Shown piece after piece: positions 1 to 64,000 of a stretch of DNA of 64,000 bases. The stretch covers positions 626-64,625 of the forward strand of contig JAFTXM010000113.1 in NCBI GenBank assembly GCA_017465025.1, written 5' to 3'. Under the pieces are notes generated by a model. The model was given only the letters and a program-made list of their open reading frames with translations, was not told where the DNA came from and searched no databases. The stretch is from Oscillospiraceae bacterium (lineage in GTDB: Bacteria > Bacillota > Clostridia > Oscillospirales > Oscillospiraceae). A program made the translations under genes and the position numbers. Within the stretch, counting starts at the first letter, position 1; every line of letters begins with the position of its first letter.

Positions 1-10
1 TCTGGAGTAT

Positions 11-1027
11 ATGATGACAGTTAAACTGATTAGCGCCTTTGTGCTGGCCTTTCTGTTCAGCACAGCCTTCGGAAAGTATTATATCCCCTGGCTGCGTAAG
101 CAGAAAGCCGGACAGGAGATAAAGTCAAACGGCCCAACCTGGCATATGTCCAAGAGCGGCACACCCACAATGGGCGGTGTGATGTTTATTGCGGCCATCG
201 GCTTTGTCCTGCTGACCGTGGGCTTTGAGGGAATGCTCAATGGCAACTACGTGCACATTTTTGTATATCTCTTCGCTCTGGTTTTCGGTGCCATCGGTTT
301 TCTGGATGACTGGGAGAAGCTGAAGAAGAAGCAGAATCTGGGCCTTACAGCCAAGATGAAGTTCCTTTTGCAGCTGGCAGCGGCGCTGGTGTTTGTACTT
401 TTGATGCGTCAGATAGGCTATCTCAGCCCCAATCTCTATATTCCTTTTGTAAATAAGGTCATTTCCATGCCTGAGTGGCTGTACTTTGTGTTCGCCGCCT
501 TTGTCATAGTCGGCACTGTCAACGCCGTCAACATCACCGACGGTGTGGACGGTCTGGCCTCCGGTACATCCATTCCTGTAGCCCTCTTTTTCGTAGCTGT
601 CACCTATCTTTGGGGCAGCGAGTATCTGGAACTGGGCATTTTCGCCTCGGCTCTTGTGGGCGGCCTTATGGGCTTTCTGGTGTACAACTTCAACCCTGCT
701 CAGGTGTTCATGGGCGATACCGGCTCTTTGTTCCTCGGCGGTGCGGTGGCGGCTCTGGCTTTTGCCTTTGATATGCCCCTCATCCTCATTACTCTGGGCA
801 TAATGTACATTATTGAGACCCTGTCCGACATTATTCAGGTGGGCTACTTCAAGCTCAGTCACGGCAAGCGTGTGTTCAGAATGGCTCCTTTCCATCATCA
901 TCTGGAAATGGGCGGATGGACAGGAAAAAAGTGGAAAGAAAAAGAACTTTTTGTTCTTTTTACAGGCATATCTCTGGTCTTTGCCATCATATCATTTATT
1001 GGGGTTTTCCATCGTTATATACCCTGA
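11..1027 (+). CDS. mraY: phospho-N-acetylmuramoyl-pentapeptide transferase MraY
   Basis: 338-aa polytopic membrane ORF with MraY motifs (NAVNITDGVDGLA, MGDTGSLFLGG, HHHLE). GGAG lies just upstream of the ATG. First gene of a dcw-type cluster. Confidence 0.95.
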   Translation: MMTVKLISAFVLAFLFSTAFGKYYIPWLRKQKAGQEIKSNGPTWHMSKSGTPTMGGVMFIAAIGFVLLTVGFEGMLNGNYVHIFVYLFALVFGAIGFLDDWEKLKKKQNLGLTAKMKFLLQLAAALVFVLLMRQIGYLSPNLYIPFVNKVISMPEWLYFVFAAFVIVGTVNAVNITDGVDGLASGTSIPVALFFVAVTYLWGSEYLELGIFASALVGGLMGFLVYNFNPAQVFMGDTGSLFLGGAVAALAFAFDMPLILITLGIMYIIETLSDIIQVGYFKLSHGKRVFRMAPFHHHLEMGGWTGKKWKEKELFVLFTGISLVFAIISFIGVFHRYIP

Positions 1028-1060
1028 ATATGATGACATGAAAGTCGGGGAGGTGGGAAG

Positions 1061-2218
1061 ATGCGTTATGAAAGCGCCCGCCTCGCCGACTTTTCGCGTG
1101 ATGGGAAAAAACGGCCTCGCCGCAGCTTTGACACATCTTTTTTCGTTATGGTGCTGCTATTGCTGGGTATGGGGCTTGTTATGGTGCTCTCCTCCAGCTA
1201 TGCCCGCGCCTACTATGACCCGGGCAATGTGACAGGGGGCAACGCCCTTTATTATTTTGTCCGACAGCTTCTGTTTGCTTTTTTGGGTGTGGGCGCGATG
1301 CTGGCGGCATCCAGAGTACCCATGCATATATACAGGCGCTTTTCCCTGCACTTTCTTGTGCTTGTTGTGATAATGCTGGCCCTTGTACCCTTTATCGGGG
1401 TCAAGGCCAACGGCGCAAGGCGCTGGCTGGGTGTGGGCGGACTTACGGTGCAGACTTCGGAGCTTGCAAAGCTTGCGGTGGTGCTCTCTTTTTCATATCT
1501 TATCTGCAAATTTAGGACTGGTATGAAGAGCATAAGGTATGGTATAATCCCCTTTGCGGGCATACTTGTGCTCATTGTTGCCCTGCTCGTTCTGGAACCG
1601 CATTTTTCCGCCTCGGTCATCATTGTGGCTATCGGGTGCATCATGCTCTTTCTGGGCGGGGTGAGGCTTGTATGGTTCGTGTCAGCCTTTGGCCTGGCAG
1701 CCGGCGCCATCGCTGTGGTGCTCACATTCTTTCCCTATGCCTCCAGCCGTATCAATACCTGGCGCGACCCTTTTTCAAGTCCGACGGACGAGGGCTATCA
1801 GATAGTCCAGTCCCTCTATTCCATAGGCTCCGGGGGCTTGAGCGGCCTTGGCCTTGGCGGCAGCCGCCAGAAATATCTCTATCTCCCGGAGGAGCATAAT
1901 GACTTTATATTCTCGGTAGTGTGTGAGGAAATGGGCTTTATCGGCGCGGCTTTGATATTGGCGCTCTTCGCGCTGCTCATCCTCAGAGGCTACTGGATAG
2001 CCCTGCACTGTAAGGACAGATATTCTTTTCTTGTCAGCGCGGGCCTTATTTCCCTGCTTGCCATTCAGACCTTTCTGAATGTGGCAGTGGTCACAAATTT
2101 AATTCCCTGTACGGGCATATCCCTGCCTTTTTTCAGCTATGGGGGTACAGCGCTGCTCATCGAGCTGTTTGAGATGGGTATCATACTCAGCGCCTCCCGG
2201 GAGCGAATAAAGCATTAG
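1061..2218 (+). CDS. ftsW: SEDS-family peptidoglycan polymerase FtsW/SpoVE
   Basis: 385-aa, roughly 10-TM ORF with SEDS motifs (LPEEHNDFIFSV, SYGGTA). Sits between mraY and murG. Confidence 0.9.
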   Translation: MRYESARLADFSRDGKKRPRRSFDTSFFVMVLLLLGMGLVMVLSSSYARAYYDPGNVTGGNALYYFVRQLLFAFLGVGAMLAASRVPMHIYRRFSLHFLVLVVIMLALVPFIGVKANGARRWLGVGGLTVQTSELAKLAVVLSFSYLICKFRTGMKSIRYGIIPFAGILVLIVALLVLEPHFSASVIIVAIGCIMLFLGGVRLVWFVSAFGLAAGAIAVVLTFFPYASSRINTWRDPFSSPTDEGYQIVQSLYSIGSGGLSGLGLGGSRQKYLYLPEEHNDFIFSVVCEEMGFIGAALILALFALLILRGYWIALHCKDRYSFLVSAGLISLLAIQTFLNVAVVTNLIPCTGISLPFFSYGGTALLIELFEMGIILSASRERIKH

Positions 2219-2232
2219 AAAGGACAAAAACC

Positions 2233-3360
2233 ATGAAATTTATCTTCACCTGCGGCGGCACCGCCGGTCATATCAATCCTGCCCTTGCAGTAGCGGGCAG
2301 ACTTCGTCAGCTCATGCCGGACAGTGAGTTTCTTTTTATCGGTGCTGAGGGCAAGATGGAGATGGAGCTTGTGCCACGGGCTGGCTATGAGATAAAGGGG
2401 CTCAAGATAACCAACATAAGCCGGGGTCATGACCTTGCTGCCATAAAGCACAATCTTGAGACCCTGAAGAACGTGGCTGTGTCCCATCACGATGCAAAGC
2501 TTATAATCAAGGACTTCAAGCCCGATGCGGTAATAGGCACCGGCGGCTACGTGTGCTATCCTGTGCTGATGGCGGCCCATGAAATGCATATTCCCACCGC
2601 TGTCCACGAGAGCAACGCCATGCCCGGCCTGACAACAAAAATGCTGGCAGACAAGGTGGATAAGATAATGGTGGGCTTTGAGGAAAGCTGCAAGCATTAC
2701 CACCATCCTGAGAGAGTGGTCGTCACCGGCACACCCGTCAGGGGTGAGTTTTGTGAATTTACAAAGGCACAGGCCAAAGCAAAGCTTGGCATACCGGAAA
2801 ATATGCCTCTGGTTGTGTCCGTGTGGGGCTCTCTGGGCTCAAAGCATATGAATGGCATCATGGGTGACATGATACCGCTTATTGACGATAATTCCGGCTT
2901 CCGGCTTATCCACTCCATCGGAAATATGTACTATGACGGCTTCATGCAGAAACTCAGTGAGCTTTGCCCCTGCTATGAGTCTCACGGGGTGGATGTGCGC
3001 CGCTATATCTACGATATGCCCTGCGTCATGGCAGCGGCGGACCTTATTCTCTGCCGCGCAGGAGCTTCCACGCTCTCTGAGCTGAGTTTCATGGGCAAGC
3101 CTGTTGTCATCGTGCCCTCTCCCAATGTTACCGACAACCATCAGGAGAAAAACGCCCGTGTCCTTGAAAGGGCAGGCGGTGCTGTCGTCAGGATTGAGGG
3201 CGAGTTTGATGCAAAGTCACTTTATGACGAGGTTCGCGCCCTTCTTGGGGATAAGGCCAGAATGGATGAAATGTCAAGGTGCATGAAGGAGCTTGCGGTC
3301 TCCGATGCGGTGGACAGAATCGCTTCCATAGTCCTTGACCTTGTGGAAAATAAAAAGTAA
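2233..3360 (+). CDS. murG: UDP-GlcNAc:lipid I GlcNAc transferase MurG
   Basis: N-terminal GGTAGHINPALAV loop and C-terminal NHQEKNA motif typical of MurG. dcw context. Confidence 0.95.
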   Translation: MKFIFTCGGTAGHINPALAVAGRLRQLMPDSEFLFIGAEGKMEMELVPRAGYEIKGLKITNISRGHDLAAIKHNLETLKNVAVSHHDAKLIIKDFKPDAVIGTGGYVCYPVLMAAHEMHIPTAVHESNAMPGLTTKMLADKVDKIMVGFEESCKHYHHPERVVVTGTPVRGEFCEFTKAQAKAKLGIPENMPLVVSVWGSLGSKHMNGIMGDMIPLIDDNSGFRLIHSIGNMYYDGFMQKLSELCPCYESHGVDVRRYIYDMPCVMAAADLILCRAGASTLSELSFMGKPVVIVPSPNVTDNHQEKNARVLERAGGAVVRIEGEFDAKSLYDEVRALLGDKARMDEMSRCMKELAVSDAVDRIASIVLDLVENKK

Positions 3361-3419
3361 ACACAAATGCTCCCCCCACTGCATAATATGGCATGATTTG
3401 ATTGCACGGGGGGATATTT

Positions 3420-4673
3420 ATGGACATATGGCATATAAGGGGAGGAAACCGGCTTGAGGGCGCGTGTTTCGTGCAAGGCTCAAAAAATGCCTCTTTGCCG
3501 ATAATCGCAGCATCCGTGATATGCCCGGCTCGCACGGAGCTTGTGAACGTGCCGCAGCTAAAGGATGTGGATGCAGCCCTGCGGATACTCCGGCATCTGG
3601 GCTGTGTGGCGGAGCAGCGCAAAAACGACGTTTATATCGACTCTACATATTTCTCCTGTTCTGCAATTCCGCACAGCCTTATGGAAGAGATGCGCTCCTC
3701 CGTTATCTTCATGGGCGCGCTGCTTGCCCGCTGCGGCGAGGCAAGGCTGAGCCTGCCCGGCGGCTGTCAGCTTGGTAAAAGGCCCATCGATCTGCATCTT
3801 TCTGCCCTTCGCCAGATGGGCGCGGAGATAGAGGAGGATGGACAGGAGATTTACTGCAAGGCCAGAAAGCTCCACGGCGCGGATATCAGGCTGCCCTTCG
3901 CCAGCGTAGGCGCAACGGAGAATATAATGCTTGCAGCCTGTACCGCCCGGGGAAAGACCCTCATCCGCGGTGCAGCCCGTGAGCCTGAGATCGTGGCCTT
4001 GCAGGACTATCTTCGTGCTCTCGGCGCAAATGTTACGGGAGCCGGGACGGACACCGTGGTTATAGACGGCATGAAGCCGAAAAAGCATGCGGTCTGCCGC
4101 ATCATGCCTGACAGGATCGTGGCCTCCACCATTGCCTGTGCGGTGGCTGCCTGCGGCGGAAAAGTGGAGCTTCGCGGCGTAGTTCCGGAACATTTTTCTA
4201 CGGTTCTCTACTTCCTTAATAAAGCCGGCTGTGATATAATGAGCAAAAACCGTGCCGTCAGTATATGCTCCGAGGGCCGCCTGAAAGCGCCGGGGCAGAT
4301 ATCCACCCAGCCTTATCCCGGTTTTCCCACCGATGCTCAGCCGGTTCTGATGGCGGCATTACTGAAGGCTGAGGGCTGCACTCATATAAGGGAGAATATC
4401 TTTGAAAATCGCTACAGGCAGGCTTCCGAGCTTCGGCGTCTGGGCGCGGATATTGTCATTGAGGGCAGGGATGCCGAAATATACGGTGTTGAATGTCTCC
4501 GGGGCACAAGCCTCAATGCCACTGACCTTCGGGGCGGTGCTGCCATGCTGATAGCCGGTCTTGCCGCCGAGGGGGAGACGGTGGTATTTGATGACGGGCA
4601 TATTGGCCGCGGCTATGAGCGATTTGACGCGCGGCTTCGCGCCATCGGTGCGGACATTTTTCTTGAGTACTGA
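3420..4673 (+). CDS. murA: UDP-N-acetylglucosamine 1-carboxyvinyltransferase MurA
   Basis: MurA/EPSP-fold sequence with the active-site loop LPGGCQLGKRPIDLH. The ORF opens at 3402, but the ATG at 3420 follows a G-rich SD, so I take that as the start. Confidence 0.9.
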   Translation: MDIWHIRGGNRLEGACFVQGSKNASLPIIAASVICPARTELVNVPQLKDVDAALRILRHLGCVAEQRKNDVYIDSTYFSCSAIPHSLMEEMRSSVIFMGALLARCGEARLSLPGGCQLGKRPIDLHLSALRQMGAEIEEDGQEIYCKARKLHGADIRLPFASVGATENIMLAACTARGKTLIRGAAREPEIVALQDYLRALGANVTGAGTDTVVIDGMKPKKHAVCRIMPDRIVASTIACAVAACGGKVELRGVVPEHFSTVLYFLNKAGCDIMSKNRAVSICSEGRLKAPGQISTQPYPGFPTDAQPVLMAALLKAEGCTHIRENIFENRYRQASELRRLGADIVIEGRDAEIYGVECLRGTSLNATDLRGGAAMLIAGLAAEGETVVFDDGHIGRGYERFDARLRAIGADIFLEY

Positions 4674-4727
4674 GGAAGCCCTGCTTCCTTTCACATTCCA
4701 CCAGATAAAAAGGGGAGTATACATATC

Positions 4728-5519
4728 ATGCCTCATACCCATTTTGACCAGCCGCCTTCAAGCAGACACAGCGAAGCTTTCCAGCAGCCCCGCAGGAGAC
4801 GCCGCTTTGCCAGTGTCAGTGCGCCCTTGATGTTCGTTGTGGTCATTGTCTCCATCATATTTGTGATGAGTGTTTTCTTCCGCGTGGCGGATATACAGGT
4901 TGTCGGCAACAGCCACTATACTGATGAGGAAATAATCCGCGCCATCGACATAGAAGAGGGCGACAACCTGTTTTTCTTTGACCGTTTTGCCGCTATCAGC
5001 CGTGTTTTTGCAAAGCTGCCCTACATAGAAGAAGTCTCCGTTGAAAGACATCTGCCCGACAGTGTCACCATTGAGGTCACGGAGAGCAAGGCTTTGGCCT
5101 ACCTTGTGCTGGGCGATGAGTTCTGGACGCTGGACCATAACTGCAAGGTGCTGGGCAAGGCAGTGGAGGAGGAGCTGGTGGCTTTGATACCCGTTGAGGG
5201 CATAAAGCCCGGAACTCTTCTTATTGGCGAACCCATGCAGACTGAGGACGGCGATACCGAACTTGTGGAGTATCTGAGAGAGATACTCTTTCAGGTGCAG
5301 GAGCGGGGCATCTACATGAATGTCACCATGATAGATTTTGCGGACCCCGACAATGTGTTTTTCTATTACGGGGACAGGTTTACCGTCCGTCTTGGCTCGA
5401 ACTCCAATACAGAGTATAAATTTGGAATGTTTGTTTCCGTTCTGGAAAAACTTACAGCAGGGGACGTGGGATATCTGGATCTCTCCGACGGCAGCAGCGC
5501 CCATTTCATGTCGGAATAA
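4728..5519 (+). CDS. ftsQ: cell division protein FtsQ/DivIB (POTRA domain)
   Basis: Basic N-terminus, one TM helix, then a POTRA-like segment (IQVVGNSHYTDEEII). Lies immediately upstream of ftsZ. Confidence 0.8.
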   Translation: MPHTHFDQPPSSRHSEAFQQPRRRRRFASVSAPLMFVVVIVSIIFVMSVFFRVADIQVVGNSHYTDEEIIRAIDIEEGDNLFFFDRFAAISRVFAKLPYIEEVSVERHLPDSVTIEVTESKALAYLVLGDEFWTLDHNCKVLGKAVEEELVALIPVEGIKPGTLLIGEPMQTEDGDTELVEYLREILFQVQERGIYMNVTMIDFADPDNVFFYYGDRFTVRLGSNSNTEYKFGMFVSVLEKLTAGDVGYLDLSDGSSAHFMSE

Positions 5520-5568
5520 CGCCATTACAATTTGTTTACAAGTAATTTCCGAAAAATAAAAATAGCTA

Positions 5569-5597
5569 TTGACCTAAAAAGAAAAATGTAATAATAT
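5569..5597 (+). promoter_or_regulatory. sigma-A-type promoter upstream of ftsZ
   Basis: TTGACC, 17 nt, TAATAT in the AT-rich ftsQ-ftsZ spacer. Confidence 0.5.
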
Positions 5598-5674
5598 ATA
5601 TAAGTCAAAATGTAGAAAAATATCCTAAACTTTTTCACGTCAAGTGATGAAATATTTCACAGGGAGGCACAAGC

Positions 5675-6913
5675 ATGGATTTCAGAGCCGAGACAGGACC
5701 CGAAAATCTGGTAAGTATAAAAGTAGTCGGTGTAGGCGGCGCAGGTAATAATGTTGTCAACAGAATGGTCAGAGCCGGCACTCAGGGTGTTGAGTTCATC
5801 GCCATCAATACGGACAAGCAGGCTCTTGCCATTTCCAACGCCCATCAGAAGCTTCAGATAGGCGAGAAGATGACCCGCGGACAGGGTGCAGGCTCTGATC
5901 CTGAGGTCGGCAAGCGCTCCGCCGAGGAGAGCCGCAACAACATAGCCAAGTCCATTGAAGATGCCGACATGGTGTTCATCACCGCCGGTATGGGCGGCGG
6001 CACCGGCACAGGTGCAGCTCCCACTGTGGCAGAGCTTGCCCGCGAGGCGGGTATTCTCACTGTGGCAGTTGTCACAAAGCCCTTCAAGTTTGAGGGTAAG
6101 CGCCGCATGGATCAGGCCAACGCCGGTATCAAGGAGCTTTTAAGCCGGGTCGACTCTCTGCTCATAATCCCCAATGACAGGCTGAAATTCGCCACCGACC
6201 AGAAGGTTACTCTGGCAAATGCTTTCGAGATCGCCGATGATGTTCTCCATCAGGCAGTCACCAGCATTTCCGACCTTATCAAGAACACAGGCTTTATCAA
6301 CCTTGACTTTGCCGATGTCAGCACCATTATGCGCAATGCAGGCTATGCCCATATGGGCGTGGGTCACGCAGTGGGCAAGGGCAAGGCTGAGGACGCTGCC
6401 CGCATGGCAGTTTCCAGCCCCCTCATGGAGACCTCTATCAACGGCGCACGCGGCGTGCTTATCAACATCACCGGCTCTGAGGATATGGACCTTGAAGATG
6501 TTGAAACCGCTGCAAATCTGGTGCAGGAAGCTGCCCACCCCGATGCCAACATCATCTTCGGCGCAAGCTTCGATGCAAACCTTCAGGATGAGATCCGCGT
6601 CACCGTCATCGCCACCGGCTTTGAGGACGGTGCAAATGCAGCCGCTGCAGCCGGTGTTGCTGCCGCAGCCCCCGGCATCCGTCCGGTCAGCATGAATAAG
6701 GACAAGCCCCAGGGTCTGTTTACCGGCGCTGCCGAGAAGGCTGCCGCTGCCGCTCCCTCTCCCATGAATATTCCTCTGGCAGAAGAGCGCGTGTTCCCCG
6801 CGGCTCCCGTAGTACCCGCAGCTCCCGTGGCCCCTGCCGCACCTGCTGCTGCACCCTCCGAGCCTGCCGAAGATCCCTTTGACAGCATCTTCAAAATATT
6901 CAATACTAAGTAA
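5675..6913 (+). CDS. ftsZ: cell division GTPase FtsZ
   Basis: Tubulin signature GGGTGTGAAP, NTDKQAL, a Pro/Ala-rich linker and a C-terminal DPFDSIFKIF peptide. Confidence 0.97.
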   Translation: MDFRAETGPENLVSIKVVGVGGAGNNVVNRMVRAGTQGVEFIAINTDKQALAISNAHQKLQIGEKMTRGQGAGSDPEVGKRSAEESRNNIAKSIEDADMVFITAGMGGGTGTGAAPTVAELAREAGILTVAVVTKPFKFEGKRRMDQANAGIKELLSRVDSLLIIPNDRLKFATDQKVTLANAFEIADDVLHQAVTSISDLIKNTGFINLDFADVSTIMRNAGYAHMGVGHAVGKGKAEDAARMAVSSPLMETSINGARGVLINITGSEDMDLEDVETAANLVQEAAHPDANIIFGASFDANLQDEIRVTVIATGFEDGANAAAAAGVAAAAPGIRPVSMNKDKPQGLFTGAAEKAAAAAPSPMNIPLAEERVFPAAPVVPAAPVAPAAPAAAPSEPAEDPFDSIFKIFNTK

Positions 6914-6942
6914 TTTTTCCAGTCTGAACTGACTATAATTTT

Positions 6943-6987
6943 AAAGTACAGCACCGCAGATAATAAATGCGGTGCTGTACTTTTTTA
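6943..6987 (+). terminator. rho-independent terminator after ftsZ
   Basis: 16-bp perfect stem AAAGTACAGCACCGCA/TGCGGTGCTGTACTTT followed by a T-run. Confidence 0.85.
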
Positions 6988-7041
6988 TGATGGGAGGTGC
7001 TATAAATTCCGAAAAGATTTGTTGGATTTATAACTGAGTTT

Positions 7042-7812
7042 TTGCGTATTTACAAGAGCAACAGACTCAATACGGCTTCCGCTGCCCTTTCTTATTATCT
7101 TACAATGACGGCCTTCCCCTTGCTCATCTGTCTGTACACCATGCTGGGCAACAGCTATGAAAGCGCCCTGCGCATAGTTCGCCTTGCCAGCGGCATCCTC
7201 GCACCTGACACAATAAAGCTCATAGAGGAATTTCTTGATTATATATCGCTCAATAACAGCACAGCCATGCTGGTTGCGGGGCTATTGGTGCTCATATCCT
7301 ATGCCTCTTCCGCTTTGCGCTCTTTGCAGAGCACTCTTTGCGCCTTGCAGGGCGGTCAGGGCTATACCGGACTCAGACACTATGTGTTCAGCGTGGCATT
7401 TTCCCTCGTTTTTCTGGCAGCCATGTATTTTGCCGTACTGCTTATGCTTTCGGGCGGACGCTTCATCGCGTTTATCAACCGGGTTCTGCCTTTTCTGGAC
7501 ATAGACGGAGCGTGGGTATTTTTCCGTTTTGCGGCTCTGGCAGGGATTTTCTTCATCGTGGTATGGAGCATATACGAAATGCCAAAAAGACCGGAAAACG
7601 CTTATTCCACCCATATAGGTGCGGCTTTGGCGGCGCTCGCAATGCTGGCGGTATCAATGGCCTTTTCCTTTGTAATAAGCCGCTCATCCAATTACCCTCT
7701 TGTGTATGGCTCCCTTGCTTCAATAATACTTCTGATGCTGTGGCTGTATTCCTGCTGTACCGTCATATACTGCGGCGCAGCCTTTAATATTGCCATGAGA
7801 GATACAAAATAA
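7042..7812 (+). CDS. YihY/BrkB (virulence factor BrkB / RNase BN-like) family membrane protein
   Basis: Polytopic ORF with the family N-terminal motif (ASAALSYYLTMTAFPLL). The frame is open from 7006. The TTG at 7042 is the first conventional start; see the finding on a possible ATT start. Confidence 0.75.
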   Translation: MRIYKSNRLNTASAALSYYLTMTAFPLLICLYTMLGNSYESALRIVRLASGILAPDTIKLIEEFLDYISLNNSTAMLVAGLLVLISYASSALRSLQSTLCALQGGQGYTGLRHYVFSVAFSLVFLAAMYFAVLLMLSGGRFIAFINRVLPFLDIDGAWVFFRFAALAGIFFIVVWSIYEMPKRPENAYSTHIGAALAALAMLAVSMAFSFVISRSSNYPLVYGSLASIILLMLWLYSCCTVIYCGAAFNIAMRDTK

Positions 7813-7827
7813 AATACCCATAAAACA

Positions 7828-7856
7828 AAAAGGCGCGGAAACCCGCGCCCTTTCGC
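7828..7856. terminator. bidirectional GC-rich hairpin between the convergent yihY and feo genes
   Basis: GGCGCGG-aaac-CCGCGCC, flanked by an A-run on one side and a T-run on the other. Confidence 0.65.
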
Positions 7857-7897
7857 TTATGGCATAGTTATAGAGAGGTAATATATGGTATGGTAAA

Positions 7898-8062
7898 CTA
7901 ATTTTTTCCCCCGTGGCAGGAGCCCTTCATGGCGCAGCCTGCACAGGATGAACCACAGGAGCAAAGACTTTTGCCCTGCTTCTTTTTTACAATGGCCGAC
8001 ACTATGATCGACACGAATATCACAGCCACAACTGCGGCCACGATTATGCTGGCTAAATTCAT
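7898..8062 (-). CDS. FeoB-associated Cys-rich membrane protein (54 aa; absent from the ORF track)
   Basis: My hand translation gives MNLASIIVAAVVAVIFVSIIVSAIVKKKQGKSLCSCGSSCAGCAMKGSCHGGKN. This is one TM helix plus a Cys-rich tail, and it lies directly downstream of feoB, as in that family. Confidence 0.75.
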   Translation of the reverse strand: MNLASIIVAAVVAVIFVSIIVSAIVKKKQGKSLCSCGSSCAGCAMKGSCHGGKN

Positions 8063-8088
8063 ATTCAGTGCTCCTTTCGAATCATTTT

Positions 8089-10242
8089 TCAGTTGAGCTT
8101 CTCATAGGGATTTCTGCGCAGCAGCAGATAAACCAGCACGAGCAGCACTGCAACAGCCACAGCGGTCCACACAGTGAACACACCGCCAACGAGAAGACCC
8201 AGCTGGTATACAATAAGGCTGATGGCATAGGCGAATACGCACATATAGCCAATGGCAAACCAGGTCCACTTACCGTTGTTCATTTCTCTTTTGATAGCAC
8301 CCATAGCTGCAAAGCAGGGGGCGCAGAGAAGGTTGAAAATAAGGAAGGAGAAGGCCGCCAGCTTGCTGCCGCCGAAGAACTCCTGCCCGATAACCGCAAG
8401 ACCAACGGAATCTGCTGCATCCACCAGCTCAAATGCCAGATCTGCATCTGCCATGGAGCTGAGAGAGCCGAATACGCCCACAACCTCTTCCTTTGCAACC
8501 AGACCCAAAACCGTTGCCACAGCAGCCTGCCAGTTGCCAAAGCCCAGAGGCACGAAGAGAACCGCAATAAAGCTGCCCAATACCTCAAGGATGGATGCGC
8601 CGCCCATTTCCTCGGTGATATAGTGGAAGCCGCCCTCAAAAGAGAGGGAGTTGAGCACCCAGATTATCACACTGGCTGCCAGAATAACGGTGCCTGCACG
8701 CTTTATGAAGCTCCAGCCGCGCTCCCATGTAGCGCGAAGGACATTGGAAGCCACAGGGCTGTGATATGCGGGCAGCTCCATAACAAAGGGAGCGGGATCG
8801 CCTGCAAAGGCGCGGGTCTTTTTGAGTATGATACCGGACACGATAACAGCGCCAACACCTATAAAGTATGCTGCCGTTGCCACCCATGAGCTTCCGCCGA
8901 AAAGTGCGCCTGCAATAAGGCCGACAATGGGCATCTTAGCTCCGCAGGGGATGAAGCCGGTAGTCATGATGGTCATTTTCCTGTCTCTGTCCTGCTCAAT
9001 GGTGCGGGAGGCCATGATACCGGGCACACCGCAGCCGGTAGCTACCAGCATGGGGATGAAGGACTTGCCGCTCAGCCCGAACTTGCGGAAGATACGGTCC
9101 ATGATGAACGCCACGCGGGCCATGTAGCCGCAGTCTTCAAGCATTGCAAGCAAAATAAAGAGTATAAGCATCTGGGGTACAAAGCCGAGAACAGCGCCCA
9201 CGCCGCCGATTATGCCGTCGGCAACAAGGCTTACAAGCCAGTCAGCCACGCCCCAGCCCTCAAGCGCCGCCGTCACACCGGGGATTATCCACTCACCAAA
9301 GAGTGTATCATTCATAAAGCCAACTGTCCAGTCCCCGATGGTGCCGATGGAAATTGTGTATACAAGCCACATCACAGCCACGAAAATGGGCAGGGCCAGA
9401 ATACGGTTGGTGATAACGGTATCGATCTTGTCGGAAGTGCTCATTTTTCCGGCGGACTTTTTCCTGTAGCAGGCCTTTACAAGCTCGCCTATGTACACAT
9501 AGCGTTCGTTGGTGATGATGGCTTCGGCATCGTCGTCCAGCTCTGCCTCTATGGCGGCAATGTCGCTTTCAATGTGGGAAAGAACAGTATCACTGAGCTT
9601 GAGCTGTTCCATGACCTTTTCATCCCGCTCAAAAAGCTTGATGGCGTACCAGCGCTGCTGGGGCTCAGGCAAGGCGTGTACAGCGGCTTCTTCAATGTGG
9701 GCAATGGTGTGCTCCACAGAGCCGGAGAAGGTGTGCATGGGGACAAAGCTACCGCCTTTTGCCGCCTTGATTGCGGCTTCGGCAGCCTCCATAGTACCTT
9801 CTGAGTTGAGTGCAGATATCTCAAGCACGGGGCAACCCAGGGCGCGGCCAAGCTCGCGGGTGTCGATCTTGTCTCCGTTTTTGTGCACCACATCCATCAT
9901 GTTTATGGCCACCACCACGGGAATACCCAGCTCCATGAGCTGTGTGCTGAGATAAAGGTTTCTTTCAAGATTAGTGCCGTCCACGATGTTGAGTATTACA
10001 TCAGGCCGCTCTCCCACAAGATAATTTCTTGCCACTACTTCCTCAAGGGTGTAGGGAGAGAGGGAGTAGATACCGGGAAGGTCAGTTATGGTCACGTCAT
10101 TGTGATTTTTCAGCTTGCCTTCCTTTTTCTCTACAGTAACGCCGGGCCAGTTGCCAACGTACTGCCGTGCACCGGTCAGACTATTGAAAAGTGTGGTTTT
10201 ACCACAGTCGGGGTTTCCTGCAAGGGCTATTCTGATGTCCAT
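8089..10242 (-). CDS. feoB: ferrous iron transporter FeoB
   Basis: N-terminal G domain (GNPDCGKTTLFN, DLPG) followed by a polytopic permease. 717 aa. AGGAGG SD. Confidence 0.95.
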   Translation of the reverse strand: MDIRIALAGNPDCGKTTLFNSLTGARQYVGNWPGVTVEKKEGKLKNHNDVTITDLPGIYSLSPYTLEEVVARNYLVGERPDVILNIVDGTNLERNLYLSTQLMELGIPVVVAINMMDVVHKNGDKIDTRELGRALGCPVLEISALNSEGTMEAAEAAIKAAKGGSFVPMHTFSGSVEHTIAHIEEAAVHALPEPQQRWYAIKLFERDEKVMEQLKLSDTVLSHIESDIAAIEAELDDDAEAIITNERYVYIGELVKACYRKKSAGKMSTSDKIDTVITNRILALPIFVAVMWLVYTISIGTIGDWTVGFMNDTLFGEWIIPGVTAALEGWGVADWLVSLVADGIIGGVGAVLGFVPQMLILFILLAMLEDCGYMARVAFIMDRIFRKFGLSGKSFIPMLVATGCGVPGIMASRTIEQDRDRKMTIMTTGFIPCGAKMPIVGLIAGALFGGSSWVATAAYFIGVGAVIVSGIILKKTRAFAGDPAPFVMELPAYHSPVASNVLRATWERGWSFIKRAGTVILAASVIIWVLNSLSFEGGFHYITEEMGGASILEVLGSFIAVLFVPLGFGNWQAAVATVLGLVAKEEVVGVFGSLSSMADADLAFELVDAADSVGLAVIGQEFFGGSKLAAFSFLIFNLLCAPCFAAMGAIKREMNNGKWTWFAIGYMCVFAYAISLIVYQLGLLVGGVFTVWTAVAVAVLLVLVYLLLRRNPYEKLN

Positions 10243-10253
10243 TTCATCCTCCT

Positions 10254-10269
10254 GTTAGCATATGCTAAC
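10254..10269. promoter_or_regulatory. perfect 16-bp palindrome GTTAGCATATGCTAAC (putative metalloregulator operator or RNA hairpin)
   Basis: Lies in the feoA-feoB spacer, directly 5' of the feoB SD on the minus strand. Confidence 0.5.
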
Positions 10270-10307
10270 CAAACCGTATTTTTTAAGGGGCTGCTGCCCC
10301 GTACACA

Positions 10308-10529
10308 TTACTCTATTTCTATGTTCTCCGCATCCGCCTTACGGATGGAAAGCTCGTATCCTCTTACAGTAAGCTCAATAGGATCTCCCAGCGGAGCAAG
10401 CTTTCTCACGTAAACCTCTACGCCGCGGGTTATGCCCATGTCCATAATGCGTCTTTTCACAGCGCCCTCGCCGTGGAGCTTTACAACTCTGGAACTTTCG
10501 CCTGTTTTGAGATCTCTTAGTGTCCTCAT
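10308..10529 (-). CDS. feoA: FeoA family protein
   Basis: 73-aa SH3-like FeoA sequence (RRIMDMGITRGVEVYV). Upstream of feoB. Confidence 0.85.
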   Translation of the reverse strand: MRTLRDLKTGESSRVVKLHGEGAVKRRIMDMGITRGVEVYVRKLAPLGDPIELTVRGYELSIRKADAENIEIE

Positions 10530-10548
10530 CTTTTCAAACTCCTTAAAA

Positions 10549-10761
10549 TTATATCATTATTTTCTGAGCAAGCTCCTGACTGAGCGCCACGCGTGCTTCT
10601 TTGACCTTAACAATAAGGTTGCCGCCGATGGTGTTTATTACAGTCACGTCCGAGCCTGCCACGAAGCCCAGATTTTCAAGGTGTCTTTTGACCTCAGGCT
10701 TTCCGCCAACCCTTCTGATGATGTTTTCTTCTCCGATACCGGCAAAAGTCAAAGGCATCAT
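10549..10761 (-). CDS. feoA: FeoA family protein (second copy)
   Basis: 70-aa FeoA-like sequence (RHLENLGFVAGSDVTV). First gene of the feoA-feoA-feoB operon. Confidence 0.85.
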   Translation of the reverse strand: MMPLTFAGIGEENIIRRVGGKPEVKRHLENLGFVAGSDVTVINTIGGNLIVKVKEARVALSQELAQKIMI

Positions 10762-10778
10762 AATCGCTCCTTTTATTG

Positions 10779-10794
10779 ATTAGCATATGCTAAC
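10779..10794. promoter_or_regulatory. second copy of the TTAGCATATGCTAA palindrome
   Basis: Identical 14-bp core, 5 nt 5' of the SD of the first feoA. Confidence 0.5.
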
Positions 10795-10808
10795 CGTATG
10801 GTCTGAAT

Positions 10809-10840
10809 AGTGGTTAGCCTTTGCTAACCACTGGTATAAT
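10809..10840 (+). promoter_or_regulatory. third palindrome AGTGGTTAGC-CTTT-GCTAACCACT overlapping an extended -10 promoter (TGgTATAAT) for the VIT1 gene
   Basis: 10-bp perfect arms with the same GTTAGC-N4-GCTAAC core. TGnTATAAT sits at 10832-10840, reading toward 10941. Confidence 0.5.
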
Positions 10841-10940
10841 ACAGTATATGTATTAATTTGTCAAGTATATTTTTTATGTCCTTGTAAATTAATGACTGTA
10901 GATATATAATGAGCCCAGTATTTTCAGGAGGTTTGGTTTT

Positions 10941-11819
10941 ATGAATTCTGTTTCAAAGCAGTCTATGGACATAATCAGAAAAATGCAGCAGAACGAAGTC
11001 AATGAAAGCTGCATATATGCTAATATAGCGAAATTTGCCAAGGGTGAAGAAAATAAGGAAACCCTTCTCCGGCTGTCTCAGGAGGAGCAGGCCCATGCCG
11101 CCATATGGGAGAAATATAGCGAAATTAAGCCCAAGCCCCAAAAGCTCAAAGTGTTCTGGTACACCCTCATCGCCAGAGTCTTCGGCTTTACCTTTGCAGT
11201 AAAGCTTATGGAAAATGGGGAGGCCGGCGCGCAGGATGAGTATGCTCAGCTTCTTGCGGAAGTTCCCGAAAGTGAGCATATCCGCCAGCAGGAGGAAGAG
11301 CACGAGGAAGCTCTGCTTGAGATGCTGGATGAAGAAAGTCTCCAGTATGTGGGCAGCATGGTGCTGGGCCTCAATGATGCCCTGGTGGAGCTTACGGGCA
11401 GTCTTGCCGGCTTTACCTTTGCCATGCAGAATACCCGCCTTATAGCCCTCTCCGGCCTTATCATCGGCATTTCAGCCACCTTCTCCATGGCCTCAAGCGA
11501 ATTTCTCTCAGCCCGCAGCGAGGGCAGGACAGATGCTCTCAAATCCTGCACCTATACGGGCATTGCCTACCTTATCACTGTAGTGCTGCTTATTGCGCCG
11601 TATCTTCTCTTTGCCTCCAGCCAGTATCTTGCCGCAATGGTCTGTATGCTCCTTATTGTGGTGCTCATAATTGCGGGCTTCACCTACTACACCTCCGTAG
11701 CGCAGGGTCAGGCCTTCAAGTCGAGGTTTCTGGAAATGGCCATTATCAGCATCAGCGTTGCCGTTATCTCTTTCTTCGTCGGTATTGCCGCAAAGCATTT
11801 TCTGGGTGTGGACTTGTGA
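10941..11819 (+). CDS. ferritin-like (rubrerythrin-type) domain fused to a VIT1/CCC1 iron transporter
   Basis: N-terminal four-helix ferritin-like region (EQAHAAIWEKY, EEEHEEALLEML), then VIT1 motifs (GLNDALVELTGSLAG) and TM helices. Confidence 0.8.
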   Translation: MNSVSKQSMDIIRKMQQNEVNESCIYANIAKFAKGEENKETLLRLSQEEQAHAAIWEKYSEIKPKPQKLKVFWYTLIARVFGFTFAVKLMENGEAGAQDEYAQLLAEVPESEHIRQQEEEHEEALLEMLDEESLQYVGSMVLGLNDALVELTGSLAGFTFAMQNTRLIALSGLIIGISATFSMASSEFLSARSEGRTDALKSCTYTGIAYLITVVLLIAPYLLFASSQYLAAMVCMLLIVVLIIAGFTYYTSVAQGQAFKSRFLEMAIISISVAVISFFVGIAAKHFLGVDL

Positions 11820-11858
11820 TGATGCTCTACCCCGTGCCCGACCACAGACAAGAAAAAA

Positions 11859-11894
11859 CCAACTTGAAATCTGTGAAGCAGGATTTCAAGTTGG
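11859..11894 (-). terminator. hairpin terminator (13-bp stem CCAACTTGAAATC) with its T-tail on the minus strand
   Basis: Perfect inverted repeat at 11859-11871 and 11882-11894. On the minus strand it is followed by TTTTTT. Lies downstream of tRNA-Leu. Confidence 0.6.
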
Positions 11895-11979
11895 AAAGGA
11901 AGAGCAATGAAGCTCAGACGAAAAAACAGCCGCTCTTACGAAACGGCTGTTTTAGAGCAGAGCGAAATTAGCTCTGACG

Positions 11980-12065
11980 TGGTGCCGGTGGTGGGACTCG
12001 AACCCACACGATGTCGCCATCGGCGGATTTTGAATCCGCTACGTCTACCATTCCATCACACCGGC
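11980..12065 (-). tRNA. tRNA-Leu (anticodon CAA)
   Basis: Reverse complement is GCCGGTGTGATGGAATGGTAGACG...GGATTCAAAATCC...long variable arm...GGTTCGAGTCCCACCACCGGCACCA. It has a 7-bp acceptor stem, a CAA anticodon loop and an encoded CCA. Confidence 0.9.
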
Positions 12066-12128
12066 GTGCTGGAAAAGTATAGCGCATTTGGCGTGAAAAT
12101 TCAAGTACTTTTCTTGCGATATGGGCAA

Positions 12129-13028
12129 TTATTGTGTTTTGGGGACGAAACGCAGATTCATATCCGTCTCAATGCCGATGCCGGGCACATTTTCAGTGAA
12201 GCTGTACTGCCACATGTCCATGGCATAATAAAAATTGGGAAAGCCGCTTTCCGGCAGTGAGAACCAGAACTCGTAATCTGTAAGCCTTGTCAGGTCATAG
12301 CCGTAATAGCCAAGGTTTCGGTTGAAGTATACGCATGATTTGTACCCTGCGTTCTCAACTGTCTGACAGAAGGCTACGGCGCAGTCGGTGCGCCCGTTCA
12401 TTTCAAGTAAGGCCGTTCTCGCCGTTGGGTCTTCTATCTTCTCCCAGTCGAAAACAATCGGCAAAGCCACGTTGTAGCCCTGTATGCGATCAAGTACAAA
12501 TTTGGCTTCTTCCATGGCCTCGGACACGGTGATAGCCTGCGAGAACATATATACGCCCACATCAATACCGTTGGCCAGTGCGCCTTCTATATTGGCCTTG
12601 AAATAAGGGTCTTCAAACAGCCCGCCCTCTGTGTATCCGCGGCGTCCCACGCGGATATACGCAAAATCCACACCGGAGGAGGCCACCTGCTGCCAGTTTA
12701 TTTCCTTCTGGTGTTCGGAAACATCAATGCCGCGGGTCACGGTGTATTCACTGCCCAGATAGTCTATCCTCGTGCCGGTGGTTCTGAACATTTCCTCGGT
12801 GAACACATTGACAGGCACACCCTCCAGAGGGGTCATCCATATCCAGTCAAAACCGTCGTAGAGATACACTTGCCCTGCGTGGGGGTCAATCACTTGGTCC
12901 TCTTTGTCAATTCTCTCAGAGCCGCTTACGCTCCTTAAAAGTAAAACAATCAGCAGCAGCGCGACAAATAGGGTCAAAAACATTACTTTGGCTCTGTATC
13001 TGTTGGCAGTTCTCATATATCTCTCCAT
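12129..13028 (-). CDS. GH25 family lysozyme (muramidase) with N-terminal membrane anchor
   Basis: RGIDVSEHQKEINWQQV...DFAYIRVG...GVYMFSQA is typical of GH25. Hydrophobic anchor at residues 15-35. Confidence 0.85.
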   Translation of the reverse strand: MERYMRTANRYRAKVMFLTLFVALLLIVLLLRSVSGSERIDKEDQVIDPHAGQVYLYDGFDWIWMTPLEGVPVNVFTEEMFRTTGTRIDYLGSEYTVTRGIDVSEHQKEINWQQVASSGVDFAYIRVGRRGYTEGGLFEDPYFKANIEGALANGIDVGVYMFSQAITVSEAMEEAKFVLDRIQGYNVALPIVFDWEKIEDPTARTALLEMNGRTDCAVAFCQTVENAGYKSCVYFNRNLGYYGYDLTRLTDYEFWFSLPESGFPNFYYAMDMWQYSFTENVPGIGIETDMNLRFVPKTQ

Positions 13029-13137
13029 TCGCCGATTATAAGCGAACCAATTTTATCATAACAAGTCCTGCATTTCAATGAGAACAGTTTGTCCATCTAA
13101 GAACAAAATAATTATTTGAAATTTGTAAAATTGGGTG

Positions 13138-13166
13138 TTGACAAAAGTGGGTATGTTTGCTATTAT
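13138..13166 (+). promoter_or_regulatory. sigma-A promoter for the tRNA-Thr/tRNA-Tyr pair
   Basis: TTGACA, 17 nt, TATTAT. It ends about 18 nt before tRNA-Thr. Confidence 0.7.
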
Positions 13167-13183
13167 TATCAGGCCGGTCCGAT

Positions 13184-13259
13184 GCTGGTGTAGCTCAGTC
13201 GGTAGAGCAGCTGATTTGTAATCAGCAGGTCGGGGGTTCGAGTCCGTCCACCAGCTCCA
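13184..13259 (+). tRNA. tRNA-Thr (anticodon TGT)
   Basis: GCTGGTGTAGCTCAGTCGGTAGAGCAGCTGATTTGTAATCAGCAGGTCGGGGGTTCGAGTCCGTCCACCAGCTCCA. Cloverleaf with a TGT anticodon. Confidence 0.9.
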
Positions 13260-13278
13260 CCGTGAGAAAAAAGAATAT

Positions 13279-13363
13279 GGGGGAATTCCCGAGTGGCCAA
13301 AGGGGACAGACTGTAAATCTGCTGGCAATGCCTTCGGTGGTTCGAATCCACCTTCCCCCACCA
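13279..13363 (+). tRNA. tRNA-Tyr (anticodon GTA); integration target of the island
   Basis: GGGGGAATTCCCGAGTGG...GACTGTAAATC...variable arm...GGTTCGAATCCACCTTCCCCCACCA. Its last 23 nt are duplicated at 29594-29618. Confidence 0.92.
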
Positions 13364-13365
13364 GA
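13341..13365 (+). repeat. attL core (TTCGAATCCACCTTCCCCCACCAGA)
   Basis: Exact 25-bp match to 29594-29618. Overlaps the T-arm and acceptor 3' end of tRNA-Tyr. Confidence 0.9.
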
Positions 13366-13397
13366 GCTGTACTTGAAAAAGTACAGCTTTTTCTTTG
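13365..13397 (+). terminator. hairpin terminator now following tRNA-Tyr (element-borne)
   Basis: AGCTGTACTT-gaaa-AAGTACAGCT followed by TTTTT. Confidence 0.75.
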
Positions 13398-13554
13398 TTT
13401 TGACGAAAAAGTGGCACGTTTTGCATCTGAAAAGTCCTGAAAAAAGGATGCTATTTCAGACATGACCCTTGCTGCGACCCTTTACAAGACAATATTGGGT
13501 CATACTCATTTGACCCTTTAGTATCATTTGGACATAAAAGACAGGGAGAAAGTT

Positions 13555-14724
13555 TTATCCACCGGAACGCAGACTTTGTATATACTGCTCCATGCGGTTA
13601 GCACTTTCACGCTTCATACCCGGCGTTGCATGTGCGTATGTGCTTAGTGTAAAAGCAGCTGTAGAGTGTCCCAGGTTTTCCTGCACCGTTTTGATATCAT
13701 CACCGGCACGCAGACTATTGACGGCGTATGTATGTCTCAAGTCGTGGAAACGAAGCTCCTCCAAACCTATCTCTGCCATAATCCTTTTGAAATTCATGTA
13801 AAGAGTCTTGTTGTTTATGTATCGACCCAACTCGTTCGTAAACACAAGATTCTTTTCATTATTCCATAGATTACCCGCCTGTATTGCCCACATATGCTGT
13901 TGGGCTTTTTGCTTTCTCAGGGCATCCATTACGTCAAAGGCTGCGGTGAGTACCCGGATTTTATCATTTTTGAGACTGCTGAAACTAAACTCCTTTTCGC
14001 CCTTTGCCCGGTTGTGCTGCTTGTTTATCAGCAGCGTGCCGTTTTCAAAGTCAACGCAGTCCCAAGTGAGGCCGAGCACCTCTCCTTGTCTTAGCCCGGT
14101 GAAAGCAGTTACAAATAATACAAGCTCATAGGGGTCCCCCTTGATGGCGTTCAAGAAGGATATTACATCAGAATCCTCCAGAGGCTTGATTTGTTTTTTC
14201 TCTACTCTGGGGAGTATGACAGCTTCCAAGGGATTAACCCGCAAGTAGCCAAGCTTCTTTGCCTGCTCAAGTGATCTGTGAAATACACCGTGAATGTTCT
14301 TTACAGACTTTGGAGAAAGGTGCATATCATCAAGCAGCATATTGTAAACCTTCTGAACCATATAAGGTGCAAGCTTGGTAAGCCGTATGTCACCTAGATA
14401 TGGTTTAAGATGTACCCGTACATGCTGTTCATATGCGCTCTTTGTTGCAGGCTTGATATTTCCAGTGTAATCCTTGAGCCAGATATCAAGCCAGTCTCCG
14501 AGTTTGATAGAGTTGGGTGCAACGAATGTCCCCTCATCAATCTCTCTTATTACCTGATTTAGCTTCTGGCGCACTTCCTTCTGAGTCTTGCCATAGATGG
14601 ATTTTTGAATCTGCTTTCCGGTCTTTGGATCAAAGCCTAAAGTGTATCGCGCCTCCCAGCGTCCATCCGAACGCTTCCTTATGGTGCCGCCTCCGCTGGC
14701 ACCTCTTGTCGTTTTTCCTGACAT
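13555..14724 (-). CDS. int: tyrosine-type site-specific integrase
   Basis: 389 aa. N-terminal SAM-like domain plus a catalytic domain with R...HDLRHT...LGH...Y motifs (RFHDLRHTYA, NLGHSTAAFTLSTYAH). Confidence 0.92.
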   Translation of the reverse strand: MSGKTTRGASGGGTIRKRSDGRWEARYTLGFDPKTGKQIQKSIYGKTQKEVRQKLNQVIREIDEGTFVAPNSIKLGDWLDIWLKDYTGNIKPATKSAYEQHVRVHLKPYLGDIRLTKLAPYMVQKVYNMLLDDMHLSPKSVKNIHGVFHRSLEQAKKLGYLRVNPLEAVILPRVEKKQIKPLEDSDVISFLNAIKGDPYELVLFVTAFTGLRQGEVLGLTWDCVDFENGTLLINKQHNRAKGEKEFSFSSLKNDKIRVLTAAFDVMDALRKQKAQQHMWAIQAGNLWNNEKNLVFTNELGRYINNKTLYMNFKRIMAEIGLEELRFHDLRHTYAVNSLRAGDDIKTVQENLGHSTAAFTLSTYAHATPGMKRESANRMEQYIQSLRSGG

Positions 14725-14762
14725 TAAACCTCTCTTTCCTCAGAATCAGAATCTATGTCCAG

Positions 14763-15683
14763 TCAGTCCATTCGTTTTCTTGCCCGCATACGGTCACTCT
14801 CAAGCCATTCAATGAACTCTTCAAAGTCCAGCTCACCGTTTAAGCACATATCCCGCTTTTCTCTGGCTTCCAGTGACCAGGCGTTGAACTCGTCCCTTGT
14901 CATCATCCCCTTACTCACACGGGCGTTGTGAGCCTTGTAGGAACGCTTGTATTCCTTTATAACAGGGTTTTCAAGAATTCTCTTCTCATAGATACGGAAG
15001 GAGCCCAAATCTTTACAGGTCTTACCGCCTGTTTGAGAAGCCTTACGACTGCAGTACTCGGTGTTGTAGTTGCCAACGATACCGAAGTACTTGCCGCAGT
15101 ATTTACACTTGCGGAAATTTATGCCGTAATTTATATAGTTTACAAGCATGAACGAGATAAGGTCTCTTGCAGAATCGGTGTGCAGTACCTCGGTATAGAA
15201 GGGCTCAGAAAGCTCTTCTTTGAGCCTATGCTGTTCTATGATATATTTCCTGTCCGGCAAGTCATACGCAAAGGGCCCAATATACCCGGTGCATACCTGC
15301 TCATAGCATATCCTGCCATAACCCAGGTTTTCGGGAATTACTTCCATCGGGAATATATCTTTCAGCCAAAGCTGAGCTTTCTGTAACTCAGATATATTTT
15401 CATTTGCTGCAATGACAGCAAACACAGGACTTTCCTCAAGAAGAAGCCGTATGTCCTTCTTATTTATATCTGCATAGATAAAGTCTGCTATGCCCTGACC
15501 TATGGGATACTCCCTGTGCCAAAGCAGAGTCTTCTCCTCACGAATTTCATAACATTCCCTCTTTCCGTCTGTATATGCGCAGACGGAAATTTTTTTATTT
15601 CCCTTCGACAAGATAAAACACTCCTTGCAAACCACTGTGTATATAATGCATTTAGACGACCTACTAAACACATTATATACCAA
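14763..15683 (-). CDS. hypothetical protein with C-terminal Cys cluster (CKYCGKYF...YCS...KTC)
   Basis: Long ORF in a compact arrangement with int. No motif I can assign. The start is uncertain. Confidence 0.5.
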   Translation of the reverse strand: MVYNVFSRSSKCIIYTVVCKECFILSKGNKKISVCAYTDGKRECYEIREEKTLLWHREYPIGQGIADFIYADINKKDIRLLLEESPVFAVIAANENISELQKAQLWLKDIFPMEVIPENLGYGRICYEQVCTGYIGPFAYDLPDRKYIIEQHRLKEELSEPFYTEVLHTDSARDLISFMLVNYINYGINFRKCKYCGKYFGIVGNYNTEYCSRKASQTGGKTCKDLGSFRIYEKRILENPVIKEYKRSYKAHNARVSKGMMTRDEFNAWSLEAREKRDMCLNGELDFEEFIEWLESDRMRARKRMD

Positions 15684-15924
15684 AGAGTCTATTAAGGCAA
15701 GCGAAAGGAGTCGAAGAATTATAGCATTTGAAAATCTTCCAAACGTACTCAGCGCAGAACAGTTGGCTCAGGTCTTGGGGATATCCCGGGCCGGGGCCTA
15801 TCAGCTTTTGCATACGGAGGGTTTCCCTACTCTGCGTATAGGCAAGCGTATGCTTGTACCGAGAGACAAACTGATGGAGTGGATAGACCGGAACACAGGA
15901 GGCGGCTATGCAGTGGGAGAATAA
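15625..15924 (+). CDS. xis: excisionase-type helix-turn-helix DNA-binding protein
   Basis: LSAEQLAQVLGISRAGAYQLL...FPTLRIGKRMLVPRDKLMEWI matches the MerR-like Xis/HTH_17 pattern. The start may be the ATG at 15646. Confidence 0.7.
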   Translation: MQTTVYIMHLDDLLNTLYTKESIKASERSRRIIAFENLPNVLSAEQLAQVLGISRAGAYQLLHTEGFPTLRIGKRMLVPRDKLMEWIDRNTGGGYAVGE

Positions 15925-17002
15925 GCAGGAATCCATTCCTGTGGGGCGGCCAAACGGGAATTCCAGAATGAACGCAGTTACAAAAGATCTGTATGAAATC
16001 GAAAGAGATTTGCAGCGGAAAATGAATCCTACATATCTTAAAACCTTTACCATGGCAGAGCTGTACGAAGAAGTGTTTGAAAGCAGGCCCTCAATAATCG
16101 AGGGCCTGCTGACAGTCGGCACATATATCCTTGCCGGAGCTCCCAAGCTCGGCAAGTCCTTTCTGGTGATGCAGTTTGCATGGCATATAAGTACTGGGGC
16201 TCCTATCTGGGGAATGGAGGTGATGCAAAGCCATGTACTGTATCTGGCTCTTGAGGACGACAAAAGAAGATTGCAAACAAGAATGTACCGGATGTTCGGC
16301 GAGGAGCCGACAGACAAGTTACATTTAACTGTTTACTCACGGAGCATAGGCGGCGGACTTATACAGCAGATAGAACATTTCATTGAGGAACACCGTGGTA
16401 CAAGGCTTGTTATCGTAGATACCCTGCAAAAGGTGCGGGATGCAAACAGGGAACAATACAGTTATGCAGGAGACTATGCTGAGATAGCTGAACTTAAGAA
16501 GCTTTCAGATAAGCACTCTATATGTATTATCCTTGTGCATCACACAAGAAAACAACAGGCGGAGGATGGCTTTGACATGATATCCGGCACTACAGGCTTG
16601 ATGGGGGCCGCTGACGGAGCCTTTCTCCTGCGTAAAGAGAGGCGCACAGCGAATACCGCTTCCCTGGAAGTTTCGGGACGTGACCAGCAGGATCAGAAGC
16701 TTTATTTGAAAAGGAACGAAGAAAGCCTGTGCTGGGAGCTGGAGAGTGTAGAGACCGAAATCTGGAAAGAAGCCCCGGAGCCGGTGTTAGGGCAGCTTAA
16801 CAGACTTATTGGGAATGCAGATCATTGGAGCGGCAGCCCCACGGAGCTGGTACAGGCTTTAGGTATAGATATGAAAGCCAATGCTCTGACATTTAAGCTG
16901 AACGCAAACGCCGGACGGCTGCATGATGAATATGGAATAAAATACAGCAGCAGCCGAAGTCACGCTGGGAGAAGAATTGAGCTTAAGCGTGACAATGCGT
17001 GA
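15908..17002 (+). CDS. RepA-like AAA/RecA-fold ATPase (AAA_25-type)
   Basis: Walker A GAPKLGKS, Walker B LVIVDTL, then ILVHHTRK. Typical of mobile-element replication/helicase-loader ATPases. Confidence 0.75.
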   Translation: MQWENKQESIPVGRPNGNSRMNAVTKDLYEIERDLQRKMNPTYLKTFTMAELYEEVFESRPSIIEGLLTVGTYILAGAPKLGKSFLVMQFAWHISTGAPIWGMEVMQSHVLYLALEDDKRRLQTRMYRMFGEEPTDKLHLTVYSRSIGGGLIQQIEHFIEEHRGTRLVIVDTLQKVRDANREQYSYAGDYAEIAELKKLSDKHSICIILVHHTRKQQAEDGFDMISGTTGLMGAADGAFLLRKERRTANTASLEVSGRDQQDQKLYLKRNEESLCWELESVETEIWKEAPEPVLGQLNRLIGNADHWSGSPTELVQALGIDMKANALTFKLNANAGRLHDEYGIKYSSSRSHAGRRIELKRDNA

Positions 17003-17228
17003 CGGTGTGACGATGGTTTAGACGGTACCAAAAATACCGTCACTATCGTCACCACCGTCACGGTGGGCGGCAGTGTGGCAATACACGCTGTCGTCCACTG
17101 TGAGGCTTCCGCAGAAGCCGCATACTGCCTCGCAGAGCGCATGGTGCTTTTGATGGCTCCGCTGTCAAAAGTGCTTTTGCGTTACTTTTGCCAAAAGTAA
17201 CAAAAGGCTTTTTACAAGGAGGAATTGA

Positions 17229-18353
17229 TTGAAAAGAACGATAAGCGCAATGTCCGGACCGGGAGTAATAGCCCACAACAGAAGAACATATACCGCAGCC
17301 AATGTTGACCGGGAACGTACAAAGGACAACATTGAGTACTGCTGCCAAGATATAAAGGATGTGTACCATGAGCTCTTTGATGAGGCTTTGGAAGAATACA
17401 ACGCCAAGCAAACCCGCAAGGATAGGATGATAGAAGACTACTACGAGAAGATACGCTCAGGGAAACAGGAGAAGCCCTTTTATGAGGTCATCTTCCAGAT
17501 AGGCAACAAGGACGATATGGCGGTAGGGACTCCCGAAGGAGACAAGGCTAAGGAAATTCTTCACCAGTTCATGCTGGGCTTTGAGGGAAGAAATCCACAG
17601 CTGAGAGTATTTTCCGCACACCTACATATGGACGAGGCAACACCTCATTTGCACATAGACTTTGTGCCCTTTATCACCAGCAGCAAGCGGGGCCTGTCAA
17701 CCAGAGTATCGCTGAAAAAGGCTCTTGAAGCGCAGGGCTTCAAAGGTGAGGGCAAGACCAGCAACGAGCGCATTCTCTGGATAGAGTCCGAGAAAGAAGC
17801 ACTGGCCGAGATAATGCACAGGCACGGTATAAAGTGGGAACAGAAAGGTACACACCTTGAGCATCTGGATGTGCTGAACTTCAAGAAAGAGCAGCGGGCC
17901 AGGGAGGTGGCCGAGCTTGAACATCGACTTGAGCAGCTGACGCCGGAGGTAGAAAATGCGGAGTATCTGGCTGAGGAGTATTCTAAATCTCCGGAAGAAA
18001 TACTCCCGGAAGCTGCACCGTTTGAGACGGCGAAGAGCTACCGGGAGAAAAAAGCTAAGCCTATAATTGAAAAGATGTCCAAAGTTATAATGTCAATATA
18101 CTCAGCCTACGTGAAGCTAAAGTGGAACTACGAAAGTATAGAAAGTATGTACCATCAGGAGAAGAAAAAAAATAACTTTCTGGAGTCATTGCTTAACTCT
18201 GCTTCAAAAGAGATGCGCTCCCTCAAGGCCAAGGCAAAAGACCTTGAGCGTGTGAAGAAATATTTCGGAAAAAGTAAAATAGACGAGGCTATAGAAGCCG
18301 TAAAACAGCAGGAGCGAACAAACAGCACAAGGGAAAAACTTTTTTCACGGTGA
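17229..18353 (+). CDS. mob: MobV-family relaxase (plasmid recombination enzyme Pre/Mob)
   Basis: N-terminal HNRR motif and HLHMDEATPHLHIDFVP (the HxDE...PHxH motif). Coiled-coil C-terminus. TTG start after AGGAGG. Confidence 0.85.
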   Translation: MKRTISAMSGPGVIAHNRRTYTAANVDRERTKDNIEYCCQDIKDVYHELFDEALEEYNAKQTRKDRMIEDYYEKIRSGKQEKPFYEVIFQIGNKDDMAVGTPEGDKAKEILHQFMLGFEGRNPQLRVFSAHLHMDEATPHLHIDFVPFITSSKRGLSTRVSLKKALEAQGFKGEGKTSNERILWIESEKEALAEIMHRHGIKWEQKGTHLEHLDVLNFKKEQRAREVAELEHRLEQLTPEVENAEYLAEEYSKSPEEILPEAAPFETAKSYREKKAKPIIEKMSKVIMSIYSAYVKLKWNYESIESMYHQEKKKNNFLESLLNSASKEMRSLKAKAKDLERVKKYFGKSKIDEAIEAVKQQERTNSTREKLFSR

Positions 18354-18597
18354 TAAAAGTTTTTCTCATCATTTGCTATGTTAAAGAGTGTATGAGAGCA
18401 CCGGTAAGGTATGCAAAAACTTATTTCCCGAGGAAAAAAGTTTTTTCGTGATTTAACTTGTGAAATAACGTGATACATTAAATGAGTTGAATGTACCATG
18501 CACATGATAAATTCATTTCCTGAGGAAATGAATTTATGCCATACATCTTCATCATCCATTTTATTCAGCTTTTTTACAGAAAAAACCAAATTGTTCC

Positions 18598-18625
18598 TTG
18601 ACATAGAATACGATTGTAGTACAAT
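18598..18625 (+). promoter_or_regulatory. sigma-A promoter of the cargo operon
   Basis: TTGACA, 16 nt, TACAAT, about 25 nt upstream of the RHH gene's GTG start. Confidence 0.65.
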
Positions 18626-18649
18626 AAAATGTGGATAGGAGTGACCACT

Positions 18650-18853
18650 GTGCAGAAACCGAAATTGCAGATTACGCAAAAGAAATATACCGAAGAAACC
18701 GCAATTATCTCCATGCGAATGCCCAAGGACATGCTGCGCGATATTGATGCCGTCGCATCACGGACGGGTCGCACCCGCAATGAAATTCTTATGCTCAGCA
18801 TGGAGTTTGCTTTGGATAATATAGAAATCAGCGATATAGAAAACAGAGAGTGA
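18650..18853 (+). CDS. ribbon-helix-helix (CopG/Arc-type) DNA-binding protein
   Basis: AIISMRMPKDMLRDIDAVASRTGRTRNEILMLSMEFAL fits the beta-strand/helix/helix RHH pattern. The ORF opens at 18629. The GTG at 18650 sits 8 nt after GGAG and downstream of the predicted -10. Confidence 0.7.
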   Translation: MQKPKLQITQKKYTEETAIISMRMPKDMLRDIDAVASRTGRTRNEILMLSMEFALDNIEISDIENRE

Positions 18854-18862
18854 GGTGAGGGC

Positions 18863-21800
18863 ATGGCAGTAATCAAATGTAAAATGTGCGGCGGAGATAT
18901 AGAACTCTCCACCGACAAAACATTCGGCACCTGCGAATATTGCGGCAGCACGATGACCCTGCCCAGAATTGACAATGAGCAGCGGGCGGCGGCCTTCAAC
19001 CGCGGCAACCATTTCCGCCGCATCGGTGAGTTTGACAAGGCTCTCGCCGTGTACGAGCGCATCGTGGCCGAAGATGACACGGACGCCGAGGCCCACTGGT
19101 GCTGTGTTCTCTGCCGCTTTGGCATAGAGTACGTGGAAGACCCGGAGACCTATGAGTATCTCCCCACCTGCCACCGTGCCAGCTTTGACAGCGTTCTGGA
19201 GGATGTGGACTATCTTGCCGCACTGGAGCACTCTGATGGTGTAACCCGCCGCCATTACCAGCGGGACGCGGCAAAGATTGCCGAGATACAGCGCGGCATC
19301 CTTGCCACCAGCCAGAACGCAGAGCCCTATGATGTTTTCATCTCCTATAAGGAACTGGACGCAAACGGCGAGCGCACCCGTGACAGCATTTTGGCTCAGG
19401 ATATATATTATCAGCTCACAGAGCGGGGCTGGCGTGTGTTCTTCTCCCGCATATCGCTGGAGGATGTCCCCGGCACCCAGTATGAGCCTTATATATTCGC
19501 TGCCCTCAACAGCGCAAAGGTCATGGTGGTTGTAGGTACAAGCGCCGAAAATCTCAATGCGGTTTGGGTCAAAAACGAGTGGAGCCGTTATCTCAGCCTC
19601 ATGCGCAAGGACAGAAGCAAGCTCCTTTTGCCCTGTTACCGGGATATGGACCCCTACGACCTGCCCGAACAGCTTGCCGTGCTCATGAGCTATGACATGG
19701 GCAAGATAGGCTTTTTGCAGGACCTTATCCGTGGTATCGGCAAAGTTCTGTCGGCGGACAAACCCAAAGAGCCTGAACGCGAGAACATCAAGGAAACCGT
19801 TGTTGTCCAGCATGCCTCCAACACCAATATCTCCGCCCTCTTAAAGCGCGGCGCAATGGCCCTTGAGGATGGGGACTGGGAAAAGGCCGACGGCTTTTTC
19901 GAGGAAGTGCTCAACCACGACGCTGAGTGCGTGGGCGCATACATAGGCAAGACCCTTTATGAGACAAAGAGCCATAGCCTTGACGAGTTTGTAAAGAAGC
20001 TTCTTGAGAAGCACAGACAGGACAGCTTTAAAACTCTGTATATTGAAAAAGACGCAGAGCATATAAATGCCTCTGTAAAGAAATTTGCTCTCCCCGGCTA
20101 CCTGAAAACCGAGGAGATACTCCCACTATATGACTATAAGCTCCAGTACAGCAGCAGGGTGGACAGCCGCCTGCTGCAAAAGGAGCAGACCCTCAAGGAC
20201 TGGGATAGCTACAAATGGCTTGCCCGTGCCCAGCGCTTTGACCCCGAGGAAAAAGACCCCTCCCTTACCCGGGCCAAAAGAGAGCTTAATAATCAGCTTG
20301 AGCGCAGGATAAAGGAAGCCCAGCGGGAAGAAGAGGAAGAAAAGAAAAAGCTTGAAGCCGCCTATGCCGCCCACCTTGCCAAGGCGGATGAAAAGGCAAA
20401 AGCTGCCTACGACAATGCTGCCAAGCGCCGTGAGGCGGATTACCAGAGCTATCTGAAATCTGCAAAATACGAAAACGACATCGCCAAGCTCCACAACACC
20501 GCCAAGCTCTTTGAGGCCCTGAACGGATACAAGGACAGTGCAGCACAGGCTGAAGGCTGCCGCAGCAAAGCGGCGGAGATAAAGCGCCGTCAGGAGCTTG
20601 AGGCAGCACGCCTGAAAGCCGAGCGCGCCGAGAGAACCAAGAAAGCCGCCATCATCATAGGCACGGTGGCAGCTCTCGCCGCCGCAGTGATTCTCGTAAT
20701 AACCACTGTTATCCCCGCAATGAAATATTCCTCCGCACAGGAAGCTCTTGAGGCCGGAAACTATGACGAGGCCATCGCCGCCTTTACCGCCCTTGATGAC
20801 TATAAGGACAGCGCACAGCAGGCGGAGCATGCCAACAACCTGAAAATTGCGGAGCTTGAGCGTATAGCAGCGGAAAAAGCAGCAGAAGCCGCCCGCCTTG
20901 AGGCGGAAAGACAGGCCGCCATAGAGGCGGAAGAAAAAGCCCGTCAGGAGGCCGAAGCAGCCCGCCTTGAGGCCGAAGCCGCCGCAGAGCAGGCCCGTCT
21001 TGAGGCTGAGGAAGCCGCAGAGCAGGCCCGTCTTGAAGCTGAGGCTGCTGCCGAGGCAGCACGCCTTGAAGCCGAAGCAGAAGCAGAGCGCGCCCGTATA
21101 GCCGCGGAAGAAGCTGCAGAGAAAGCCCGCATAGAGGCCGAAGAAGCGGCCAGACTTCTCTACGAAAGCTCCCTTGAAGGCAGGTACGAAGCTGCCATGG
21201 AGTTGATGGAAGAAGGAAAACTCCCTCAGGCCGCCGTGGCCTTTGGCCAGATTGCAGACTATAAGGATGCCAAGGCACTTAGTCTTGCTCTCTGGGATGA
21301 AATAGACCTCGGTGATACCATATCCGCCGGTAACGGGCACACGGTGTGCCTCATGTCCGACGGCAGCGTTAAAACCGTTGGACGATACGGCAACATAGGC
21401 GGCAACGGATATATTTCTGTCAGCGCCGGGCATTACTCAACATCTGCGACTAAGGCCGACGGTTCGGTGTACACTGTTAGATTTGACACCGCCGTCAGTC
21501 ACCAAGTAGAGAGCACCACAGCGCCTGCGGAAAATCTTCCGACGGATATTGTTGCTGAAAGCGGCGGGTATGGTCTGAGATTTGACGGTACAATAGTAGG
21601 CAATCACTATGAAACCGATTTTTATGGTGATGTAAGTGGCTGGACAGATATAATTGCAATAGAAGCCACAAATAATCATGTTGTTGCTCTCAGAACTGAC
21701 GGTACTGTAGTAGCCTCAGGAACAAGCGAGGACGGCCAGTGCGATGTAGGCGAATGGACAGATATTGTGGCTATCAGTGCAAGTGCTTCTCACACTCTTG

Positions 21801-23938
21801 GACTGAAAGCCGATGGTACAGTCGTAGCCACCGGCAGAAACAATTGCGGTCAGTGCAATGTGGGTGAATGGACAGGCATTGTAGCCATCAGCGCCGGCAA
21901 TGAACACAGCGTGGGTCTCAAGGCCGACGGCACAGCCGTGGCCGTGGGCGACAATTTCCGCGGACAGTGCGATGTGAGCGAGTGGACAAATATCGCCATG
22001 CCGGGCAGTCTGGACTATGGCAGACTGTACCGCAAGGCCGAAGCCCAGCTTGCACGGGGCAACAAGGGCGCGGCGGCCATCAGCTTCTACAAGGCCGGAA
22101 AATTTGCGGACGCCAGAGAGCGCAGCATGGCCCTCTGGGATGAAGTTGCCGTAAGAGACACCATCTCCGCAGGAAGGGACTTTGCTCTTGGGCTGACTGC
22201 TGGGGGCAAAGTGTGCGCTACTGAGATTTATGCTGAGCCTAATTATCACACCTCATTTGGCAATTCCCAATTAAATAATTGGAGAGATTTAAGTGCTGTC
22301 AGTGCAGGTTATGCGTATACCCTTGGCCTTAAGTCAAACGGCGAAGTTTTGATGGGGATATATGATCCCAGATATGACAAAGATAATCGGAATTTGGCTG
22401 AAGATTGGACGGATATAGTTGCGGTCAGCTCCGGGCATAGCCATGCTGTGGGCCTGCGCGCAGACGGTACTGTATTATCAACAGGCTTTATCGCAAGTGA
22501 TGTCGGTGCATGGACAGATATAGTGTCCGTCTCCGCGGGGTATATGTTCACTGTCGGTTTGCGTACCGACGGCACAGTGCTGGCAGATGGAACCAATACA
22601 TATAATCAATGCAATGTGTCCGACTGGACGGATATCGTAGCCATCAGTGCAGGAAATAATCACACAGTTGGCCTTAAATCCGACGGCACTGTGGTGGCTA
22701 CGGGACACAATGGCAACGGCCAGTGCGATGTTGGTGAGTGGACGGATATCGTGGCCATCAGTGCAGGTGTAGACCACACTGTGGGTCTTAAAGCTGACGG
22801 TACAGTGGTGGCAGTGGGCGATGATTTCTGCGGTCAGTGTGATGTGAGCAGCTGGAGGAATGTTGTTGCGGTCTCTGCTGCAAGTACATACACAATAGCC
22901 CAATGCACAGACGGCGGTATGCTCATCACCGGTGACAACAATTCACGCAGCGAGAGCCTGAGCGCGGTCAAGGACTGGACAGATATAAAGCTCCCCACAT
23001 ATATGCTTTTTTCTCTCGACAGAGGCCTCGTTGCCAATATCGCCATGACCTTATTCAAATCTGGGGATGTCAAGGGCAGCATGAAGCTGTGGGATGAGCT
23101 CGTGGCAAGGAATTCCGTCGCTGCCAAAGCTTGGGGTACTGTCACAGTGAAAGTAGACGGTACTGTTGCACAAACAATTGATATTGATTATTCAGGATTT
23201 CAAAAATATGGATATTGGGTCCCCCCAAAAGATTTGGGTGTGAGCAGCTGGAGAAATATCATCGAGATAAGCGCAGGTGACAATCATATTGTTGGCCTCA
23301 AATCCGATGGTACTGTGTTGGTAGCCAGACCAGACAACTCCTATGAATTTCCTTATTACAGCCAAAGAGATGTAGGCAACTGGAGAGACCTCGTGTCCGT
23401 CAGTGCCGGAGATATTCATACACTTGGATTGAAGGCAGATGGCACGGTGGTAGCCGTAGGTCAGAATGTAGATGGCCGCTGTGATGTGAGCGAATGGACA
23501 GATATCGTGGCCATCAGCGCAGGCAATTCACACAGTGTAGGCCTAAGGTCCGACGGCACCGTGGTAGCGGTTGGCGGTGAAAGATACGGTCAGTGCGATG
23601 TGAGCGACTGGACAGACATCGTTGCTGTCAGTGCAGGTGGTACTCATACGGCAGGACTCAAAGCCGACGGCACAGTAGTGGCTGTTGGCAGCAATATATA
23701 CGGTCAATGCAATGTAGGAGACTGGACAGACATTGTGGCCATCAGCGCCGGAGTATCTTACACCGTCGGCATGAAAGCTGACGGCACATTGGTGGTCGTT
23801 GGCGGTGGCAGGCGCGGAGAGGGTGACATCTCCGAATGGACAGATATTGTGACACTCAGCTCTAAAGACTGTATAGGCTTGAAAGCTGACGGTACTGTAG
23901 TGACCGTGAATATAACCAAGCCAATTAACGGAAGATGA
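18863..23938 (+). CDS. 1691-aa protein: zinc ribbon, TIR domain, TPR/coiled coil, single TM helix, Ala/Glu-rich stalk, then three RCC1-like beta-propeller modules
   Basis: CKMCGG..CEYCGS ribbon. TIR from about aa 154 to 292 (YDVFISYKE...AVWVKNEWSR). TM at aa 595-619 (AAIIIGTVAALAAAVILVITTVIPA), preceded by RAERTKK. About 20 blades of the form IVAISAGxxHTVGLKADGTVVAxG. Confidence 0.9.
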   Translation: MAVIKCKMCGGDIELSTDKTFGTCEYCGSTMTLPRIDNEQRAAAFNRGNHFRRIGEFDKALAVYERIVAEDDTDAEAHWCCVLCRFGIEYVEDPETYEYLPTCHRASFDSVLEDVDYLAALEHSDGVTRRHYQRDAAKIAEIQRGILATSQNAEPYDVFISYKELDANGERTRDSILAQDIYYQLTERGWRVFFSRISLEDVPGTQYEPYIFAALNSAKVMVVVGTSAENLNAVWVKNEWSRYLSLMRKDRSKLLLPCYRDMDPYDLPEQLAVLMSYDMGKIGFLQDLIRGIGKVLSADKPKEPERENIKETVVVQHASNTNISALLKRGAMALEDGDWEKADGFFEEVLNHDAECVGAYIGKTLYETKSHSLDEFVKKLLEKHRQDSFKTLYIEKDAEHINASVKKFALPGYLKTEEILPLYDYKLQYSSRVDSRLLQKEQTLKDWDSYKWLARAQRFDPEEKDPSLTRAKRELNNQLERRIKEAQREEEEEKKKLEAAYAAHLAKADEKAKAAYDNAAKRREADYQSYLKSAKYENDIAKLHNTAKLFEALNGYKDSAAQAEGCRSKAAEIKRRQELEAARLKAERAERTKKAAIIIGTVAALAAAVILVITTVIPAMKYSSAQEALEAGNYDEAIAAFTALDDYKDSAQQAEHANNLKIAELERIAAEKAAEAARLEAERQAAIEAEEKARQEAEAARLEAEAAAEQARLEAEEAAEQARLEAEAAAEAARLEAEAEAERARIAAEEAAEKARIEAEEAARLLYESSLEGRYEAAMELMEEGKLPQAAVAFGQIADYKDAKALSLALWDEIDLGDTISAGNGHTVCLMSDGSVKTVGRYGNIGGNGYISVSAGHYSTSATKADGSVYTVRFDTAVSHQVESTTAPAENLPTDIVAESGGYGLRFDGTIVGNHYETDFYGDVSGWTDIIAIEATNNHVVALRTDGTVVASGTSEDGQCDVGEWTDIVAISASASHTLGLKADGTVVATGRNNCGQCNVGEWTGIVAISAGNEHSVGLKADGTAVAVGDNFRGQCDVSEWTNIAMPGSLDYGRLYRKAEAQLARGNKGAAAISFYKAGKFADARERSMALWDEVAVRDTISAGRDFALGLTAGGKVCATEIYAEPNYHTSFGNSQLNNWRDLSAVSAGYAYTLGLKSNGEVLMGIYDPRYDKDNRNLAEDWTDIVAVSSGHSHAVGLRADGTVLSTGFIASDVGAWTDIVSVSAGYMFTVGLRTDGTVLADGTNTYNQCNVSDWTDIVAISAGNNHTVGLKSDGTVVATGHNGNGQCDVGEWTDIVAISAGVDHTVGLKADGTVVAVGDDFCGQCDVSSWRNVVAVSAASTYTIAQCTDGGMLITGDNNSRSESLSAVKDWTDIKLPTYMLFSLDRGLVANIAMTLFKSGDVKGSMKLWDELVARNSVAAKAWGTVTVKVDGTVAQTIDIDYSGFQKYGYWVPPKDLGVSSWRNIIEISAGDNHIVGLKSDGTVLVARPDNSYEFPYYSQRDVGNWRDLVSVSAGDIHTLGLKADGTVVAVGQNVDGRCDVSEWTDIVAISAGNSHSVGLRSDGTVVAVGGERYGQCDVSDWTDIVAVSAGGTHTAGLKADGTVVAVGSNIYGQCNVGDWTDIVAISAGVSYTVGMKADGTLVVVGGGRRGEGDISEWTDIVTLSSKDCIGLKADGTVVTVNITKPINGR
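20891..21157 (+). repeat. tandem 33-nt (11-aa, ARLEAEAAAEQ-like) coding repeat, about 6-8 units
   Basis: Units start at 20960, 20993, 21026, 21059, 21092 and 21125 (GCCCGYCTTGARGCYGAR...). Confidence 0.8.
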
Positions 23939-24005
23939 CTTGACCAATATTTGTGTACCCAATACATAAACAACTAAGAATAAACCATAAACGAGGGGAT
24001 AAGCC

Positions 24006-26879
24006 ATGGCATTGATAAAATGCAAAATGTGCGGCGGTGATCTGAAAATCACCGAGGGTCTGACCGTTGCCGAGTGCGAATACTGCGGCAGCAGGCAGAC
24101 CATTCCCAGCGCAGACAACGAAAAGAAAATGACCCTCTTCACCAGAGCTGCCAGGCTTCTGCGCGGCTGCGAGTTTGACAAGGCGGCGGGCCTTTTCGAG
24201 AGCATAGTGGCGGACTTTCCCGAGGAGGCGGAGGCCTACTGGGGCTTGGTGCTGTGCAAATACGGCATTGAGTACGTGGACGACCCTGCCACCGGCAAAA
24301 AGGTGCCCACCTGCCACCGCTCCAGCTTCGACAGCGTTCTGGACGATGCCAACTTCGAGCAGGCCTGCGAGAATACCGACGCTGTTGCCCGCCGGGTCTA
24401 CCGGGACGAGGCGCGGCAGATAGAGGAGCTTCGCAAGCGCATCATTGAAGTCTCCGGCAGGGAAGAGCCCTATGATGTTTTCATATCCTACAAGGAGACG
24501 GACGAAAACGGCCAGCGCACTTTAGACAGCGTTATTGCTCAGGACATATACGATGAGCTGAGTGGAAAAGGCTATCGTGTGTTCTTCTCACGTATCAGCC
24601 TTGAGGACAAGCTGGGTGTTGAGTATGAGCCTTACATATTTGCTGCCCTCAATAGTGCAAAGGTAATGCTTGTTATAGGAACAGACTTTGAAAACTTTGA
24701 TGCGGTTTGGGTAAAAAACGAGTGGAGTCGGTTTCTAAAACTTATAGAGGCGGGTCAAAAGAAGGTACTTATCCCTGTTTTCAAGAATATAGATGCCTAT
24801 GACATGCCTAAGGAATTTAACAAACTCTCTGCACAGGATATGGGTAAGGTAGGCGCAATGCAGGATCTTGTTCGTGGTGTTGAGAAAATTATTCCGATTA
24901 CAAAAAACACTTTTGATACGACCCATGAACGAAGCACCACAGTCAATTCAGCCGGTGATAAAATTGCCTCTTTGCTTGACAGAGGTAAAATGGCATTAGA
25001 GGATAGTGATTGGGACAAAGCTACCGGTTTCTTTGAGGAAGTTCTAAACAACAACTCAAAAAATTCTCATGCTTATCTGGGAAAGGTTTTGGCTGAGGAA
25101 AAATGCAGTAATGCTGATGCTCTCATACTGTTACTAGATCAAATAGGCGAAGTAGAATTTGAGACCCTGAAGCTCTCTTCAAACCAAAACCATATACTGG
25201 ATATGGCTAACTGTTATCATGTTGAAGGATATCTTTCTAAATCGGAAGTAATAACGCTTTATAATTATGATCTTAGCTATACATCTAAAGTGCGTCCTTT
25301 TGAAGAAATACTTGAAAGTAAGAAAAAATGGTTTGAATATAACAAAAATTTTGCTCGAGCTGAACAGTTTGCCTCTTCTGAGTTAGCAACGCTGATAGAG
25401 TACATAAAGAACTCTGTTTTGGGCAGATGCAATACGATGCTTGCAGAGGAAAAGGAACATGAAAAAGAGACAAAGGAAAAACTTTGCTCTGCCTATGAAA
25501 AGCATATAGAAAAGATAGACGAAGAGGTAAAAAAACTAAATGCCAAGGCTGTTTCTAAGCGTGATGCAGACTATGATGTATGGACAGCAAACATTGAAAT
25601 AGAATCAGTTCCTGCGCATCTGCTGAATACTGCTACTAAGCTTGATGGACTGAACGGTTACAAAGACAGTTCTATTTTCGCGAAGAAAGCGAGAGATAAG
25701 GCCGCTGTTGAGCAAGCGAAACTGGATGCTGCAATTGAAATAGCAAACCTAAAAAAAGCTAAGACAAAAAAACTTAGTATTCTTGCTGCAATAGCGATTG
25801 TAATTGTCGCAACTGCTTTTTTCACAGTAACAGAAATTGTTATTCCCGCCAATGATTACAAAGCAGCAGAAGCATTAGTTGATGCGGGGAAATACGAAGA
25901 AGCAATTGCTGCCTTTGAAACATTGAAAGGATATAAGGATTCTGAAGAAAGATACCAAGAACTTTCTGAACATGTAGCTCGAGAAAAGGCAGAAGCTGAA
26001 ATAAAAAAGCATAACCCCAACAGTTTTATTTCTGCTGGTTTCTACCATACTGTGGGTTTGAAATCCGATGGTACGGTAATATCTACGGAGTATACTGGTA
26101 TATTTTCTGGTAGTCGGTGTGATGTGTATGGTTGGCGTGACATTGTATCAATAAGTGCTGGAGAAAATCTTACTTTAGGGCTTAAATCAGATGGTACAGT
26201 GGTTGCTGCAGGAGAAAGTGATTATTTAACTCAAATACTATCTTGGCAAGACATCATATCTATTAGCACATGGAATTATCATGCTGTAGGTTTACGGTCA
26301 GACGGCACTGTTGTTGTTGCGGGGAAGAATGGCGTTAATGACGATAGATGTAATGTAGATGATTGGCGTGACATCGTAGCAATAAGCGCAGGACAATGGT
26401 TTACTGTAGGCCTTAAATCAGACGGTACAGTAGTTGCTGTTGGGAGTAAGGAAGATGGACGATGCGATGTGAGCGAATGGACAGACATTGTTGCTATAAG
26501 TACAGGCTCTAGTCACACTGTAGGGCTTAAATCAGATGGAACAGTAGTTGCTGTTGGAAATAATAAACATGGTGCATGCAATGTTGGTGAATGGACAGAT
26601 ATTGTAGCAATCAGTGCTGGAAACATGCATACTGTAGGTCTGAAATCAGATGGCACGGTGGTAGCAACTACACACACGGGGACTTTTTATAACGGATGGT
26701 GTGATGTTGGTGAATGGACAGATATTGTAGCAATCAGTGCTGGACGAGACCACACCGTAGGTCTAAAGTCAGATGGCACGGTTGTAGCCACTAAGTACAT
26801 AGGGGACTATTATTGTGGACAGTGCGATGTGTCTGACTGGTCAGATATTAAACTTCCTGAAAAAGAAGTAGGAGTGTAA
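24006..26879 (+). CDS. 957-aa paralogue: zinc ribbon, TIR, TPR/coiled coil, single TM helix, one seven-bladed RCC1-like propeller
   Basis: Collinear with the first 300 aa of the 1691-aa protein, with identical spacing (YDVFISYKE at 156, VWVKNEWSR at 234-242). TM at aa 590-614. Seven blades of the form IVAISAGxxHTVGLKSDGTVVA. Confidence 0.9.
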   Translation: MALIKCKMCGGDLKITEGLTVAECEYCGSRQTIPSADNEKKMTLFTRAARLLRGCEFDKAAGLFESIVADFPEEAEAYWGLVLCKYGIEYVDDPATGKKVPTCHRSSFDSVLDDANFEQACENTDAVARRVYRDEARQIEELRKRIIEVSGREEPYDVFISYKETDENGQRTLDSVIAQDIYDELSGKGYRVFFSRISLEDKLGVEYEPYIFAALNSAKVMLVIGTDFENFDAVWVKNEWSRFLKLIEAGQKKVLIPVFKNIDAYDMPKEFNKLSAQDMGKVGAMQDLVRGVEKIIPITKNTFDTTHERSTTVNSAGDKIASLLDRGKMALEDSDWDKATGFFEEVLNNNSKNSHAYLGKVLAEEKCSNADALILLLDQIGEVEFETLKLSSNQNHILDMANCYHVEGYLSKSEVITLYNYDLSYTSKVRPFEEILESKKKWFEYNKNFARAEQFASSELATLIEYIKNSVLGRCNTMLAEEKEHEKETKEKLCSAYEKHIEKIDEEVKKLNAKAVSKRDADYDVWTANIEIESVPAHLLNTATKLDGLNGYKDSSIFAKKARDKAAVEQAKLDAAIEIANLKKAKTKKLSILAAIAIVIVATAFFTVTEIVIPANDYKAAEALVDAGKYEEAIAAFETLKGYKDSEERYQELSEHVAREKAEAEIKKHNPNSFISAGFYHTVGLKSDGTVISTEYTGIFSGSRCDVYGWRDIVSISAGENLTLGLKSDGTVVAAGESDYLTQILSWQDIISISTWNYHAVGLRSDGTVVVAGKNGVNDDRCNVDDWRDIVAISAGQWFTVGLKSDGTVVAVGSKEDGRCDVSEWTDIVAISTGSSHTVGLKSDGTVVAVGNNKHGACNVGEWTDIVAISAGNMHTVGLKSDGTVVATTHTGTFYNGWCDVGEWTDIVAISAGRDHTVGLKSDGTVVATKYIGDYYCGQCDVSDWSDIKLPEKEVGV

Positions 26880-26882
26880 ATT

Positions 26883-28739
26883 ATGGGGAAATTTGTAATT
26901 GAATGTCCCTCGTGTGGACGATATGCGGAAGCCAAGACAGGCTTTTTCGCAAAAAAGAAGATAGACTGTGAGTGCGGCTACACCATCGATGTGCTCACGG
27001 ACAAACTGACAACAAGGGTCTGCCCTCACTGTGACAGCACCTTTGTCTATGACCAGTCGGTCAAGGGAAAAGTGCGCTGCCCCGCCTGTAAAAGCTGGGT
27101 CATACCCTCTGAGGATGATACAAAGCTGGTTAGAATTGCCTGTGAGCAGTGCGGCATTATTCTGCTGCCCACAATGACCGCTGAGACTTACACCTGCCCC
27201 GTCTGCGACCATGTCAACGATGTGCAGCGACTTCTGGTGCAGGACAAGATAAAGAAGGACGGCCTTGCCAGCATCATACGCTACGAGGGTGACAACAACA
27301 CCCTCGTCTGGAAGCACCCCATTGAGGACTTCAACTTCGGCTCGCAGCTCATCGTCCACGAGAGTCAGGAGGCCATCTTCTTTCAGGACGGTCAGGCCCT
27401 TGACCTTTTCGGCGCAGGCCGATACACCCTTGAAACCCAGCAGCTTCCCATCCTTGAGAAGTTCTACAAGCTGCCCACCGATACCGAGGGCACCTTCCAC
27501 TCCGAGGTCTACTTTATCAACAAAGTGGTGCAGATGGCCATCAAGTGGGGTACTCCGGAAAAGCTGCGCTTCATCGACCCCCTCACCGGCGTTCCCCTTG
27601 AGCTGGGCGCATCCGGCGAGATGAACATTCAGGTGTCCGACTCCAGAAGGCTGCTTTTGAAGCTGGTTGGCACCATGAAGGGCATCGCATGGGATTCCGG
27701 CGATGGCCTTGCAAAGTCCCTGCAGAGCGTTTTCCGCCCCCTTATCACCACCGCGGTCAAGGCAAATCTGGCCGGCGTCATCAAGGACGAGGCCATAGAC
27801 ATTCTGGAAGTGGACGCAAAGCTGGAGCTTATCTCCGAGAGACTACGCGAGAAGCTGCTTCCCGGCTTTGAGGAATACGGCCTTACCATCCCCCAGTTTT
27901 ATGTGACCACCGTTGTCCTCCCGGAGGATGACCCCAACTTCAAGCGCATCCGTGAGTTACATACCATTACTCTCCAGACCCGCGTGATTCAGGCCGAGGC
28001 CGTGGTAAAAACCGCCGAGGCACAGGCACAGGCTCAGTACCGCGTGGCAGAGGAGCAGAGCGCCGCCGCCATCGAGAGCGCCCACCGTGAGGCCGTCATG
28101 CAAAAGCAGACCACCGAGACGGAGGTTGCCCGCGCGGCAGCCGAGCGCCGGGTCATCGAGGCTCAGGCTGAGGCACAGGCACAGCGCATGGCCGGGCTCA
28201 CCGAGGCGGAGATCATGGCCGCCAAGGGCTACACCGAAAAAGACGTCATTCAGGCCGATGTGCAGAAGGCCTACGCCGAGAGCATCGGCAACATGGGCCC
28301 CGCCATTTCTGCCGGAGGCGGCAGCAGCGGTATTCTGGGCGATATGCTGGGTCTTGGCGTGGGCATGGCCGCGGCCGGTGTCGTCGCGCCCCAGATAGGG
28401 GAGATGATGCAGGGCTTTAAGATGCCCGCACAGGCCCCTGCTGCCCCGGCAGCGCCCGTGGCTTCTGGATGGGATTGCCCTGCCTGCGGCACAAAGAACG
28501 TCCAGAGCCGTTTCTGCCCCGACTGCGGCGCTAAGAAGCCGGAGCGGGATGTGAGCTGGGATTGCCCCGTCTGCGGTGAAAAGGACATAGCCTCCAACTT
28601 CTGCCCCACCTGCGGCGCAAAAAGGCCCAGCAGCGCATGGGACTGCCCTGAGTGCGGAATGAAAGGCATCAGCAGTAAGTTCTGCCCAAACTGCGGCCAC
28701 CGGAGCACTCTTGACAGTGCAATGGAGGTTCAGGTATGA
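26883..28739 (+). CDS. SPFH/Band-7 domain protein (YdjI / 'virion core protein' type) with three N-terminal and three C-terminal zinc ribbons
   Basis: N-terminal CPSC..CEC, CPHC..CPAC and CEQC..CPVC. Core IIRYEGDNNTLVWKHP...IVHESQEAIFFQDGQ...YFINK is typical of the Band_7_1 SPFH subfamily. This is followed by an Ala/Gln coiled coil, a Gly-rich hydrophobic segment, and 3 x WDCPxCGxK..S.FCPxCG. Confidence 0.85.
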   Translation: MGKFVIECPSCGRYAEAKTGFFAKKKIDCECGYTIDVLTDKLTTRVCPHCDSTFVYDQSVKGKVRCPACKSWVIPSEDDTKLVRIACEQCGIILLPTMTAETYTCPVCDHVNDVQRLLVQDKIKKDGLASIIRYEGDNNTLVWKHPIEDFNFGSQLIVHESQEAIFFQDGQALDLFGAGRYTLETQQLPILEKFYKLPTDTEGTFHSEVYFINKVVQMAIKWGTPEKLRFIDPLTGVPLELGASGEMNIQVSDSRRLLLKLVGTMKGIAWDSGDGLAKSLQSVFRPLITTAVKANLAGVIKDEAIDILEVDAKLELISERLREKLLPGFEEYGLTIPQFYVTTVVLPEDDPNFKRIRELHTITLQTRVIQAEAVVKTAEAQAQAQYRVAEEQSAAAIESAHREAVMQKQTTETEVARAAAERRVIEAQAEAQAQRMAGLTEAEIMAAKGYTEKDVIQADVQKAYAESIGNMGPAISAGGGSSGILGDMLGLGVGMAAAGVVAPQIGEMMQGFKMPAQAPAAPAAPVASGWDCPACGTKNVQSRFCPDCGAKKPERDVSWDCPVCGEKDIASNFCPTCGAKRPSSAWDCPECGMKGISSKFCPNCGHRSTLDSAMEVQV

Positions 28740-29422
28740 AAAGCAGTAAAGTGAGATTTTACATAGTCCTTGCGGCGGTGCTGGTGCTCTTTTGCGTAAT
28801 CGCGCTGCTTGTGCCCTTCGCAAGAGGCTTTGTGTTCTGGCTGAGCTTTGCCGCTGCCGTCTTTGCCATTCTCATTCAGCTCTACGCTATGCCAAGAGCC
28901 ATGCAGGGCGACGCCAGAAGCAAATATTACGGCTTCCCCATCCTGCGCATCAGCTTTATCTACCTTGTGGTTCAGCTTGCTCTGAGCCTTGTGTTCATGG
29001 CCCTTGGCAGCTTTATCCCATGGTGGGTGCCTGCCATGGTTTATATTGTTCTCGCCTGCGTTGCTCTTGTTGGCTTTGTGGCTGCCGATTCCGTCCGTGA
29101 AGAGGTACAGCAGCAGGACGAGGAGATCAAAAACAAGGTGCAGCTCATGCGCTCTCTCCAGTCCAGAGCCAATGTGCTGGCCGGACAGTTTGAAAGCGGC
29201 GAGGCCGGCAAGGCATTGAAGAAATTTGCCGAGGATATGCGCTATTCCGACCCTGTCAGCGTGGATGCCATAGCCGATGCGGAAGCGGAGCTTATCGTCG
29301 CCATAGATAACCTTCAGCAGGCTGTGATAGATGCCAACGAGGCCGATATTGTCACCCTCTGCCGCAAAGCCACCGCCGCCCTTGCCGAGCGCAACCGCCT
29401 CTGCAAGCTCAATAAGCACTGA
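28736..29422 (+). CDS. membrane protein: 4 predicted TM helices plus a cytoplasmic coiled-coil tail (no recognisable family)
   Basis: ATGA start/stop overlap with the SPFH gene. Hydrophobic helices lie at about aa 8-28, 32-52, 66-88 and 94-116, followed by an acidic helical tail. Confidence 0.7.
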   Translation: MKSSKVRFYIVLAAVLVLFCVIALLVPFARGFVFWLSFAAAVFAILIQLYAMPRAMQGDARSKYYGFPILRISFIYLVVQLALSLVFMALGSFIPWWVPAMVYIVLACVALVGFVAADSVREEVQQQDEEIKNKVQLMRSLQSRANVLAGQFESGEAGKALKKFAEDMRYSDPVSVDAIADAEAELIVAIDNLQQAVIDANEADIVTLCRKATAALAERNRLCKLNKH

Positions 29423-29427
29423 AATAG

Positions 29428-29460
29428 ATCACCCTGCCCGATATGAGCAGGGTGATTTTT
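29428..29460 (+). terminator. rho-independent terminator ending the cargo operon
   Basis: ATCACCCTGC-ccgatatga-GCAGGGTGAT followed by TTTTT. Confidence 0.85.
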
Positions 29461-29593
29461 GACCAGAATGTTGACCCTTGACAGTTTCTAACCATATGAA
29501 ACTAATGTACTGATTGGTATATAAATGTTCTGATTCTGAACTAAATATCAAATAATTTGGTTAAAAAAGTACTATTGGATACTCGCTTTGTAA

Positions 29594-29618
29594 TTCGAAT
29601 CCACCTTCCCCCACCAGA
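29594..29618 (+). repeat. attR core: orphan copy of the tRNA-Tyr 3' end
   Basis: Exact 25-bp match to 13341-13365. No upstream tRNA body is present. Confidence 0.9.
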
Positions 29619-29651
29619 AAAAGACAAGTTTCGACAGAAACTTGTCTTTTT
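29618..29651 (+). terminator. displaced original tRNA-Tyr terminator
   Basis: AAAAAGACAAGTTTC-gaca-GAAACTTGTCTTTTT immediately after the attR tRNA fragment. Confidence 0.7.
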
Positions 29652-29909
29652 CAGTTAAATCCACCCTTGCGGGTGGGTGAAATATTGCTTTGCAACGTGA
29701 AATACGCCTGCGGTGTGTGAAATTTGCCTCGGCCGTTAGTTGGTGGATTTAATTTCACTGTGAGCACAAGCAAACAATTTCACTAAAAGCTAACGATTAC
29801 TGAAGGTTCAAATTTATACATAAAGGTGCCGAAAATATCTATTTTGGCGCAATAGCCAAACAAAAAAGGCACCTTTTAGGATGTCCTTTTTGCCTTTTTC
29901 CTCCTGCCC

Positions 29910-30773
29910 TCAGCGCAGCTTGCCCGAATTACTCTCCGCCACCGAAATTGCCGCCTCAAGCTGGGCTATCATTTTTTCCCTGTCGTGATTGAGCGTTCCG
30001 GCAAGGGACAAAAAATTTGAAACATGGTTGGAGCGCAGTATGGTGCCTTCGCTATCCACATTTTCAAGGAACAGCTTTTGCTCTTTCAGGTCCTCCAGCG
30101 GGCTGAGCGCCGGAAACTTCCCGGCGCGGTAAGCTTTTCCGAGAGGTGTGTCGGCGTAGAGATGCAAAGTGAGTAGACCCAGATATTCAGGCTTTGTGGC
30201 GCTGACCAGTCGGGCTGACTCTATTGCGTGCTCTGTGCTGTCAGGCCGCCCGCCAAGGCCGGTTACAAGCGTCATTGACACTTTTATTCCGGCGGCCTTT
30301 AATTTCAGGCAGGCCTCCGTCATCTCGGCGGCGCTTATCTTCTTGTTAACATCCCTTAGTATCTTGTCGCTGCCGGTTTCAGCGCCGATATACACCATTT
30401 CCAGGCCGCAGCGCCGAAGCATGCGCAGCTCTTCCGGACTCTTCATCAGTATATCCCGGGCTGTGCCATAGGTGCTGACCCGCCGTATATGGGGGAAAAG
30501 CTCGTATATTTTGCCAAGCACCGCAACTATGATGTCGGTTTTTACTATCAGCGCATCTCCGTCAGCCAGAAATACACGGTCAAAATTATAGGGATAGTGC
30601 TCCTTGACCCAGTAAAGATCGCTTATTACCTCATTGAGCTCACGGATGCGGAAATGCTTGTTTTTGTACATTGAACAAAAAGTACAGCCATTGTGGGCGC
30701 AGCCGATGGTGAGCTGTATTATGAGACTGTTTGCCTCACTGGGCGGACGGTAAACATCGCCTTCGTAAATCAT
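29910..30773 (-). CDS. radical SAM domain protein
   Basis: N-terminal GCAHNGCTFC cluster motif in a TIM-barrel-like, roughly 290-aa protein. Confidence 0.7.
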   Translation of the reverse strand: MIYEGDVYRPPSEANSLIIQLTIGCAHNGCTFCSMYKNKHFRIRELNEVISDLYWVKEHYPYNFDRVFLADGDALIVKTDIIVAVLGKIYELFPHIRRVSTYGTARDILMKSPEELRMLRRCGLEMVYIGAETGSDKILRDVNKKISAAEMTEACLKLKAAGIKVSMTLVTGLGGRPDSTEHAIESARLVSATKPEYLGLLTLHLYADTPLGKAYRAGKFPALSPLEDLKEQKLFLENVDSEGTILRSNHVSNFLSLAGTLNHDREKMIAQLEAAISVAESNSGKLR

Positions 30774-31102
30774 GTCTCATTCACCAAGCGTCCGAAAGCA
30801 TCGAGAATTGCGCTCATGCTGTCCGGCTTTTCAAGGTTGATCTTTATCACGCCTGTTGCTGTTTTCAAATCCACAACCGGCTTTTTCTCCGTAACGCTTA
30901 CGCATTTACCGGAGGATATGTTCCGGTGGGATTTTTCTGCGCTCTCTACAGCGGAAAAGGGAAGATAGTCCCACTTAAAACCGGCGGGTATGTAGAGCGC
31001 AAGCTCACCCACACGGTATTGCTCCACTTTTTTTCCAGCGCGGAAATCCGCAGCCGGATCATCGATAAAGCAATTTTCAATCAATGGTCTGAATTTAGCC
31101 AT
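30770..31102 (-). CDS. hypothetical protein (110 aa)
   Basis: ATGA overlap with the radical SAM gene start. Follows the MFS gene by 3 nt. No motif assigned. Confidence 0.5.
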   Translation of the reverse strand: MAKFRPLIENCFIDDPAADFRAGKKVEQYRVGELALYIPAGFKWDYLPFSAVESAEKSHRNISSGKCVSVTEKKPVVDLKTATGVIKINLEKPDSMSAILDAFGRLVNET

Positions 31103-31105
31103 GCT

Positions 31106-32305
31106 TCATGCCTCCTTTTTCATGTTGACTATTCCATCTGGCTTGTCGTTTTTCTCTACAGTCATAAACAGTATTGCAGTGCCGGCGATGGAGATTACAA
31201 TACCTGCAATAAGCATTGCGTTAACTCCCAAAGCTTCCACCAGCTGACCACCTGTGAAGTTACCGGCGGCGCAGCCGAGGGTGTAGGATGCGGCAATGAA
31301 AGCCTGACCCTTAACCATGTCGTCCGGTAAAACTTTATTGCTTGCATAGTAAAGCTGTACCGGGGCGAGGAAAGTATAGGATGTGGCCTGCAAAAGCTGA
31401 ATAAAGTAAATTGCCTTCACACTGGGAGCCACGAGCAAAAGTATGGCCTTAAGAACAAATGAAAGGCCTGCGATTTTGAAAAGGGTGTTGTCCCTTGCAA
31501 ATTTTCTTATCTTCTCCAGATATAGCAGTACCACCATTTCAATGGCCGTAGCCACGAAAAGGGCAACTCCCACGCTGCCGCTGTCGCCACCCAGCTTCTC
31601 CATGAGCTTTATCATGTAGTTTTCCGTCATGGAGTGGAACATAGCCAGCAGCATCACGCCCAGAAGAGATATGCAGTACCACTTGTAACGGATGAAGAAT
31701 ACTGGGATTGAGCAGCAGTTCGATACGGTATTCTCCCCGTTTGTCACTCCGGACAGTCTGGGATAGGCAAGAGTGGTGATGATGTTGGCTGCCAGCAGTA
31801 CAAGCGCAATCCACAGCATCCAGTCGGCACCGAAGTCTGCGATAACGCGCCCTATACCCAATGCGGCCAAAGAAAAGGCGAAAGCGCCGACTCCACGGCC
31901 AAACCCGTAGTTTATACTGTAGTTTTCCCTGGTGTATGCCACGCACAGCGCATTGAGAAGCGGCAGCATCGCGTCAAAGGAGAATACTGCCGTCAGGTAC
32001 AAAAGCCCGAAAAATACAGTTGAGAGAGGCACCAGCAGCAAAATCAGAAAGCACAGCATACATATGCCGGTAAGTCCGATTATAAAAAGGTTGATAAGCT
32101 TTGGACCGGCCCGATCCGCCCTGTCAGCCAGTAAAGGCTGCGCGGCACAGGAGAGAAGATTGCCGCAGGCCAGAAGCACACCTACCTGAGAGGCTGCAAA
32201 CCCTTTTTCCAGCAAAAACGCGCTGGCAAAAGTAACCACACCTGCCGCAGCGGCCCAGAATGCGATCTGTTGTAAAGTGTAATGGAAAGTGAGAGACTTT
32301 TTCAT
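31106..32305 (-). CDS. MFS transporter
   Basis: Twelve hydrophobic segments. The start is taken at MKKSLTF, preceded by GGGAGGAG (the ORF opens at 32320). Confidence 0.8.
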   Translation of the reverse strand: MKKSLTFHYTLQQIAFWAAAAGVVTFASAFLLEKGFAASQVGVLLACGNLLSCAAQPLLADRADRAGPKLINLFIIGLTGICMLCFLILLLVPLSTVFFGLLYLTAVFSFDAMLPLLNALCVAYTRENYSINYGFGRGVGAFAFSLAALGIGRVIADFGADWMLWIALVLLAANIITTLAYPRLSGVTNGENTVSNCCSIPVFFIRYKWYCISLLGVMLLAMFHSMTENYMIKLMEKLGGDSGSVGVALFVATAIEMVVLLYLEKIRKFARDNTLFKIAGLSFVLKAILLLVAPSVKAIYFIQLLQATSYTFLAPVQLYYASNKVLPDDMVKGQAFIAASYTLGCAAGNFTGGQLVEALGVNAMLIAGIVISIAGTAILFMTVEKNDKPDGIVNMKKEA

Positions 32306-32482
32306 GACTCCTCCCGCCACTTATATTATTTACCTGATTATAGCATGGAAATCATATTATTCAATCCCATCAGGCTACGGTCGTTAAACTTGTTCGTCAC
32401 AGTAAAAGTATCCTTGTATTTCTTGCATTTTTTCATATAATATGGTAATATATGCCGCTAAGAATTATAGAGGATGTATGTT

Positions 32483-34078
32483 ATGTCAGAAGAAATGAAA
32501 AAACAGATTCAAAGGCGCAGGACCTTTGCTATAATCTCCCACCCGGACGCAGGTAAGACCACACTGACGGAAAAGCTGCTTTTGTACGGCGGCGCCATAC
32601 AGATGGCAGGCTCCGTCAAGGGCAAGGCCACCGCCCGCCACGCCGTGTCTGACTGGATGGAGCTTGAAAAGCAGCGCGGTATCTCTATTACCTCATCCGT
32701 AATGCAGTTTGAGTATAACGGCTACTGCATCAATATTCTGGACACTCCGGGGCATCAGGACTTTTCCGAGGATACCTACCGCACCCTCATGGCGGCTGAC
32801 TCTGCCGTTATGGTAATTGACGCTGCAAAGGGCATTGAGCCTCAGACCAGAAAGCTATTCAAGATATGCGCCATGCGCCATATCCCCATTTTCACCTTCA
32901 TCAATAAGCTGGACCGTGAGGCCAGAAGCCCCTACGAGCTTATGGAGGAGTTGGAGAACGAATTTGGCATCGGCACCTATCCCATGAACTGGCCCATCGG
33001 CTGCGGCCGTGAGTTCAAGGGTGTTTTCGACAGAGAGAAAAGACACATTCTGGCCTTCAATGAGTTTCACCGTGGCCAGAGCAGGATTCAAGCCATCCAG
33101 TGCGAGCTGGACGAGACCGAAAAACTGGACGAGCTTATCGGCTACAGACTCAGAGAGACGCTTACCGATGATATCGAGCTTCTGGACGGCGCAGGCTACG
33201 ACTTTGATATAGAGGAAGTCCGCCGCGGGCGCCTCAGCCCCGTGTTCTTCGGCTCTGCTCTCAACAACTTCGGTGTTGAGCCTTTCCTTGAAAGCTTCCT
33301 TGAAATGACCATGCCGCCCCTGCCCAGAATATCCAATGACGACATAGTCGATCCTTTTGACGAACATTTCTCCGCATTCGTATTCAAAATCCAGGCCAAC
33401 ATGAACAAGGCCCACCGTGACCGTATCGCCTTCATGCGTATCTGTTCAGGCCGCTTTGAACGTGATAAGGAGTATTTCCATGTCCAGGGCGGCAAGAGTC
33501 TGCGCCTTGCCCAGCCCCAGCAGCTTATGGCACAGGAGCGCGCCATAATCGACGAGGCCTTTGCCGGTGACATTATCGGCGTTTTTGACCCGGGCATCTT
33601 CTCCATCGGCGACACTATCTGTGAAAAGGGGCAGAGCCTCTGCTTTGAGGGTATACCCACCTTCGCGCCTGAGCATTTTGCCGCGGTGGAGCGTATCGAC
33701 ACCATGAAGCGCAAGCAGTTTGAAAAGGGCATCATGCAGATAGCTCAGGAGGGCGCCATTCAGATATTCCACGAGCCGTTTACCGGCGTTGAGGAAGTCA
33801 TCGTGGGCGTTGTGGGCGTTTTGCAGTTTGAAGTTCTGGAGCACAGGCTCAAAAGCGAGTACGGCGTGGATATCCGCCGCCGTTCCATGCCCTTTGAGCT
33901 TGTCCGCTGGGTTGAAAATGAAGAAATAGACATTCCATCCCTCAACCTGACCAGTGACACAAAGTGGGTGCAGGATTTCAGAGGAAACAATCTCCTTCTT
34001 TTTACGTCTGAATGGTGTATCAACTGGGCATTGCAGAAAAATGAAGGTCTGCGCCTGAGAGAATTCAACAGAGATTGA
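32483..34078 (+). CDS. prfC: peptide chain release factor 3
   Basis: RRTFAIISHPDAGKTTLTEKLL, DTPGHQDF, NKLD GTPase motifs. Length and C-terminus are typical of RF3. Confidence 0.93.
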   Translation: MSEEMKKQIQRRRTFAIISHPDAGKTTLTEKLLLYGGAIQMAGSVKGKATARHAVSDWMELEKQRGISITSSVMQFEYNGYCINILDTPGHQDFSEDTYRTLMAADSAVMVIDAAKGIEPQTRKLFKICAMRHIPIFTFINKLDREARSPYELMEELENEFGIGTYPMNWPIGCGREFKGVFDREKRHILAFNEFHRGQSRIQAIQCELDETEKLDELIGYRLRETLTDDIELLDGAGYDFDIEEVRRGRLSPVFFGSALNNFGVEPFLESFLEMTMPPLPRISNDDIVDPFDEHFSAFVFKIQANMNKAHRDRIAFMRICSGRFERDKEYFHVQGGKSLRLAQPQQLMAQERAIIDEAFAGDIIGVFDPGIFSIGDTICEKGQSLCFEGIPTFAPEHFAAVERIDTMKRKQFEKGIMQIAQEGAIQIFHEPFTGVEEVIVGVVGVLQFEVLEHRLKSEYGVDIRRRSMPFELVRWVENEEIDIPSLNLTSDTKWVQDFRGNNLLLFTSEWCINWALQKNEGLRLREFNRD

Positions 34079-34111
34079 TACTGTTCAACATTGAATTAAA
34101 GGAGGATTATT

Positions 34112-34723
34112 ATGGCAGAGAAGATAATAATCGATATTTATAAAAACAAAAATCCCGATGAGCTTACAAAGCTCCTTGCAGATAAGGAAAGCCGCCTTGA
34201 GGCAGGCAGCGCCGCGGCAATGACCGCCGCTTCAGCCGCCGCTCTCTTTTCCCGCGCTGCGGCTTTTACCGCCCAGCAGGTGAAAAATGACGCGCGTATT
34301 GACTATATTGTCCGAAATGCCGAGATAATCCGGAATTACATGGTCTACCTCATTGACGAGGATGTGAAGAGCAGAAATCCGCTTCGCAAGGCCATAAAGG
34401 AAGGAAAGGAGCGGGAGATAGAAGCCGCCCGCCAGCCTGCCGTGTGCATTGCAGGGGAGATAATCAACATGATGGGTCAGTGCCTTGAGCTTATGCTGGA
34501 GCTGGCTGAAAGCTGCCCGGACGAGGCTGTGCACTATCTGGGCGAGGCCTCCCATCTTGCAATGGGCGCAATAAGAAGCTCAAGGGTATATATCGTGAAT
34601 ATGGCGGATCAGTGCTCTGATGAGACTTACCGCTTTGTTACCCGCCGTGAAAACGAGATGTCCCTTGAAAAGTTCAGCGCTGTTTATGAAAAGCTCAACC
34701 TTCTTGTGGAGGAAAAAATCTGA
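34112..34723 (+). CDS. cyclodeaminase/cyclohydrolase (FTCD C-terminal-like) family protein
   Basis: All-helical 203-aa protein with the GSAAAMTAASAAAL motif typical of this family. Confidence 0.6.
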   Translation: MAEKIIIDIYKNKNPDELTKLLADKESRLEAGSAAAMTAASAAALFSRAAAFTAQQVKNDARIDYIVRNAEIIRNYMVYLIDEDVKSRNPLRKAIKEGKEREIEAARQPAVCIAGEIINMMGQCLELMLELAESCPDEAVHYLGEASHLAMGAIRSSRVYIVNMADQCSDETYRFVTRRENEMSLEKFSAVYEKLNLLVEEKI

Positions 34724-34841
34724 ATAGTCCTGCGAAATCGGCTCCGGCGGTGAAAATCTCTGTCGGAGCCGCTGCTTTTTAATTGGTTGACCGGGGCTTG
34801 AAATGTGTAGTATAATAATTTGATAAAAAGGGGGCGATACC

Positions 34842-35558
34842 ATGAACGAAAATATCCAAAAATTCAGAGCCATGGTAGAGGAGAGCGATAATATCGTTTT
34901 CTTCGGCGGCGCGGGTGTCAGCACCGAGAGCGGTATTCCCGATTTTCGCAGTGTGGATGGCCTTTATAATCAGAAGTGGAAATATCCCCCCGAAACAATT
35001 CTCAGCCGCAGTTTTTTTGACCGTGACCCGGCGGAGTACTACCGTTTTCACCGGGAAAAGCTGGTAATTGACGGCGTTGCACCAAACCGTGCCCACCTGA
35101 AGCTTGCCGAGCTTGAGCAGAAAGGCAAGCTCCGCGCTGTAATAACCCAGAACATAGACGGACTTCATCAGGCGGCAGGCAGTAAAAATGTACTGGAGCT
35201 GCATGGCAGTATCCTTCGCGCATACTGCTCCCGCTGCCGCAGGATACATCCGGCGGACAATATAAACCACGGCGAGGGGCTGCCCCTTTGCCCGTGCGGC
35301 GGCATAGTGCGGCCTGATATCGTGCTGTACGAGGAGCCGCTGGATAATGATATTGTTTCCTCTGCCATTCATTACATAAGAAAGGCCGATGTTCTCATAA
35401 TCGGCGGCACTTCGCTGAACGTGTACCCGGCAGCAGGACTCATAAACTATTACAGGGGAACAAAGCTTGTCCTTGTAAACTTAAGCGCCACACCATATGA
35501 TGACAGGGCGGATCTTGTCATTCACGAAAAGATTGGAGAGGTATTCAGTCAGATATGA
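34842..35558 (+). CDS. cobB: NAD-dependent protein deacylase (Sir2 family)
   Basis: GAGVSTESGIPDFRS, TQNIDGLH, the CxxC...CxC zinc module, and GTSLNVYPAA. Confidence 0.9.
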   Translation: MNENIQKFRAMVEESDNIVFFGGAGVSTESGIPDFRSVDGLYNQKWKYPPETILSRSFFDRDPAEYYRFHREKLVIDGVAPNRAHLKLAELEQKGKLRAVITQNIDGLHQAAGSKNVLELHGSILRAYCSRCRRIHPADNINHGEGLPLCPCGGIVRPDIVLYEEPLDNDIVSSAIHYIRKADVLIIGGTSLNVYPAAGLINYYRGTKLVLVNLSATPYDDRADLVIHEKIGEVFSQI

Positions 35559-36241
35559 GACTTCTGGAAATACTTGATGTTGAGTTTGACAATATCCGCA
35601 TAAGCGAAGCGGTGGAGCGCTCTGTACGCAGCATGGAGGAGGGTGGCGGGCAGTTTGTCCTGCTGCTGGACTCCCAGCAGCTGCTGCGCTCAAGAAAAAG
35701 CCGGATGCTTATGAATGTGTTAAGCCGGGCGCTTCTGGTGCTGCCTGCGGACAAGGGTATAGTTGCAGCCGCGCGGATATTGGGCCTGCCCTTTAATTAC
35801 AAGATGAGCGCACTGGACTACTCTTCTGCACTCATGGCGCGCATCAGTGAGATGGACGGCACCGTGTTCATTCTCACCGACAAGCCCGGCATCGCCCAGC
35901 GCGCATCTGATGATCTTCACTATCGTTTTCCCGGTATAAGGGTCGTGGGAGCTGAGGATATAAGCTACATGGACGGTGAGCGGCTGATGGAAAGCATCGA
36001 ACTGGCCGCGCCTGACCTTGTGGTACTGGCTATGGGCTATACCGAGCAGATGAACATGATCCGCGCTCTGGCTTTCAAATCGGAGCTGGGGCTTATCCTC
36101 GGCATCGGCAGGGCGATGGATGCCTATACCGCCAAGCGCGGCGATGACAGCTATGTCAGGCGCCTTACCCGCCAGCCGGACAGGGAACTGAAAAATGTTG
36201 GCATAGTGGCGGCGGCGCTGAAGAAAAGAATATTTGGTTGA
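35555..36241 (+). CDS. WecB/TagA/CpsF family glycosyltransferase
   Basis: 228 aa. Family-like N-terminus (ILDVEFDNIRISEAVE) and PADKGIVAAARILG. Overlaps the cobB stop. Confidence 0.65.
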   Translation: MRLLEILDVEFDNIRISEAVERSVRSMEEGGGQFVLLLDSQQLLRSRKSRMLMNVLSRALLVLPADKGIVAAARILGLPFNYKMSALDYSSALMARISEMDGTVFILTDKPGIAQRASDDLHYRFPGIRVVGAEDISYMDGERLMESIELAAPDLVVLAMGYTEQMNMIRALAFKSELGLILGIGRAMDAYTAKRGDDSYVRRLTRQPDRELKNVGIVAAALKKRIFG

Positions 36242-36933
36242 AAGAAGTGTATATAATGCCCAAGGGGAAACTTATCGTTCTTGAAGGAATAGACGGCAGC
36301 GGGAAATCTTCTCAGTACCGCCGGCTCTGTGCAAGAATGGAAAATGACGGAATAGACTATAATCATATTGTGTTCCCGCGCTATGATAAGGAGAGCAGTG
36401 CCCTTATCCGTATGTATCTGAAAGGGGAGTTTGGCGAAAAACCCTCTGATGTGAGCGCTTATGCCGCCTCAACATTTTACGCGGTGGACAGATATGCTTC
36501 ATATTGCTCGGACTGGGGCAAAATATATGAAAACGGCGGTCTGATAATTTCTGACCGCTATACAACCTCCAACGCCGTCCATCAGGGCTCCAAGCTGGAT
36601 AACGATGAACTGCCTGAGTTTTTTGACTGGCTTGCAGATCTGGAGTACGTAAAGATGGGGCTGCCAAAGCCTGACCTTGTCATATATCTTGATGTGGATA
36701 TAGAGACATCCTTGAGGCGTATGGCAAAGCGGCAGGAGACTACCTCCACCACCGCTGATATCCACGAAAAGGACGTGGCATATCTCAGCCGCTGCCTTGA
36801 GGTGGCGGGCATTGCCTGTGAGCATTTCGGCTGGATGCGCATACCTTATCTCAAAGACGGGCTTGAGCGGGAAGTGGACGAGAAAAACGCCCAGATTTAT
36901 GAGATAGTAAAGAACTACATCAGTCCAACGTGA
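36238..36933 (+). CDS. tmk: thymidylate kinase-like (dTMP kinase family)
   Basis: P-loop LEGIDGSGKSS and DRY motif. The start may be the ATG at 36256. Confidence 0.8.
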   Translation: MKEVYIMPKGKLIVLEGIDGSGKSSQYRRLCARMENDGIDYNHIVFPRYDKESSALIRMYLKGEFGEKPSDVSAYAASTFYAVDRYASYCSDWGKIYENGGLIISDRYTTSNAVHQGSKLDNDELPEFFDWLADLEYVKMGLPKPDLVIYLDVDIETSLRRMAKRQETTSTTADIHEKDVAYLSRCLEVAGIACEHFGWMRIPYLKDGLEREVDEKNAQIYEIVKNYISPT

Positions 36934-37202
36934 GTCGAACACGCACCGCATTTCGGCGGCCTTGTCCGGCGCTTTTGGATTTATCGTCCTTGACTTACGT
37001 CAGTAATCCTGCGTCCTCTGCATCCAAAATCATCCGAACAATTCACGCCGAAATGTGCAAAGCAGTTTTTTCGGTGCGGATTTTCGGCCAGACGAGGCAT
37101 TGACCGCAGGGAATACTTGACGTATTTGCAAGGGCAATAACGAAGTATGGGCAAAAATCCGCCCGATAAAAACCGATACGGGTTCAACTCACGTTGGACT
37201 AA

Positions 37203-37229
37203 AAAAATGGGGCTTCCGATGAAGCCCCG
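37203..37229 (-). terminator. terminator of the tiny Cys/Gly-rich gene
   Basis: On the minus strand: GGGGCTTC-atcg-GAAGCCCC followed by TTTTTTT. Confidence 0.75.
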
Positions 37230-37234
37230 GTAAT

Positions 37235-37378
37235 TCAGCAGCCGCAGCCGCAGTTGTTGTCGCAGCCACAGCCGCAGTTGTTGCCGCAGCCGTAGTTGCC
37301 GCATCCGCCGCAGCCGAAGAGGATAATGATAAGGATGATGATCCAGAGGGTGCTGTTGTTACAACCGTTGCAGAACAT
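37235..37378 (-). CDS. 47-aa Cys/Gly-rich tiny transmembrane peptide (absent from the ORF track)
   Basis: My hand translation gives MFCNGCNNSTLWIIILIIILFGCGGCGNYGCGNNCGCGCDNNCGCGC. Has its own terminator. Resembles the tiny-TM/YjcZ-like sporulation peptides of Firmicutes. Confidence 0.6.
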   Translation of the reverse strand: MFCNGCNNSTLWIIILIIILFGCGGCGNYGCGNNCGCGCDNNCGCGC

Positions 37379-37561
37379 AGTAATTCCCTTTCTTCGCGCC
37401 CTGATATTCCTTTGCGGCCTGCCCGGCGCGAAAAGCAGACCGGCTGTAGAGTGATTTGTGTAATATCGGGCGGTCTATCTCCACCGCTCGTGCCATAATA
37501 TGCCGCGGCTTCTGCGGCTGCTACTAAGATTTTGCGGACAATCTCCGCAAGGAGGTCAAAT

Positions 37562-38890
37562 ATGCCTGATTATTACGATAAGGTCAGCGCAAAACTGAAT
37601 AAACAGGAAAAAGATACCCGGAACAGGGCTGCAAGGCCGGAAGAGCGCCGTCCTGAAAGCTCCCGCCGCACCCCCATGAAGGCGGTGGACAGGCTGCTCA
37701 TTGATGAGAGCGGGAAAAAGACCAGAAATTACACAGGTGATGAACCGTCCGAGCGGGATTACCGTCCGGTACGTCAGAGCCACGAGTACCGTTCCGGCTG
37801 TATGGGCGGGATTATGTACTTTGTGTTTGTGATGTGCCTTAGCATTGTCCTTGCCTGTGTGGCATGGATGGCAGCCAGTGATATGCTGGCGCTGAACAAG
37901 GAAAAATTTACCGCGGTGGTATCCTTGCCCACGTCTGTTTTTGAGTCCATAATGGTGGACGAATTTGATGAGGACGGCAACAAGACCGGCGAGAAAAAAG
38001 CCAGCCGGGCGGACATTGAATTTGTGGCCTCTGAGCTTAAGGATGCAGGGCTTATCGAGTATAAGTGGCTGTTCAAGGCCTTCTGCCGCCTGTCCGATGC
38101 GGAGATGAAGGTTGACCCGGGCGAGTATGAGCTGGAGTCCTCCTATGATTACCGCGCTCTGATTAAAAATATGCAGGCCGGCTCCGGAGCTACAGTCACC
38201 GTTACCGTGACCATTCCCGAGGGCTTTACCATGCACCAGATATTCCTGCGCCTTGAGGAAAACGGCGTTTGCAGCTATGACGAGCTTATGGATGCCGCCA
38301 CAAATTATAATTACAATTATAATTTCCTCACAGGGCTTGAAGTGGGCGATCCTACCAGACTTGAAGGCTTCCTCTTCCCGGACACCTATGAATTTTACGT
38401 GGGGATGCAGGCCTCCAGCGCCATAAACAAGCTCCTTGAGAACTTCCATCACCGGCTCGATGCGGACATGATATATCAGCTTAAGAATCTGGGGCTGGAT
38501 ATCCGCACTGTTGTGAACATTGCCTCGCTTATAGAAAAGGAGGCCGCCAACGACAATGAGCGCAAGCTCATAGCCTCTGTTATCTATAACCGCATGGGCA
38601 TAGGCATGCCTCTTGGTATTGACGCGTCCATCCTCTATCTCTACCCTGAGCATGAGGGAGCACCCACAGGTACAATGCTTGAATCGGACAGCAGATACAA
38701 TACCCGCAAGAATATCGGCCTGCCGCCCACACCCATTGCCAATCCTGGCCTCGCCTCCATTCAGGCTGTGCTCACCCCCGAAAATACGGAATACTACTAT
38801 TACGCTTTGGATACAGCCACCAACGAACACCGTTTCTTCACAAATCCCTACGACTTTGATCAGTTCGTGGCTACTCAGAACTATGAATAA
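37562..38890 (+). CDS. mltG: endolytic murein transglycosylase MltG (YceG-like)
   Basis: One TM helix, then YceG motifs (LEGFLFPDTYEF, ASLIEKEA, YNTRKNIGLPPTPIANPG). AGGAGG precedes the ATG at 37562. Confidence 0.9.
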   Translation: MPDYYDKVSAKLNKQEKDTRNRAARPEERRPESSRRTPMKAVDRLLIDESGKKTRNYTGDEPSERDYRPVRQSHEYRSGCMGGIMYFVFVMCLSIVLACVAWMAASDMLALNKEKFTAVVSLPTSVFESIMVDEFDEDGNKTGEKKASRADIEFVASELKDAGLIEYKWLFKAFCRLSDAEMKVDPGEYELESSYDYRALIKNMQAGSGATVTVTVTIPEGFTMHQIFLRLEENGVCSYDELMDAATNYNYNYNFLTGLEVGDPTRLEGFLFPDTYEFYVGMQASSAINKLLENFHHRLDADMIYQLKNLGLDIRTVVNIASLIEKEAANDNERKLIASVIYNRMGIGMPLGIDASILYLYPEHEGAPTGTMLESDSRYNTRKNIGLPPTPIANPGLASIQAVLTPENTEYYYYALDTATNEHRFFTNPYDFDQFVATQNYE

Positions 38891-40085
38891 GAAATATGAG
38901 CTTTTATCCCCCGCGGGCGACCGGGAGCGGCTTGAAATGGCCGTGACCTACGGCGCGGATGCGGTGTATCTTGCCGGGCAGCAGTTCGGTATGCGCGCCG
39001 CTGCGGGAAACTTTACAAATGAACAGCTGCGTCAGGCTATAGATTTTGCCCATGGCAGGGGCGTGAAGGTGTATGTCACCTGCAACACCCTGCCGAGAGA
39101 AGATGAGCTTGCTGCCCTCCCCGGATATCTTGAAAATCTGCAGGATATGGGTGTGGACGCACTCATTATTGCGGATATGGGCGTGCTGAGCCTTGCAAAA
39201 CGCCATGCCCCCAATGTGAAAAAGCACGTGAGTACCCAGCTGGGCGTTATAAACAGTGCCGCTGCCTGCGCGCTATACGACATGGGCGCGGATACGGTGG
39301 TTCTGGCCCGGGAGATCCCCATGGAGGATATCCGCAAAATTCGCGCCAATACCCCAAGGGAGCTTCGTATAGAGGCCTTTGTGCACGGGGCAATGTGCGT
39401 GTCCTTCTCCGGGCGCTGTCTTTTGTCCAATTATCTCACATCCAGGGACGCAAACAGGGGAGAGTGCGCCCAGCCCTGCCGCTGGAAATATCATCTGGTG
39501 GAGGAGACCCGCCCCGGCGAATACTTCCCCATCGGGGAGGACAATGGCACATTTATCTTAAACTCCCGTGATATGTGCATGATAGAGCATCTTGCCGAGC
39601 TTATGGATGCCGGTGTGGAGAGCTTCAAGATTGAAGGGCGCATGAAGTCTGCCTACTACACGGCAGTTGTCACCAATGCCTATCGCCACGCTATCGACGA
39701 TGTGCTGGCAGGCCGTCCTTTTGACCCTCTATGGCTGGAAGAATGCGGCAAGGTCAGCCACAGACCCTACAGCACAGGCTTTTACTACGGCTATCCCGGG
39801 CAGCACTATGCCGAGGCCAGCTACACCACCACGGCGGACGTGGCGGCTATAGTGGAAAGCTGCGATGAGCAGGGTAATGCAGTGCTGACCCAGCGCAACA
39901 AGTTCAGCCTTTCTGACGAGCTGGAGCTTGTAAGTCCGGACGGCAGACCCATAAAGTTCAAGGCGGGAAAAATGTACAATGGGGCAGGGGAGAGCATAGA
40001 AAGTACTCCCCATGCCATGATGGAAATACATATGAAGCTGCCTGAGCCTGCGCCGAGGCATTCCATAGTGCGAAAGTGCAGATAG
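38883..40085 (+). CDS. peptidase U32 family protein
   Basis: MNKKYELLSPAGD...DAVYLAG...E.FVHGAMC.SFSGRCLLSNY...RDANRGECAQPCRW is diagnostic of U32. The ATG at 38883 overlaps the mltG stop. Confidence 0.9.
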   Translation: MNKKYELLSPAGDRERLEMAVTYGADAVYLAGQQFGMRAAAGNFTNEQLRQAIDFAHGRGVKVYVTCNTLPREDELAALPGYLENLQDMGVDALIIADMGVLSLAKRHAPNVKKHVSTQLGVINSAAACALYDMGADTVVLAREIPMEDIRKIRANTPRELRIEAFVHGAMCVSFSGRCLLSNYLTSRDANRGECAQPCRWKYHLVEETRPGEYFPIGEDNGTFILNSRDMCMIEHLAELMDAGVESFKIEGRMKSAYYTAVVTNAYRHAIDDVLAGRPFDPLWLEECGKVSHRPYSTGFYYGYPGQHYAEASYTTTADVAAIVESCDEQGNAVLTQRNKFSLSDELELVSPDGRPIKFKAGKMYNGAGESIESTPHAMMEIHMKLPEPAPRHSIVRKCR

Positions 40086-40105
40086 GGAGAATGTACAAAA
40101 TCTGC

Positions 40106-40133
40106 TTGACAAAATTGTCAGTTATGATAAAAT
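40106..40133 (+). promoter_or_regulatory. promoter of the alaS leader
   Basis: TTGACA, 16 nt, TAAAAT, with an extended -10 TG (TGaTAAAAT). Confidence 0.7.
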
Positions 40134-40139
40134 CAACAG

Positions 40140-40364
40140 GAAATATTCAATGGCTGTGACGAAAAGAGTCGGTGCTGAGCATTACAGAGAGGGGCCGTAT
40201 GCTGCAAGGTCCTATGCAAATCATCGACAGCCGCTTCCGAGCCACCCCGGGCTGACCGGGGCGTAAGCCTGCGTTAAAGGCGCATGAGATGCCGCAAAGC
40301 GGCAAATCAGGGTGGTACCGCGAATTGACCTTCGCCCCTGTACAGGGGCGGAGGTATATTTTTT
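40140..40364 (+). promoter_or_regulatory. T-box riboswitch leader (tRNA-Ala sensing, inferred from the downstream gene)
   Basis: Conserved T-box sequence AAATCAGGGTGGTACCGCG at 40304-40322. Terminator CGCCCCTGTACAGGGGCG plus a T-run at 40333-40364. AGAGA motif in stem I. Confidence 0.85.
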
Positions 40365-40376
40365 GGAGGAAATCAA

Positions 40377-43016
40377 ATGAAAAAACACGGTCTTAACGAA
40401 CTGAGAGAGATGTTTCTCAGCTTTTTCGAGAGCAAGGATCATCTGCGTCTGCCAAGCTTTTCCCTCATACCCCAGAACGATGCAAGTCTTCTGCTCATAA
40501 ACTCCGGCATAGCCCCCATGAAGCCCTACTTCAAGGGCGAGCAGGAGCCTCCCCGCCGCCGCGTCTGCACCTGCCAGAAGTGCATCCGTACCGGCGATAT
40601 TGAGAATATCGGCAAAACCGCCCGCCACGGCACCTATTTTGAGATGCTGGGCAACTTCTCCTTCGGTGATTACTTCAAAAAGGAAGCCATTGCATGGTGC
40701 TGGGAGTTTCTCACCTCTCCTCAGTGGGTGGGCATTGACCCTGACCGCCTCTATCCCTCCATCTATCAGGATGATGACGAGGCCTTTGAGATTTGGAACA
40801 AGGACATCGGCATCCCCGCCGAGCGCATTTTCCGTTTCGGCAAGGCCGATAACTTCTGGGAACACGGAGCAGGTCCCTGCGGCCCATGCTCTGAGGTCTA
40901 CTTTGACCGTGGCGAGGAATTCGGCTGCGGCAAGCCTGACTGCACTGTGGGCTGCGACTGCGACCGTTACATGGAAGTCTGGAACAATGTTTTCTCCCAG
41001 TTTGACAATGACGGCAACAATAACTATACCGAGCTCAGCCAGAAGAACATCGACACCGGTATGGGCCTTGAGCGTCTTGCAGTTGTCTGTCAGGGTGTAA
41101 ACTCCCTTTTTGATGTTGATACCGTCATGAACATCACCAACCGCGTCAGCGAGCTGACCGGCGCCTACTACGGCAAGAGCACCAATATGGACGTGTCCCT
41201 GCGCGTCATTACCGACCATATCCGCTCTGCCACCTTCATGATCTGTGACGGCGTTCTCCCCTCCAACGAGGGCAGGGGCTATGTCCTCCGCCGCCTTCTG
41301 CGCCGTGCTGCCCGTCACGGTAAGCTTCTTGGCGTAAACGAGCCCTTCCTCTACAAGGTCATTGACACCGTTGTCAAGGAAAATGAGGGGCAGTACCCTG
41401 AAGTTCGCGAAAAGCAGGGCTATATCACCAAGGTCGTCAAGACCGAGGAAGAAAACTTTGCCAAGACCATTGATGCCGGTATGCGCATCTTTGCCGAGCG
41501 CCTTGAGGAGCATAAGGCCAAGGGCGAGACTGTTTTCTCCGGCGCTGATGCTTTCAAGCTCTATGATACCTACGGCTTCCCCATTGACCTGACCATCGAA
41601 ATGTGCGCCGATGAGGACATGAGCGTGGATCAGGACGGCTTCAAGGCTCTCATGGAAGAGCAGCGCGTCCGCGCCCGCAAAGCCCGCGAGGCTCTGGGCG
41701 ATCTGGGCTGGGCCGGTCTAGAGTTCGGCAAGGAAATTCCCGACACCGCTTTTGTGGGCTATGACGCTGACGAGTGCCAGTCCAAGGTTCTGGCAATTGT
41801 GGTTGACGGTGAGATGAGAGCTGCCGCACTCCAGGGCGAGGATGCCATCATTGTTCTCGACCAGACCGTCATGTACGCCGAAATGGGCGGACAGGTTGCA
41901 GACCACGGCATGATCTGTGCTGATGACACCTGCTTTGAGGTCAACAATGTCCTTAAGAACAAGGGCGGCAAGTTCATGCACTACGGCAAGATCACCGCAG
42001 GTGAGATAAGCCTTGGCGATACTGTCAAAGTCAGCATTGATACCACCCGCCGCGCCGCCATCCGCCGCGCCCACAGCGCCACCCATCTGCTGCACCACGC
42101 TCTGCGCGAGGTGCTGGGTGAGCACGTTAATCAGGCTGGTTCCCTCGTTGAGCCTGACTTCCTCCGCTTTGACTTCACTCATTTCTCCGCCGTTGAGCCT
42201 GAACAGCTCAAGCGCGTTGAGGAGCTTGTGAATACCGCCATTCTCGCAGGCAATACCGTGGATGTGCGTGAAATGAGCATGGACGATGCCAAGAAGGCCG
42301 GCGCTACCGCACTTTTTGGCGAAAAGTACGGTGATGTTGTCCGCGTGGTGCGCATGGGCGACAGCATGGAGCTTTGCGGCGGCACCCACCTTGACAATAC
42401 CGCAAAGGCCGGTACTTTCCATATCATCTCCGAAGGCTCTGTTGCTTCCGGCGTGCGCCGTATCGAGGCCAGCACCGGCCTTAATACCATCTCCGCTCTC
42501 CGGGATAATGAGCGTATTCTCAACACTCTCTCCGCTATGTTCAAGTCCAGCCCTGCTGAGCTTTATAACCGCGTTGAGCAGCTCAGTGCCGAGCTTAAAG
42601 AGGCAAAGCGCGTGATCGATCAGTTCAAGGCCAAGGAGTCTGCCAGTGGTGCTGACAATATTATCAAAAACGCAAAGGACATCAAGGGGCTGCACGTAGC
42701 TACCGCCAAGATGGATTGCTGCGATGCCAACGCCCTCAGACAGCTGGGCGACCTTATCCGTGACAAGGACAGCTCCTGTGTTGCGGTTATCTCCACCGTC
42801 AACAACGGCAAGATAAGCTTCCAGTGCGTGTGCAGCAAGGAAGCCATTGCAAAGGGCATAAAGGCCGGCGATGTTATCAGGAATATCACCGCCATCGTTG
42901 GCGGCAAGGGCGGCGGCAAGCCCGACTCCGCAATGGGCGGCGGCAGCGATGTGAGCAAGCTGGACGAGGCTCTCAAGGCTGTTGAGAGCTATGTAAACGA
43001 AAAGGTAAAGGAGTAA
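40377..43016 (+). CDS. alaS: alanine--tRNA ligase
   Basis: 879 aa. Class II motifs (FEMLGNFSFGDYFK), editing-domain HxxxH/CxxxH, C-terminal DHHA1 (GGKGGGKPD). Confidence 0.97.
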   Translation: MKKHGLNELREMFLSFFESKDHLRLPSFSLIPQNDASLLLINSGIAPMKPYFKGEQEPPRRRVCTCQKCIRTGDIENIGKTARHGTYFEMLGNFSFGDYFKKEAIAWCWEFLTSPQWVGIDPDRLYPSIYQDDDEAFEIWNKDIGIPAERIFRFGKADNFWEHGAGPCGPCSEVYFDRGEEFGCGKPDCTVGCDCDRYMEVWNNVFSQFDNDGNNNYTELSQKNIDTGMGLERLAVVCQGVNSLFDVDTVMNITNRVSELTGAYYGKSTNMDVSLRVITDHIRSATFMICDGVLPSNEGRGYVLRRLLRRAARHGKLLGVNEPFLYKVIDTVVKENEGQYPEVREKQGYITKVVKTEEENFAKTIDAGMRIFAERLEEHKAKGETVFSGADAFKLYDTYGFPIDLTIEMCADEDMSVDQDGFKALMEEQRVRARKAREALGDLGWAGLEFGKEIPDTAFVGYDADECQSKVLAIVVDGEMRAAALQGEDAIIVLDQTVMYAEMGGQVADHGMICADDTCFEVNNVLKNKGGKFMHYGKITAGEISLGDTVKVSIDTTRRAAIRRAHSATHLLHHALREVLGEHVNQAGSLVEPDFLRFDFTHFSAVEPEQLKRVEELVNTAILAGNTVDVREMSMDDAKKAGATALFGEKYGDVVRVVRMGDSMELCGGTHLDNTAKAGTFHIISEGSVASGVRRIEASTGLNTISALRDNERILNTLSAMFKSSPAELYNRVEQLSAELKEAKRVIDQFKAKESASGADNIIKNAKDIKGLHVATAKMDCCDANALRQLGDLIRDKDSSCVAVISTVNNGKISFQCVCSKEAIAKGIKAGDVIRNITAIVGGKGGGKPDSAMGGGSDVSKLDEALKAVESYVNEKVKE

Positions 43017-43017
43017 T

Positions 43018-43368
43018 ATGATGAAAGACGCAAACTGCATTTTCTGCAAGATAATCGACGGCGCTATCCCCAGCACAAAGGTGTACGAGGATGACTATGT
43101 CTTCGCCATGCGTGACATCAATCCTCAGGCGCCTGTTCATATCCTCGTGCTCCCCAAGGAGCATATCTGCTGCGCTGACGCTATAGACGAAAGCAACAGC
43201 GTTTACGTTGCCAGGATTTTTGAAGCCATCGCAAAGATAGCCAAGGCCGAGGGCCTTGACAATGGCTACAGAGTCATCAACAACTGCGGGGAAGATGGCG
43301 GACAGACCGTTATGCATCTGCACTATCACATCCTCGGCGGCATCAAGCTCTCCGAGAAGATAATCTGA
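43018..43368 (+). CDS. HIT family (histidine triad) protein
   Basis: CIFCKI... and the HLHYHILGG triad. Confidence 0.9.
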   Translation: MMKDANCIFCKIIDGAIPSTKVYEDDYVFAMRDINPQAPVHILVLPKEHICCADAIDESNSVYVARIFEAIAKIAKAEGLDNGYRVINNCGEDGGQTVMHLHYHILGGIKLSEKII

Positions 43369-43441
43369 TATGAAATAAGACCGCGCGGGTCACTGGCAAT
43401 GCCATCGGCTCACGCGGTCAATTTAATTGAGTAGGAAAAGT

Positions 43442-45715
43442 ATGAGAAAGCTTGCCTGCGGTGCATTGAGTGTTTCAGCCGCAATCTTTGCTGCAAATTA
43501 CATATTGCCCCGCGGCTGGCTTCCGGCTTTAGCGGCAGCGCTTGCCATTTTGGGGCTTGGTCTGGTATTATTGAAGCGCAAGTGGCTTTTAGGCTTTGAG
43601 ATAGCATTCATATCTGCCGCTTTGGGGCTGTCGCTTTTCTATGCGCACAGCGCGTTTACCGCTGTCCCCGCAGAAAATCTTGCCGGGGCAGAGCTTGAAA
43701 TAAGCGCCGTAGTCACAGACTACCCAAGGGTATATGATGACTATTGCAGCGTGTATATCCGCCTGACAGGGGAGAATACCCCAAGGCTGAAAGCCCTGCT
43801 CTATGATAATGATAGGGCGCTTGCTCTGGCTGAGCCCGGTCAGCATATCCGCCTCAGGGCCTCTCTGCGTCCGGCAGACACCCGCTACGGCGAGGACTAT
43901 GATTACTATTATTCCAAGGGAATATATATCATTGCAAATTCAAGGTCAGAAATTGAACTTGAAGGGAAGGACAGTGCGCTTTTAACTCTGCCGGTACGTA
44001 TAAGGCAAAGCGCGGCATCTATGGTGGACAGGCTTTTTCCGGCAGACACGGCATCCTTCATGCGCTCTGTAATGCTGGGCGATAAAAGCGGCCTGTATGA
44101 CGATGCGCCGCTTTATACGGCCCTGAGCCGTGCTGGACTTATGCACATTGCGGCAGTATCCGGTATGCATATGTCCTTTATTGCGGCCTTCGTTCAGGCT
44201 CTTTTCGGCCGGGGCAGGAGAGGCAGCCTTGTGTGTATTCCTCTGCTGTGGCTTTTTGCCCTGATAAGCGGTGCTTCTCCCTCATCTGTGAGAGCGGCTT
44301 TCATGCTGACAGTGCTGCTGATGGCTCCCATACTACAGCGGGAAAATGATGCACCCACTTCACTTTCTGCGGTTTTGGCGCTTGTTTTGCTGGTTAACCC
44401 ATACGCCGCAGGCAGTGTCAGCCTACAGCTATCTTTTGCGGCCATTGCGGGTCTTTTATGCTTTTCCGGGTGGATAGAAAGAAATCTTCTCCAACTTATC
44501 AAAAACCGGAATTTAAAGAATGTTCTGCGGAGCCCGGTGAGAGTGATTTCTGCCTCCCTTGCCGTTATGCCCTTTACTGTGCCTCTGCTTGCCATACACT
44601 TTGGCTATATCTCTTTGCTTTCTCCCCTGAGCAATGTGTTTGCGCTCTGGGCAGTATCCTTTGTTTTCTGCGGCGGCTTTGTGTGCTGTGCGCTTGGGGC
44701 ACTGCTTCCGTTGCTTGGCGTATGTGGTGCGTGGCTTGTGTCGTGGGCGGCCCGCTGGGTATTTCTTGTTGCAGAATGTGTGTCCGGTATAAGCTTTGCA
44801 GCAGTGTATCTTGACAGCCCCTTTATGTGGGCGTGGTTTTTCCTGAGTATTGCAGCTTTCGCAGCGGCCTTGCTTATCAGGGGAAGGCCTCTTTTGAAGC
44901 TTTTTTACCCAATAATTCTTTGCGCCCTGCTGCTTGCTGAGGCAAATACCCTTGCCCGCTGGTACTATAGTTCCGGCAGCGGCACAATGGCGGTGCTTGA
45001 TGTGGGACAGGGGCAGAGCCTCGCTTTCATCGGCAACGATGCTGCGGCAGTGGTGGATTGCGGCGCCAACGGAACTATGGACGATGCGGGTACGGTTACA
45101 GGGGCTTACCTTTTGAGCCGCGGCGTAAACTCACTTGATGCTCTGGTGCTTAGCCATCTGCACAGTGACCACGTAAACGGCGTTTTGACTCTAATGGAGC
45201 TTGTGGATGTGAAGGATATCTATATTCCTTACCAGCCGCAGGATGATGAGGGCTATTTGCCGCGTATTCAGCAAAGCGCTGAAAGACACGGCAGTACGGT
45301 TCATTTTATAGACTCAGATACGACCCTTGAGCTTGACAATCTTCGCATGACTCTCTATGAACCGGCAGCAAAAGGGGATGCCAACGAAAGATGTGTCATG
45401 GGCAAGGTATCACTGGATGACTACTGTATGCTCTTTACGGCTGATGCGGATATAAGCGCCGAAAACGAGCTTGTGTCGGAACATGATATGGGTGATGTTG
45501 ACGTGCTCATAGCAGGCCACCACGGCTCAAGGTATTCTCTGGGCAAGGCGCTTCTGGAAGCTCTTGACGCGGACACCGCAATTATCAGCGTGGGCTATAA
45601 TAACTACGGACACCCTACCCATGAAGTCCTCGAAAGGCTTTCGGCCTATGGCTACCATATATACAGAACTGACCTGAACGGCACTGTGGAGATACGCCCA
45701 CAGAGACAGGATTGA
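43442..45715 (+). CDS. comEC: DNA internalization competence protein ComEC/Rec2
   Basis: Polytopic competence domain (GLMHIAAVSGMHM) plus a C-terminal metallo-beta-lactamase (LSHLHSDH...GHHGS). The ORF opens at 43427 (TTG). Confidence 0.9.
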   Translation: MRKLACGALSVSAAIFAANYILPRGWLPALAAALAILGLGLVLLKRKWLLGFEIAFISAALGLSLFYAHSAFTAVPAENLAGAELEISAVVTDYPRVYDDYCSVYIRLTGENTPRLKALLYDNDRALALAEPGQHIRLRASLRPADTRYGEDYDYYYSKGIYIIANSRSEIELEGKDSALLTLPVRIRQSAASMVDRLFPADTASFMRSVMLGDKSGLYDDAPLYTALSRAGLMHIAAVSGMHMSFIAAFVQALFGRGRRGSLVCIPLLWLFALISGASPSSVRAAFMLTVLLMAPILQRENDAPTSLSAVLALVLLVNPYAAGSVSLQLSFAAIAGLLCFSGWIERNLLQLIKNRNLKNVLRSPVRVISASLAVMPFTVPLLAIHFGYISLLSPLSNVFALWAVSFVFCGGFVCCALGALLPLLGVCGAWLVSWAARWVFLVAECVSGISFAAVYLDSPFMWAWFFLSIAAFAAALLIRGRPLLKLFYPIILCALLLAEANTLARWYYSSGSGTMAVLDVGQGQSLAFIGNDAAAVVDCGANGTMDDAGTVTGAYLLSRGVNSLDALVLSHLHSDHVNGVLTLMELVDVKDIYIPYQPQDDEGYLPRIQQSAERHGSTVHFIDSDTTLELDNLRMTLYEPAAKGDANERCVMGKVSLDDYCMLFTADADISAENELVSEHDMGDVDVLIAGHHGSRYSLGKALLEALDADTAIISVGYNNYGHPTHEVLERLSAYGYHIYRTDLNGTVEIRPQRQD

Positions 45716-45717
45716 CT

Positions 45718-46758
45718 ATGGCAAAAAGAAACTCAAAGGACGAGAAAAAACTTAATTACGTTGAAGAGGTAAAAAAGCTCAACGAGCAGGGTCCGCAGAG
45801 CCTTTATCTCATGTACGGCCCGGAGGATTATCTCAGGGAGCAGTTTTTAACTCAGCTTAAAAAACTTTGCCTTGCTGACGGGGATGACAGCTTCAGCTAT
45901 CGCCGTATAAACGGGCCGGAGCTTGACCCGGTTGAGTTGGCACAGGCCATTGATTCTGTGCCGTTCATGTCCCCGCGCACTTTTATAGAGCTTCGGGATG
46001 TGGACATAAACAAACTCAAGGAGCCGGAGGAGCATATAAAGCTTCTTTCCGATATCCCCGACTACTGCACGGTCATCTTTGTGCTGCCCGGAAGCTATGA
46101 ACCGGATAAGCGCATCAAGCTTGTGAAAACTATCCGTGAGCACGGCTACACAATGAACTTTGTTCAGCAGTCTCAGGGGCAGCTGTACGGCTGGGTGGGC
46201 AGACGCTTTGCCGCAGCGGGAAAGAGCGTGGATTTTGACGCGGTGCAGAGGCTCATCTTCGTAAGCGGCGACCTTATGAACCGCCTTATCCCGGAGATAG
46301 AGAAGATTGCCGCCTATGCCAAAGGCGAGCGGGTCACAGTTGCAGATGTGGATGCGGTAGCACACCATATCCCGGATGCGGATATTTTCAGCATTACAGA
46401 CTTTATTGCTAAAAAAGAGTATAATAATGCCGTTGAGATACTTTCCGAGCTGCTTGCAGACAAGAGCAATGAGCCTATTTTCATCCTTGCCATTCTCGGC
46501 AGGCAGATGCGCCAGCTGTATGCCGCAAGACTTGCCTATGAGCAGGATATGGACATATCCAAGCTCATGAGCGTCTGCAAGCTGAAGTATGAGTATCACG
46601 CGAAAAAGCTCATTGCTTCCGCCAAAGGCTTTGAGCTTGAGCAGCTGAAAACCGCCCTCAGACTCTGCGCCGAGGCGGACTATAAAATGAAAAGCAGCTC
46701 CGTGGATGACAGAGAGCTGCTCAAGGAGCTTGTTATCAGGATAGCGGCGGGAACGTAA
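45718..46758 (+). CDS. holA: DNA polymerase III delta subunit
   Basis: Length and motifs are typical of HolA (YLMYGPEDYL). Follows comEC, as in many Firmicutes. Confidence 0.85.
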   Translation: MAKRNSKDEKKLNYVEEVKKLNEQGPQSLYLMYGPEDYLREQFLTQLKKLCLADGDDSFSYRRINGPELDPVELAQAIDSVPFMSPRTFIELRDVDINKLKEPEEHIKLLSDIPDYCTVIFVLPGSYEPDKRIKLVKTIREHGYTMNFVQQSQGQLYGWVGRRFAAAGKSVDFDAVQRLIFVSGDLMNRLIPEIEKIAAYAKGERVTVADVDAVAHHIPDADIFSITDFIAKKEYNNAVEILSELLADKSNEPIFILAILGRQMRQLYAARLAYEQDMDISKLMSVCKLKYEYHAKKLIASAKGFELEQLKTALRLCAEADYKMKSSSVDDRELLKELVIRIAAGT

Positions 46759-47340
46759 ATGGAAAAAATAAAGGAAGTTATAGTTGTTGAGGGACGCTAT
46801 GATAAAAATACCCTCAGTCAGGTGGTTGACGCGCACATAATTGAAACTTCCGGCTTTGGCATCTTCAACGACAAGGAAAAGCAGCGCCTTCTTATAAAGC
46901 TTGCCCAGAGCCGCGGGCTTGTGGTTCTGACGGACTCTGACGGCGCGGGCTTTGTTATCCGCAATTTTATAAAAGGCTGCGTTGACCCCAAATTTGTAAA
47001 GCATGCCTATATCCCGGAGATAGAAGGCAAGGAAAAGCGCAAGAGCAAAGCCTCGAAGGAGGGGCAGCTGGGCGTTGAGGGAATGCGCCCGCAGGTGTTG
47101 CTGGATGCTCTTAAAAGAGCCGGCGCAACCTTTGAAAGCATAGAGAGTACAGATACAAGGCCCCTTATCAGCAAGGCGGATATGTACAAAATGGGGCTTT
47201 CCGGCGGCGAGGGCAGCCGTGCAAAGCGAGAAAAGCTTCTGCGCTCTCTGGACTTGCCGCAAAAGCTCAGTGCTGACGCTCTTCTGGATGTGCTGAACGC
47301 TCTTATGACAAGGGAGGAGTTTTTCGCCCTTCAGCTTTGA
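46759..47340 (+). CDS. Toprim domain protein (RNase M5-like / DUF4093-type)
   Basis: VVEGRYDK...VLTDSDGAG Toprim acidic motifs. Confidence 0.7.
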   Translation: MEKIKEVIVVEGRYDKNTLSQVVDAHIIETSGFGIFNDKEKQRLLIKLAQSRGLVVLTDSDGAGFVIRNFIKGCVDPKFVKHAYIPEIEGKEKRKSKASKEGQLGVEGMRPQVLLDALKRAGATFESIESTDTRPLISKADMYKMGLSGGEGSRAKREKLLRSLDLPQKLSADALLDVLNALMTREEFFALQL

Positions 47341-47588
47341 GCGTCTTCGATGAATACAGAGCCTAAAACCGCAATAAGCAGCAGGGCCTGACAGGTCTCG
47401 TTCAGGGCGCTTGCCGTCATAAAGAGTCTGTAGCCCTCCATCATGCTGCCGTTCCATTCAAGCAGCAGAACAAAGCAGCAAAGAAGCAGAAAGACACAAA
47501 GCTGTATGGTTCTTAAAAATATGTACCAGGCCTCCGGACACATACTGAGCATCCGCTGAAAAACTTGCATAAGCTTCATAAAAAACAC
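47331..47588 (-). CDS. hypothetical small membrane protein
   Basis: 85-aa ORF with two hydrophobic segments. No homology recognised, and weak coding evidence. Confidence 0.3.
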   Translation of the reverse strand: MFFMKLMQVFQRMLSMCPEAWYIFLRTIQLCVFLLLCCFVLLLEWNGSMMEGYRLFMTASALNETCQALLLIAVLGSVFIEDAQS

Positions 47589-47777
47589 CTCCGCTATATT
47601 CTATCGGCGGAGGCGACTTGTTTCAATGCAAAATATCTGGCGCATATGGCATAATATAGCTGTGCGCTAAATGAACAAGAGTTGATAAACTGTTCATAGA
47701 ATATTATTGAAAAAGCGGTGAAAGAGTTTTAGAATAAGCTGGATAAATTAAGTCCGCCGGCTTTGCAGCCGGCGGAC

Positions 47778-47854
47778 TGGCACCCCTGGCGTGACTCGAA
47801 CACACTACATTCCGCTTAGGAGGCGGACCCTCTATCCTGGTGAGGTACAGGGGC
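47778..47854 (-). tRNA. tRNA-Arg (anticodon CCT)
   Basis: Reverse complement is GCCCCTGTACCTCACCAGGATAGAGGGTCCGCCTCCTAAGCGGAATG..GGTTCGAGTCACGCCAGGGGTGCCA. Anticodon loop is CTCCTAA. Confidence 0.85.
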
Positions 47855-47925
47855 ATTTCTTATTTCAGCCCGTCTATTCTAACGCGAAAACAGATTAATG
47901 TCAACCGATTTTAGGAGAGCGGAAG

Positions 47926-50844
47926 ATGCTTAAATTAAAGGACATCAAAAAAGACTATATTGCCGGCGATACTCTTGTTCATGCGCTCAAGGGCGTAAGT
48001 CTGGAGTTTCGCAAAAACGAGTTTGTGGCTATTCTCGGCCATTCCGGCTGCGGCAAGACCACCCTTTTGAACATAATCGGCGGGCTGGACCAGTATACCT
48101 CCGGTGACCTTGTGATAAACGGACGCTCCACCAAAAACTTTAAGGACGGGGATTGGGACGTATACAGAAACCATTCCATCGGCTTTGTTTTCCAGTCCTA
48201 TAACCTCATCCCGCACCAGACGGTGCTCTCCAACGTTGAATTGGCGCTGACCCTCTCCGGTGTATCCCGGTCAGAGCGCAGGAGAAGGGCGAAGGAAGCG
48301 CTGGAAAAGGTTGGACTTGGTGACCAGCTCAATAAAAAGCCCAACCAGATGTCCGGCGGTCAGATGCAGCGCGTGGCCATCGCCCGCGCCCTTGTGAATG
48401 ACCCTTATATTCTCCTTGCTGATGAGCCTACCGGCGCACTGGATACGGAAACCTCCGTTCAGATAATGAATATCCTCCGTGAGATAGCCCATGATAAGCT
48501 CATTATCATGGTCACTCATAACCCGGAGCTTGCCACGGACTATGCCAGCCGCATAATCCGCCTGAAGGACGGTCTCATAACCGATGACAGTATGCCCTAC
48601 GATTCGGGCATTGAGGAGCAGAAAAAATTCAAGCGCGAAAAAAAGCCCTCCATGAGCTTCTTTACCGCCTTGTCTCTTTCCACCAATAACCTTCTTACCA
48701 AGAAGGCCAGAACTTTGCTTACATCCTTTGCAGGCAGCATAGGCATCATCGGTATCGCCCTTATCATGTCCCTTGCCAACGGCATACAGGCCTATATTGA
48801 CAAGGTGCAGGAAAATACCCTTGCCAGTTACCCCATAACCATCGAGGCCGAAAGCTATGATATGTCCAGCATGATGAGCTCCATGATGGGTGTGCAGGCG
48901 GCGGCAGAGGAAAACCAGCATGACAAGGACGCGGTGTATTCCAGCACCATCCTCTACGACATGATGAACTCCATGCTCTCAGCCGATAAGCAGGTCAACA
49001 ACCTCAAGGATTTCAAGGCTTTTCTTGAGGACGACAGTAACGAGATCAAGCAGCATATCAGCTCCATGCAGTATTCCTATGACCTTGATATGAATATCTA
49101 CGCTCAGGATGTGGATGACAATATTGTCAAGACCAACATAACCGAGCTTATGCAAAACGCCATGAGCCTCACATTTGGCGGAGATTACAGCACCTATTTT
49201 TCCACTTTCGGCCAGATGTACTCGATGGCGGATGCATGGCAGGAAATGCTGCCTGATGAAAACGGAGAGCTTATAAATCCTCTTTTGAAGGAACAGTACG
49301 ATGTTATCCACGGACGCTGGCCGGAGAAGTACGATGAGGTAGTTCTGGTGGTGGATAAGAACAACGAGGTGTCCGACCTTGTGCTCTACGCTCTCGGTCT
49401 TAAGTCCAACAGCACCCTTGCCGACGATATGCAGGCCTTCATGGATCAGGAAAATCTGCGTACTGAGGTGGAAAGCTGGACATACGAGGATATTTGCAGC
49501 AGAACCTTCAAGTACATTTTTCCTGCTGATGAATACAGCTATGATTTGGAAAATGGCGAATTTGTCCATATAAGCGAGGATGATCTGGGCCTTAAGACCC
49601 TTTTCAAGGACGGTCTTGACATCCGCATTGTGGGCATTATCCGCCAGAACGAGGATGCCCTCTCCGGTATGATGACAGGCTCTGTGGGTTATACCCATGC
49701 CCTTGTGGAGTACGTTGTCTCCCACGCGGCTGAAAAGGACCTTGTAAAGCGTCAGCTGGCTTATCCGAAAACGGACGTGTTCAACGGTCTGCCCTTTATC
49801 GACACCGAGGACGATGCATTCTCCGACAAAAAGAAGACTGAGGCGGCTAAGGAGTACTGCGCCAAAGCCACTGAGGAGGAGCTTGCAGAGCTTTATATCG
49901 AGTATATGTGCGTACCCGAGGACGACTATGTGCAGGAGCTTATCGATGAGGAGCTTGAAGGCACTACACGGGCGGACATAGAGGAGATGATCCTCGACTA
50001 CTATCCCGAATATTCCTCTATGCTTGAGGATATGGACGATGATACTCTCTTCGAGTACATGGAGAAGATGATAGCCGATCAGGTCAAGGACGCCTATGCC
50101 GTGGAGATGGAAAAGCTCTACAGCAATCTCAGCGACAAGAAGCTTGCCAGCGAGTTTGAGCTTTTGTACCTTGAGGACGAGGACTATCTCTGGCTCTATG
50201 AGCACGCCATGCCCCCTGTGTATTCAGAGAGCAGCTACAAGGATAATCTCCAGAAGCTGGGCTATGTGGATCTGGAAAGCCCCAGCGCAATAAATATCTA
50301 CGCCTCCACCTTTGAGGATAAGGATGCCATAGCCGAAGCAATTTCCGCCTACAACGACTCCGTATCCGAGGAGGACGAGATAAGCTATACTGACTATGTG
50401 GCCATACTCATGAGCTCCATAACCTCAATCATCAACGCCATAAGCTATGTGCTGATTGCATTTGTTGCAATATCTCTTGTGGTTTCCTCCATCATGATAG
50501 GCATTATCACCTATATAAGCGTGCTTGAGCGCACCAAGGAGATAGGTATACTCCGTGCAATCGGCGCATCCAAGAAGGACGTGTCCCGTGTCTTCAATGC
50601 CGAAACTTTTATTATCGGTCTTGGAGCGGGTCTTATAGGTATAGGTGTGACCCTCGCCCTGAATGTGCCGATAAATATCGTTATCCACGACCTGACGGGT
50701 ATAATGACACTCAATGCCGAGCTGCCCACTGCAGGGGCGGCAGCGCTTGTTTTCATCAGCGTGACCCTCACCTATATTGCAGGGCTTATCCCCTCCGGTC
50801 TTGCAGCCAAGAAAGACCCGGTGGAAGCACTCAGAACCGAATAA
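47926..50844 (+). CDS. ABC transporter, fused ATPase + MacB/FtsX-type permease with a very large extracytoplasmic domain
   Basis: Walker A GHSGCGKTT, signature MSGGQMQR, Walker B LLADEPT. One TM near aa 260. An acidic loop of about 570 aa. A C-terminal FtsX three-helix bundle. Confidence 0.88.
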   Translation: MLKLKDIKKDYIAGDTLVHALKGVSLEFRKNEFVAILGHSGCGKTTLLNIIGGLDQYTSGDLVINGRSTKNFKDGDWDVYRNHSIGFVFQSYNLIPHQTVLSNVELALTLSGVSRSERRRRAKEALEKVGLGDQLNKKPNQMSGGQMQRVAIARALVNDPYILLADEPTGALDTETSVQIMNILREIAHDKLIIMVTHNPELATDYASRIIRLKDGLITDDSMPYDSGIEEQKKFKREKKPSMSFFTALSLSTNNLLTKKARTLLTSFAGSIGIIGIALIMSLANGIQAYIDKVQENTLASYPITIEAESYDMSSMMSSMMGVQAAAEENQHDKDAVYSSTILYDMMNSMLSADKQVNNLKDFKAFLEDDSNEIKQHISSMQYSYDLDMNIYAQDVDDNIVKTNITELMQNAMSLTFGGDYSTYFSTFGQMYSMADAWQEMLPDENGELINPLLKEQYDVIHGRWPEKYDEVVLVVDKNNEVSDLVLYALGLKSNSTLADDMQAFMDQENLRTEVESWTYEDICSRTFKYIFPADEYSYDLENGEFVHISEDDLGLKTLFKDGLDIRIVGIIRQNEDALSGMMTGSVGYTHALVEYVVSHAAEKDLVKRQLAYPKTDVFNGLPFIDTEDDAFSDKKKTEAAKEYCAKATEEELAELYIEYMCVPEDDYVQELIDEELEGTTRADIEEMILDYYPEYSSMLEDMDDDTLFEYMEKMIADQVKDAYAVEMEKLYSNLSDKKLASEFELLYLEDEDYLWLYEHAMPPVYSESSYKDNLQKLGYVDLESPSAINIYASTFEDKDAIAEAISAYNDSVSEEDEISYTDYVAILMSSITSIINAISYVLIAFVAISLVVSSIMIGIITYISVLERTKEIGILRAIGASKKDVSRVFNAETFIIGLGAGLIGIGVTLALNVPINIVIHDLTGIMTLNAELPTAGAAALVFISVTLTYIAGLIPSGLAAKKDPVEALRTE

Positions 50845-50914
50845 ATTTCCCAAAGCCACTCTCTGCGAAAGCAGAGGGTGGCTTGTTTACAAAATACTGT
50901 TGAAAATACGTTAT

Positions 50915-51685
50915 ATGGATAATATAATTTTAAAAAACCATATCAGTGAGGCTTTTATGAATATACACGAGTATAAGCTCAAGGGAAAGGTGAATAAGCC
51001 CCGCCGCGTGGCCCTGGTAGCTGACGTGCACGACAGAGATGCGGATTTGCTTTTGATTTTACTGAGAGCAAAGCACCCTGATATAATCGCCGTTGCCGGA
51101 GATCTGACCAATAATAAAACACGCCATGCCCAAAAGCTGAGAGATACTCTTATGGCTCTTGCGGACATTGCCCCCTGCTTTTATTCTCTTGGAAACCACG
51201 AGTATGATTTTACGGATAAAAGCGCCCGCATGGTGGAAGAGTGTGGGGTAAGGCTGCTGTTGGATGAGTATGAAAATTGGAACGAGCTTTGTATAGGCGG
51301 TCTTCGCTCCCGCTCCAGGTATCGCCCTTTCCCCAAGGGCAGGAGCACTGCTCCGCCCCGCCTTGGCTGGCTGGAGGATTTTGAAAGGCAGCCCGGCTAT
51401 AAGATACTTCTGAGCCATCATCCGGAGTATTACAAGCCGTATCTCAGAGAGCGCAATATCGACCTTGTCCTCTCCGGTCATGCCCATGGCGGGCAGATAC
51501 GGCTTTTTGACCATGGCCTCTTTGCGCCGGGGCAGGGGATATGGCCTGAGTACACCAAGGGTCTGCATGAGGGGCGCTTTATAATAAGCGCCGGGCTTGC
51601 CAATACAGAGCCTATGATACCAAGGCTCTTCAATCCGACAGAGCTTGTCATAATTGATATTGAAAAAGAGCATCCCGCAGTTTGA
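50915..51685 (+). CDS. metallophosphoesterase (calcineurin-like)
   Basis: VADVHD, GDL, GNHE and SGHAHGGQ motifs. The ORF extension back to 50777 overlaps the ABC gene, so I do not use it. Confidence 0.8.
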   Translation: MDNIILKNHISEAFMNIHEYKLKGKVNKPRRVALVADVHDRDADLLLILLRAKHPDIIAVAGDLTNNKTRHAQKLRDTLMALADIAPCFYSLGNHEYDFTDKSARMVEECGVRLLLDEYENWNELCIGGLRSRSRYRPFPKGRSTAPPRLGWLEDFERQPGYKILLSHHPEYYKPYLRERNIDLVLSGHAHGGQIRLFDHGLFAPGQGIWPEYTKGLHEGRFIISAGLANTEPMIPRLFNPTELVIIDIEKEHPAV

Positions 51686-51704
51686 AATAAACTGCGGGAT
51701 AATT

Positions 51705-52481
51705 TTATACCGGGCATTGCTTACCTGTGTGGTCTATGGTGTAATCTCCGTCCAGCAATATTTGTGAAATGGGAACTATGGTATAGCCCTCAGCCAGAAG
51801 ACCCTCGATTATCCCCGGCAGGGCGGCAGGGGTGTTTTCCGCTGCGTTATGGAATAAAACGATGCTGCCCGGGCTTATGTTTTTAAGTACCCGGCTTTTG
51901 ATTTCCTCGGCGGAAATGCCCTTCCAGTCCAGACTGTCCACGTTCCACTGCACAGCCGTCATCCCCATGCTGTTTACGGCGTTTATCACATGGTCGTCAT
52001 ATTCTCCGTAGGGACAACGGAACAAGGTAGGTGCTACACCGGTGATAGCGGCTATCTTCTCATTGCAGCGGCTGATGTCCGCTACTATCTCGTCCTCGGA
52101 AAGCTTTGAAAAATGCGCGTGGTCGGAAGAGTGATTCATTATCTCGTTGCCCGCATCGTGCAGGGCTTTCACAGACTCGGGAAACTTATCCACCCATTCA
52201 CCCACCAGAAAGAAGGTGGTGTTTATCTCATACCTGTTAAGGATATCAATAAGCGTCTGGGTATCCTCGTTTCCCCATGCCGCGTCAAAGGACAATGCTA
52301 CTACCTTGTCATCCCTCTGCACACTGTATACCGGCAGCAGTCTTGTACTTGCGGAGGCGCCGACTATGGCGGGATTGTTCACCGTCCAGAACATGAGTAC
52401 TATCACAAGGATAAAACCCAGGGTGGAAAATAGACTCTTGTTTTTTCTGAATATGGCTTTCAGATCAATCATGTTCATCAC
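51705..52481 (-). CDS. polysaccharide deacetylase (NodB homology domain)
   Basis: LSFDAAWGNEDT, TFFLVGEW, HSSDH, LFRCPYGE and ILFHN motifs. N-terminal anchor. Confidence 0.9.
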   Translation of the reverse strand: MMNMIDLKAIFRKNKSLFSTLGFILVIVLMFWTVNNPAIVGASASTRLLPVYSVQRDDKVVALSFDAAWGNEDTQTLIDILNRYEINTTFFLVGEWVDKFPESVKALHDAGNEIMNHSSDHAHFSKLSEDEIVADISRCNEKIAAITGVAPTLFRCPYGEYDDHVINAVNSMGMTAVQWNVDSLDWKGISAEEIKSRVLKNISPGSIVLFHNAAENTPAALPGIIEGLLAEGYTIVPISQILLDGDYTIDHTGKQCPV

Positions 52482-52568
52482 TCCTTTTGGTACATATTAT
52501 GATGAACGTAAGGCCGTTATTTGCCGAAAAAATAGGCGCAGAAAGCTCAGCTTTCCGCGCCTGTGTGA

Positions 52569-53063
52569 TTACTTGTTTCTCAGAGCTTTCAATTCCCGGG
52601 CTTCTTTTCCGGTAATATGCTCAACGCTCATCTCAAGCATACAAAGTGCGTCCCATTCCTTGTTTATCATTCCGTCCCGCTGCTCCTTCGTATGCTGCGG
52701 CACATATTTTTCCGCAAGCTTTCTGATGGCAAAGAGCTTTTGAAGCTCGTCATCAATTATACTTATTCTGCCGAAAACTATGACGCTCTGATAATGGGTG
52801 GTGTACTCCTCCGGGGAAATTATATCCTGAGCTATTACGCAGAAAGAGGCCTTGTCGTTTCTTTTTATGGCATCTATCTTGTGCCCTGTCTTGGCACAGT
52901 GAAAATACAGTTTGTCCCCATCGTAGACATAGGATATGGGCAGGGCGTAGGGATATTCATTATCCCCGGAAAGGGCCAGTACGCCGGAGCTTCCGGCATA
53001 CAGTATCTCTTTTGCCTCATCTTCTGTCAGAGCCTGCTTCCCCCGTCTCATTTCTCTGAACAT
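52569..53063 (-). CDS. pyridoxamine 5'-phosphate oxidase family (FMN-binding split barrel) protein
   Basis: MFREMRRGKQAL...GVLAL...PYALPISYVY...LYFHCA matches the general stress/PNPOx-like family. Start taken at the internal ATG. Confidence 0.75.
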   Translation of the reverse strand: MFREMRRGKQALTEDEAKEILYAGSSGVLALSGDNEYPYALPISYVYDGDKLYFHCAKTGHKIDAIKRNDKASFCVIAQDIISPEEYTTHYQSVIVFGRISIIDDELQKLFAIRKLAEKYVPQHTKEQRDGMINKEWDALCMLEMSVEHITGKEARELKALRNK

Positions 53064-53143
53064 AGCGTATCCTCCGTGTAATATAGTGACAATATTAAAG
53101 CACAGCAAAACGGCATGGTCAAGTGACCATGCCGTTTAAAAAC

Positions 53144-53497
53144 TTATGCTGATTCAGAAATATGGATCTCCTTGATGTTGAAATCCCTGCCGCTGAGCAC
53201 TTCCTTTTCAAAGCTGCCGCAGTTTGGGCAGTAGCCCTGATTTTCTATGACGTTGAATATTTCGTCGCAGTCCTCACACTCGGCAAGACCGGGAACTGTT
53301 TCGAGAATGAGCTTTGCATCCTTGAGAAGCGGGATATCCGCCACAACGACCGGGTAAATCTCCTCAAGATACTGTGGAATGACCAATGAAAGCTCACCCA
53401 CCTGACAGACAACTTCCTCAATACGCTCTATTTTGTTTTCCGCGGCGTAATCCATAAGGGTCTTGCACATACTTCTGACTATGCCGATCTCATGCAT
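53144..53497 (-). CDS. hypA: hydrogenase nickel-incorporation protein HypA-like
   Basis: MHE N-terminus (Ni site) and CEDC...CPNCGS zinc site. Confidence 0.8.
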   Translation of the reverse strand: MHEIGIVRSMCKTLMDYAAENKIERIEEVVCQVGELSLVIPQYLEEIYPVVVADIPLLKDAKLILETVPGLAECEDCDEIFNVIENQGYCPNCGSFEKEVLSGRDFNIKEIHISESA

Positions 53498-53512
53498 ATT
53501 AGGTCACCAGCT

Positions 53513-56194
53513 TTACTTTTTGCCCAGCTTTTTCTTTGCCAGACGGCCTACGGCGTGAGGTGCGTTGCTCACGGCGGTCAGCAGAGTGCGGAAGTAGGGA
53601 GTGCCCACGTTGTCAATGGTCTTTTCCAGCTTGATGGCATCAAACTTGCAGTGAGTGGTGCAAACGCCGCAGCCCACACACAGGTCTTCGTCAATAACCA
53701 CGCAGCCGCAGCCAAGGCAGCGGTCAGCTTCCTTCTTTATCTGCTCCTCGGTGAGAGTGCCGCGCAGATCCTTGAAGGTCTTCTTCGCCTCGGCAGCGGA
53801 GCCGCCTGCGGCCTTCTGTCTGGGAGCGGTGTCAAAGGAACCGACGGAGATTGCGATGGTGGAGGTATCCAGAGACTTGTATTCGCGCTTGTCGCGACCG
53901 TAGAACTGGGTCTGACCTTCGTGTACGTAGCGGTGGATGGAGATGGAGCCTTCCTTGCCTGCTGCAATTGCATCTATGGCAAACTTGGGGCCGGTCACAA
54001 CATCGCCGCCTGCGAACACATCGGGGATGGAGGTCTGGTAGCTGATATCGGCTACTGCTACGGTACCATCGGGGTTGAGACGGAAGTTTGCAATGCCGGA
54101 AAGGTCGATCTTCTGACCGATGGCGGAGATGACGCAATCCACGGGAATGGTCTCAAACTTGCCGGTAGCTACGGGCTTTCTGCGGCCGTTTGCGTCGGCT
54201 TCACCAAGCTCCATAAGCTCGACCTTGAGCTGCTCTGCCTTGCCTTCGCCCAGTATCTCCACAGGAGTGGACAGGAAGCGGAACTTCACGCCCTCAGCCT
54301 CGGCCTCGGCAACTTCCTCTGCGTCGGCGGGCATTTCGTCTCTGCCGCGGCGGTAGATGATGCTCACATCCTCAGCTCCAAGACGGACTGCGGTACGTGC
54401 AACGTCAATTGCCACATTGCCGCCGCCGATAACGGCAACAGCCTTGCCGACGGAAACTTCCTTGCCAAGGTTGACGTCTCTCAGGAAATCGACGCCGGTG
54501 AGCACACCGGGGAGATTGTCGCCGGTGCAGCCGATGGCAGCGCCCTTGGATGCGCCTATGCCAAGATAGAAGGCCTTGTAGCCCTCGGCACGAAGCTGGT
54601 CAAGAGTGACATCCTTACCGACCTCAACACCGCACTTGAACTCAACACCCAGTTCCTTGAGAATATCAATTTCAGCATTTACAACGTCCTTGTCCAGACG
54701 GAAGGAGGGAATGCCCAGAGTCAGCATACCGCCAAGCTTCTCTTCCTTTTCAAACACGGTCACAGGGTAGCCCTTCACTGCCAGATAGTAGGCACAGCTC
54801 ATGCCGGCGGGGCCTGCGCCGATGACGGCGATCTTCTCGGGATAGGGTCTGCCGGTCTGGTTGAGCATTTTGGGCACGTAGCGGGTCTCGCTGTCCAGAT
54901 CCTTCTCGGCTATGAACTTCTTTATATCGTCGATAGCCACGGAAGAGTCGATTATGCCACGGGTGCAGGCTTCCTCACAGGCCTTGTTGCAGATACGTCC
55001 GCATACGGCGGGGAAGGGGTTTTCCTTCTTGATAAGCTCAAGAGCTTCCTTGTAGCGGCCCATGGAGGCAAGCTTGATATAGCCCTGAACGGGGATGTGA
55101 GCAGGGCAGGTAGCTTTACAGGGAGCAGTGCCGCTTTCCATGACATCTTCTCTGTTGGTGCGGTACTCAACGTTGTAGCTCTTCTTGTCCCAGGGAATGG
55201 CCTGGTCGGAGTCATAGGCATCGGAAATGCAGGGGTTGTCAATGCAGTTTTTCTGACCAAGCTTCAGTGCATTGGTCTGGCAATGCTCCACGCACTGACC
55301 GCAGGCCACGCAGTTTTCCTTGTTGACCCGGGCAACATAGTTGGAGCGGATGGCGTTCTTGGAGCGGAACAGCTCGGCTATACGCAGGGCGTAGCAGGAG
55401 CAGCCGCAGCAGTTACATATTGCGGTGGCATCCTCAAAGCCGGGAGTCTGGTTTATCTCGTGGACAAGACCGTTTTCCTCGGCGCGCTTGAGTATCTCGT
55501 ACACCTCTTCCTTGGTAATGGCGCGGTGTGCACCGGACTTGACGAAGTTAACGGCATTATCGTTGAGATAGATGCACATATCGTCCTCAAGATGTCCGCA
55601 GCCTTCGCCGATAAGGCGGCGGGAACGGCGGCAGGAGCAGGGGCCTACGGAGAAAGCGAAAGATTTCTCAATAAGGGTGCTCAGCTCGTCGTAGGAGGCG
55701 GTGCGGGAGTTATTTTCAACTGCGGTCATGACGGGCATAACGCGCATAAAGCTCATGCCGGCCTTGCCGGAGTTGAGAGTGGGTACCAGCACTTCAAGTC
55801 TGCGGCGGGTGTATTCCTCAAAGCAGGCGCCGAGATCAGGATATCTGTCGCACTGCTCACGGTTGGAGAGAATACCTTCCATAATGCCGGGCACCCAGAT
55901 GGGATAGTAGTAGTTGAGCACACCGTCAACCACGCGACCGCGGACGATACCTGCCACAACCAGCTTATCGATCTGCTGCTGAACAAATGCCACATCTTTC
56001 TTGCAGCGTCTTGCCAGCTCTTCGGGAGTACGGTCTTTCTCAAGACGCATATGCATCATTACTTCGCACATGTCGTCATCTACTATAGGGGCGAGAATCC
56101 TGTACTCAGGGTCTTTGTAAGTAATGCCGGTGTAGGTGAGAGACTCAAGGCTTATCTTTGTAGCCAGTTTAAGTATGTTTGGCCTGTTTGCCAT
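53513..56194 (-). CDS. multidomain Fe-S flavoprotein: N-terminal Cys-rich/4Fe-4S region + GltD-like NAD(P)H/FAD oxidoreductase + C-terminal 2x[4Fe-4S] ferredoxin
   Basis: CVACGQCVEHC. VIGAGPAGMSCAYYLA and VIGGGNVAIDVAR dinucleotide folds. CLGCGC...CVGCGVCTTHC at the C-terminus. Confidence 0.8.
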   Translation of the reverse strand: MANRPNILKLATKISLESLTYTGITYKDPEYRILAPIVDDDMCEVMMHMRLEKDRTPEELARRCKKDVAFVQQQIDKLVVAGIVRGRVVDGVLNYYYPIWVPGIMEGILSNREQCDRYPDLGACFEEYTRRRLEVLVPTLNSGKAGMSFMRVMPVMTAVENNSRTASYDELSTLIEKSFAFSVGPCSCRRSRRLIGEGCGHLEDDMCIYLNDNAVNFVKSGAHRAITKEEVYEILKRAEENGLVHEINQTPGFEDATAICNCCGCSCYALRIAELFRSKNAIRSNYVARVNKENCVACGQCVEHCQTNALKLGQKNCIDNPCISDAYDSDQAIPWDKKSYNVEYRTNREDVMESGTAPCKATCPAHIPVQGYIKLASMGRYKEALELIKKENPFPAVCGRICNKACEEACTRGIIDSSVAIDDIKKFIAEKDLDSETRYVPKMLNQTGRPYPEKIAVIGAGPAGMSCAYYLAVKGYPVTVFEKEEKLGGMLTLGIPSFRLDKDVVNAEIDILKELGVEFKCGVEVGKDVTLDQLRAEGYKAFYLGIGASKGAAIGCTGDNLPGVLTGVDFLRDVNLGKEVSVGKAVAVIGGGNVAIDVARTAVRLGAEDVSIIYRRGRDEMPADAEEVAEAEAEGVKFRFLSTPVEILGEGKAEQLKVELMELGEADANGRRKPVATGKFETIPVDCVISAIGQKIDLSGIANFRLNPDGTVAVADISYQTSIPDVFAGGDVVTGPKFAIDAIAAGKEGSISIHRYVHEGQTQFYGRDKREYKSLDTSTIAISVGSFDTAPRQKAAGGSAAEAKKTFKDLRGTLTEEQIKKEADRCLGCGCVVIDEDLCVGCGVCTTHCKFDAIKLEKTIDNVGTPYFRTLLTAVSNAPHAVGRLAKKKLGKK

Positions 56195-56446
56195 AGTTTA
56201 ACCCCTTTCTTTTTGTCACAAATAAACGTTGTGTCTAAACAAACCGTTCTAATTTGTTAAAATATTGTTGGCGTGGTTGTACCACAGATATTTTACACCA
56301 TTGCAGAATTTTTCGCAATATTGGATTGATGATTGTACGACAAATTTTTGCAATCCGATTTGTGCAGATGCTCCAAAAACAGGCCCCGCTTGATTTTTGC
56401 AAGGGCTGATAATATAATGTTGTCAGATAATTCAGAGGTTGTTGGT

Positions 56447-56950
56447 ATGGATGATATAAACCAGTTTGAAATAGAGCGCAAATTTCTCATCCGCATGCCG
56501 GATATTGCTTGTCTTGGCAGGGACGGGGAATTGAGTCATATAGTGCAGACCTATCTTAAAACGGAAGATGGCAGCGAGAGAGTCCGCAAGCGGGGCAGGG
56601 AAGGCGAGTATACTTATACCCACACGGTGAAAAAGCGCCTTTCAGACCTTCGCCGGATAGAGCAGGAGCGGGTAATATCGGAGGGAGAATATCTTTCTCT
56701 TTTGCGCCTTGCCGACCCTGACATGAGCACAATATATAAGGACAGGTACTGCATAGACTATATGGGGCAGATACTTGAAATAGATATTTTCCCTTTTTAT
56801 TCCGACAGGGCTTTTCTCGAAATAGAGCTTTCAGATGAGTCGCAGCAGATTTTTATTCCACCCTGGATTGATGTGATAAAAGAGGTCACGGAAGATAAGC
56901 GATATACCAATGCGGCCCTTGCCAGGAATATACCCTACGACCCAATATGA
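56447..56950 (+). CDS. CYTH domain protein (triphosphate tunnel metalloenzyme)
   Basis: The EIERKFL signature is near the N-terminus. The ATG at 56447 follows GAGG. Confidence 0.8.
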   Translation: MDDINQFEIERKFLIRMPDIACLGRDGELSHIVQTYLKTEDGSERVRKRGREGEYTYTHTVKKRLSDLRRIEQERVISEGEYLSLLRLADPDMSTIYKDRYCIDYMGQILEIDIFPFYSDRAFLEIELSDESQQIFIPPWIDVIKEVTEDKRYTNAALARNIPYDPI

Positions 56951-57050
56951 AATGGAAACTATTTCCCTCTTTTTGCGTCAAAAAGCTGTACAATCGATTT
57001 TAGGTTTTGACTTGCCGTGAAGATGATCTGCGGCGGAAAGGAGCATCTAT

Positions 57051-58367
57051 ATGAAAAAAATTTTGTGCATTGCCCTTGTGCTTGCAATATCTTTCACCTT
57101 ATTTGGCTGTTCAGCGCTGGAAGAGCTTGACCTTCCGCCTCTTCCCGATGTGGATAGTATCAAAGAACAGCAGGCAGAGGAAGTCGTGGAAACCAGTGCA
57201 CCGGTGGAGACAATGCTGCCCCTTCCCACGCCTGAACCCTTGGCGGCAGAGCATGTTATTGTCAATATAAGCTCATACAGCGAGACCTTTTTGGACCCAC
57301 AGCACGGCACGGAGCCCATATTGGAATATTCTTATCAGCTGCCTGTGGTGTATGTGGAAGGCAGAGATGAAATCAGCGCAGTCATTAACGAGCATATTGC
57401 CCACATAAATGAAACCTATCAGACAGGAAATGACTATGGGTTCGGCACTCACAGCGGTGTGAATATCTATCTTGAAATGGCCACGGATAATTACACCTAT
57501 ATGGTCAATACCGGGGAAGAGAGCAGCCCTCTGCCGTATTTCTACGGTTACACGGTCAAGGTTCCCAGAGGGGATGAAAAAATTCTCAGTCTCAGATATA
57601 ATATTCAGGACTTTATCGGCGGGGCTCACGGCAATTATGTGGACAGAGCCTATGTTTTTGATACCGTATCCGGGGAGCGCATTACTTTGGATATGCTCTC
57701 GCCGGATGCTGATGCCTTTAAAAGCTTCCTGCACACATATATGCTTTCCCTCTATGAAGCAGACGAGGGAGGCTATTACTCCGAGAGAGTGGCAGAAGAA
57801 AACTTTTTTGAAGGTCCGGTCTCCGATGCTCTGGCGGCCCTGATCCGTGAAGGCAGCTGGTATCTGGGCGATAAGGGAATGGTTGTTTTTTCGGATATTT
57901 ATGAGCTTGGCCCATACGCTGCCGGTATCTGCGAGTTTATAATTCCCTACAGCGAGCTTGCCGCCTATATAGATGCCAGATGGCTTCCTGCGGAAAAAGC
58001 CGGTGAGGGCAGCTTCAGTGTCCTGCCGCAAAGCGCGATTGCAGAAGGCTCCGCGCAGATAATCGACCGGGTCACGGTAGACGCCGAGGGTGAGCAGCTT
58101 TGCCTTGTGGCAGAGGGTACAGTCTATGATATCCGCCTTTCAAAAGTCAGTTATGCAGACAGATTTTATGAAACGGCTCAGCTCTGGGCGTGCAGCTACA
58201 TGGAGGACTGCCTCTTACAGCTGGATATTATTGTGCCTGAGGGTATTCCCGACCTGATGCTCAGATATACGGATGGCGCAGGCGTGGAGCACACCAAGCT
58301 CATAAGCCGCAGCGGGCTTGACGGCTCCTATACCCTTATTGACGATGATATTGAGGCTGTAGGCTGA
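57051..58367 (+). CDS. lipoprotein with DUF3298/DUF4163-like domains
   Basis: Lipobox LFGC at residues 17-20. FIGGAHGNY motif typical of DUF3298. Confidence 0.7.
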   Translation: MKKILCIALVLAISFTLFGCSALEELDLPPLPDVDSIKEQQAEEVVETSAPVETMLPLPTPEPLAAEHVIVNISSYSETFLDPQHGTEPILEYSYQLPVVYVEGRDEISAVINEHIAHINETYQTGNDYGFGTHSGVNIYLEMATDNYTYMVNTGEESSPLPYFYGYTVKVPRGDEKILSLRYNIQDFIGGAHGNYVDRAYVFDTVSGERITLDMLSPDADAFKSFLHTYMLSLYEADEGGYYSERVAEENFFEGPVSDALAALIREGSWYLGDKGMVVFSDIYELGPYAAGICEFIIPYSELAAYIDARWLPAEKAGEGSFSVLPQSAIAEGSAQIIDRVTVDAEGEQLCLVAEGTVYDIRLSKVSYADRFYETAQLWACSYMEDCLLQLDIIVPEGIPDLMLRYTDGAGVEHTKLISRSGLDGSYTLIDDDIEAVG

Positions 58368-58406
58368 AAAAGCTGAAAAAAACAACAAAATATAGGCCAA
58401 AAACTG

Positions 58407-58435
58407 TTGACAGGACAGGCTTTTCATGTTATTCT
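58407..58435 (+). promoter_or_regulatory. promoter of rplU-rpmA
   Basis: TTGACA, 17 nt, TATTCT, with an extended -10 TG. Confidence 0.6.
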
Positions 58436-58439
58436 CTTT

Positions 58440-58515
58440 AGGCCGCATTGAAGGGGTAGACAAGTCGGGCTGCTCCCGCACCTCAAGAGCGAGACCTGAA
58501 AAGAGGGAGGAAAAT
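58440..58515 (+). promoter_or_regulatory. structured 5' leader of rplU (possible L21 leader)
   Basis: Roughly 80-nt GC-rich leader between the promoter and the SD. Placement matches the Firmicutes L21 leader, but I did not verify the structure. Confidence 0.3.
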
Positions 58516-58519
58516 CTAC

Positions 58520-58834
58520 ATGAAGCATGCTATCATCGTTACCGGTGGCAAGCAGTACCGCGTTGCAGAGGGCGACGTTATCTTCGTTGAGAAGATGGAC
58601 GCAGCCGCAGGCGAGACTGTTAAGTTCGAGCAGGTTCTGGCCGTCATCGACGGTGAGACCGCAGTGTTCGGCGCACCTGTTGTTGAAGGCGCAAGCGTTA
58701 CCGCAAATGTCGTGAAGAACGGCAAGAGCGCAAAGGTTCGCGTCTACAAGATGAAGCCCAAAAAGGGCTACCGCAGAACTCAGGGCCACAGACAGCCCTA
58801 CACCAAGGTCCAGATCGAAGCTATCAACGCCTGA
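58520..58834 (+). CDS. rplU: 50S ribosomal protein L21
   Basis: [19 protein letters not shown]... is canonical L21. Confidence 0.97.
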
Positions 58835-58872
58835 TTTGTTCCGCAAAATATGACTAATGGAGGATAACCTTA

Positions 58873-59136
58873 ATGGCACATAAAAAAGGTATGGGTTCTA
58901 CCAAGAACGGCCGCGACAGTGAGTCTAAGCGTCTTGGCGCCAAGAGAGCCGATGGACAGTTTGTTCTCGCCGGCAATATCCTTGTCAGACAGCGCGGAAC
59001 CAAGATCCACCCCGGCACCAACGTGGGTAAGGGTAAGGACGACACTCTGTTCGCTCTGATCGACGGCAAGGTGAAGTTCGAGCGCATGGGCAAGGACCGC
59101 AAGAAGGTCTCTGTTTACGAAGAAATCGCTCAGTAA
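58873..59136 (+). CDS. rpmA: 50S ribosomal protein L27
   Basis: [22 protein letters not shown] is canonical L27, with no cleavable N-terminal extension. Confidence 0.97.
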
Positions 59137-59145
59137 AAGACCATA

Positions 59146-59180
59146 ACAGGCCGGACAATATGCTCCGGTCTGTTTTTTTA
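59146..59180 (+). terminator. terminator/attenuator after rpmA
   Basis: ACAGGCCGGA-caatatgc-TCCGGTCTGT followed by TTTTTTT. Confidence 0.75.
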
Positions 59181-59212
59181 GCATTTTATCCGAAGATAGG
59201 AGGAGTGCAAGT

Positions 59213-60496
59213 ATGGCAACTTCTTTTGTTGATAAAGCCAGAATAAGTGTCCACGCCGGTAAGGGCGGCGACGGCGCAGTTTCTTTCCACCGTGAAAAAT
59301 ACGTTGCCGCAGGCGGCCCGGACGGCGGCGACGGCGGGCGTGGCGGTAGCGTGGTCTTTGTGGTGGACGACAATATGTCCACACTTATGGACTTTCGCTA
59401 TAAGCGCAAGTACGTTGCCGGCAATGGCAATAACGGCGGGGCAAAGCGCTGCTACGGCAAGGACGGAGAGACGCTTTATATAAAAGTTCCCCGTGGCACC
59501 ATCGTCCGTGATACAGAGACCGGCGCTATAATGCACGACATGTCCACAGGTGAAAATTTCACCGTTGCCAAAGGCGGCCGTGGCGGTTGGGGCAATATGC
59601 ATTTTGCCACGCCCACCCGTCAGGTACCACGCTTTGCAAAGCCCGGTCTGCCCGGAGAGAGCCACGATATTACTCTTGAGCTTAAGCTTTTGGCGGATGT
59701 TGGGCTGGTAGGCTTTCCCAATGTGGGCAAGTCCACCCTGCTTTCTGTCGTCAGCCGTGCTCACCCCAAAATTGCAAATTATCATTTTACCACGCTGTTC
59801 CCAAATCTTGGCGTTGTGTATGTGGATGAGGGCGTTTCCTTTGTCATGGCGGATATCCCCGGCATTATCGAGGGCGCGTCCGAGGGTGCGGGGCTTGGCC
59901 ATGATTTTCTTCGCCATATAGACCGCTGTCGTCTCTTAGTGCATCTGGTGGATGTCTCCGGCAGTGAAGGCCGTGACCCGGTGGCGGATTTTGACGCTAT
60001 CAACGCCGAGCTTGCCGAGTATAGTCCCGAGCTTGCCACACGTCCACAGCTGGTTGCTGCCAACAAGTGTGATATTCTTGGCGATGACCGGGAGAATATT
60101 GAGCGGCTCAAAGCCCATGTTGAGGAGCTTGGCTATCAGTTTTTCGAGATGAGCGCCGCTGCTCATACCGGTACAAGGGAGCTTGTGAAGGCCTGCTCCG
60201 GCTTGCTTGCAACTTTGCCTCCCGTGATAAGCTACGAGGCGGACTATGTTCCTCCAGAACACGTGGTGGACACCTCGGAAGACATTAGCATCGAGCACTT
60301 TGACGATATGTGGATCGTGGAAGGCCCCTGGCTTCAGCGACTTGTGGCCCGCATCAATTTTGAAGACTATGAAAGCCGTATGTACTTTGACCGAATTCTG
60401 CGTGAGGCCGGCGTGTATGAGCGCATGGAGCAGATGGGAGTCAAAGACGGCGACACCGTCAGTATGTACGATCTGATGTTTGAATATAAGGATTAA
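59213..60496 (+). CDS. obg: GTPase Obg/CgtA
   Basis: Glycine-rich Obg fold (GGDGGRGGSVV), G domain GFPNVGKST/DIPG/NKCD, and a C-terminal OCT domain. Confidence 0.96.
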   Translation: MATSFVDKARISVHAGKGGDGAVSFHREKYVAAGGPDGGDGGRGGSVVFVVDDNMSTLMDFRYKRKYVAGNGNNGGAKRCYGKDGETLYIKVPRGTIVRDTETGAIMHDMSTGENFTVAKGGRGGWGNMHFATPTRQVPRFAKPGLPGESHDITLELKLLADVGLVGFPNVGKSTLLSVVSRAHPKIANYHFTTLFPNLGVVYVDEGVSFVMADIPGIIEGASEGAGLGHDFLRHIDRCRLLVHLVDVSGSEGRDPVADFDAINAELAEYSPELATRPQLVAANKCDILGDDRENIERLKAHVEELGYQFFEMSAAAHTGTRELVKACSGLLATLPPVISYEADYVPPEHVVDTSEDISIEHFDDMWIVEGPWLQRLVARINFEDYESRMYFDRILREAGVYERMEQMGVKDGDTVSMYDLMFEYKD

Positions 60497-60511
60497 ATCA
60501 GACAAAGGAAA

Positions 60512-60547
60512 ATTCAGGAGGGCATAAAGCTCTCCTGAATTTTTTTG
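60512..60547. terminator. bidirectional terminator between obg and the convergent SASP fragment
   Basis: ATTCAGGAG-N11-CTCCTGAAT followed by TTTTTT. Confidence 0.8.
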
Positions 60548-60562
60548 TAATGATGCTCGCTT

Positions 60563-60685
60563 TTACTTGATACCGTTCTCGTAAGCCTCGATCATCTTCT
60601 TGACCATCTGACCACCGACGGAACCGGCCTGACGGCTGGTAAGGTCACCGTTGTAACCGTTCTTCAGGTTAACGCCGACTTCTCT
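60563..60685 (-). pseudogene. 3' half of an alpha/beta-type small acid-soluble spore protein gene, split by element insertion
   Basis: My hand translation gives ...REVGVNLKNGYNGDLTSRQAGSVGGQMVKKMIEAYENGIK*. This matches the C-terminal DNA-binding half of clostridial SASPs. The N-terminal half is missing, and an in-frame stop lies at 60704-60706. Confidence 0.8.
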
Positions 60686-60720
60686 GGATGTATTTCTTAC
60701 ATCTTAGGCACTCTGAAGCC
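60686..60720 (+). repeat. att-like 35-bp repeat, copy 1 (GGATGTATTTCTTACATCTTAGGCACTCTGAAGCC)
   Basis: Imperfect direct repeat of 60752-60785. Contains the dyad ATGTA-N6-TACAT. Lies exactly at the SASP break. Confidence 0.7.
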
Positions 60721-60751
60721 GCATGAATACTGGGTTCTGAAAATGCCATGC

Positions 60752-60785
60752 GGATGTATTTTTTACATCTTAAAGGTTTGAAGCC
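60752..60785 (+). repeat. att-like repeat, copy 2 (GGATGTATTTTTTACATCTTAAAGGTTTGAAGCC)
   Basis: Ends 2 nt before the recombinase stop codon. Confidence 0.7.
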
Positions 60786-60787
60786 CC

Positions 60788-62458
60788 TTATGCGGGCTCA
60801 TTTTTCAAAATTTCAGGCCTTTCACCGATGAACTTGTAGTAGATATGGATGGTCTGCTCATAGGGTATTTTGCTCCTTGCGTGGACCTCCACCCCCGGCG
60901 GATAACGCTTGGGCTCGATCTCAATGCGCTCGATGAAGGTGCTGAGAAGCTCCGGAGTCAGTCGGTCAATACGGCTGTATCGCTCGGTCAGGGCAAAGAA
61001 ACGGTCATAGGCCGCCTTGGTCTCATCAACCTCCTGTTTCTGGGACTCAAGATCCTTTATCGTCTTCGCAATGTCGTCGCTCTCCGCCTTGTACTTGTCC
61101 AGAAGCCTGTGGGCTCTGTCCTCTTCGATACGGCCAGCGTACATATCCTCATAGATCTTCATGGTTAGCCCGTCAATGGCATCCAGACGCTCATTGCAGG
61201 CGGCGATACGCTTTTCTAGTTCACGCCTTACGGTCATATCCCCGGCGGCCTCCATGGCCTCAAGGGTTATTTTCCGTTTCTGCTCATCGGTGAGACTGAT
61301 AAGCTCGTTAAGCTCGTTTAGGATGGCCTGACTGAGAATATCGTACTTTATTCTTGCGCCGTGTTCGCAGTGGTTCTTGCTGCGCTTGGGTATATTCTGG
61401 CAGGTGAGATACCAGTACTTTTCCCGTTCACCGTTGTAGACCGTGCCGCTGCTGCACATGGCAGCACCGCAGCTGGCACAGTAGCTGATGCCGCCGAACA
61501 CGCTTTTTCGCACATGCTCGTACTGCTCGTTCTCCTTGCGCCGTTTCCCCAGATACTTCGTGGATCTCTCATAGATTTCCGGACTGACAAGAGGCTCATG
61601 GGTGTTGAGGGTAATACGCCACTGATCTTTCGGAAGGTCCAGCTTCACGTCAGATTTTGGGCTGACCTTCTTTGTCCTGCCCAGTACGGTGTGACCCAGA
61701 TACACGGGCGCTTTCAGTATGCGCTTTACAGTTGTGTTGTTCCACTCGTTGCTCATAATGGCGGCATTGCCTGAGTTTATACCCTCCAGTTTGAGCACGC
61801 GGTATTTAAGCGGGGGATAGATGTGGTCCTTTGTAAGCGCTTCGGCAATTGCCCATGTAGAGTAGCCTTTGGCGGCCATACTGAAGATGCGTTTTACTAC
61901 CGGCGCAGTCTCTTCATCGGGTATCAGCAAATGATTATTGTCCGGGCTTTTTTTGTAGCCGTAGGGGGCACGGAAGCAATATTCACCTCTGTCCATCATG
62001 GTGTGAAGTGCAGTCTTGATTTTCTTGGATGAATCCCTCAGATATACGTCATTGATTGCAAATTGGAAAGGGGCGAGGAAGTTGTCCTCTTCCGAGTCAA
62101 AGTTATCGTATATGGCAAGGTAACGTATACCGCGTTCAGGGAAGTAGCGCTCAGCGTAGTAGCTGGACTCACTCATGTCACGGCCCAGACGGGAAAGGTC
62201 TTTGGTGATAACCATGTTGACCTTGCTGTCCTTGTCCAGAGCCTGAAGCATGGCCTTGAAGCCGGGGCGGTTGAAGTTGCCGCCGGAGTAGTCATCGTCC
62301 ACAAACTCGTTTGCAATGATGATGTTGTGGGTCTTGCAGTAGTTTTCCAGTATTTTGCGCTGGTTGGTGATACTTCCGGATTCACCCTGTCGCTTATCCT
62401 CGTTTGAAAGCCTGAGATATATAAATGCTATGGAAATAACCTGTCTGAATTTTTTCAT
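60788..62458 (-). CDS. large serine recombinase
   Basis: N-terminal resolvase domain (IYLRLSNED...SITNQ...LSRLGRD), recombinase domain, Cys zinc-ribbon (CASCGAAMC...C) and coiled coil. 556 aa. Confidence 0.92.
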   Translation of the reverse strand: MKKFRQVISIAFIYLRLSNEDKRQGESGSITNQRKILENYCKTHNIIIANEFVDDDYSGGNFNRPGFKAMLQALDKDSKVNMVITKDLSRLGRDMSESSYYAERYFPERGIRYLAIYDNFDSEEDNFLAPFQFAINDVYLRDSSKKIKTALHTMMDRGEYCFRAPYGYKKSPDNNHLLIPDEETAPVVKRIFSMAAKGYSTWAIAEALTKDHIYPPLKYRVLKLEGINSGNAAIMSNEWNNTTVKRILKAPVYLGHTVLGRTKKVSPKSDVKLDLPKDQWRITLNTHEPLVSPEIYERSTKYLGKRRKENEQYEHVRKSVFGGISYCASCGAAMCSSGTVYNGEREKYWYLTCQNIPKRSKNHCEHGARIKYDILSQAILNELNELISLTDEQKRKITLEAMEAAGDMTVRRELEKRIAACNERLDAIDGLTMKIYEDMYAGRIEEDRAHRLLDKYKAESDDIAKTIKDLESQKQEVDETKAAYDRFFALTERYSRIDRLTPELLSTFIERIEIEPKRYPPGVEVHARSKIPYEQTIHIYYKFIGERPEILKNEPA

Positions 62459-62476
62459 TGCTGTTGGTCAGCCCTC

Positions 62477-62677
62477 CTAAACTGACGCAGCATTTTGTCT
62501 TAAATTCATGCTTATTTTACCATTTCTCTGGCTTTTTGTCAAAAAATCAGGCTCTTTTGAATCTCTTACCACAGCTTTTTTTATAACGTCCTCCGGGGAC
62601 GCTTTCTCTGTAAAATGTCTGCAAATGCTGATGGTTCCATTGTCCATCAGATATTGCCGGGTCTGCGTATTTTCCAT
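62477..62677 (-). CDS. hypothetical small protein upstream of the recombinase
   Basis: 66-aa ORF, 18 nt upstream of the recombinase gene and on the same strand. No motif recognised. Confidence 0.4.
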   Translation of the reverse strand: MENTQTRQYLMDNGTISICRHFTEKASPEDVIKKAVVRDSKEPDFLTKSQRNGKISMNLRQNAASV

Positions 62678-62878
62678 AAGTTCCCTCCCCGGATATTATG
62701 CCCATTACGGCACATTTATAGTTTTGGGTTGAAAATTTTCCCCTACACACGCTAATACGCGCCGGTACTTCAATTCCGGAAAACTTTCGCCAAAACTTCC
62801 GGGAATGGTATGAAAATAGTGCCGAATAGATATAATTCGGCACAGGGCATAGAAAAGAAAATAAGGAGCTCAGGCTCC

Positions 62879-63196
62879 TTATTTGTCGTTATCATGGCTC
62901 ATTGCTTTGAGCATTTGTAAAGCGGCAGCTTTCTGACTTGGTGTCAGGCAAATCCACGAGTCGAATAGCTCTTTTACATCCGGTGTAAGCTCTACCATAT
63001 CAGTATCGGCAAAGAACTGAGACATAGTGATGCCGAATCCCTTGCATATCGTCACAAGGGTCGCCACAGAGGGAACTGTATTTCTACGGAATATATTGCC
63101 AATGGTAGAGTGTGCCAATCCACATTCTTTTGACAGCTTGTACTCAGTCCATCCGCGCTCACGCAAAAGCTGCTGGAGACGTGCGTACGTATCCAT
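62879..63196 (-). CDS. XRE-family helix-turn-helix transcriptional regulator
   Basis: LLRERGWTEYKLSKECGLAHSTIGNIFRRNTVPSVATLVTICKGFGITMSQFF. Confidence 0.85.
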   Translation of the reverse strand: MDTYARLQQLLRERGWTEYKLSKECGLAHSTIGNIFRRNTVPSVATLVTICKGFGITMSQFFADTDMVELTPDVKELFDSWICLTPSQKAAALQMLKAMSHDNDK

Positions 63197-63311
63197 AGCA
63201 TCACCACCTTTCTTATAACTATTTTACGTCCAAGATGAGATGTATTATACTTATGATGTGTAGCGCAAATACAACTCAAGTAGGATATAAAATGTTAGGG
63301 AGTGATGCCAT

Positions 63312-63800
63312 GTGACAGAAATAGAAAAGCGAATGCACCGCTGCTGTTTTACCGGACACAGACCTGAAAAACTTACACGTGGAGAGACATATATTAAGAG
63401 AGCGCTTGAGCGTCAGATAAAAACAGCCATTGATGATGGATTGTATGTATTTATCACAGGAATGGCGAGGGGAGTCGACCTATGGGCGGCTCAGATAGTG
63501 CTGAAGCTGAGAAGGAATAACAGTAGTATCCGACTTATATGTGCTTGCCCATTTGAGGGATTTGAAAATGGTTGGAGCTCTGTATGGCGGGACCAGTATA
63601 GGAAAGTGTTGCAGGAAGCAGACCTTGTGAGATATATCTGTGAAGGCTATAATAGATACTGCTTTCAGAAAAGAAACGAGTGGATGATTGATCACGCAGC
63701 CAGAGTTATTGCAGTTTTCAACGGAGAAAGCGGCGGAACAAAGAATACTATTTATTATGCGAGAAAGTGCGGCGTGCCGGTCGTGATTATTGATGGGTAA
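63312..63800 (+). CDS. SLOG-fold DUF1273 (YspA-like) family protein
   Basis: CCFTGHRPEKL...FITGMARGVDLWAAQIVL...GGTKNTI pattern. GTG start. Confidence 0.75.
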   Translation: MTEIEKRMHRCCFTGHRPEKLTRGETYIKRALERQIKTAIDDGLYVFITGMARGVDLWAAQIVLKLRRNNSSIRLICACPFEGFENGWSSVWRDQYRKVLQEADLVRYICEGYNRYCFQKRNEWMIDHAARVIAVFNGESGGTKNTIYYARKCGVPVVIIDG

Positions 63801-63907
63801 GGCTTGTGTTTATACGAAAGGATGGTTTGATGATAATTGGACTGACAAATGATGCGAAGTGTGCTACTAAGTTAGACCACGAAAATGGCATTACGTCAGG
63901 ATGTACT

Positions 63908-64000
63908 ATGCACATTACGTACATGAATAGAGATGAGATTTGTACCATAATAGATGTGGATTTTCTTAATGAGAAAATCTGGATACAAAACAAGACGGAT
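63908..64000 (+). CDS. partial ORF running off the window (unknown function)
   Basis: The frame MHITYMNRDEICTIIDVDFLNEKIWIQNKTD stays open to the window edge. Confidence 0.25.
   Translation, partial: MHITYMNRDEICTIIDVDFLNEKIWIQNKTD

Follow-up and report, generated by a model that had tools for sequence, protein, structure and literature searches.

In the PspA-YdjGHI (SamGHI) system, membrane partners recruit YdjI, a soluble protein that combines a Band-7 domain with a zinc ribbon at its C-terminus (PMC8581546, PMC11237479), and they bring it into foci (PMC8581546, PMC11237479, bioRxiv 10.64898/2026.02.06.704340). Several types of Thoeris have effectors containing transmembrane (TM) helices (bioRxiv 10.64898/2025.12.03.692087). 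A five-gene operon in a 64,000-nucleotide stretch of DNA from an Oscillospiraceae bacterium (contig JAFTXM010000113.1; hereafter the window) shares features with both. It encodes a real, conserved membrane system of TIR and SPFH proteins that is apparently undescribed, and most likely it represents a TIR-based system of a new kind, for defence or membrane surveillance. As in Thoeris, constant genes in single copy stand next to TIR paralogues (one to several) whose catalytic Glu is intact. In contrast to Thoeris, no PADLOC ThsA/ThsB match was obtained here, and Pfam, NCBIfam and PADLOC revealed no SIR2-SLOG, Macro-TM, SLATT, DUF2270, DUF6650 or other described effector in genes 1, 4 and 5; the TIR proteins are of considerable size (about 600-1700 aa), with a zinc-ribbon/helical module of their own, large repeat sensors and in many cases a TM helix, and they are accompanied by two constant partners, a flotillin-like SPFH scaffold and a 4-TM protein of a novel type. 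Assignment to Thoeris was rejected, the operon being without a known effector.

The five genes lie on the same strand with intergenic gaps of 9, 67 and 3 nt between genes 1 to 4 and an ATGA overlap between genes 4 and 5 (Table 1). With a promoter ahead of them and a strong terminator behind, these tightly packed genes form, to judge from the sequence, a single 10.8-kb operon. The promoter is the sole 11/12 match within 17-31 kb of the window, where 17 other matches score 9-10 of 12; the total count of such matches is no evidence, because shuffled sequences contain a mean of 14.5. The terminator hairpin (29426-29458; -19.4 kcal/mol, z = -5.74) was equalled by 0 of 200 shuffles. Every coordinate-level statement of the first-pass annotation on the promoter, gaps, overlap, terminator and single operon was thereby reproduced. 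The mechanical ORF of gene 1 begins at ATG 18629, merely 3 nt past the -10 box; GTG 18650 has a GGAG ribosome-binding site, independent gene callers likewise give 67 aa, and GTG 18650 is therefore probably the true start. Gene 1 weakly matches the BrnA antitoxin and is the only one of the five operon proteins to match a PHROG family. A candidate operator for this RHH protein is the palindrome ATTGTA-G-TACAAT (18613-18625, inverted repeat I2), which overlaps the -10 box; in about 14 of 48 loci, TACA/TGTA palindromes precede the gene-1 homologue.

The 3' end of tRNA-Tyr is present as a perfect 25-bp direct repeat (copies at 13341-13365 and 29594-29618, repeat D14) that delimits an island of 16,253 bp, 67% of which is the operon, in line with the earlier description of a 16.3-kb tRNA-Tyr island about two-thirds filled by it. 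Direct repeats that flank the island at a tRNA gene, together with its integrase and relaxase, identify it as an integrative mobilisable element (IME), and its Mob_Pre relaxase marks the element as mobilisable by gene content. The empty site is represented by a related metagenome contig (L093), in the order tRNA-Thr, tRNA-Tyr, hairpin, Gut-1 RNA.

Table 1. Features of the tRNA-Tyr island and of its five-gene operon (positions in the window).
Feature	Position	Strand	Evidence
tRNA-Tyr (GTA) and attL	13279-13365	+	ARAGORN, Rfam, perfect repeat D14
Tyrosine integrase of the island	13555-14724	-	Phage_integrase E=3.8e-25; SAM-like and Arm DNA-binding domains
DUF6076 protein, IME backbone	14763-15683	-	PF19553 E=5.9e-23
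AAA_25/DnaB-like ATPase, IME replication-type protein	15908-17002	+	PF13481 E=6.9e-29
Mob_Pre relaxase	17229-18353	+	PF01076 E=3.1e-19
Sigma-70-type promoter TTGACA-16-TACAAT	18598-18625	+	11/12 consensus match
Gene 1, CopG/RHH-type regulator, 67 aa	18650-18853	+	phrog_7325 CopG-like repressor E=1.2e-5
Gene 2, type-II membrane TIR protein, 1691 aa	18863-23938	+	TIR_2 E=6e-10
Gene 2 zinc ribbon	18863-18958	+	motif positions
Gene 2 TIR	19325-19747	+	Glu239 codon 19577-19579
Gene 2 predicted TM helix	20645-20713	+	hydropathy, flanking charges
Gene 2 stalk, 11-aa EAARLEAE repeat	20938-21147	+	repeat analysis
Gene 2 RCC1-type propeller units, about three	21260-23935	+	RCC1_2 E=1.2e-87 in 12 stretches
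Gene 3, paralogue of gene 2, 957 aa	24006-26879	+	TIR_2 E=2.4e-9
Gene 3 zinc ribbon	24006-24101	+	
Gene 3 TIR	24468-24890	+	Glu239 codon 24720-24722
Gene 3 predicted TM helix	25773-25841	+	hydropathy
Gene 3 single seven-blade RCC1 propeller	26073-26855	+	RCC1_2 E=1.2e-37
Gene 4, YdjI-type SPFH protein, 618 aa	26883-28739	+	Band_7_1 E=3.2e-35, Zn_ribbon_3, DZR
Gene 4 three N-terminal zinc ribbons	26883-27227	+	
Gene 4 Band_7_1 core	27327-27929	+	
Gene 4 three C-terminal zinc ribbons	28455-28712	+	
Gene 5, 4-TM protein, 228 aa	28736-29422	+	AlphaFold2 pLDDT 82.5 (shallow alignment)
Intrinsic terminator, 12-bp G+C-rich stem then UUUUU	29426-29460	+	hairpin 29426-29458
attR, 25-bp copy of the tRNA-Tyr 3' end	29594-29618	+	D14, 100% identical

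Genes 2 and 3 have a common domain order, namely an N-terminal Cys4 zinc ribbon, a helical region, the TIR domain, a single TM helix placed by hydropathy only after a KTKK or RTKK patch, and RCC1 propellers. Both proteins are predicted to span the membrane a single time, with the RCC1 beta-propellers on its outer side; the TIR proteins showed neither a signal peptide nor a sortase motif. Domain and motif searches verified the previously proposed order and the Glu239 codons of both genes, and the TIR regions proved to be true TIR folds by their TIR_2 matches, by alignment with the TIR of flax L6 and by structure: the AlphaFold2 model of gene 3 (pLDDT 85, from a shallow alignment) best matches AbTir (7uxu) with a TM-score of 0.71, and the best structural matches of the TIR (AbTir, Roq1, L6/L7 and PdTIR; Foldseek probability 1.0 for AbTir, Roq1, L6 and PdTIR) are NADase-type TIRs. 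Glu239, within a WVKNEW motif, is invariant across 32 and 52 aligned homologues, is present in 140 of 144 representatives and aligns with the Glu of the W-C-x-x-E motif of L6, the catalytic residue of that TIR. The two TIR domains are predicted to be catalytically competent, and the near-invariance of the Glu and its motif argues that they are enzymatic and not purely structural. Gene 3 is a codon-usage chimera, with GC3 falling from 0.7-0.85 to 0.2-0.4 at a junction near codon 180, inside the conserved N-terminal module.

The TIR fold and catalytic Glu are common to the NADases AbTir, TIR-STING, SPARTA TIR-APAZ, SARM1 and SpbK, with which the proteins described here also share the combination of sensor and TIR within one polypeptide and, as the natural model, activation by clustering; none of these NADases, however, is membrane-spanning with an extracytoplasmic sensor, and none is SPFH-associated. 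Animal Toll-like receptors likewise join a repeat ectodomain through one TM helix to a TIR in the cytoplasm, the ectodomain being matched by LRR in many family members and by a beta-propeller in genes 2 and 3, and their signalling also takes place in flotillin/raft microdomains. The order is nevertheless reversed here, with an N-terminal TIR and a type-II orientation, the TIR fold alone is common, and the TIRs of Toll-like receptors are scaffolds whereas those described here retain the enzymatic Glu; the resemblance is an analogy and not family membership. The same topology, with a cytoplasmic signalling domain at the N-terminus, one TM helix and an extracellular sensor at the C-terminus, is found in PknB/PknD-type receptor Ser/Thr kinases (the PknD sensor is a beta-propeller) and in RsgI-type anti-sigma factors, although the output here is a TIR instead of a kinase or anti-sigma domain and there is no sequence relationship.

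The cassette was found again in ENA and NCBI contigs and in 80 genome loci of gut and rumen Clostridia, and the same gene set stands together in dozens of other genomes. Among 35 well-flanked loci, the SPFH gene was present in 33, at least one TIR gene in 31 (one to five paralogues each) and a gene-1 homologue in 25; of the 68 loci in which gene 5 is preceded by at least 2.2 kb of sequence, 64 contained the SPFH gene. Median conservation decreases from the TIR module (73%) through the SPFH core (61.5%) to gene 5 (46%). Residues 1-150 of the TIR proteins are common to 5076 distinct 50%-identity clusters, whereas the C-termini of the paralogues are swapped between RCC1, BspA-LRR, LRR_8, DUF6273, Sel1 and Flg_new and have been diversified by recombination. 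The idea that the TIR proteins are surface-exposed sensors held for genes 2 and 3 but not family-wide, where about half of the paralogues are soluble and half membrane-spanning by hydropathy alone. DUF6076 and AAA_25 again adjoin the cassette in other loci, and a distant variant is plasmid-borne, next to a restriction-modification subunit and a toxin-antitoxin pair.

The profile matches expected from the first reading (TIR_2, RCC1_2, Band_7_1 and Zn_ribbon/DZR) were all obtained, and its statements that no named system has this gene set and that a ThsA-type effector is lacking agree with the searches: genes 2, 3 and 5 match no model of PADLOC-DB 2.0 (E<=0.01), no SIR2, SLOG, Macro, SAVED or CARF domain was recognisable in the operon with Pfam, NCBIfam and PADLOC, and the gene set is absent from the searchable literature, among it a survey from 2025 that covered TIR systems systematically. 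A match of gene 4 to LmuB in PADLOC, the single one among the five proteins, was discarded as a spurious coiled-coil hit. With genuine TIR folds, no match to a named system and joint conservation of the genes in other genomes, the first interpretation survived those of its own refuting conditions that can be computed, and it is supported in part. The cassette recurs in other Clostridia, but its flanks are not clearly enriched in defence genes. Next to 56 loci, most genes are of the housekeeping or IME type, and PADLOC matches among the flanking genes are few (mad8 6, mad3 3, pAgo 2 and SIR2-Aga 2 of 138); the signal usual for a defence island is therefore not apparent. With a probability of about one half, the operon is a membrane-organised TIR conflict system of the abortive-infection type carried as IME cargo, probably directed against phages or mobile elements; the anti-phage role is one that we infer.

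The most serious competitor, although itself unlikely, is a PspA-YdjGHI-type module for envelope stress or membrane homeostasis, in which the SPFH/4-TM pair would be a stress scaffold, the zinc-ribbon proteins, including the TIR proteins, would be stress sensors or adaptors and any TIR product would be a physiological second messenger and not an immune or suicide signal. Gene 4 shares its Pfam family with YdjI, as well as the layout of Band_7_1 domain, low-complexity segment and C-terminal zinc ribbons (PMC8581546, PMC11237479), and the relationship to YdjI proposed in the first reading is confirmed. Its SPFH core is bracketed by 3+3 zinc ribbons as first read, the CxxC pairs having been verified (eleven CxxC motifs and one CxC); it also has a coiled coil and a Gly-rich hydrophobic segment, and hydropathy revealed no true TM helix in the protein. 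Both YdjI and gene 4 are soluble SPFH proteins encoded beside integral membrane partners; YdjI relies on such partners, of which YdjG begins with zinc ribbons as a membrane partner does here, and sub-membrane foci are probably a further likeness. Gene 5 has, in its AlphaFold2 model, the four TM helices and helical tail proposed earlier: TM4 is prolonged into the cytoplasm as a long helix that leads to a bundle of three helices, and the fold has no PDB match. Homologues of the protein fall into 1837 clusters, an SDPVS motif and the C-terminus LAERNRLCKLNK are invariant among them (alignment A1), and the cytoplasmic tail is conserved. Some gene-5 homologues attain the Pfam gathering score for Rv2743c/PspM (PF25587), the mycobacterial membrane partner of PspA, but the match is marginal (27.8 bits for P0050 against a cut-off of 27.7, and 25.5 for P0051) and, spanning the TM and coiled-coil sequence of TM3, TM4 and the long helix, may reflect compositional bias; gene 5 itself falls below the cut-off, with no match at E<=0.01. 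Also in favour of this reading, the SPFH/4-TM core is kept in TIR-less cassettes and the flanks consist mainly of housekeeping genes. PspA_IM30 was found neither in the five proteins nor among the genes of the recurring cassette, however, and identity with a Psp operon was rejected on this ground; for TPM-domain YdjH and YdjG (two zinc ribbons, NTF2-like domain and TM) the searches gave no TPM or NTF2 match, the one theme in common being membrane proteins with an initial zinc ribbon. Gene 4 has three additional N-terminal zinc ribbons, and its partners are of other kinds, namely TIR proteins and a 4-TM protein with a helical tail. Whereas PspA-YdjGHI is a chromosomal member of the sigma-W regulon, the cassette is accessory, mobile on an IME or plasmid and patchily distributed, and paralogue expansion with recombinational sensor swapping on a catalytically intact TIR is what marks conflict systems, in contrast to stress responses of a housekeeping kind.

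A role as surface recognition proteins is improbable. The RCC1, BspA-LRR, DUF6273 and Flg_new ectodomains would then be the working parts, which would serve to colonise, to recognise kin or neighbours or to bind glycans, and the cytoplasmic TIR and zinc ribbon would be mainly an oligomerisation or anchoring module on an SPFH raft. Repeat types such as those at the C-termini are common among surface proteins of gut Firmicutes, the long helical stalk of gene 2 could span the cell wall and the family is confined to gut and rumen Clostridia; yet the catalytic motif is nearly invariant, the conserved part is the cytoplasmic module and not the ectodomain, the proteins lack export and sortase signals, and in the half of the family without a TM helix the 'surface' domains would be cytoplasmic. 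Least probable is a selfish module of the mobile element, for its stabilisation by addiction or for entry exclusion, in which a toxic TIR is restrained by the SPFH/4-TM pair and the RHH protein, for although the operon is IME cargo here and in several further loci, its first gene weakly resembles an antitoxin and the plasmid variant adjoins a toxin-antitoxin pair, homologues of IME genes (DUF6076, AAA_25, integrase or Mob) lie near just 12 of 87 loci, locus L001 stands amid housekeeping genes, 10.8 kb is very large for an addiction module and the variable sensor domains are given no role.

In the favoured reading as a TIR conflict system, the CopG/RHH protein would autoregulate the promoter through the palindrome that overlaps its -10 box. 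The soluble YdjI-type SPFH protein with six zinc ribbons and the 4-TM protein, whose conserved cytoplasmic helical tail probably holds the SPFH protein at the inner face of the membrane, would form the invariant core, and the variable part would be the 'receptor' proteins, two here and 0-5 elsewhere, each joining a highly conserved N-terminal zinc ribbon-helical-TIR module to an exchangeable C-terminal repeat domain. The TIR modules, tagged by their zinc ribbons, would be kept by the SPFH/4-TM platform in a microdomain beneath the membrane; a ligand or envelope perturbation acting on the sensor domains would cluster the receptors, and the TIR domains would assemble and cleave NAD+, leading to NAD+ depletion, or to an ADP-ribose-derived signal acting on the 4-TM protein, and to growth arrest or cell death. 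The physical assembly of the proteins, the trigger, the NADase activity and the outcome are what we infer in this scheme. Because about half of the TIR paralogues are without a TM helix and RCC1 propellers of the same type also occur on cytoplasmic proteins, the system would not be purely an outside-in sensor. The SPFH and 4-TM pair is found with TIR-less zinc-ribbon partners in loci L083 and L040 and on the Butyrivibrio plasmid pNP21; the TIR is therefore a common but not obligate client of the SPFH/4-TM core, which must have a function independent of NAD+ cleavage.

The two large proteins encoded by genes 2 and 3 of the operon gave TIR_2 matches (6e-10 and 2.4e-9, respectively) and contain 12 and 6 RCC1_2 stretches. 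In alignments of 32 and 52 homologues, the four ribbon cysteines, C84, H104 and the W235-V-K-N-E239-W motif were invariant and C103 was kept in at least 90% of sequences; the WVKNEW motif also occurred in 140 of 144 cluster representatives. E239 aligned with a Glu of the flax L6 TIR, the one in its W-C-x-x-E motif; this Glu is the catalytic residue of TIR NADases in plants and bacteria. Residues 1-620 of gene 3 were modelled with AlphaFold2 on a shallow alignment (pLDDT 85), and the model had AbTir (7uxu) as its best structural match (TM-score 0.71 on target) and Roq1, L6/L7 and PdTIR among its further top matches, all four at probability 1.0. Together, the profile matches, the invariant E239 and the AbTir-like predicted fold bear out the TIR domains proposed in the first-pass annotation, and its shared layout of zinc ribbon, TIR, one transmembrane (TM) helix and RCC1 propeller(s) was recovered in both proteins. 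By a crude, hydropathy-based call, each has a single strongly hydrophobic helix (residues 595-613 in gene 2 and 590-608 in gene 3) after an RTKK or KTKK patch; because the helix follows this K/R patch, the predicted orientation is N-in, C-out, with the propellers outside the cell. Gene 2 further encodes an 11-residue-repeat helical stalk and approximately three propeller units. The 33-nt tandem repeats at 20938-21147, just past its TM helix, specify an E/A/R-rich EAARLEAEEAA unit, which probably forms the helical stalk lifting the propellers through the cell wall. A secreted virulence factor of the TcpC/BtpA type was rejected, as the proteins have no signal peptide, start with a Cys4 ribbon and have the TIR placed on the cytoplasmic side of the TM helix.

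Across 50 loci, the best identity to the window had a median of 73% in the TIR module (zinc ribbon, helical region and TIR domain), 61.5% in the SPFH core of gene 4 and 46% in gene 5. A search with residues 1-150 alone reached 5076 representatives of 50%-identity clusters in a set of 1.84 billion, 2302 of them at E<=1e-30; among the matches listed this N-terminus was 45-85% identical, so that the clusters differ mainly downstream. TIR_2 was present in all 52 sampled members, and their C-termini included RCC1_2 (10), BspA-type LRR_5 (9), LRR_8 (8), DUF6273 (9), Flg_new and others, the same picture being obtained for 87 TIR paralogues in the loci. Of 90 proteins in the loci, 51 had at least one TM helix after the TIR, as did 70 of the 144 representatives; the others had none by hydropathy, and RCC1 propellers were found in both classes. 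The earlier suggestion of surface-exposed TIR sensors thus stands, as a prediction, for both proteins of the window and does not extend to the roughly half of the family that lacks a TM helix. In gene 3, the third-position GC content (GC3) drops sharply inside the TIR domain, from 0.70-0.85 (codons 1-150) to 0.2-0.4 in the rest of the gene, beginning at about codon 180; GC3 is 0.6-0.87 in the N-terminal part of gene 2 and in genes 4 and 5. Judged by codon usage, gene 3 looks like a recombinant in which the conserved N-terminal module was joined to a sensor part from a low-GC donor, and this chimera makes the TIR module seem a homology anchor for importing new sensor parts.

The SPFH/Band-7 core flanked by three zinc ribbons on each side, described earlier for gene 4, was recovered (Band_7_1, 3.2e-35; three CxxC-pair ribbons either side), along with a Gly-rich hydrophobic segment and no true TM helix, and a PDB sequence search returned generic zinc ribbons only. 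Its kinship with Bacillus subtilis YdjI, noted earlier, agrees with the published layout of that protein, which is the same (PMC8581546; PMC11237479); YdjI itself is a soluble protein that integral membrane partners recruit to foci at the membrane (PMC8581546; bioRxiv 10.64898/2026.02.06.704340). Gene 5 has no Pfam family. Its AlphaFold2 model (pLDDT 82.5, likewise on a shallow alignment) bears out the expected four TM helices and helical tail, the last helix extending into a long cytoplasmic helix and then a three-helix bundle, with no significant fold match in the PDB (Foldseek); the SDPVS motif and the C-terminus LAERNRLCKLNK are invariant. Two gene-5 homologues, P0050 and P0051 (residues 75-198), gave a borderline match to Pfam PF25587 'Rv2743c family' (27.8 bits for P0050, gathering score 27.7); this is PspM, the membrane partner of mycobacterial PspA. 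Since PspM homologues have been reported as absent outside Actinobacteria (PMC11237479), this match represents either a remote link or compositional noise.

Homologues of gene 5 fall into 1837 clusters at 90% identity, and the neighbourhoods of three divergent members showed the same cassette, one amid housekeeping genes and one on a DUF6076/AAA_25 element. A one-genome-per-species scan returned 151 loci, mostly contigs of metagenome-assembled genomes (MAGs) with crude ORF calling, of which 80 were kept; all but two came from gut or rumen Clostridia (Oscillospiraceae, Ruminococcus, Lachnospiraceae). The two outside Bacillota are a Spirochaetales MAG (L078) and a Paludibacteraceae MAG (L086), reflecting either horizontal transfer or contamination during binning. 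L083 comes from the named strain 'Bacterium 1xD42-67' and L057 from Lachnospiraceae isolate A65_57.ET.DSS, whose record carries no MAG label. When locus ORFs were searched with the domains of the window, the 35 well-flanked loci (at least 6 kb upstream and at least 3 kb downstream of gene 5) contained an SPFH gene in 33, one to five TIR paralogues in 31 and an RHH gene in 25, showing that the genes are conserved together elsewhere. With at least 2.2 kb upstream of gene 5, 64 of 68 loci had an SPFH gene, abutting gene 5 in 52. Gene order varied, with TIR genes placed before the SPFH gene, between it and gene 5, or after gene 5. A tblastn search of the TIR module and gene 5 against 50,697 phage genomes gave no match, indicating that cultured phages do not carry this family. 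Some cassettes also encode TIR-less proteins with no TM helix, in which an N-terminal ribbon (MAAKLECEICGGKL...CDSCG) is followed by short beta repeats of the GTVKVEG type, TPR and an RCC1 propeller, and the cassettes of L040, L083 and the Butyrivibrio plasmid pNP21 have no TIR. In the pNP21 core, the SPFH protein bears its ribbons at the C-terminus, a protein of 464 aa (zinc ribbon-TPR-coiled-coil) takes the place of the TIR protein, and a short duplication or frameshift splits the gene-5-like gene (intact 223-aa form, P0241); an RM S subunit and a YoeB/RelB pair are encoded alongside. A homologue search with its gene-5-like protein yielded two matches only and no new context.

Coordinates of the operon genes and of TIR-less partners or cores at other loci
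Feature	Sequence	Coordinates	Strand
Gene 1 ORF	window	18629/18650-18853	+
Gene 2 ORF	window	18863-23938	+
Gene 3 ORF	window	24006-26879	+
Gene 4 ORF	window	26883-28739	+
Gene 5 ORF	window	28736-29422	+
TIR-less zinc ribbon/RCC1 partner	L062	6585-9994	
TIR-less zinc ribbon/RCC1 partner	L083	8388-10004	
TIR-less zinc ribbon/RCC1 partner	L084	6711-8537	
TIR-less zinc ribbon/RCC1 partner	L039	5007-6515	
TIR-less zinc ribbon/RCC1 partner	L030	5551-7086	
Distant TIR-less core	L088, Butyrivibrio fibrisolvens plasmid pNP21, NZ_CP146965.1	6658-10053	

Genes 1 to 5 form one operon, every element of that earlier claim being reproduced: same-strand ORFs, gaps of 9, 67 and 3 nt between genes 1 to 4 and a 4-nt ATGA overlap between genes 4 and 5, a promoter and a terminator. 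TTGACA-16-TACAAT (18598-18625) is the sole 11/12 promoter match within 17-31 kb; the 18 promoter-like matches there are no excess over shuffled sequence (14.5 ± 3.6), and the evidence is therefore confined to the quality and position of this site. The terminator is a hairpin at 29426-29458 with a U-run (-19.4 kcal/mol, z = -5.7 by folding), which a consensus scan did not pick up. A GGAG-type ribosome-binding site precedes each gene and, for gene 1, favours GTG 18650 (67 aa) over ATG 18629, which lies 3 nt past the -10 box; the 67-aa form agrees with independent gene calls on identical metagenome contigs. Gene 1 encodes a CopG/RHH-type regulator (phrog_7325, E=1.2e-5; weak BrnA match), the sole operon protein matched in a PHROGs search. 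The palindrome ATTGTA-G-TACAAT (18613-18625), a candidate RHH operator, covers the -10 hexamer, and related TACA/TGTA palindromes immediately precede the gene-1 homologue at about 14 of 48 loci; on these grounds, the gene 1 protein likely represses its own promoter. Long antisense ORFs within genes 2-5 were taken as by-products of repeat- and GC3-rich coding sequence.

The proposed 16.3-kb tRNA-Tyr island is likewise upheld: the tRNA-Tyr 3' end recurs as a perfect 25-bp direct repeat (13341-13365 and 29594-29618), and the 16,253 bp delimited by it also encode a tyrosine integrase, DUF6076, AAA_25 and a Mob_Pre relaxase. A first junction pattern for the empty site had no match, and a looser one led to one contig of a related organism, L093, where the unoccupied site has the order tRNA-Thr, tRNA-Tyr, hairpin, Gut-1 RNA. 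In the window, a full-length Gut-1 RNA (Rfam RF01706, 82.6 bits; 29652-29728, + strand) lies 34 nt beyond the right repeat, attR; its position before insertion is directly downstream of tRNA-Tyr, as in L093. Immediately left of the tRNA-Thr/tRNA-Tyr pair is a GH25 lysozyme-family gene (12129-13028, - strand) with no evident tie to the island.

As expected, the operon was not assigned to any named system: no PADLOC model fitted the five proteins and the search gave nothing usable, and no matching description was found in the literature. Profile searches of the operon proteins found no SLOG, Macro, SIR2, SAVED or CARF domain, in keeping with the reported lack of a ThsA-type effector, and Thoeris membership was rejected on the missing PADLOC match and SLOG/Macro/SIR2-type effector domain. 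A 238-aa SIR2-family gene at ~34842-35558 (+ strand), ~5.2-6 kb downstream (~5.2 kb from attR, 29618), was considered as a ThsA-like partner and rejected, being outside the island and without a SLOG match; it is probably a housekeeping deacylase. Full-text searches of literature outside subscription-only journals found no paper combining TIR with SPFH/Band-7 in defence, and a 2025 systematic survey of TIR systems (29 effector types) makes no mention of SPFH, Band_7, zinc or RCC1 in its text or in the supplements searched. TIR, SPFH and RHH proteins and repeat sensors are all familiar, and placing more than one TIR sensor next to invariant partner genes is an established arrangement. What appears undescribed is how they are combined here, together with TIR receptors that span the membrane, a core of SPFH and 4-TM proteins and a family of this size.

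We infer, with a probability of about 0.5, that the operon is a membrane-organised TIR conflict (defence) system. Like the integral partners of YdjI, gene 5 would tether the SPFH protein to the membrane, and the six ribbons of gene 4 together with the N-terminal ribbon in every client suggest that client proteins may dock via ribbons. Assembly is the usual trigger for TIR NADases (AbTir, TIR-STING, SPARTA, SARM1), which would make ligand-induced receptor clustering on an SPFH platform, followed by TIR activation, the simplest coupling of variable sensors to an invariant Glu. The output could be NAD+ depletion; alternatively, gene 5 could sense a signal through its conserved cytoplasmic domain, much as TM effectors do in Thoeris, CBASS and Pycsar. 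More speculatively, and rather doubtfully, the family may hold bacterial counterparts of Toll-like receptors (TLRs) in function and layout: membrane-spanning TIR receptors would use LRR or beta-propeller ectodomains to detect phage particles or other external threats at the surface before DNA entry, with TIR clustering in flotillin-like SPFH membrane microdomains, soluble paralogues responding to intracellular cues and new specificities gained by recombination onto a constant TIR module. The main rival, a Psp-like envelope-stress module, is unlikely but kept alive by three points that count against defence: the TIR-less cassettes, the gene-5 homologues that touch the PspM threshold and the two flanking genes per side at 56 loci, where defence matches were sparse and heterogeneous with no clear enrichment in raw counts from crude gene calling. 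Membership of the PspA-YdjGHI operon itself was rejected, as the operon differs from it in having no PspA, TPM or NTF2 partner. A surface-recognition role is improbable, and a module serving the element selfishly is very improbable.

TIR domains are common to the innate immunity of animals, plants and bacteria, and the known bacterial TIR systems, to our knowledge, sense infection from inside the cell. The family described here is a large one (thousands of sequence clusters, from Clostridia of gut and rumen), mobile, conserved and uncharacterised in abundant human-gut bacteria. It pairs a TIR domain that is intact at the motif level, and predicted to be enzymatic, with swappable LRR, propeller or DUF6273 sensors, half of which are predicted to face outward, and links them, almost without exception, to an SPFH scaffold and a novel 4-TM protein. 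If it acts in defence, it would extend TIR immunity to a membrane-organised branch, perhaps acting from the outside inward, give bacterial SPFH proteins their first immune role and the poorly understood YdjI class a concrete function, and allow the parallel claimed between bacterial immunity and raft-organised TLR signalling to be tested. Should it instead serve in stress responses, NAD+-derived signalling would become connected with homeostasis of the envelope.

What the first reader, a model, noticed from the sequence alone, without database searches (positions are those of the whole stretch)
18863..23938. 1691-aa bacterial protein with Toll-like-receptor topology: cytoplasmic zinc ribbon plus TIR, one TM helix, and three external RCC1-like propellers
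**Seen in the sequence**
- There is no signal peptide.
- Zinc ribbon: CKMCGG/CEYCGS at aa 6-28.
- TIR: about aa 154-292. It keeps the conserved W-x-x-x-E motif (VWVKNEW), whose Glu is the catalytic residue in NADase TIRs.
- A single hydrophobic helix spans aa 595-619 (nt 20645-20719). The basic RAERTKK lies on its N-terminal side, which by the positive-inside rule puts the N-terminus in the cytoplasm.
- Next comes an Ala/Glu-rich repeat stalk.
- About 20 short (38-45 aa) RCC1-like blades follow. They fall into three blocks, and each block is introduced by a helical (A/M/K)LWDE(I/V/L) linker: ALSLALWDEI, RSMALWDEV and GSMKLWDEL.
- A GYKDS/DYKDS helical motif recurs on both sides of the TM helix.

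**Inference**
- The repeat domains face outward and the TIR faces inward, the same logic as animal TLRs.
- Most characterised bacterial defence TIR proteins are soluble.
- An extracytoplasmic ligand-binding propeller wired to a TIR would imply sensing before or at genome injection.
Basis: partly seen in the sequence, partly recalled or inferred. Interest (0 to 1): 0.8.

Follow-up and report, generated by a model that had tools for sequence, protein, structure and literature searches.

The report
Bacterial membrane TIR receptor with SPFH partner
A gut bacterium carries, on a small mobile element, two membrane-spanning proteins built like Toll-like receptors, with the TIR enzyme domain predicted inside and variable binding domains predicted outside. 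They belong to a very large gene family, always teamed with a flotillin-like scaffold, for which I found no published description and which most likely senses threats at the cell surface.

Summary

**What the ORF encodes.** ORF 18863-23938 encodes a 1691-aa protein with these parts, in order:
- N-terminal zinc ribbon
- TPR
- TIR with an invariant WxxxE glutamate
- helical domain and coiled coil
- one strong TM helix (aa 595-619)
- a roughly 150-residue Ala/Glu helical stalk
- three BLIP-II/RCC1-like propellers of 6, 7 and 7 blades

**Topology.** N-in/C-out is supported by a positive-inside bias in 71 of 73 TM-bearing homologues.

- The gene is the first of two paralogous receptors in an operon with an SPFH (Band_7_1) multi-zinc-ribbon protein and a 228-aa polytopic membrane protein.
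- This operon is the sole cargo of a 16.3-kb integrative mobilisable element inserted in tRNA-Tyr.
- The family is very large: about 3,900 clusters at 50% identity, in gut and rumen Clostridia.
- The SPFH partner is conserved. The receptors occur in arrays of 1-4 with swappable outer domains (DUF6273 lectin-like, RCC1, LRR).
- In three related loci the DUF6273 domains are hypermutated by diversity-generating retroelements.

**Reading.** The most likely function is a surface-sensing TIR conflict or defence system. That function is inferred, not shown. No description was found in PADLOC or in the literature searched.

The parts
13341..13365 (.). attL: 25-bp direct repeat TTCGAATCCACCTTCCCCCACCAGA at the 3' end of tRNA-Tyr (13279-13363)
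   Evidence: Exact 25-mer present exactly twice in the window; tRNA-Tyr found by ARAGORN.
13555..14724 (-). Tyrosine integrase of the element
   Evidence: Pfam Phage_integrase, Phage_int_SAM_3 and Arm-DNA-bind_4.
14763..15683 (-). DUF6076 protein, part of the element backbone; also found next to homologous cassettes in L008-L010
   Evidence: Pfam DUF6076, E 5.8e-23.
15908..17002 (+). AAA_25 (RepA/DnaB-like) ATPase of the element
   Evidence: Pfam AAA_25, E 6.9e-29.
17229..18353 (+). Mob_Pre relaxase, which makes the element mobilisable
   Evidence: Pfam Mob_Pre, E 3.1e-19.
18598..18625 (+). Best sigma-70-like promoter match ahead of the cassette (TTGACA-16-TACAAT)
   Evidence: 11 of 12 matches, the best in 18300-29700. 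This is a consensus match only.
18629..18853 (+). Small ORF (74 or 67 aa), a probable ribbon-helix-helix regulator
   Evidence: Conserved upstream of the receptor in 28 of 90 loci. The homologue in L006 carries a weak RHH_1 hit. Weak BrnA-antitoxin-like hit.
18863..23938 (+). Receptor A, the finding: 1691-aa ZnR-TPR-TIR-helical-TM-stalk-3 propellers
   Evidence: Deposited as MBQ8217714.1, 'TIR domain-containing protein [Oscillospiraceae bacterium]'.
18872..18961 (+). Cys4 zinc ribbon (aa 4-33; C6, C9, C24, C27)
   Evidence: Three beta-hairpin strands in the model. The four Cys are invariant or nearly invariant in 58 and 98 homologues.
18974..19318 (+). TPR-like helices and a conserved beta-hairpin (aa 38-152), with a conserved Cys/His cluster at C80, C81, C84, C103, H104
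   Evidence: Pfam TPR_7; model; conservation.
19325..19753 (+). TIR domain (aa 155-297)
   Evidence: Pfam TIR_2 above the cut-off. Four DSSP beta-strands alternating with helices in the model, as in the TIR beta-alpha core. Foldseek probability 1.00 to TIR structures, with target-normalised TM-score 0.73 to AbTir.
19562..19582 (+). VWVKNEW motif containing WxxxE (W235, E239), the putative catalytic glutamate
   Evidence: Aligns with WCLME of the L6 TIR. W235, V236, N238, E239 and W240 are invariant in 98 homologues.
19829..20236 (+). Confidently modelled helical/TPR-like domain of unknown function (aa 323-458)
   Evidence: Block pLDDT is mostly above 90 (range 82-96).
20258..20644 (+). Long cytoplasmic helices (aa 466-536 and 559-594) joined at the GYKDS turn; the second runs straight into the TM helix
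   Evidence: Model helices 466-536 and 559-630.
20645..20719 (+). Single transmembrane helix (aa 595-619), acting as a signal anchor
   Evidence: KD 2.85. Positive-inside bias across the family: 71 of 73.
20762..21211 (+). Ala/Glu-rich stalk, one helix of about 150 residues (aa 634-783)
   Evidence: Model helix 14-163 of the ectodomain construct; composition.
21305..21967 (+). Propeller 1 (aa 815-1035), six recognisable blades, the most degenerate
   Evidence: low pLDDT in its first blades.
22145..22942 (+). Propeller 2 (aa 1095-1360), seven three-stranded blades
23105..23917 (+). Propeller 3 (aa 1415-1685), seven three-stranded blades
24006..26879 (+). Receptor B: a 957-aa paralogue with the same architecture and one seven-bladed propeller (TM at about aa 590-608)
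   Evidence: Identity to A is 49-59% in the N-terminal 300 aa.
26883..28739 (+). SPFH (Band_7_1) protein with three N-terminal and three C-terminal zinc ribbons, a coiled coil and a Gly-rich hydrophobic segment
   Evidence: Pfam Band_7_1 E 3.2e-35, plus DZR and Zn_ribbon_3. Same strand in 54 of 80 species-representative loci. Its start codon lies 3 nt after the stop of receptor B.
28736..29422 (+). 228-aa polytopic membrane protein with a C-terminal helical domain
   Evidence: KD peaks at aa 8, 38 and 98. Overlaps the SPFH gene by 4 nt. Present with SPFH in 44 of 80 loci.
29428..29460 (+). Intrinsic-terminator-like hairpin (10-bp perfect stem ATCACCCTGC/GCAGGGTGAT, 9-nt loop, T5)
   Evidence: Read directly from the sequence. 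The scan tool missed it because it allows loops of 3-8 nt.
29594..29618 (.). attR: second copy of the 25-bp repeat

Best explanation
**What it is.** Receptor A is a type-II single-pass membrane receptor.
- Cytoplasmic part: zinc ribbon, TPR, a catalytically equipped TIR domain and a coiled coil. The coiled coil continues as one helix through the membrane.
- Outside part: a helical stalk of about 150 residues. At 0.15 nm per residue it would be roughly 22 nm long, enough to span much of a Gram-positive wall. It carries three BLIP-II/RCC1-like propellers.
- Partners: a second, divergent receptor, a conserved SPFH multi-zinc-ribbon scaffold and a small polytopic membrane protein. Together they form one operon, which is the only cargo of a tRNA-Tyr-integrated mobilisable element.

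**Proposed mechanism (inferred).**
1. The SPFH protein and the membrane protein form a membrane platform. It holds one to four receptors with different ectodomains.
2. A multivalent external ligand binds the ectodomain. The most plausible ligand is a phage particle or another foreign surface structure.
3. Binding clusters the receptors, and the rigid helix passes this on to the TIR domains.
4. The TIR domains then assemble into an active oligomer that cleaves NAD+. This either depletes NAD+ or makes a signal, and it arrests or kills the cell before the invader can multiply.

**Shown here.** The architecture, the fold, the conserved catalytic motif, the predicted topology, operon conservation, mobility, ectodomain swapping and DGR hypermutation in relatives.

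**Inferred.** NADase activity, the direction of signalling, the ligand and the defence role.
For: **Architecture and fold**
-.

**Catalytic motif**
- E239 aligns with the L6 catalytic-motif Glu.
- It is invariant in 98 homologues whose identity to the alignment's first sequence falls as low as about 33%.

**Topology**
- K+R is 5.5 on the N side against 1.8 on the C side, with N>C in 71 of 73.
- Family ectodomains include LRR_5, LRR_8 and Flg_new. In my own knowledge these are typical Firmicute surface-protein domains.
- The same RCC1_2 propellers follow signal peptides, co-occur with CW_binding_2 or follow kinase-TM modules.
- The closest folds are secreted BLIP-II and the ectodomain of the plant receptor kinase ACR4.

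**Operon**
- SPFH lies on the same strand in 54 of 80 species-representative loci, and in 16 of 20 with long flanks.
- The reverse test from SPFH homologues found 2-4 TIR genes nearby in all three loci.
- Gene junctions of 3 nt and -4 nt suggest translational coupling.

**Constant hub, variable receptors**
- SPFH homologues are 70-80% identical over their full length.
- Receptor ectodomains are 40-50% identical and are swapped among DUF6273, RCC1 and LRR.
- At least two receptor genes occur in 26 of 80 loci.

**Diversifying pressure on the ligand-binding end**
- Avd and RT lie directly downstream of DUF6273-type members.
- Template-to-variable-repeat mismatches fall on adenines: 16 of 16, 19 of 20 and 24 of 26 in three loci.

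**Conflict context**
- The cassette is the sole cargo of an integrase + relaxase element bounded by a 25-bp repeat in tRNA-Tyr.
- Genes inserted in or next to homologous cassettes match PADLOC candidates PDC-S31, PDC-S04/SoFic, PDC-M03A and HNH.
- The family is almost absent from viral contigs: 2 loci.
Against: - There are no experimental data of any kind.
- No PADLOC model matches the full-length operon proteins. The isolated TIR domains give only weak hits to PDC-S66 and ThsB.
- 25 of 98 family members lack a TM helix, and 8 of those carry DUF6273 or RCC1. External sensing is therefore not obligatory for the family.
- The same ectodomain repertoire sits on tandem receptor Ser/Thr kinases with a PP2C phosphatase. 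That could mean general environmental or envelope sensing rather than immunity.
- The SPFH partner is of the YdjI/SamI type, which in B. subtilis serves membrane-stress signalling (PMC8581546; bioRxiv 10.64898/2026.02.06.704340).
- The ectodomain model has only moderate confidence (pLDDT 68.8, pTM 0.37), and propeller 1 is poorly resolved.
- The topology is predicted, not measured.
Confidence: 0.5

Rival explanations
1. Envelope-stress or cell-wall-status sensor. The ectodomains read the state of the cell's own wall or membrane, as PASTA kinases do. The SPFH and membrane-protein pair works like B. subtilis SamGHI/YdjGHI. The TIR domain adjusts NAD+ metabolism or growth state, not immunity.
For: - The partner is a Band_7_1 SPFH protein with zinc ribbons plus a polytopic membrane protein. 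This recalls the composition of YdjG, YdjH and YdjI.
- Parallel receptor kinases carry the same ectodomains, with a PP2C phosphatase.
- No known defence model matches the operon proteins.
Against: - A housekeeping sensor would not be expected as the only cargo of a mobilisable element.
- It would not be expected in arrays of 2-4 divergent paralogues.
- It would not be expected to have its ligand-binding domain hypermutated by DGRs.
- No pspA gene was seen in the operon.
- Homology of the 228-aa protein to YdjH was not established.
Confidence: 0.17
2. Cell-to-cell or host recognition system. The variable ectodomains recognise surfaces of other bacteria (kin or non-kin discrimination, contact-dependent conflict) or host glycans. 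The TIR domain executes growth arrest or death on contact with non-self.
For: - Ectodomains are of adhesin or lectin type: DUF6273 (C-type-lectin-like, PMC10743442), BspA-type LRR and Listeria-Bacteroides repeats.
- DGR targets in cellular genomes have mainly been described as proteins of cell-cell and cell-surface interaction (abstract of PMC7517822, listed).
- The hosts live in dense gut communities.
Against: - No partner toxin, immunity or secretion genes are in the cassette.
- TM-less members with the same sensor domains are hard to fit with pure surface-to-surface recognition.
- Defence-candidate genes are embedded in homologous cassettes.
Confidence: 0.15
3. Surface protein with a structural TIR. 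The protein is mainly an adhesin or wall-associated scaffold. Its TIR domain is a non-catalytic oligomerisation module that anchors it to the SPFH raft.
For: - Many TIR domains act as scaffolds (review PMC7075850).
- The long stalk and propellers resemble surface-display architecture.
Against: - The catalytic-motif Glu and its neighbours are invariant across 98 divergent homologues. This is the pattern expected of an active site.
- The cytoplasmic 320 aa are the most conserved part of the protein: 60-88% identity among the best-scoring 50%-identity cluster representatives.
- TM-less versions exist.
Confidence: 0.08

Closest known systems
Animal Toll-like receptors (and IL-1R family)
   Same: - A single-pass receptor with a repeat-built ligand-binding ectodomain, one TM helix and a cytoplasmic TIR.
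- Family members come as repertoires with different ectodomains, including LRRs in some homologues.
- Activation by ligand-induced clustering is the natural model for both.
   Different: - The orientation is reversed: type II, with TIR at the N terminus and no signal peptide.
- The ectodomain here is an RCC1/BLIP-II-type propeller, not LRR.
- This TIR keeps the NADase-type WxxxE glutamate. No adaptor-TIR gene was seen.
- The partner is an SPFH scaffold.
- Similarity of the TIR is at superfamily level only, so common descent of the receptor architecture is not shown.
Bacterial defence TIR proteins (Thoeris ThsB, TIR-STING, TIR-SAVED, SPARTA TIR-APAZ, AbTir)
   Same: - TIR fold with the conserved glutamate.
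- Weak HMM similarity to ThsB.
- Mobile-element and defence-island context.
   Different: - To my knowledge the characterised examples of these are soluble and sense cytoplasmic cues.
- No ThsA, cyclase, SAVED or Argonaute partner is present.
- This protein has a TM helix and a 1070-aa predicted extracytoplasmic sensor.
Hanks-type receptor Ser/Thr kinases of Firmicutes (PASTA-kinase logic), and the RCC1/DUF6273/LRR receptor kinases found here
   Same: - Same type-II topology (cytoplasmic head, one TM helix, C-terminal sensor).
- The same ectodomain repertoire, in tandem arrays.
   Different: - The cytoplasmic head is a kinase with a PP2C partner rather than a TIR with an SPFH partner.
B. subtilis SamGHI/YdjGHI SPFH membrane-stress module
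   Same: - A Band_7_1-type SPFH protein working with zinc-ribbon and polytopic membrane proteins.
   Different: - The zinc ribbons are fused to the SPFH protein.
- No PspA gene is present.
- The module is linked to TIR receptors and carried on a mobile element.
- Homology of the 228-aa protein to SamH was not tested.
DGR-diversified conflict sensors of multicellular bacteria (PMC10907252)
   Same: - C-type-lectin-like sensor domains, hypermutated by a DGR, are joined to TIR-type effectors.
   Different: - Those sensors are built around STAND NTPase or MoxR/vWA systems, and many are predicted to be cytoplasmic (some periplasmic or secreted).
- Here the sensor is fused directly to the TIR through a TM helix, in Clostridia.
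- The window's own receptors are RCC1-type, and no DGR is present in the window.
BLIP-II and plant ACR4/CR4 receptor-kinase ectodomains
   Same: - Best structural matches for the propellers, and both sit outside the cell: BLIP-II is a seven-bladed propeller with short blades (established knowledge), and 7a0j is the ACR4 ectodomain.
   Different: - Sequence identity is only 15-18%.
- Here three propellers are strung on one chain behind a long helical stalk.

Membership tests
TIR domain superfamily (Pfam TIR_2, PF13676) | Profile match above the curated gathering score | tested here: met
   40.1 bits against a cut-off of 28, aa 158-279. The paralogue scores 38.1 bits.
TIR domain superfamily (Pfam TIR_2, PF13676) | Flavodoxin-like beta-alpha fold superposable on solved TIR domains | tested here: met
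   The AF2 model has alternating strands and helices over aa 155-297. Foldseek probability is 1.00 to 7uxu (AbTir, target-normalised TM-score 0.73), 6wt6, 7uxr, 5uzb, 8isy and 7jlx.
NADase-type TIR | Conserved glutamate at the catalytic position (WxxxE motif) | tested here: met
   E239 aligns with the Glu of WCLME in the L6 TIR, 3ozi. W235 and E239 are invariant in 98 homologues.
NADase-type TIR | NAD+ cleavage activity that depends on oligomerisation | not testable with these tools
   Needs a biochemical assay.
Toll-like receptor architecture | One TM helix separating an extracellular repeat domain from a cytoplasmic TIR | tested here: met
   Prediction only. A single KD peak of 2.85; positive-inside bias in 71 of 73; extracytoplasmic use of the same propellers elsewhere.
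Toll-like receptor architecture | Type I orientation with a signal peptide and an N-terminal LRR ectodomain | tested here: not met
   No N-terminal hydrophobic segment; the TIR is N-terminal. The ectodomain is RCC1-like. LRR is seen only in some homologues.
Toll-like receptor architecture | Signalling through adaptor TIR proteins | not tested
   No separate adaptor-like TIR gene was seen in the cassette. Interactions cannot be tested here.
Thoeris | A ThsB TIR gene next to a ThsA (SIR2 or Macro/TM with SLOG) effector gene | tested here: not met
   No such gene lies within the element. The full-length protein matches no PADLOC model. The isolated TIR gives only E 0.03 and 7e-4 to ThsB. The Sir2-family gene at 34842-35558 lies outside the element.
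RCC1-like / BLIP-II seven-bladed propeller | Tandem RCC1_2 repeats forming seven blades | tested here: met
   RCC1_2 E 1e-87. Seven blades in blocks 2 and 3 and six in block 1. Foldseek E about 1e-19 to BLIP-II, then UVR8 and RCC1. Ring closure of block 1 is uncertain.
SamGHI/YdjGHI-type SPFH module | A Band_7_1 SPFH protein with zinc-ribbon and polytopic membrane partners | tested here: inconclusive
   Band_7_1 E 3.2e-35, with six zinc ribbons fused to it, and a polytopic 228-aa neighbour. Direct homology to YdjG and YdjH was not tested. No PspA gene is present.
DGR target protein | A variable repeat matched by a template repeat with adenine-specific differences, next to Avd and a reverse transcriptase | tested here: not met
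   Not met for the window's proteins: no RT or Avd in the window. Met for DUF6273-type family members in L006, L021 and L058.
Integrative mobilisable element | Integrase and relaxase between direct repeats at a tRNA gene | tested here: met
   Integrase and Mob_Pre. The 25-bp repeat lies at 13341 and 29594, the first copy inside the 3' end of tRNA-Tyr.

The most novel reading that the evidence does not exclude
Gut Clostridia possess a bacterial counterpart of Toll-like-receptor immunity. It would be a germline repertoire of membrane TIR receptors, some of them somatically hypermutated by diversity-generating retroelements. The receptors would recognise phage particles or other foreign surfaces outside the cell, assemble on a flotillin-like SPFH platform, and trigger TIR NADase activity inside before or at genome entry.
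Probability: 0.3. Interest if true: 0.95.

Novelty: new variant of a known kind. Interest (0 to 1): 0.78.

Why it matters
**If the model holds**
- Bacterial TIR immunity would not be limited to sensing events in the cytoplasm. It would also have an outward-facing receptor arm.
- That arm would have a swappable receptor repertoire, in some relatives hypermutated by DGRs, feeding a conserved hub.
- Receptor-TM-TIR logic would then be shown to have arisen in bacteria. Whether by convergence or by shared ancestry would become a testable question.
- Flotillin-like SPFH proteins would gain a role in organising immune receptors. This would echo raft-dependent TLR signalling, though only as an analogy.

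**Practical value**
- The family is abundant in human and ruminant gut Clostridia, where few defence systems have been tested.
- DGR-diversified ectodomains coupled to an intracellular enzyme could serve as programmable binders with a built-in read-out.

**If the function is not immunity**
- A three-gene module of this size, with thousands of clusters and no functional annotation, is still a notable gap.

Tried and rejected
**Library and database searches that found nothing useful**
- PADLOC with all operon proteins gave no match. The isolated TIR domains gave only weak hits to PDC-S66 and ThsB.
- NCBIfam gave nothing meaningful for any operon protein.
- Eight literature searches found no description of this family. 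The search terms covered:
  - TIR with RCC1, a TM helix, SPFH or DGR
  - DUF6273
  - Band_7_1 and YdjI
  - membrane-anchored TIR
  - bacterial TIR in Clostridia
  - SPFH in anti-phage defence
  
  The two TIR + RCC1 papers found concern amoebal and animal TIR proteins.
- A sequence search of the SPFH protein against the PDB gave only zinc-ribbon noise.

**Membership rejected**
- Thoeris: there is no ThsA.

**Readings rejected**
- A secreted TcpB/TcpC-like virulence TIR: the N terminus has no signal peptide, carries a Cys4 zinc ribbon and is held on the cytoplasmic side by the positive-inside bias.
- A DGR acting on the window's own genes: no RT or Avd is present.
- A phage-borne system: only 2 loci were found in 2.9 million viral contigs.

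**Technical dead ends**
- Alignment A5 was discarded. Forcing single-propeller homologues onto the 1071-aa ectodomain misaligned their cytoplasmic parts. A6, built from multi-propeller homologues, was used instead after a coverage check.
- A first att-site search within each flank separately found nothing. Comparing the two flanks with each other found the repeat.


Full report
**1. The observation**

The ORF at 18863..23938 (+) is real. It has an ATG start preceded by GGTGAGG and encodes 1691 aa.
- CKMCGG at aa 6-11 and CEYCGS at aa 24-29
- VWVKNEW at aa 234-240
- RAERTKK at aa 588-594
- the hydrophobic helix at aa 595-619 (nt 20645-20719)
- GYKDS (555), DYKDS (646) and DYKDA (799)
- LWDEI (810), LWDEV (1091) and LWDEL (1409)

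Other checks agree.
- The helix has a Kyte-Doolittle 19-residue mean of 2.85. It is the only peak of at least 1.5 in the protein.
- Pfam gives TIR_2 at aa 158-279 (40.1 bits, cut-off 28), RCC1_2 (E 1e-87, 12 stretches) and a TPR at aa 48-76.
- Motif spacing gives 6, 7 and 7 blades in three blocks.

**2. Structure**

*Cytoplasmic half.* An AlphaFold2 model of aa 1-660, built on 58 sequences, has mean pLDDT 79.7. It shows:
- a three-stranded zinc ribbon
- TPR-like helices and a conserved hairpin
- a four-strand alternating beta-alpha domain at aa 155-297
- a disordered linker at aa 301-320
- a confidently modelled helical domain at aa 323-458
- a long helix at aa 466-536, a turn at the GYKDS motif, and one helix at aa 559-630 that runs straight through the membrane segment

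Foldseek matches the aa 155-297 domain to solved TIR domains with probability 1.00. The hits are AbTir 7uxu (target-normalised TM-score 0.73), oyster TIR-STING 6wt6, BtTir, MAL, SPARTA and Roq1. By sequence, the flax L6 TIR aligns at E 0.002, with the query's W-V-K-N-E over L6's W-C-L-M-E. From established knowledge of plant TIRs, that is the catalytic glutamate position. W235, V236, N238, E239 and W240 are invariant in 98 homologues whose identity to the alignment's first sequence falls as low as about 33%.

*Ectodomain.* A model of aa 621-1691 has mean pLDDT 68.8, with the canonical blades mostly above 85. It shows:
- one helix of about 150 residues (aa 634-783, the Ala/Glu stalk). At 0.15 nm per residue this is about 22 nm.
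- a helical hairpin ending in LWDE before each block
- three blocks of three-stranded blades, counted 6, 7 and 7

The best structural matches are the secreted beta-lactamase inhibitor BLIP-II (E about 1e-19), then UVR8 and RCC1. The propeller ectodomain of the plant receptor kinase ACR4 also matches.

**3. Topology**

- There is no N-terminal hydrophobic segment, and 594 residues with a Cys4 zinc ribbon precede the only TM helix. From established knowledge of Sec-dependent insertion, such a protein inserts N-in with the helix as a signal anchor.
- I extracted 98 complete family ORFs from 80 species-representative genomes. Of these, 73 have a TM helix.
- In those 73, K+R in the 15 flanking residues averages 5.5 on the N side and 1.8 on the C side. 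N exceeds C in 71 of 73.
- The same RCC1_2 multi-propellers occur after signal peptides (in several cases alongside other repeat domains; one homologue carries CW_binding_2). They also occur after kinase-TM modules.
- The post-TM parts of family members include BspA-type LRR and Listeria-Bacteroides repeats. In my knowledge these are typical surface domains.

I regard N-in/C-out as well supported, but it is still a prediction.

**4.

Four genes follow the small upstream ORF:
- receptor A
- receptor B (24006-26879, 957 aa). It has the same architecture with one seven-bladed propeller, and is 49-59% identical to A in the N-terminal 300 aa.
- a 618-aa protein (26883-28739). It has three N-terminal zinc ribbons, an SPFH Band_7_1 domain (E 3e-35), a coiled coil, a Gly-rich hydrophobic stretch and three C-terminal zinc ribbons.
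- a 228-aa polytopic membrane protein (28736-29422)

The junctions are 67 nt, 3 nt and -4 nt. A conserved small ORF (18629-18853, probably ribbon-helix-helix) and the best promoter-like site (18598-18625) lie upstream. A perfect 10-bp hairpin followed by T5 lies downstream at 29428-29460.

Upstream are a tyrosine integrase, DUF6076, an AAA_25 ATPase and a Mob_Pre relaxase. A 25-bp sequence occurs exactly twice in the window: at the 3' end of tRNA-Tyr (13341-13365) and at 29594-29618. The cassette is therefore the only cargo of a 16.3-kb integrative mobilisable element. The identical protein and context occur in four metagenome contigs. GenBank holds it as MBQ8217714.1, 'TIR domain-containing protein', from an Oscillospiraceae MAG. 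The rest of the window is ordinary chromosome, with FtsZ, AlaRS, ComEC and RF3.

**5. The family**

*Size and distribution.*
- The N-terminal 320 aa find 3,872 cluster representatives (50% identity) at E <= 1e-30. Among the 150 best hits the match nearly always starts at residue 1-3, and the proteins are 310-1,895 aa long.
- At least 365 species-level genomes carry a relative. Among the 80 loci kept, most are gut and rumen Clostridia (Oscillospiraceae, Lachnospiraceae, Ruminococcaceae, Acutalibacteraceae), including cultured isolates.

*Linkage to SPFH.*
- The SPFH gene lies on the same strand within a few kb in 54 of 80 species-representative loci, and in 16 of 20 with long flanks. The 228-aa gene accompanies it in 44.
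- Starting instead from SPFH homologues, all three loci examined had two to four TIR family genes around one SPFH-membrane pair.

*A constant hub and variable receptors.*
- SPFH homologues are 70-80% identical over their full length.
- The receptors are about 60% identical over aa 1-660 and 40-50% in the ectodomain.
- Among 71 post-TM regions, 33 carry DUF6273, 21 RCC1_2, 4 LRR_5, 3 LRR_8 and 3 Flg_new; others carry TPR-like repeats.
- At least two receptor genes are present in 26 of 80 loci.

**6. Hypermutation in relatives**

In L006, L021 and L058 the DUF6273-type receptor gene is followed directly by an Avd and a reverse transcriptase. L063 and L068 have the Avd. A template repeat between the two genes matches the 3' end of the receptor gene. 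Mismatches fall on template adenines in 16 of 16, 19 of 20 and 24 of 26 cases. This is the signature of diversity-generating retroelements. DUF6273 is described as a C-type-lectin-like domain of DGR-targeted phage receptor-binding proteins (PMC10743442). The window itself has no RT or Avd, so this bears on the family and not on receptor A directly.

**7. Other context**

- Genes inserted in or beside homologous cassettes match PADLOC defence candidates: PDC-S31 (DUF2971), PDC-S04/SoFic (E 3e-63), PDC-M03A and an HNH.
- The family is almost absent from 2.9 million viral contigs, with 2 loci.
- A parallel family of receptor Ser/Thr kinases carries the same ectodomain set (RCC1_2, DUF6273, LRR_5). 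They occur in tandem arrays with a PP2C phosphatase and without SPFH.

**8. Interpretation**

*Shown.* The architecture, the TIR fold, the conserved catalytic motif, the predicted type-II topology, the conserved operon with an SPFH hub, carriage on a mobile element, the modular and sometimes hypermutated ectodomains, and the family's large size.

*Inferred.* External ligand binding clusters receptors held on an SPFH platform. The rigid helix transmits this to the TIR domains. The TIR domains oligomerise and cleave NAD+, as known for other bacterial, plant and animal TIR enzymes, and this stops the cell or sends a signal. I put about 0.5 on this surface-sensing conflict or defence reading.

*Rivals.*
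- An envelope-stress sensor of the SamGHI kind. It is supported by the SPFH type and the kinase parallel. Mobility, paralogue arrays and DGR targeting argue against it.
- Cell-to-cell or host-surface recognition.
- A structural, non-catalytic TIR.

*An important caveat.* 25 of 98 family members have no TM helix, and eight of these still carry DUF6273 or RCC1. The family therefore senses on both sides of the membrane. Phage structural proteins are present on both sides at different stages of infection, which would fit, but this is speculation.

**9. Comparison with what is known**

- The protein works like a TLR in layout, but it fails TLR membership on orientation and ectodomain type. Nothing shows shared ancestry beyond the TIR superfamily.
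- It is not Thoeris: there is no ThsA, and no PADLOC model matches the full-length operon proteins; the isolated TIR domains give only weak hits.
- Its closest bacterial analogues are two. One is the receptor kinases with the same ectodomains. The other is the DGR-diversified lectin sensors with TIR effectors in multicellular bacteria (PMC10907252). Those are built on STAND or MoxR systems, and many are predicted to be cytoplasmic.
- Eight literature searches found no description of this family. That is not proof that none exists.

**10. Verdict**

The finding is real and richer than reported. It is best classed as a new variant of a known kind: TIR conflict systems, here with a transmembrane receptor arm and an SPFH hub. 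Interest is high, but the function is unproven.

Noticed in passing
L006:4660-12985; L021:8001-12532; L058:4124-8566: DUF6273-type members of the same TIR-TM family are targets of diversity-generating retroelements. Avd and RT lie directly downstream, and template-to-variable-repeat mismatches fall on adenines in 16 of 16, 19 of 20 and 24 of 26 cases.
   Followed up: yes
L006:10829-11034: The variable repeat of the second receptor gene in L006 lies after the called stop codon, in a separate 57-aa ORF. This could be a frameshift, a DGR-introduced stop, or an assembly collapse of variants.
   Followed up: partly
L091:553-16100: A tandem array of five receptor-like Ser/Thr kinases, preceded by a PP2C phosphatase. 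Their C-terminal domains (RCC1_2, DUF6273, LRR_5) are the same set as in the TIR receptors, and no SPFH gene is nearby. Many of the kinase-RCC1 proteins listed also start with a CxxC motif (for example MEEMFFCPSCM).
   Followed up: partly
window 13341-13365 and 29594-29618: A 25-bp direct repeat bounds a 16.3-kb integrase + relaxase element inserted in the 3' end of tRNA-Tyr. tRNA-Thr lies just upstream at 13184-13259.
   Followed up: yes
window 19094-19177 (aa 78-105 of receptor A): A conserved Cys/His cluster (H78, W79, C80, C81, C84, C103, H104) sits besides the N-terminal Cys4 ribbon. It could be a second metal or redox site in the cytoplasmic head.
   Followed up: partly
L014, L022, L040, L044, L067, L073 and others (list): About a quarter of family members (25 of 98) have no TM helix. 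Five of these carry DUF6273 and three carry RCC1_2. In L040 and L044, two TM-less members flank one SPFH-membrane pair.
   Followed up: partly
window 53492-56260 (+) and 53513-56194 (-): A 922-aa ORF with no Pfam match is overlapped almost entirely by an 893-aa antisense ORF. The region has the highest G+C in the window (0.563).
   Followed up: no
window 60788-62458 (-): A large serine recombinase (Resolvase, Recombinase, Zn_ribbon_recom, DUF4368). It suggests a second mobile element near the right end of the window.
   Followed up: no
window 34842-35558 (+): A 238-aa Sir2-family gene lies about 5 kb outside the element. It is the size of a housekeeping deacetylase, not ThsA-like. I did not treat it as part of the system.
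   Followed up: no
window 12129-13028 (-); L005:16309-17205: A GH25 lysozyme gene lies beside the cassette, both in the window (outside attL) and in the unrelated locus L005. This may be a shared chromosomal neighbourhood or coincidence.
   Followed up: no
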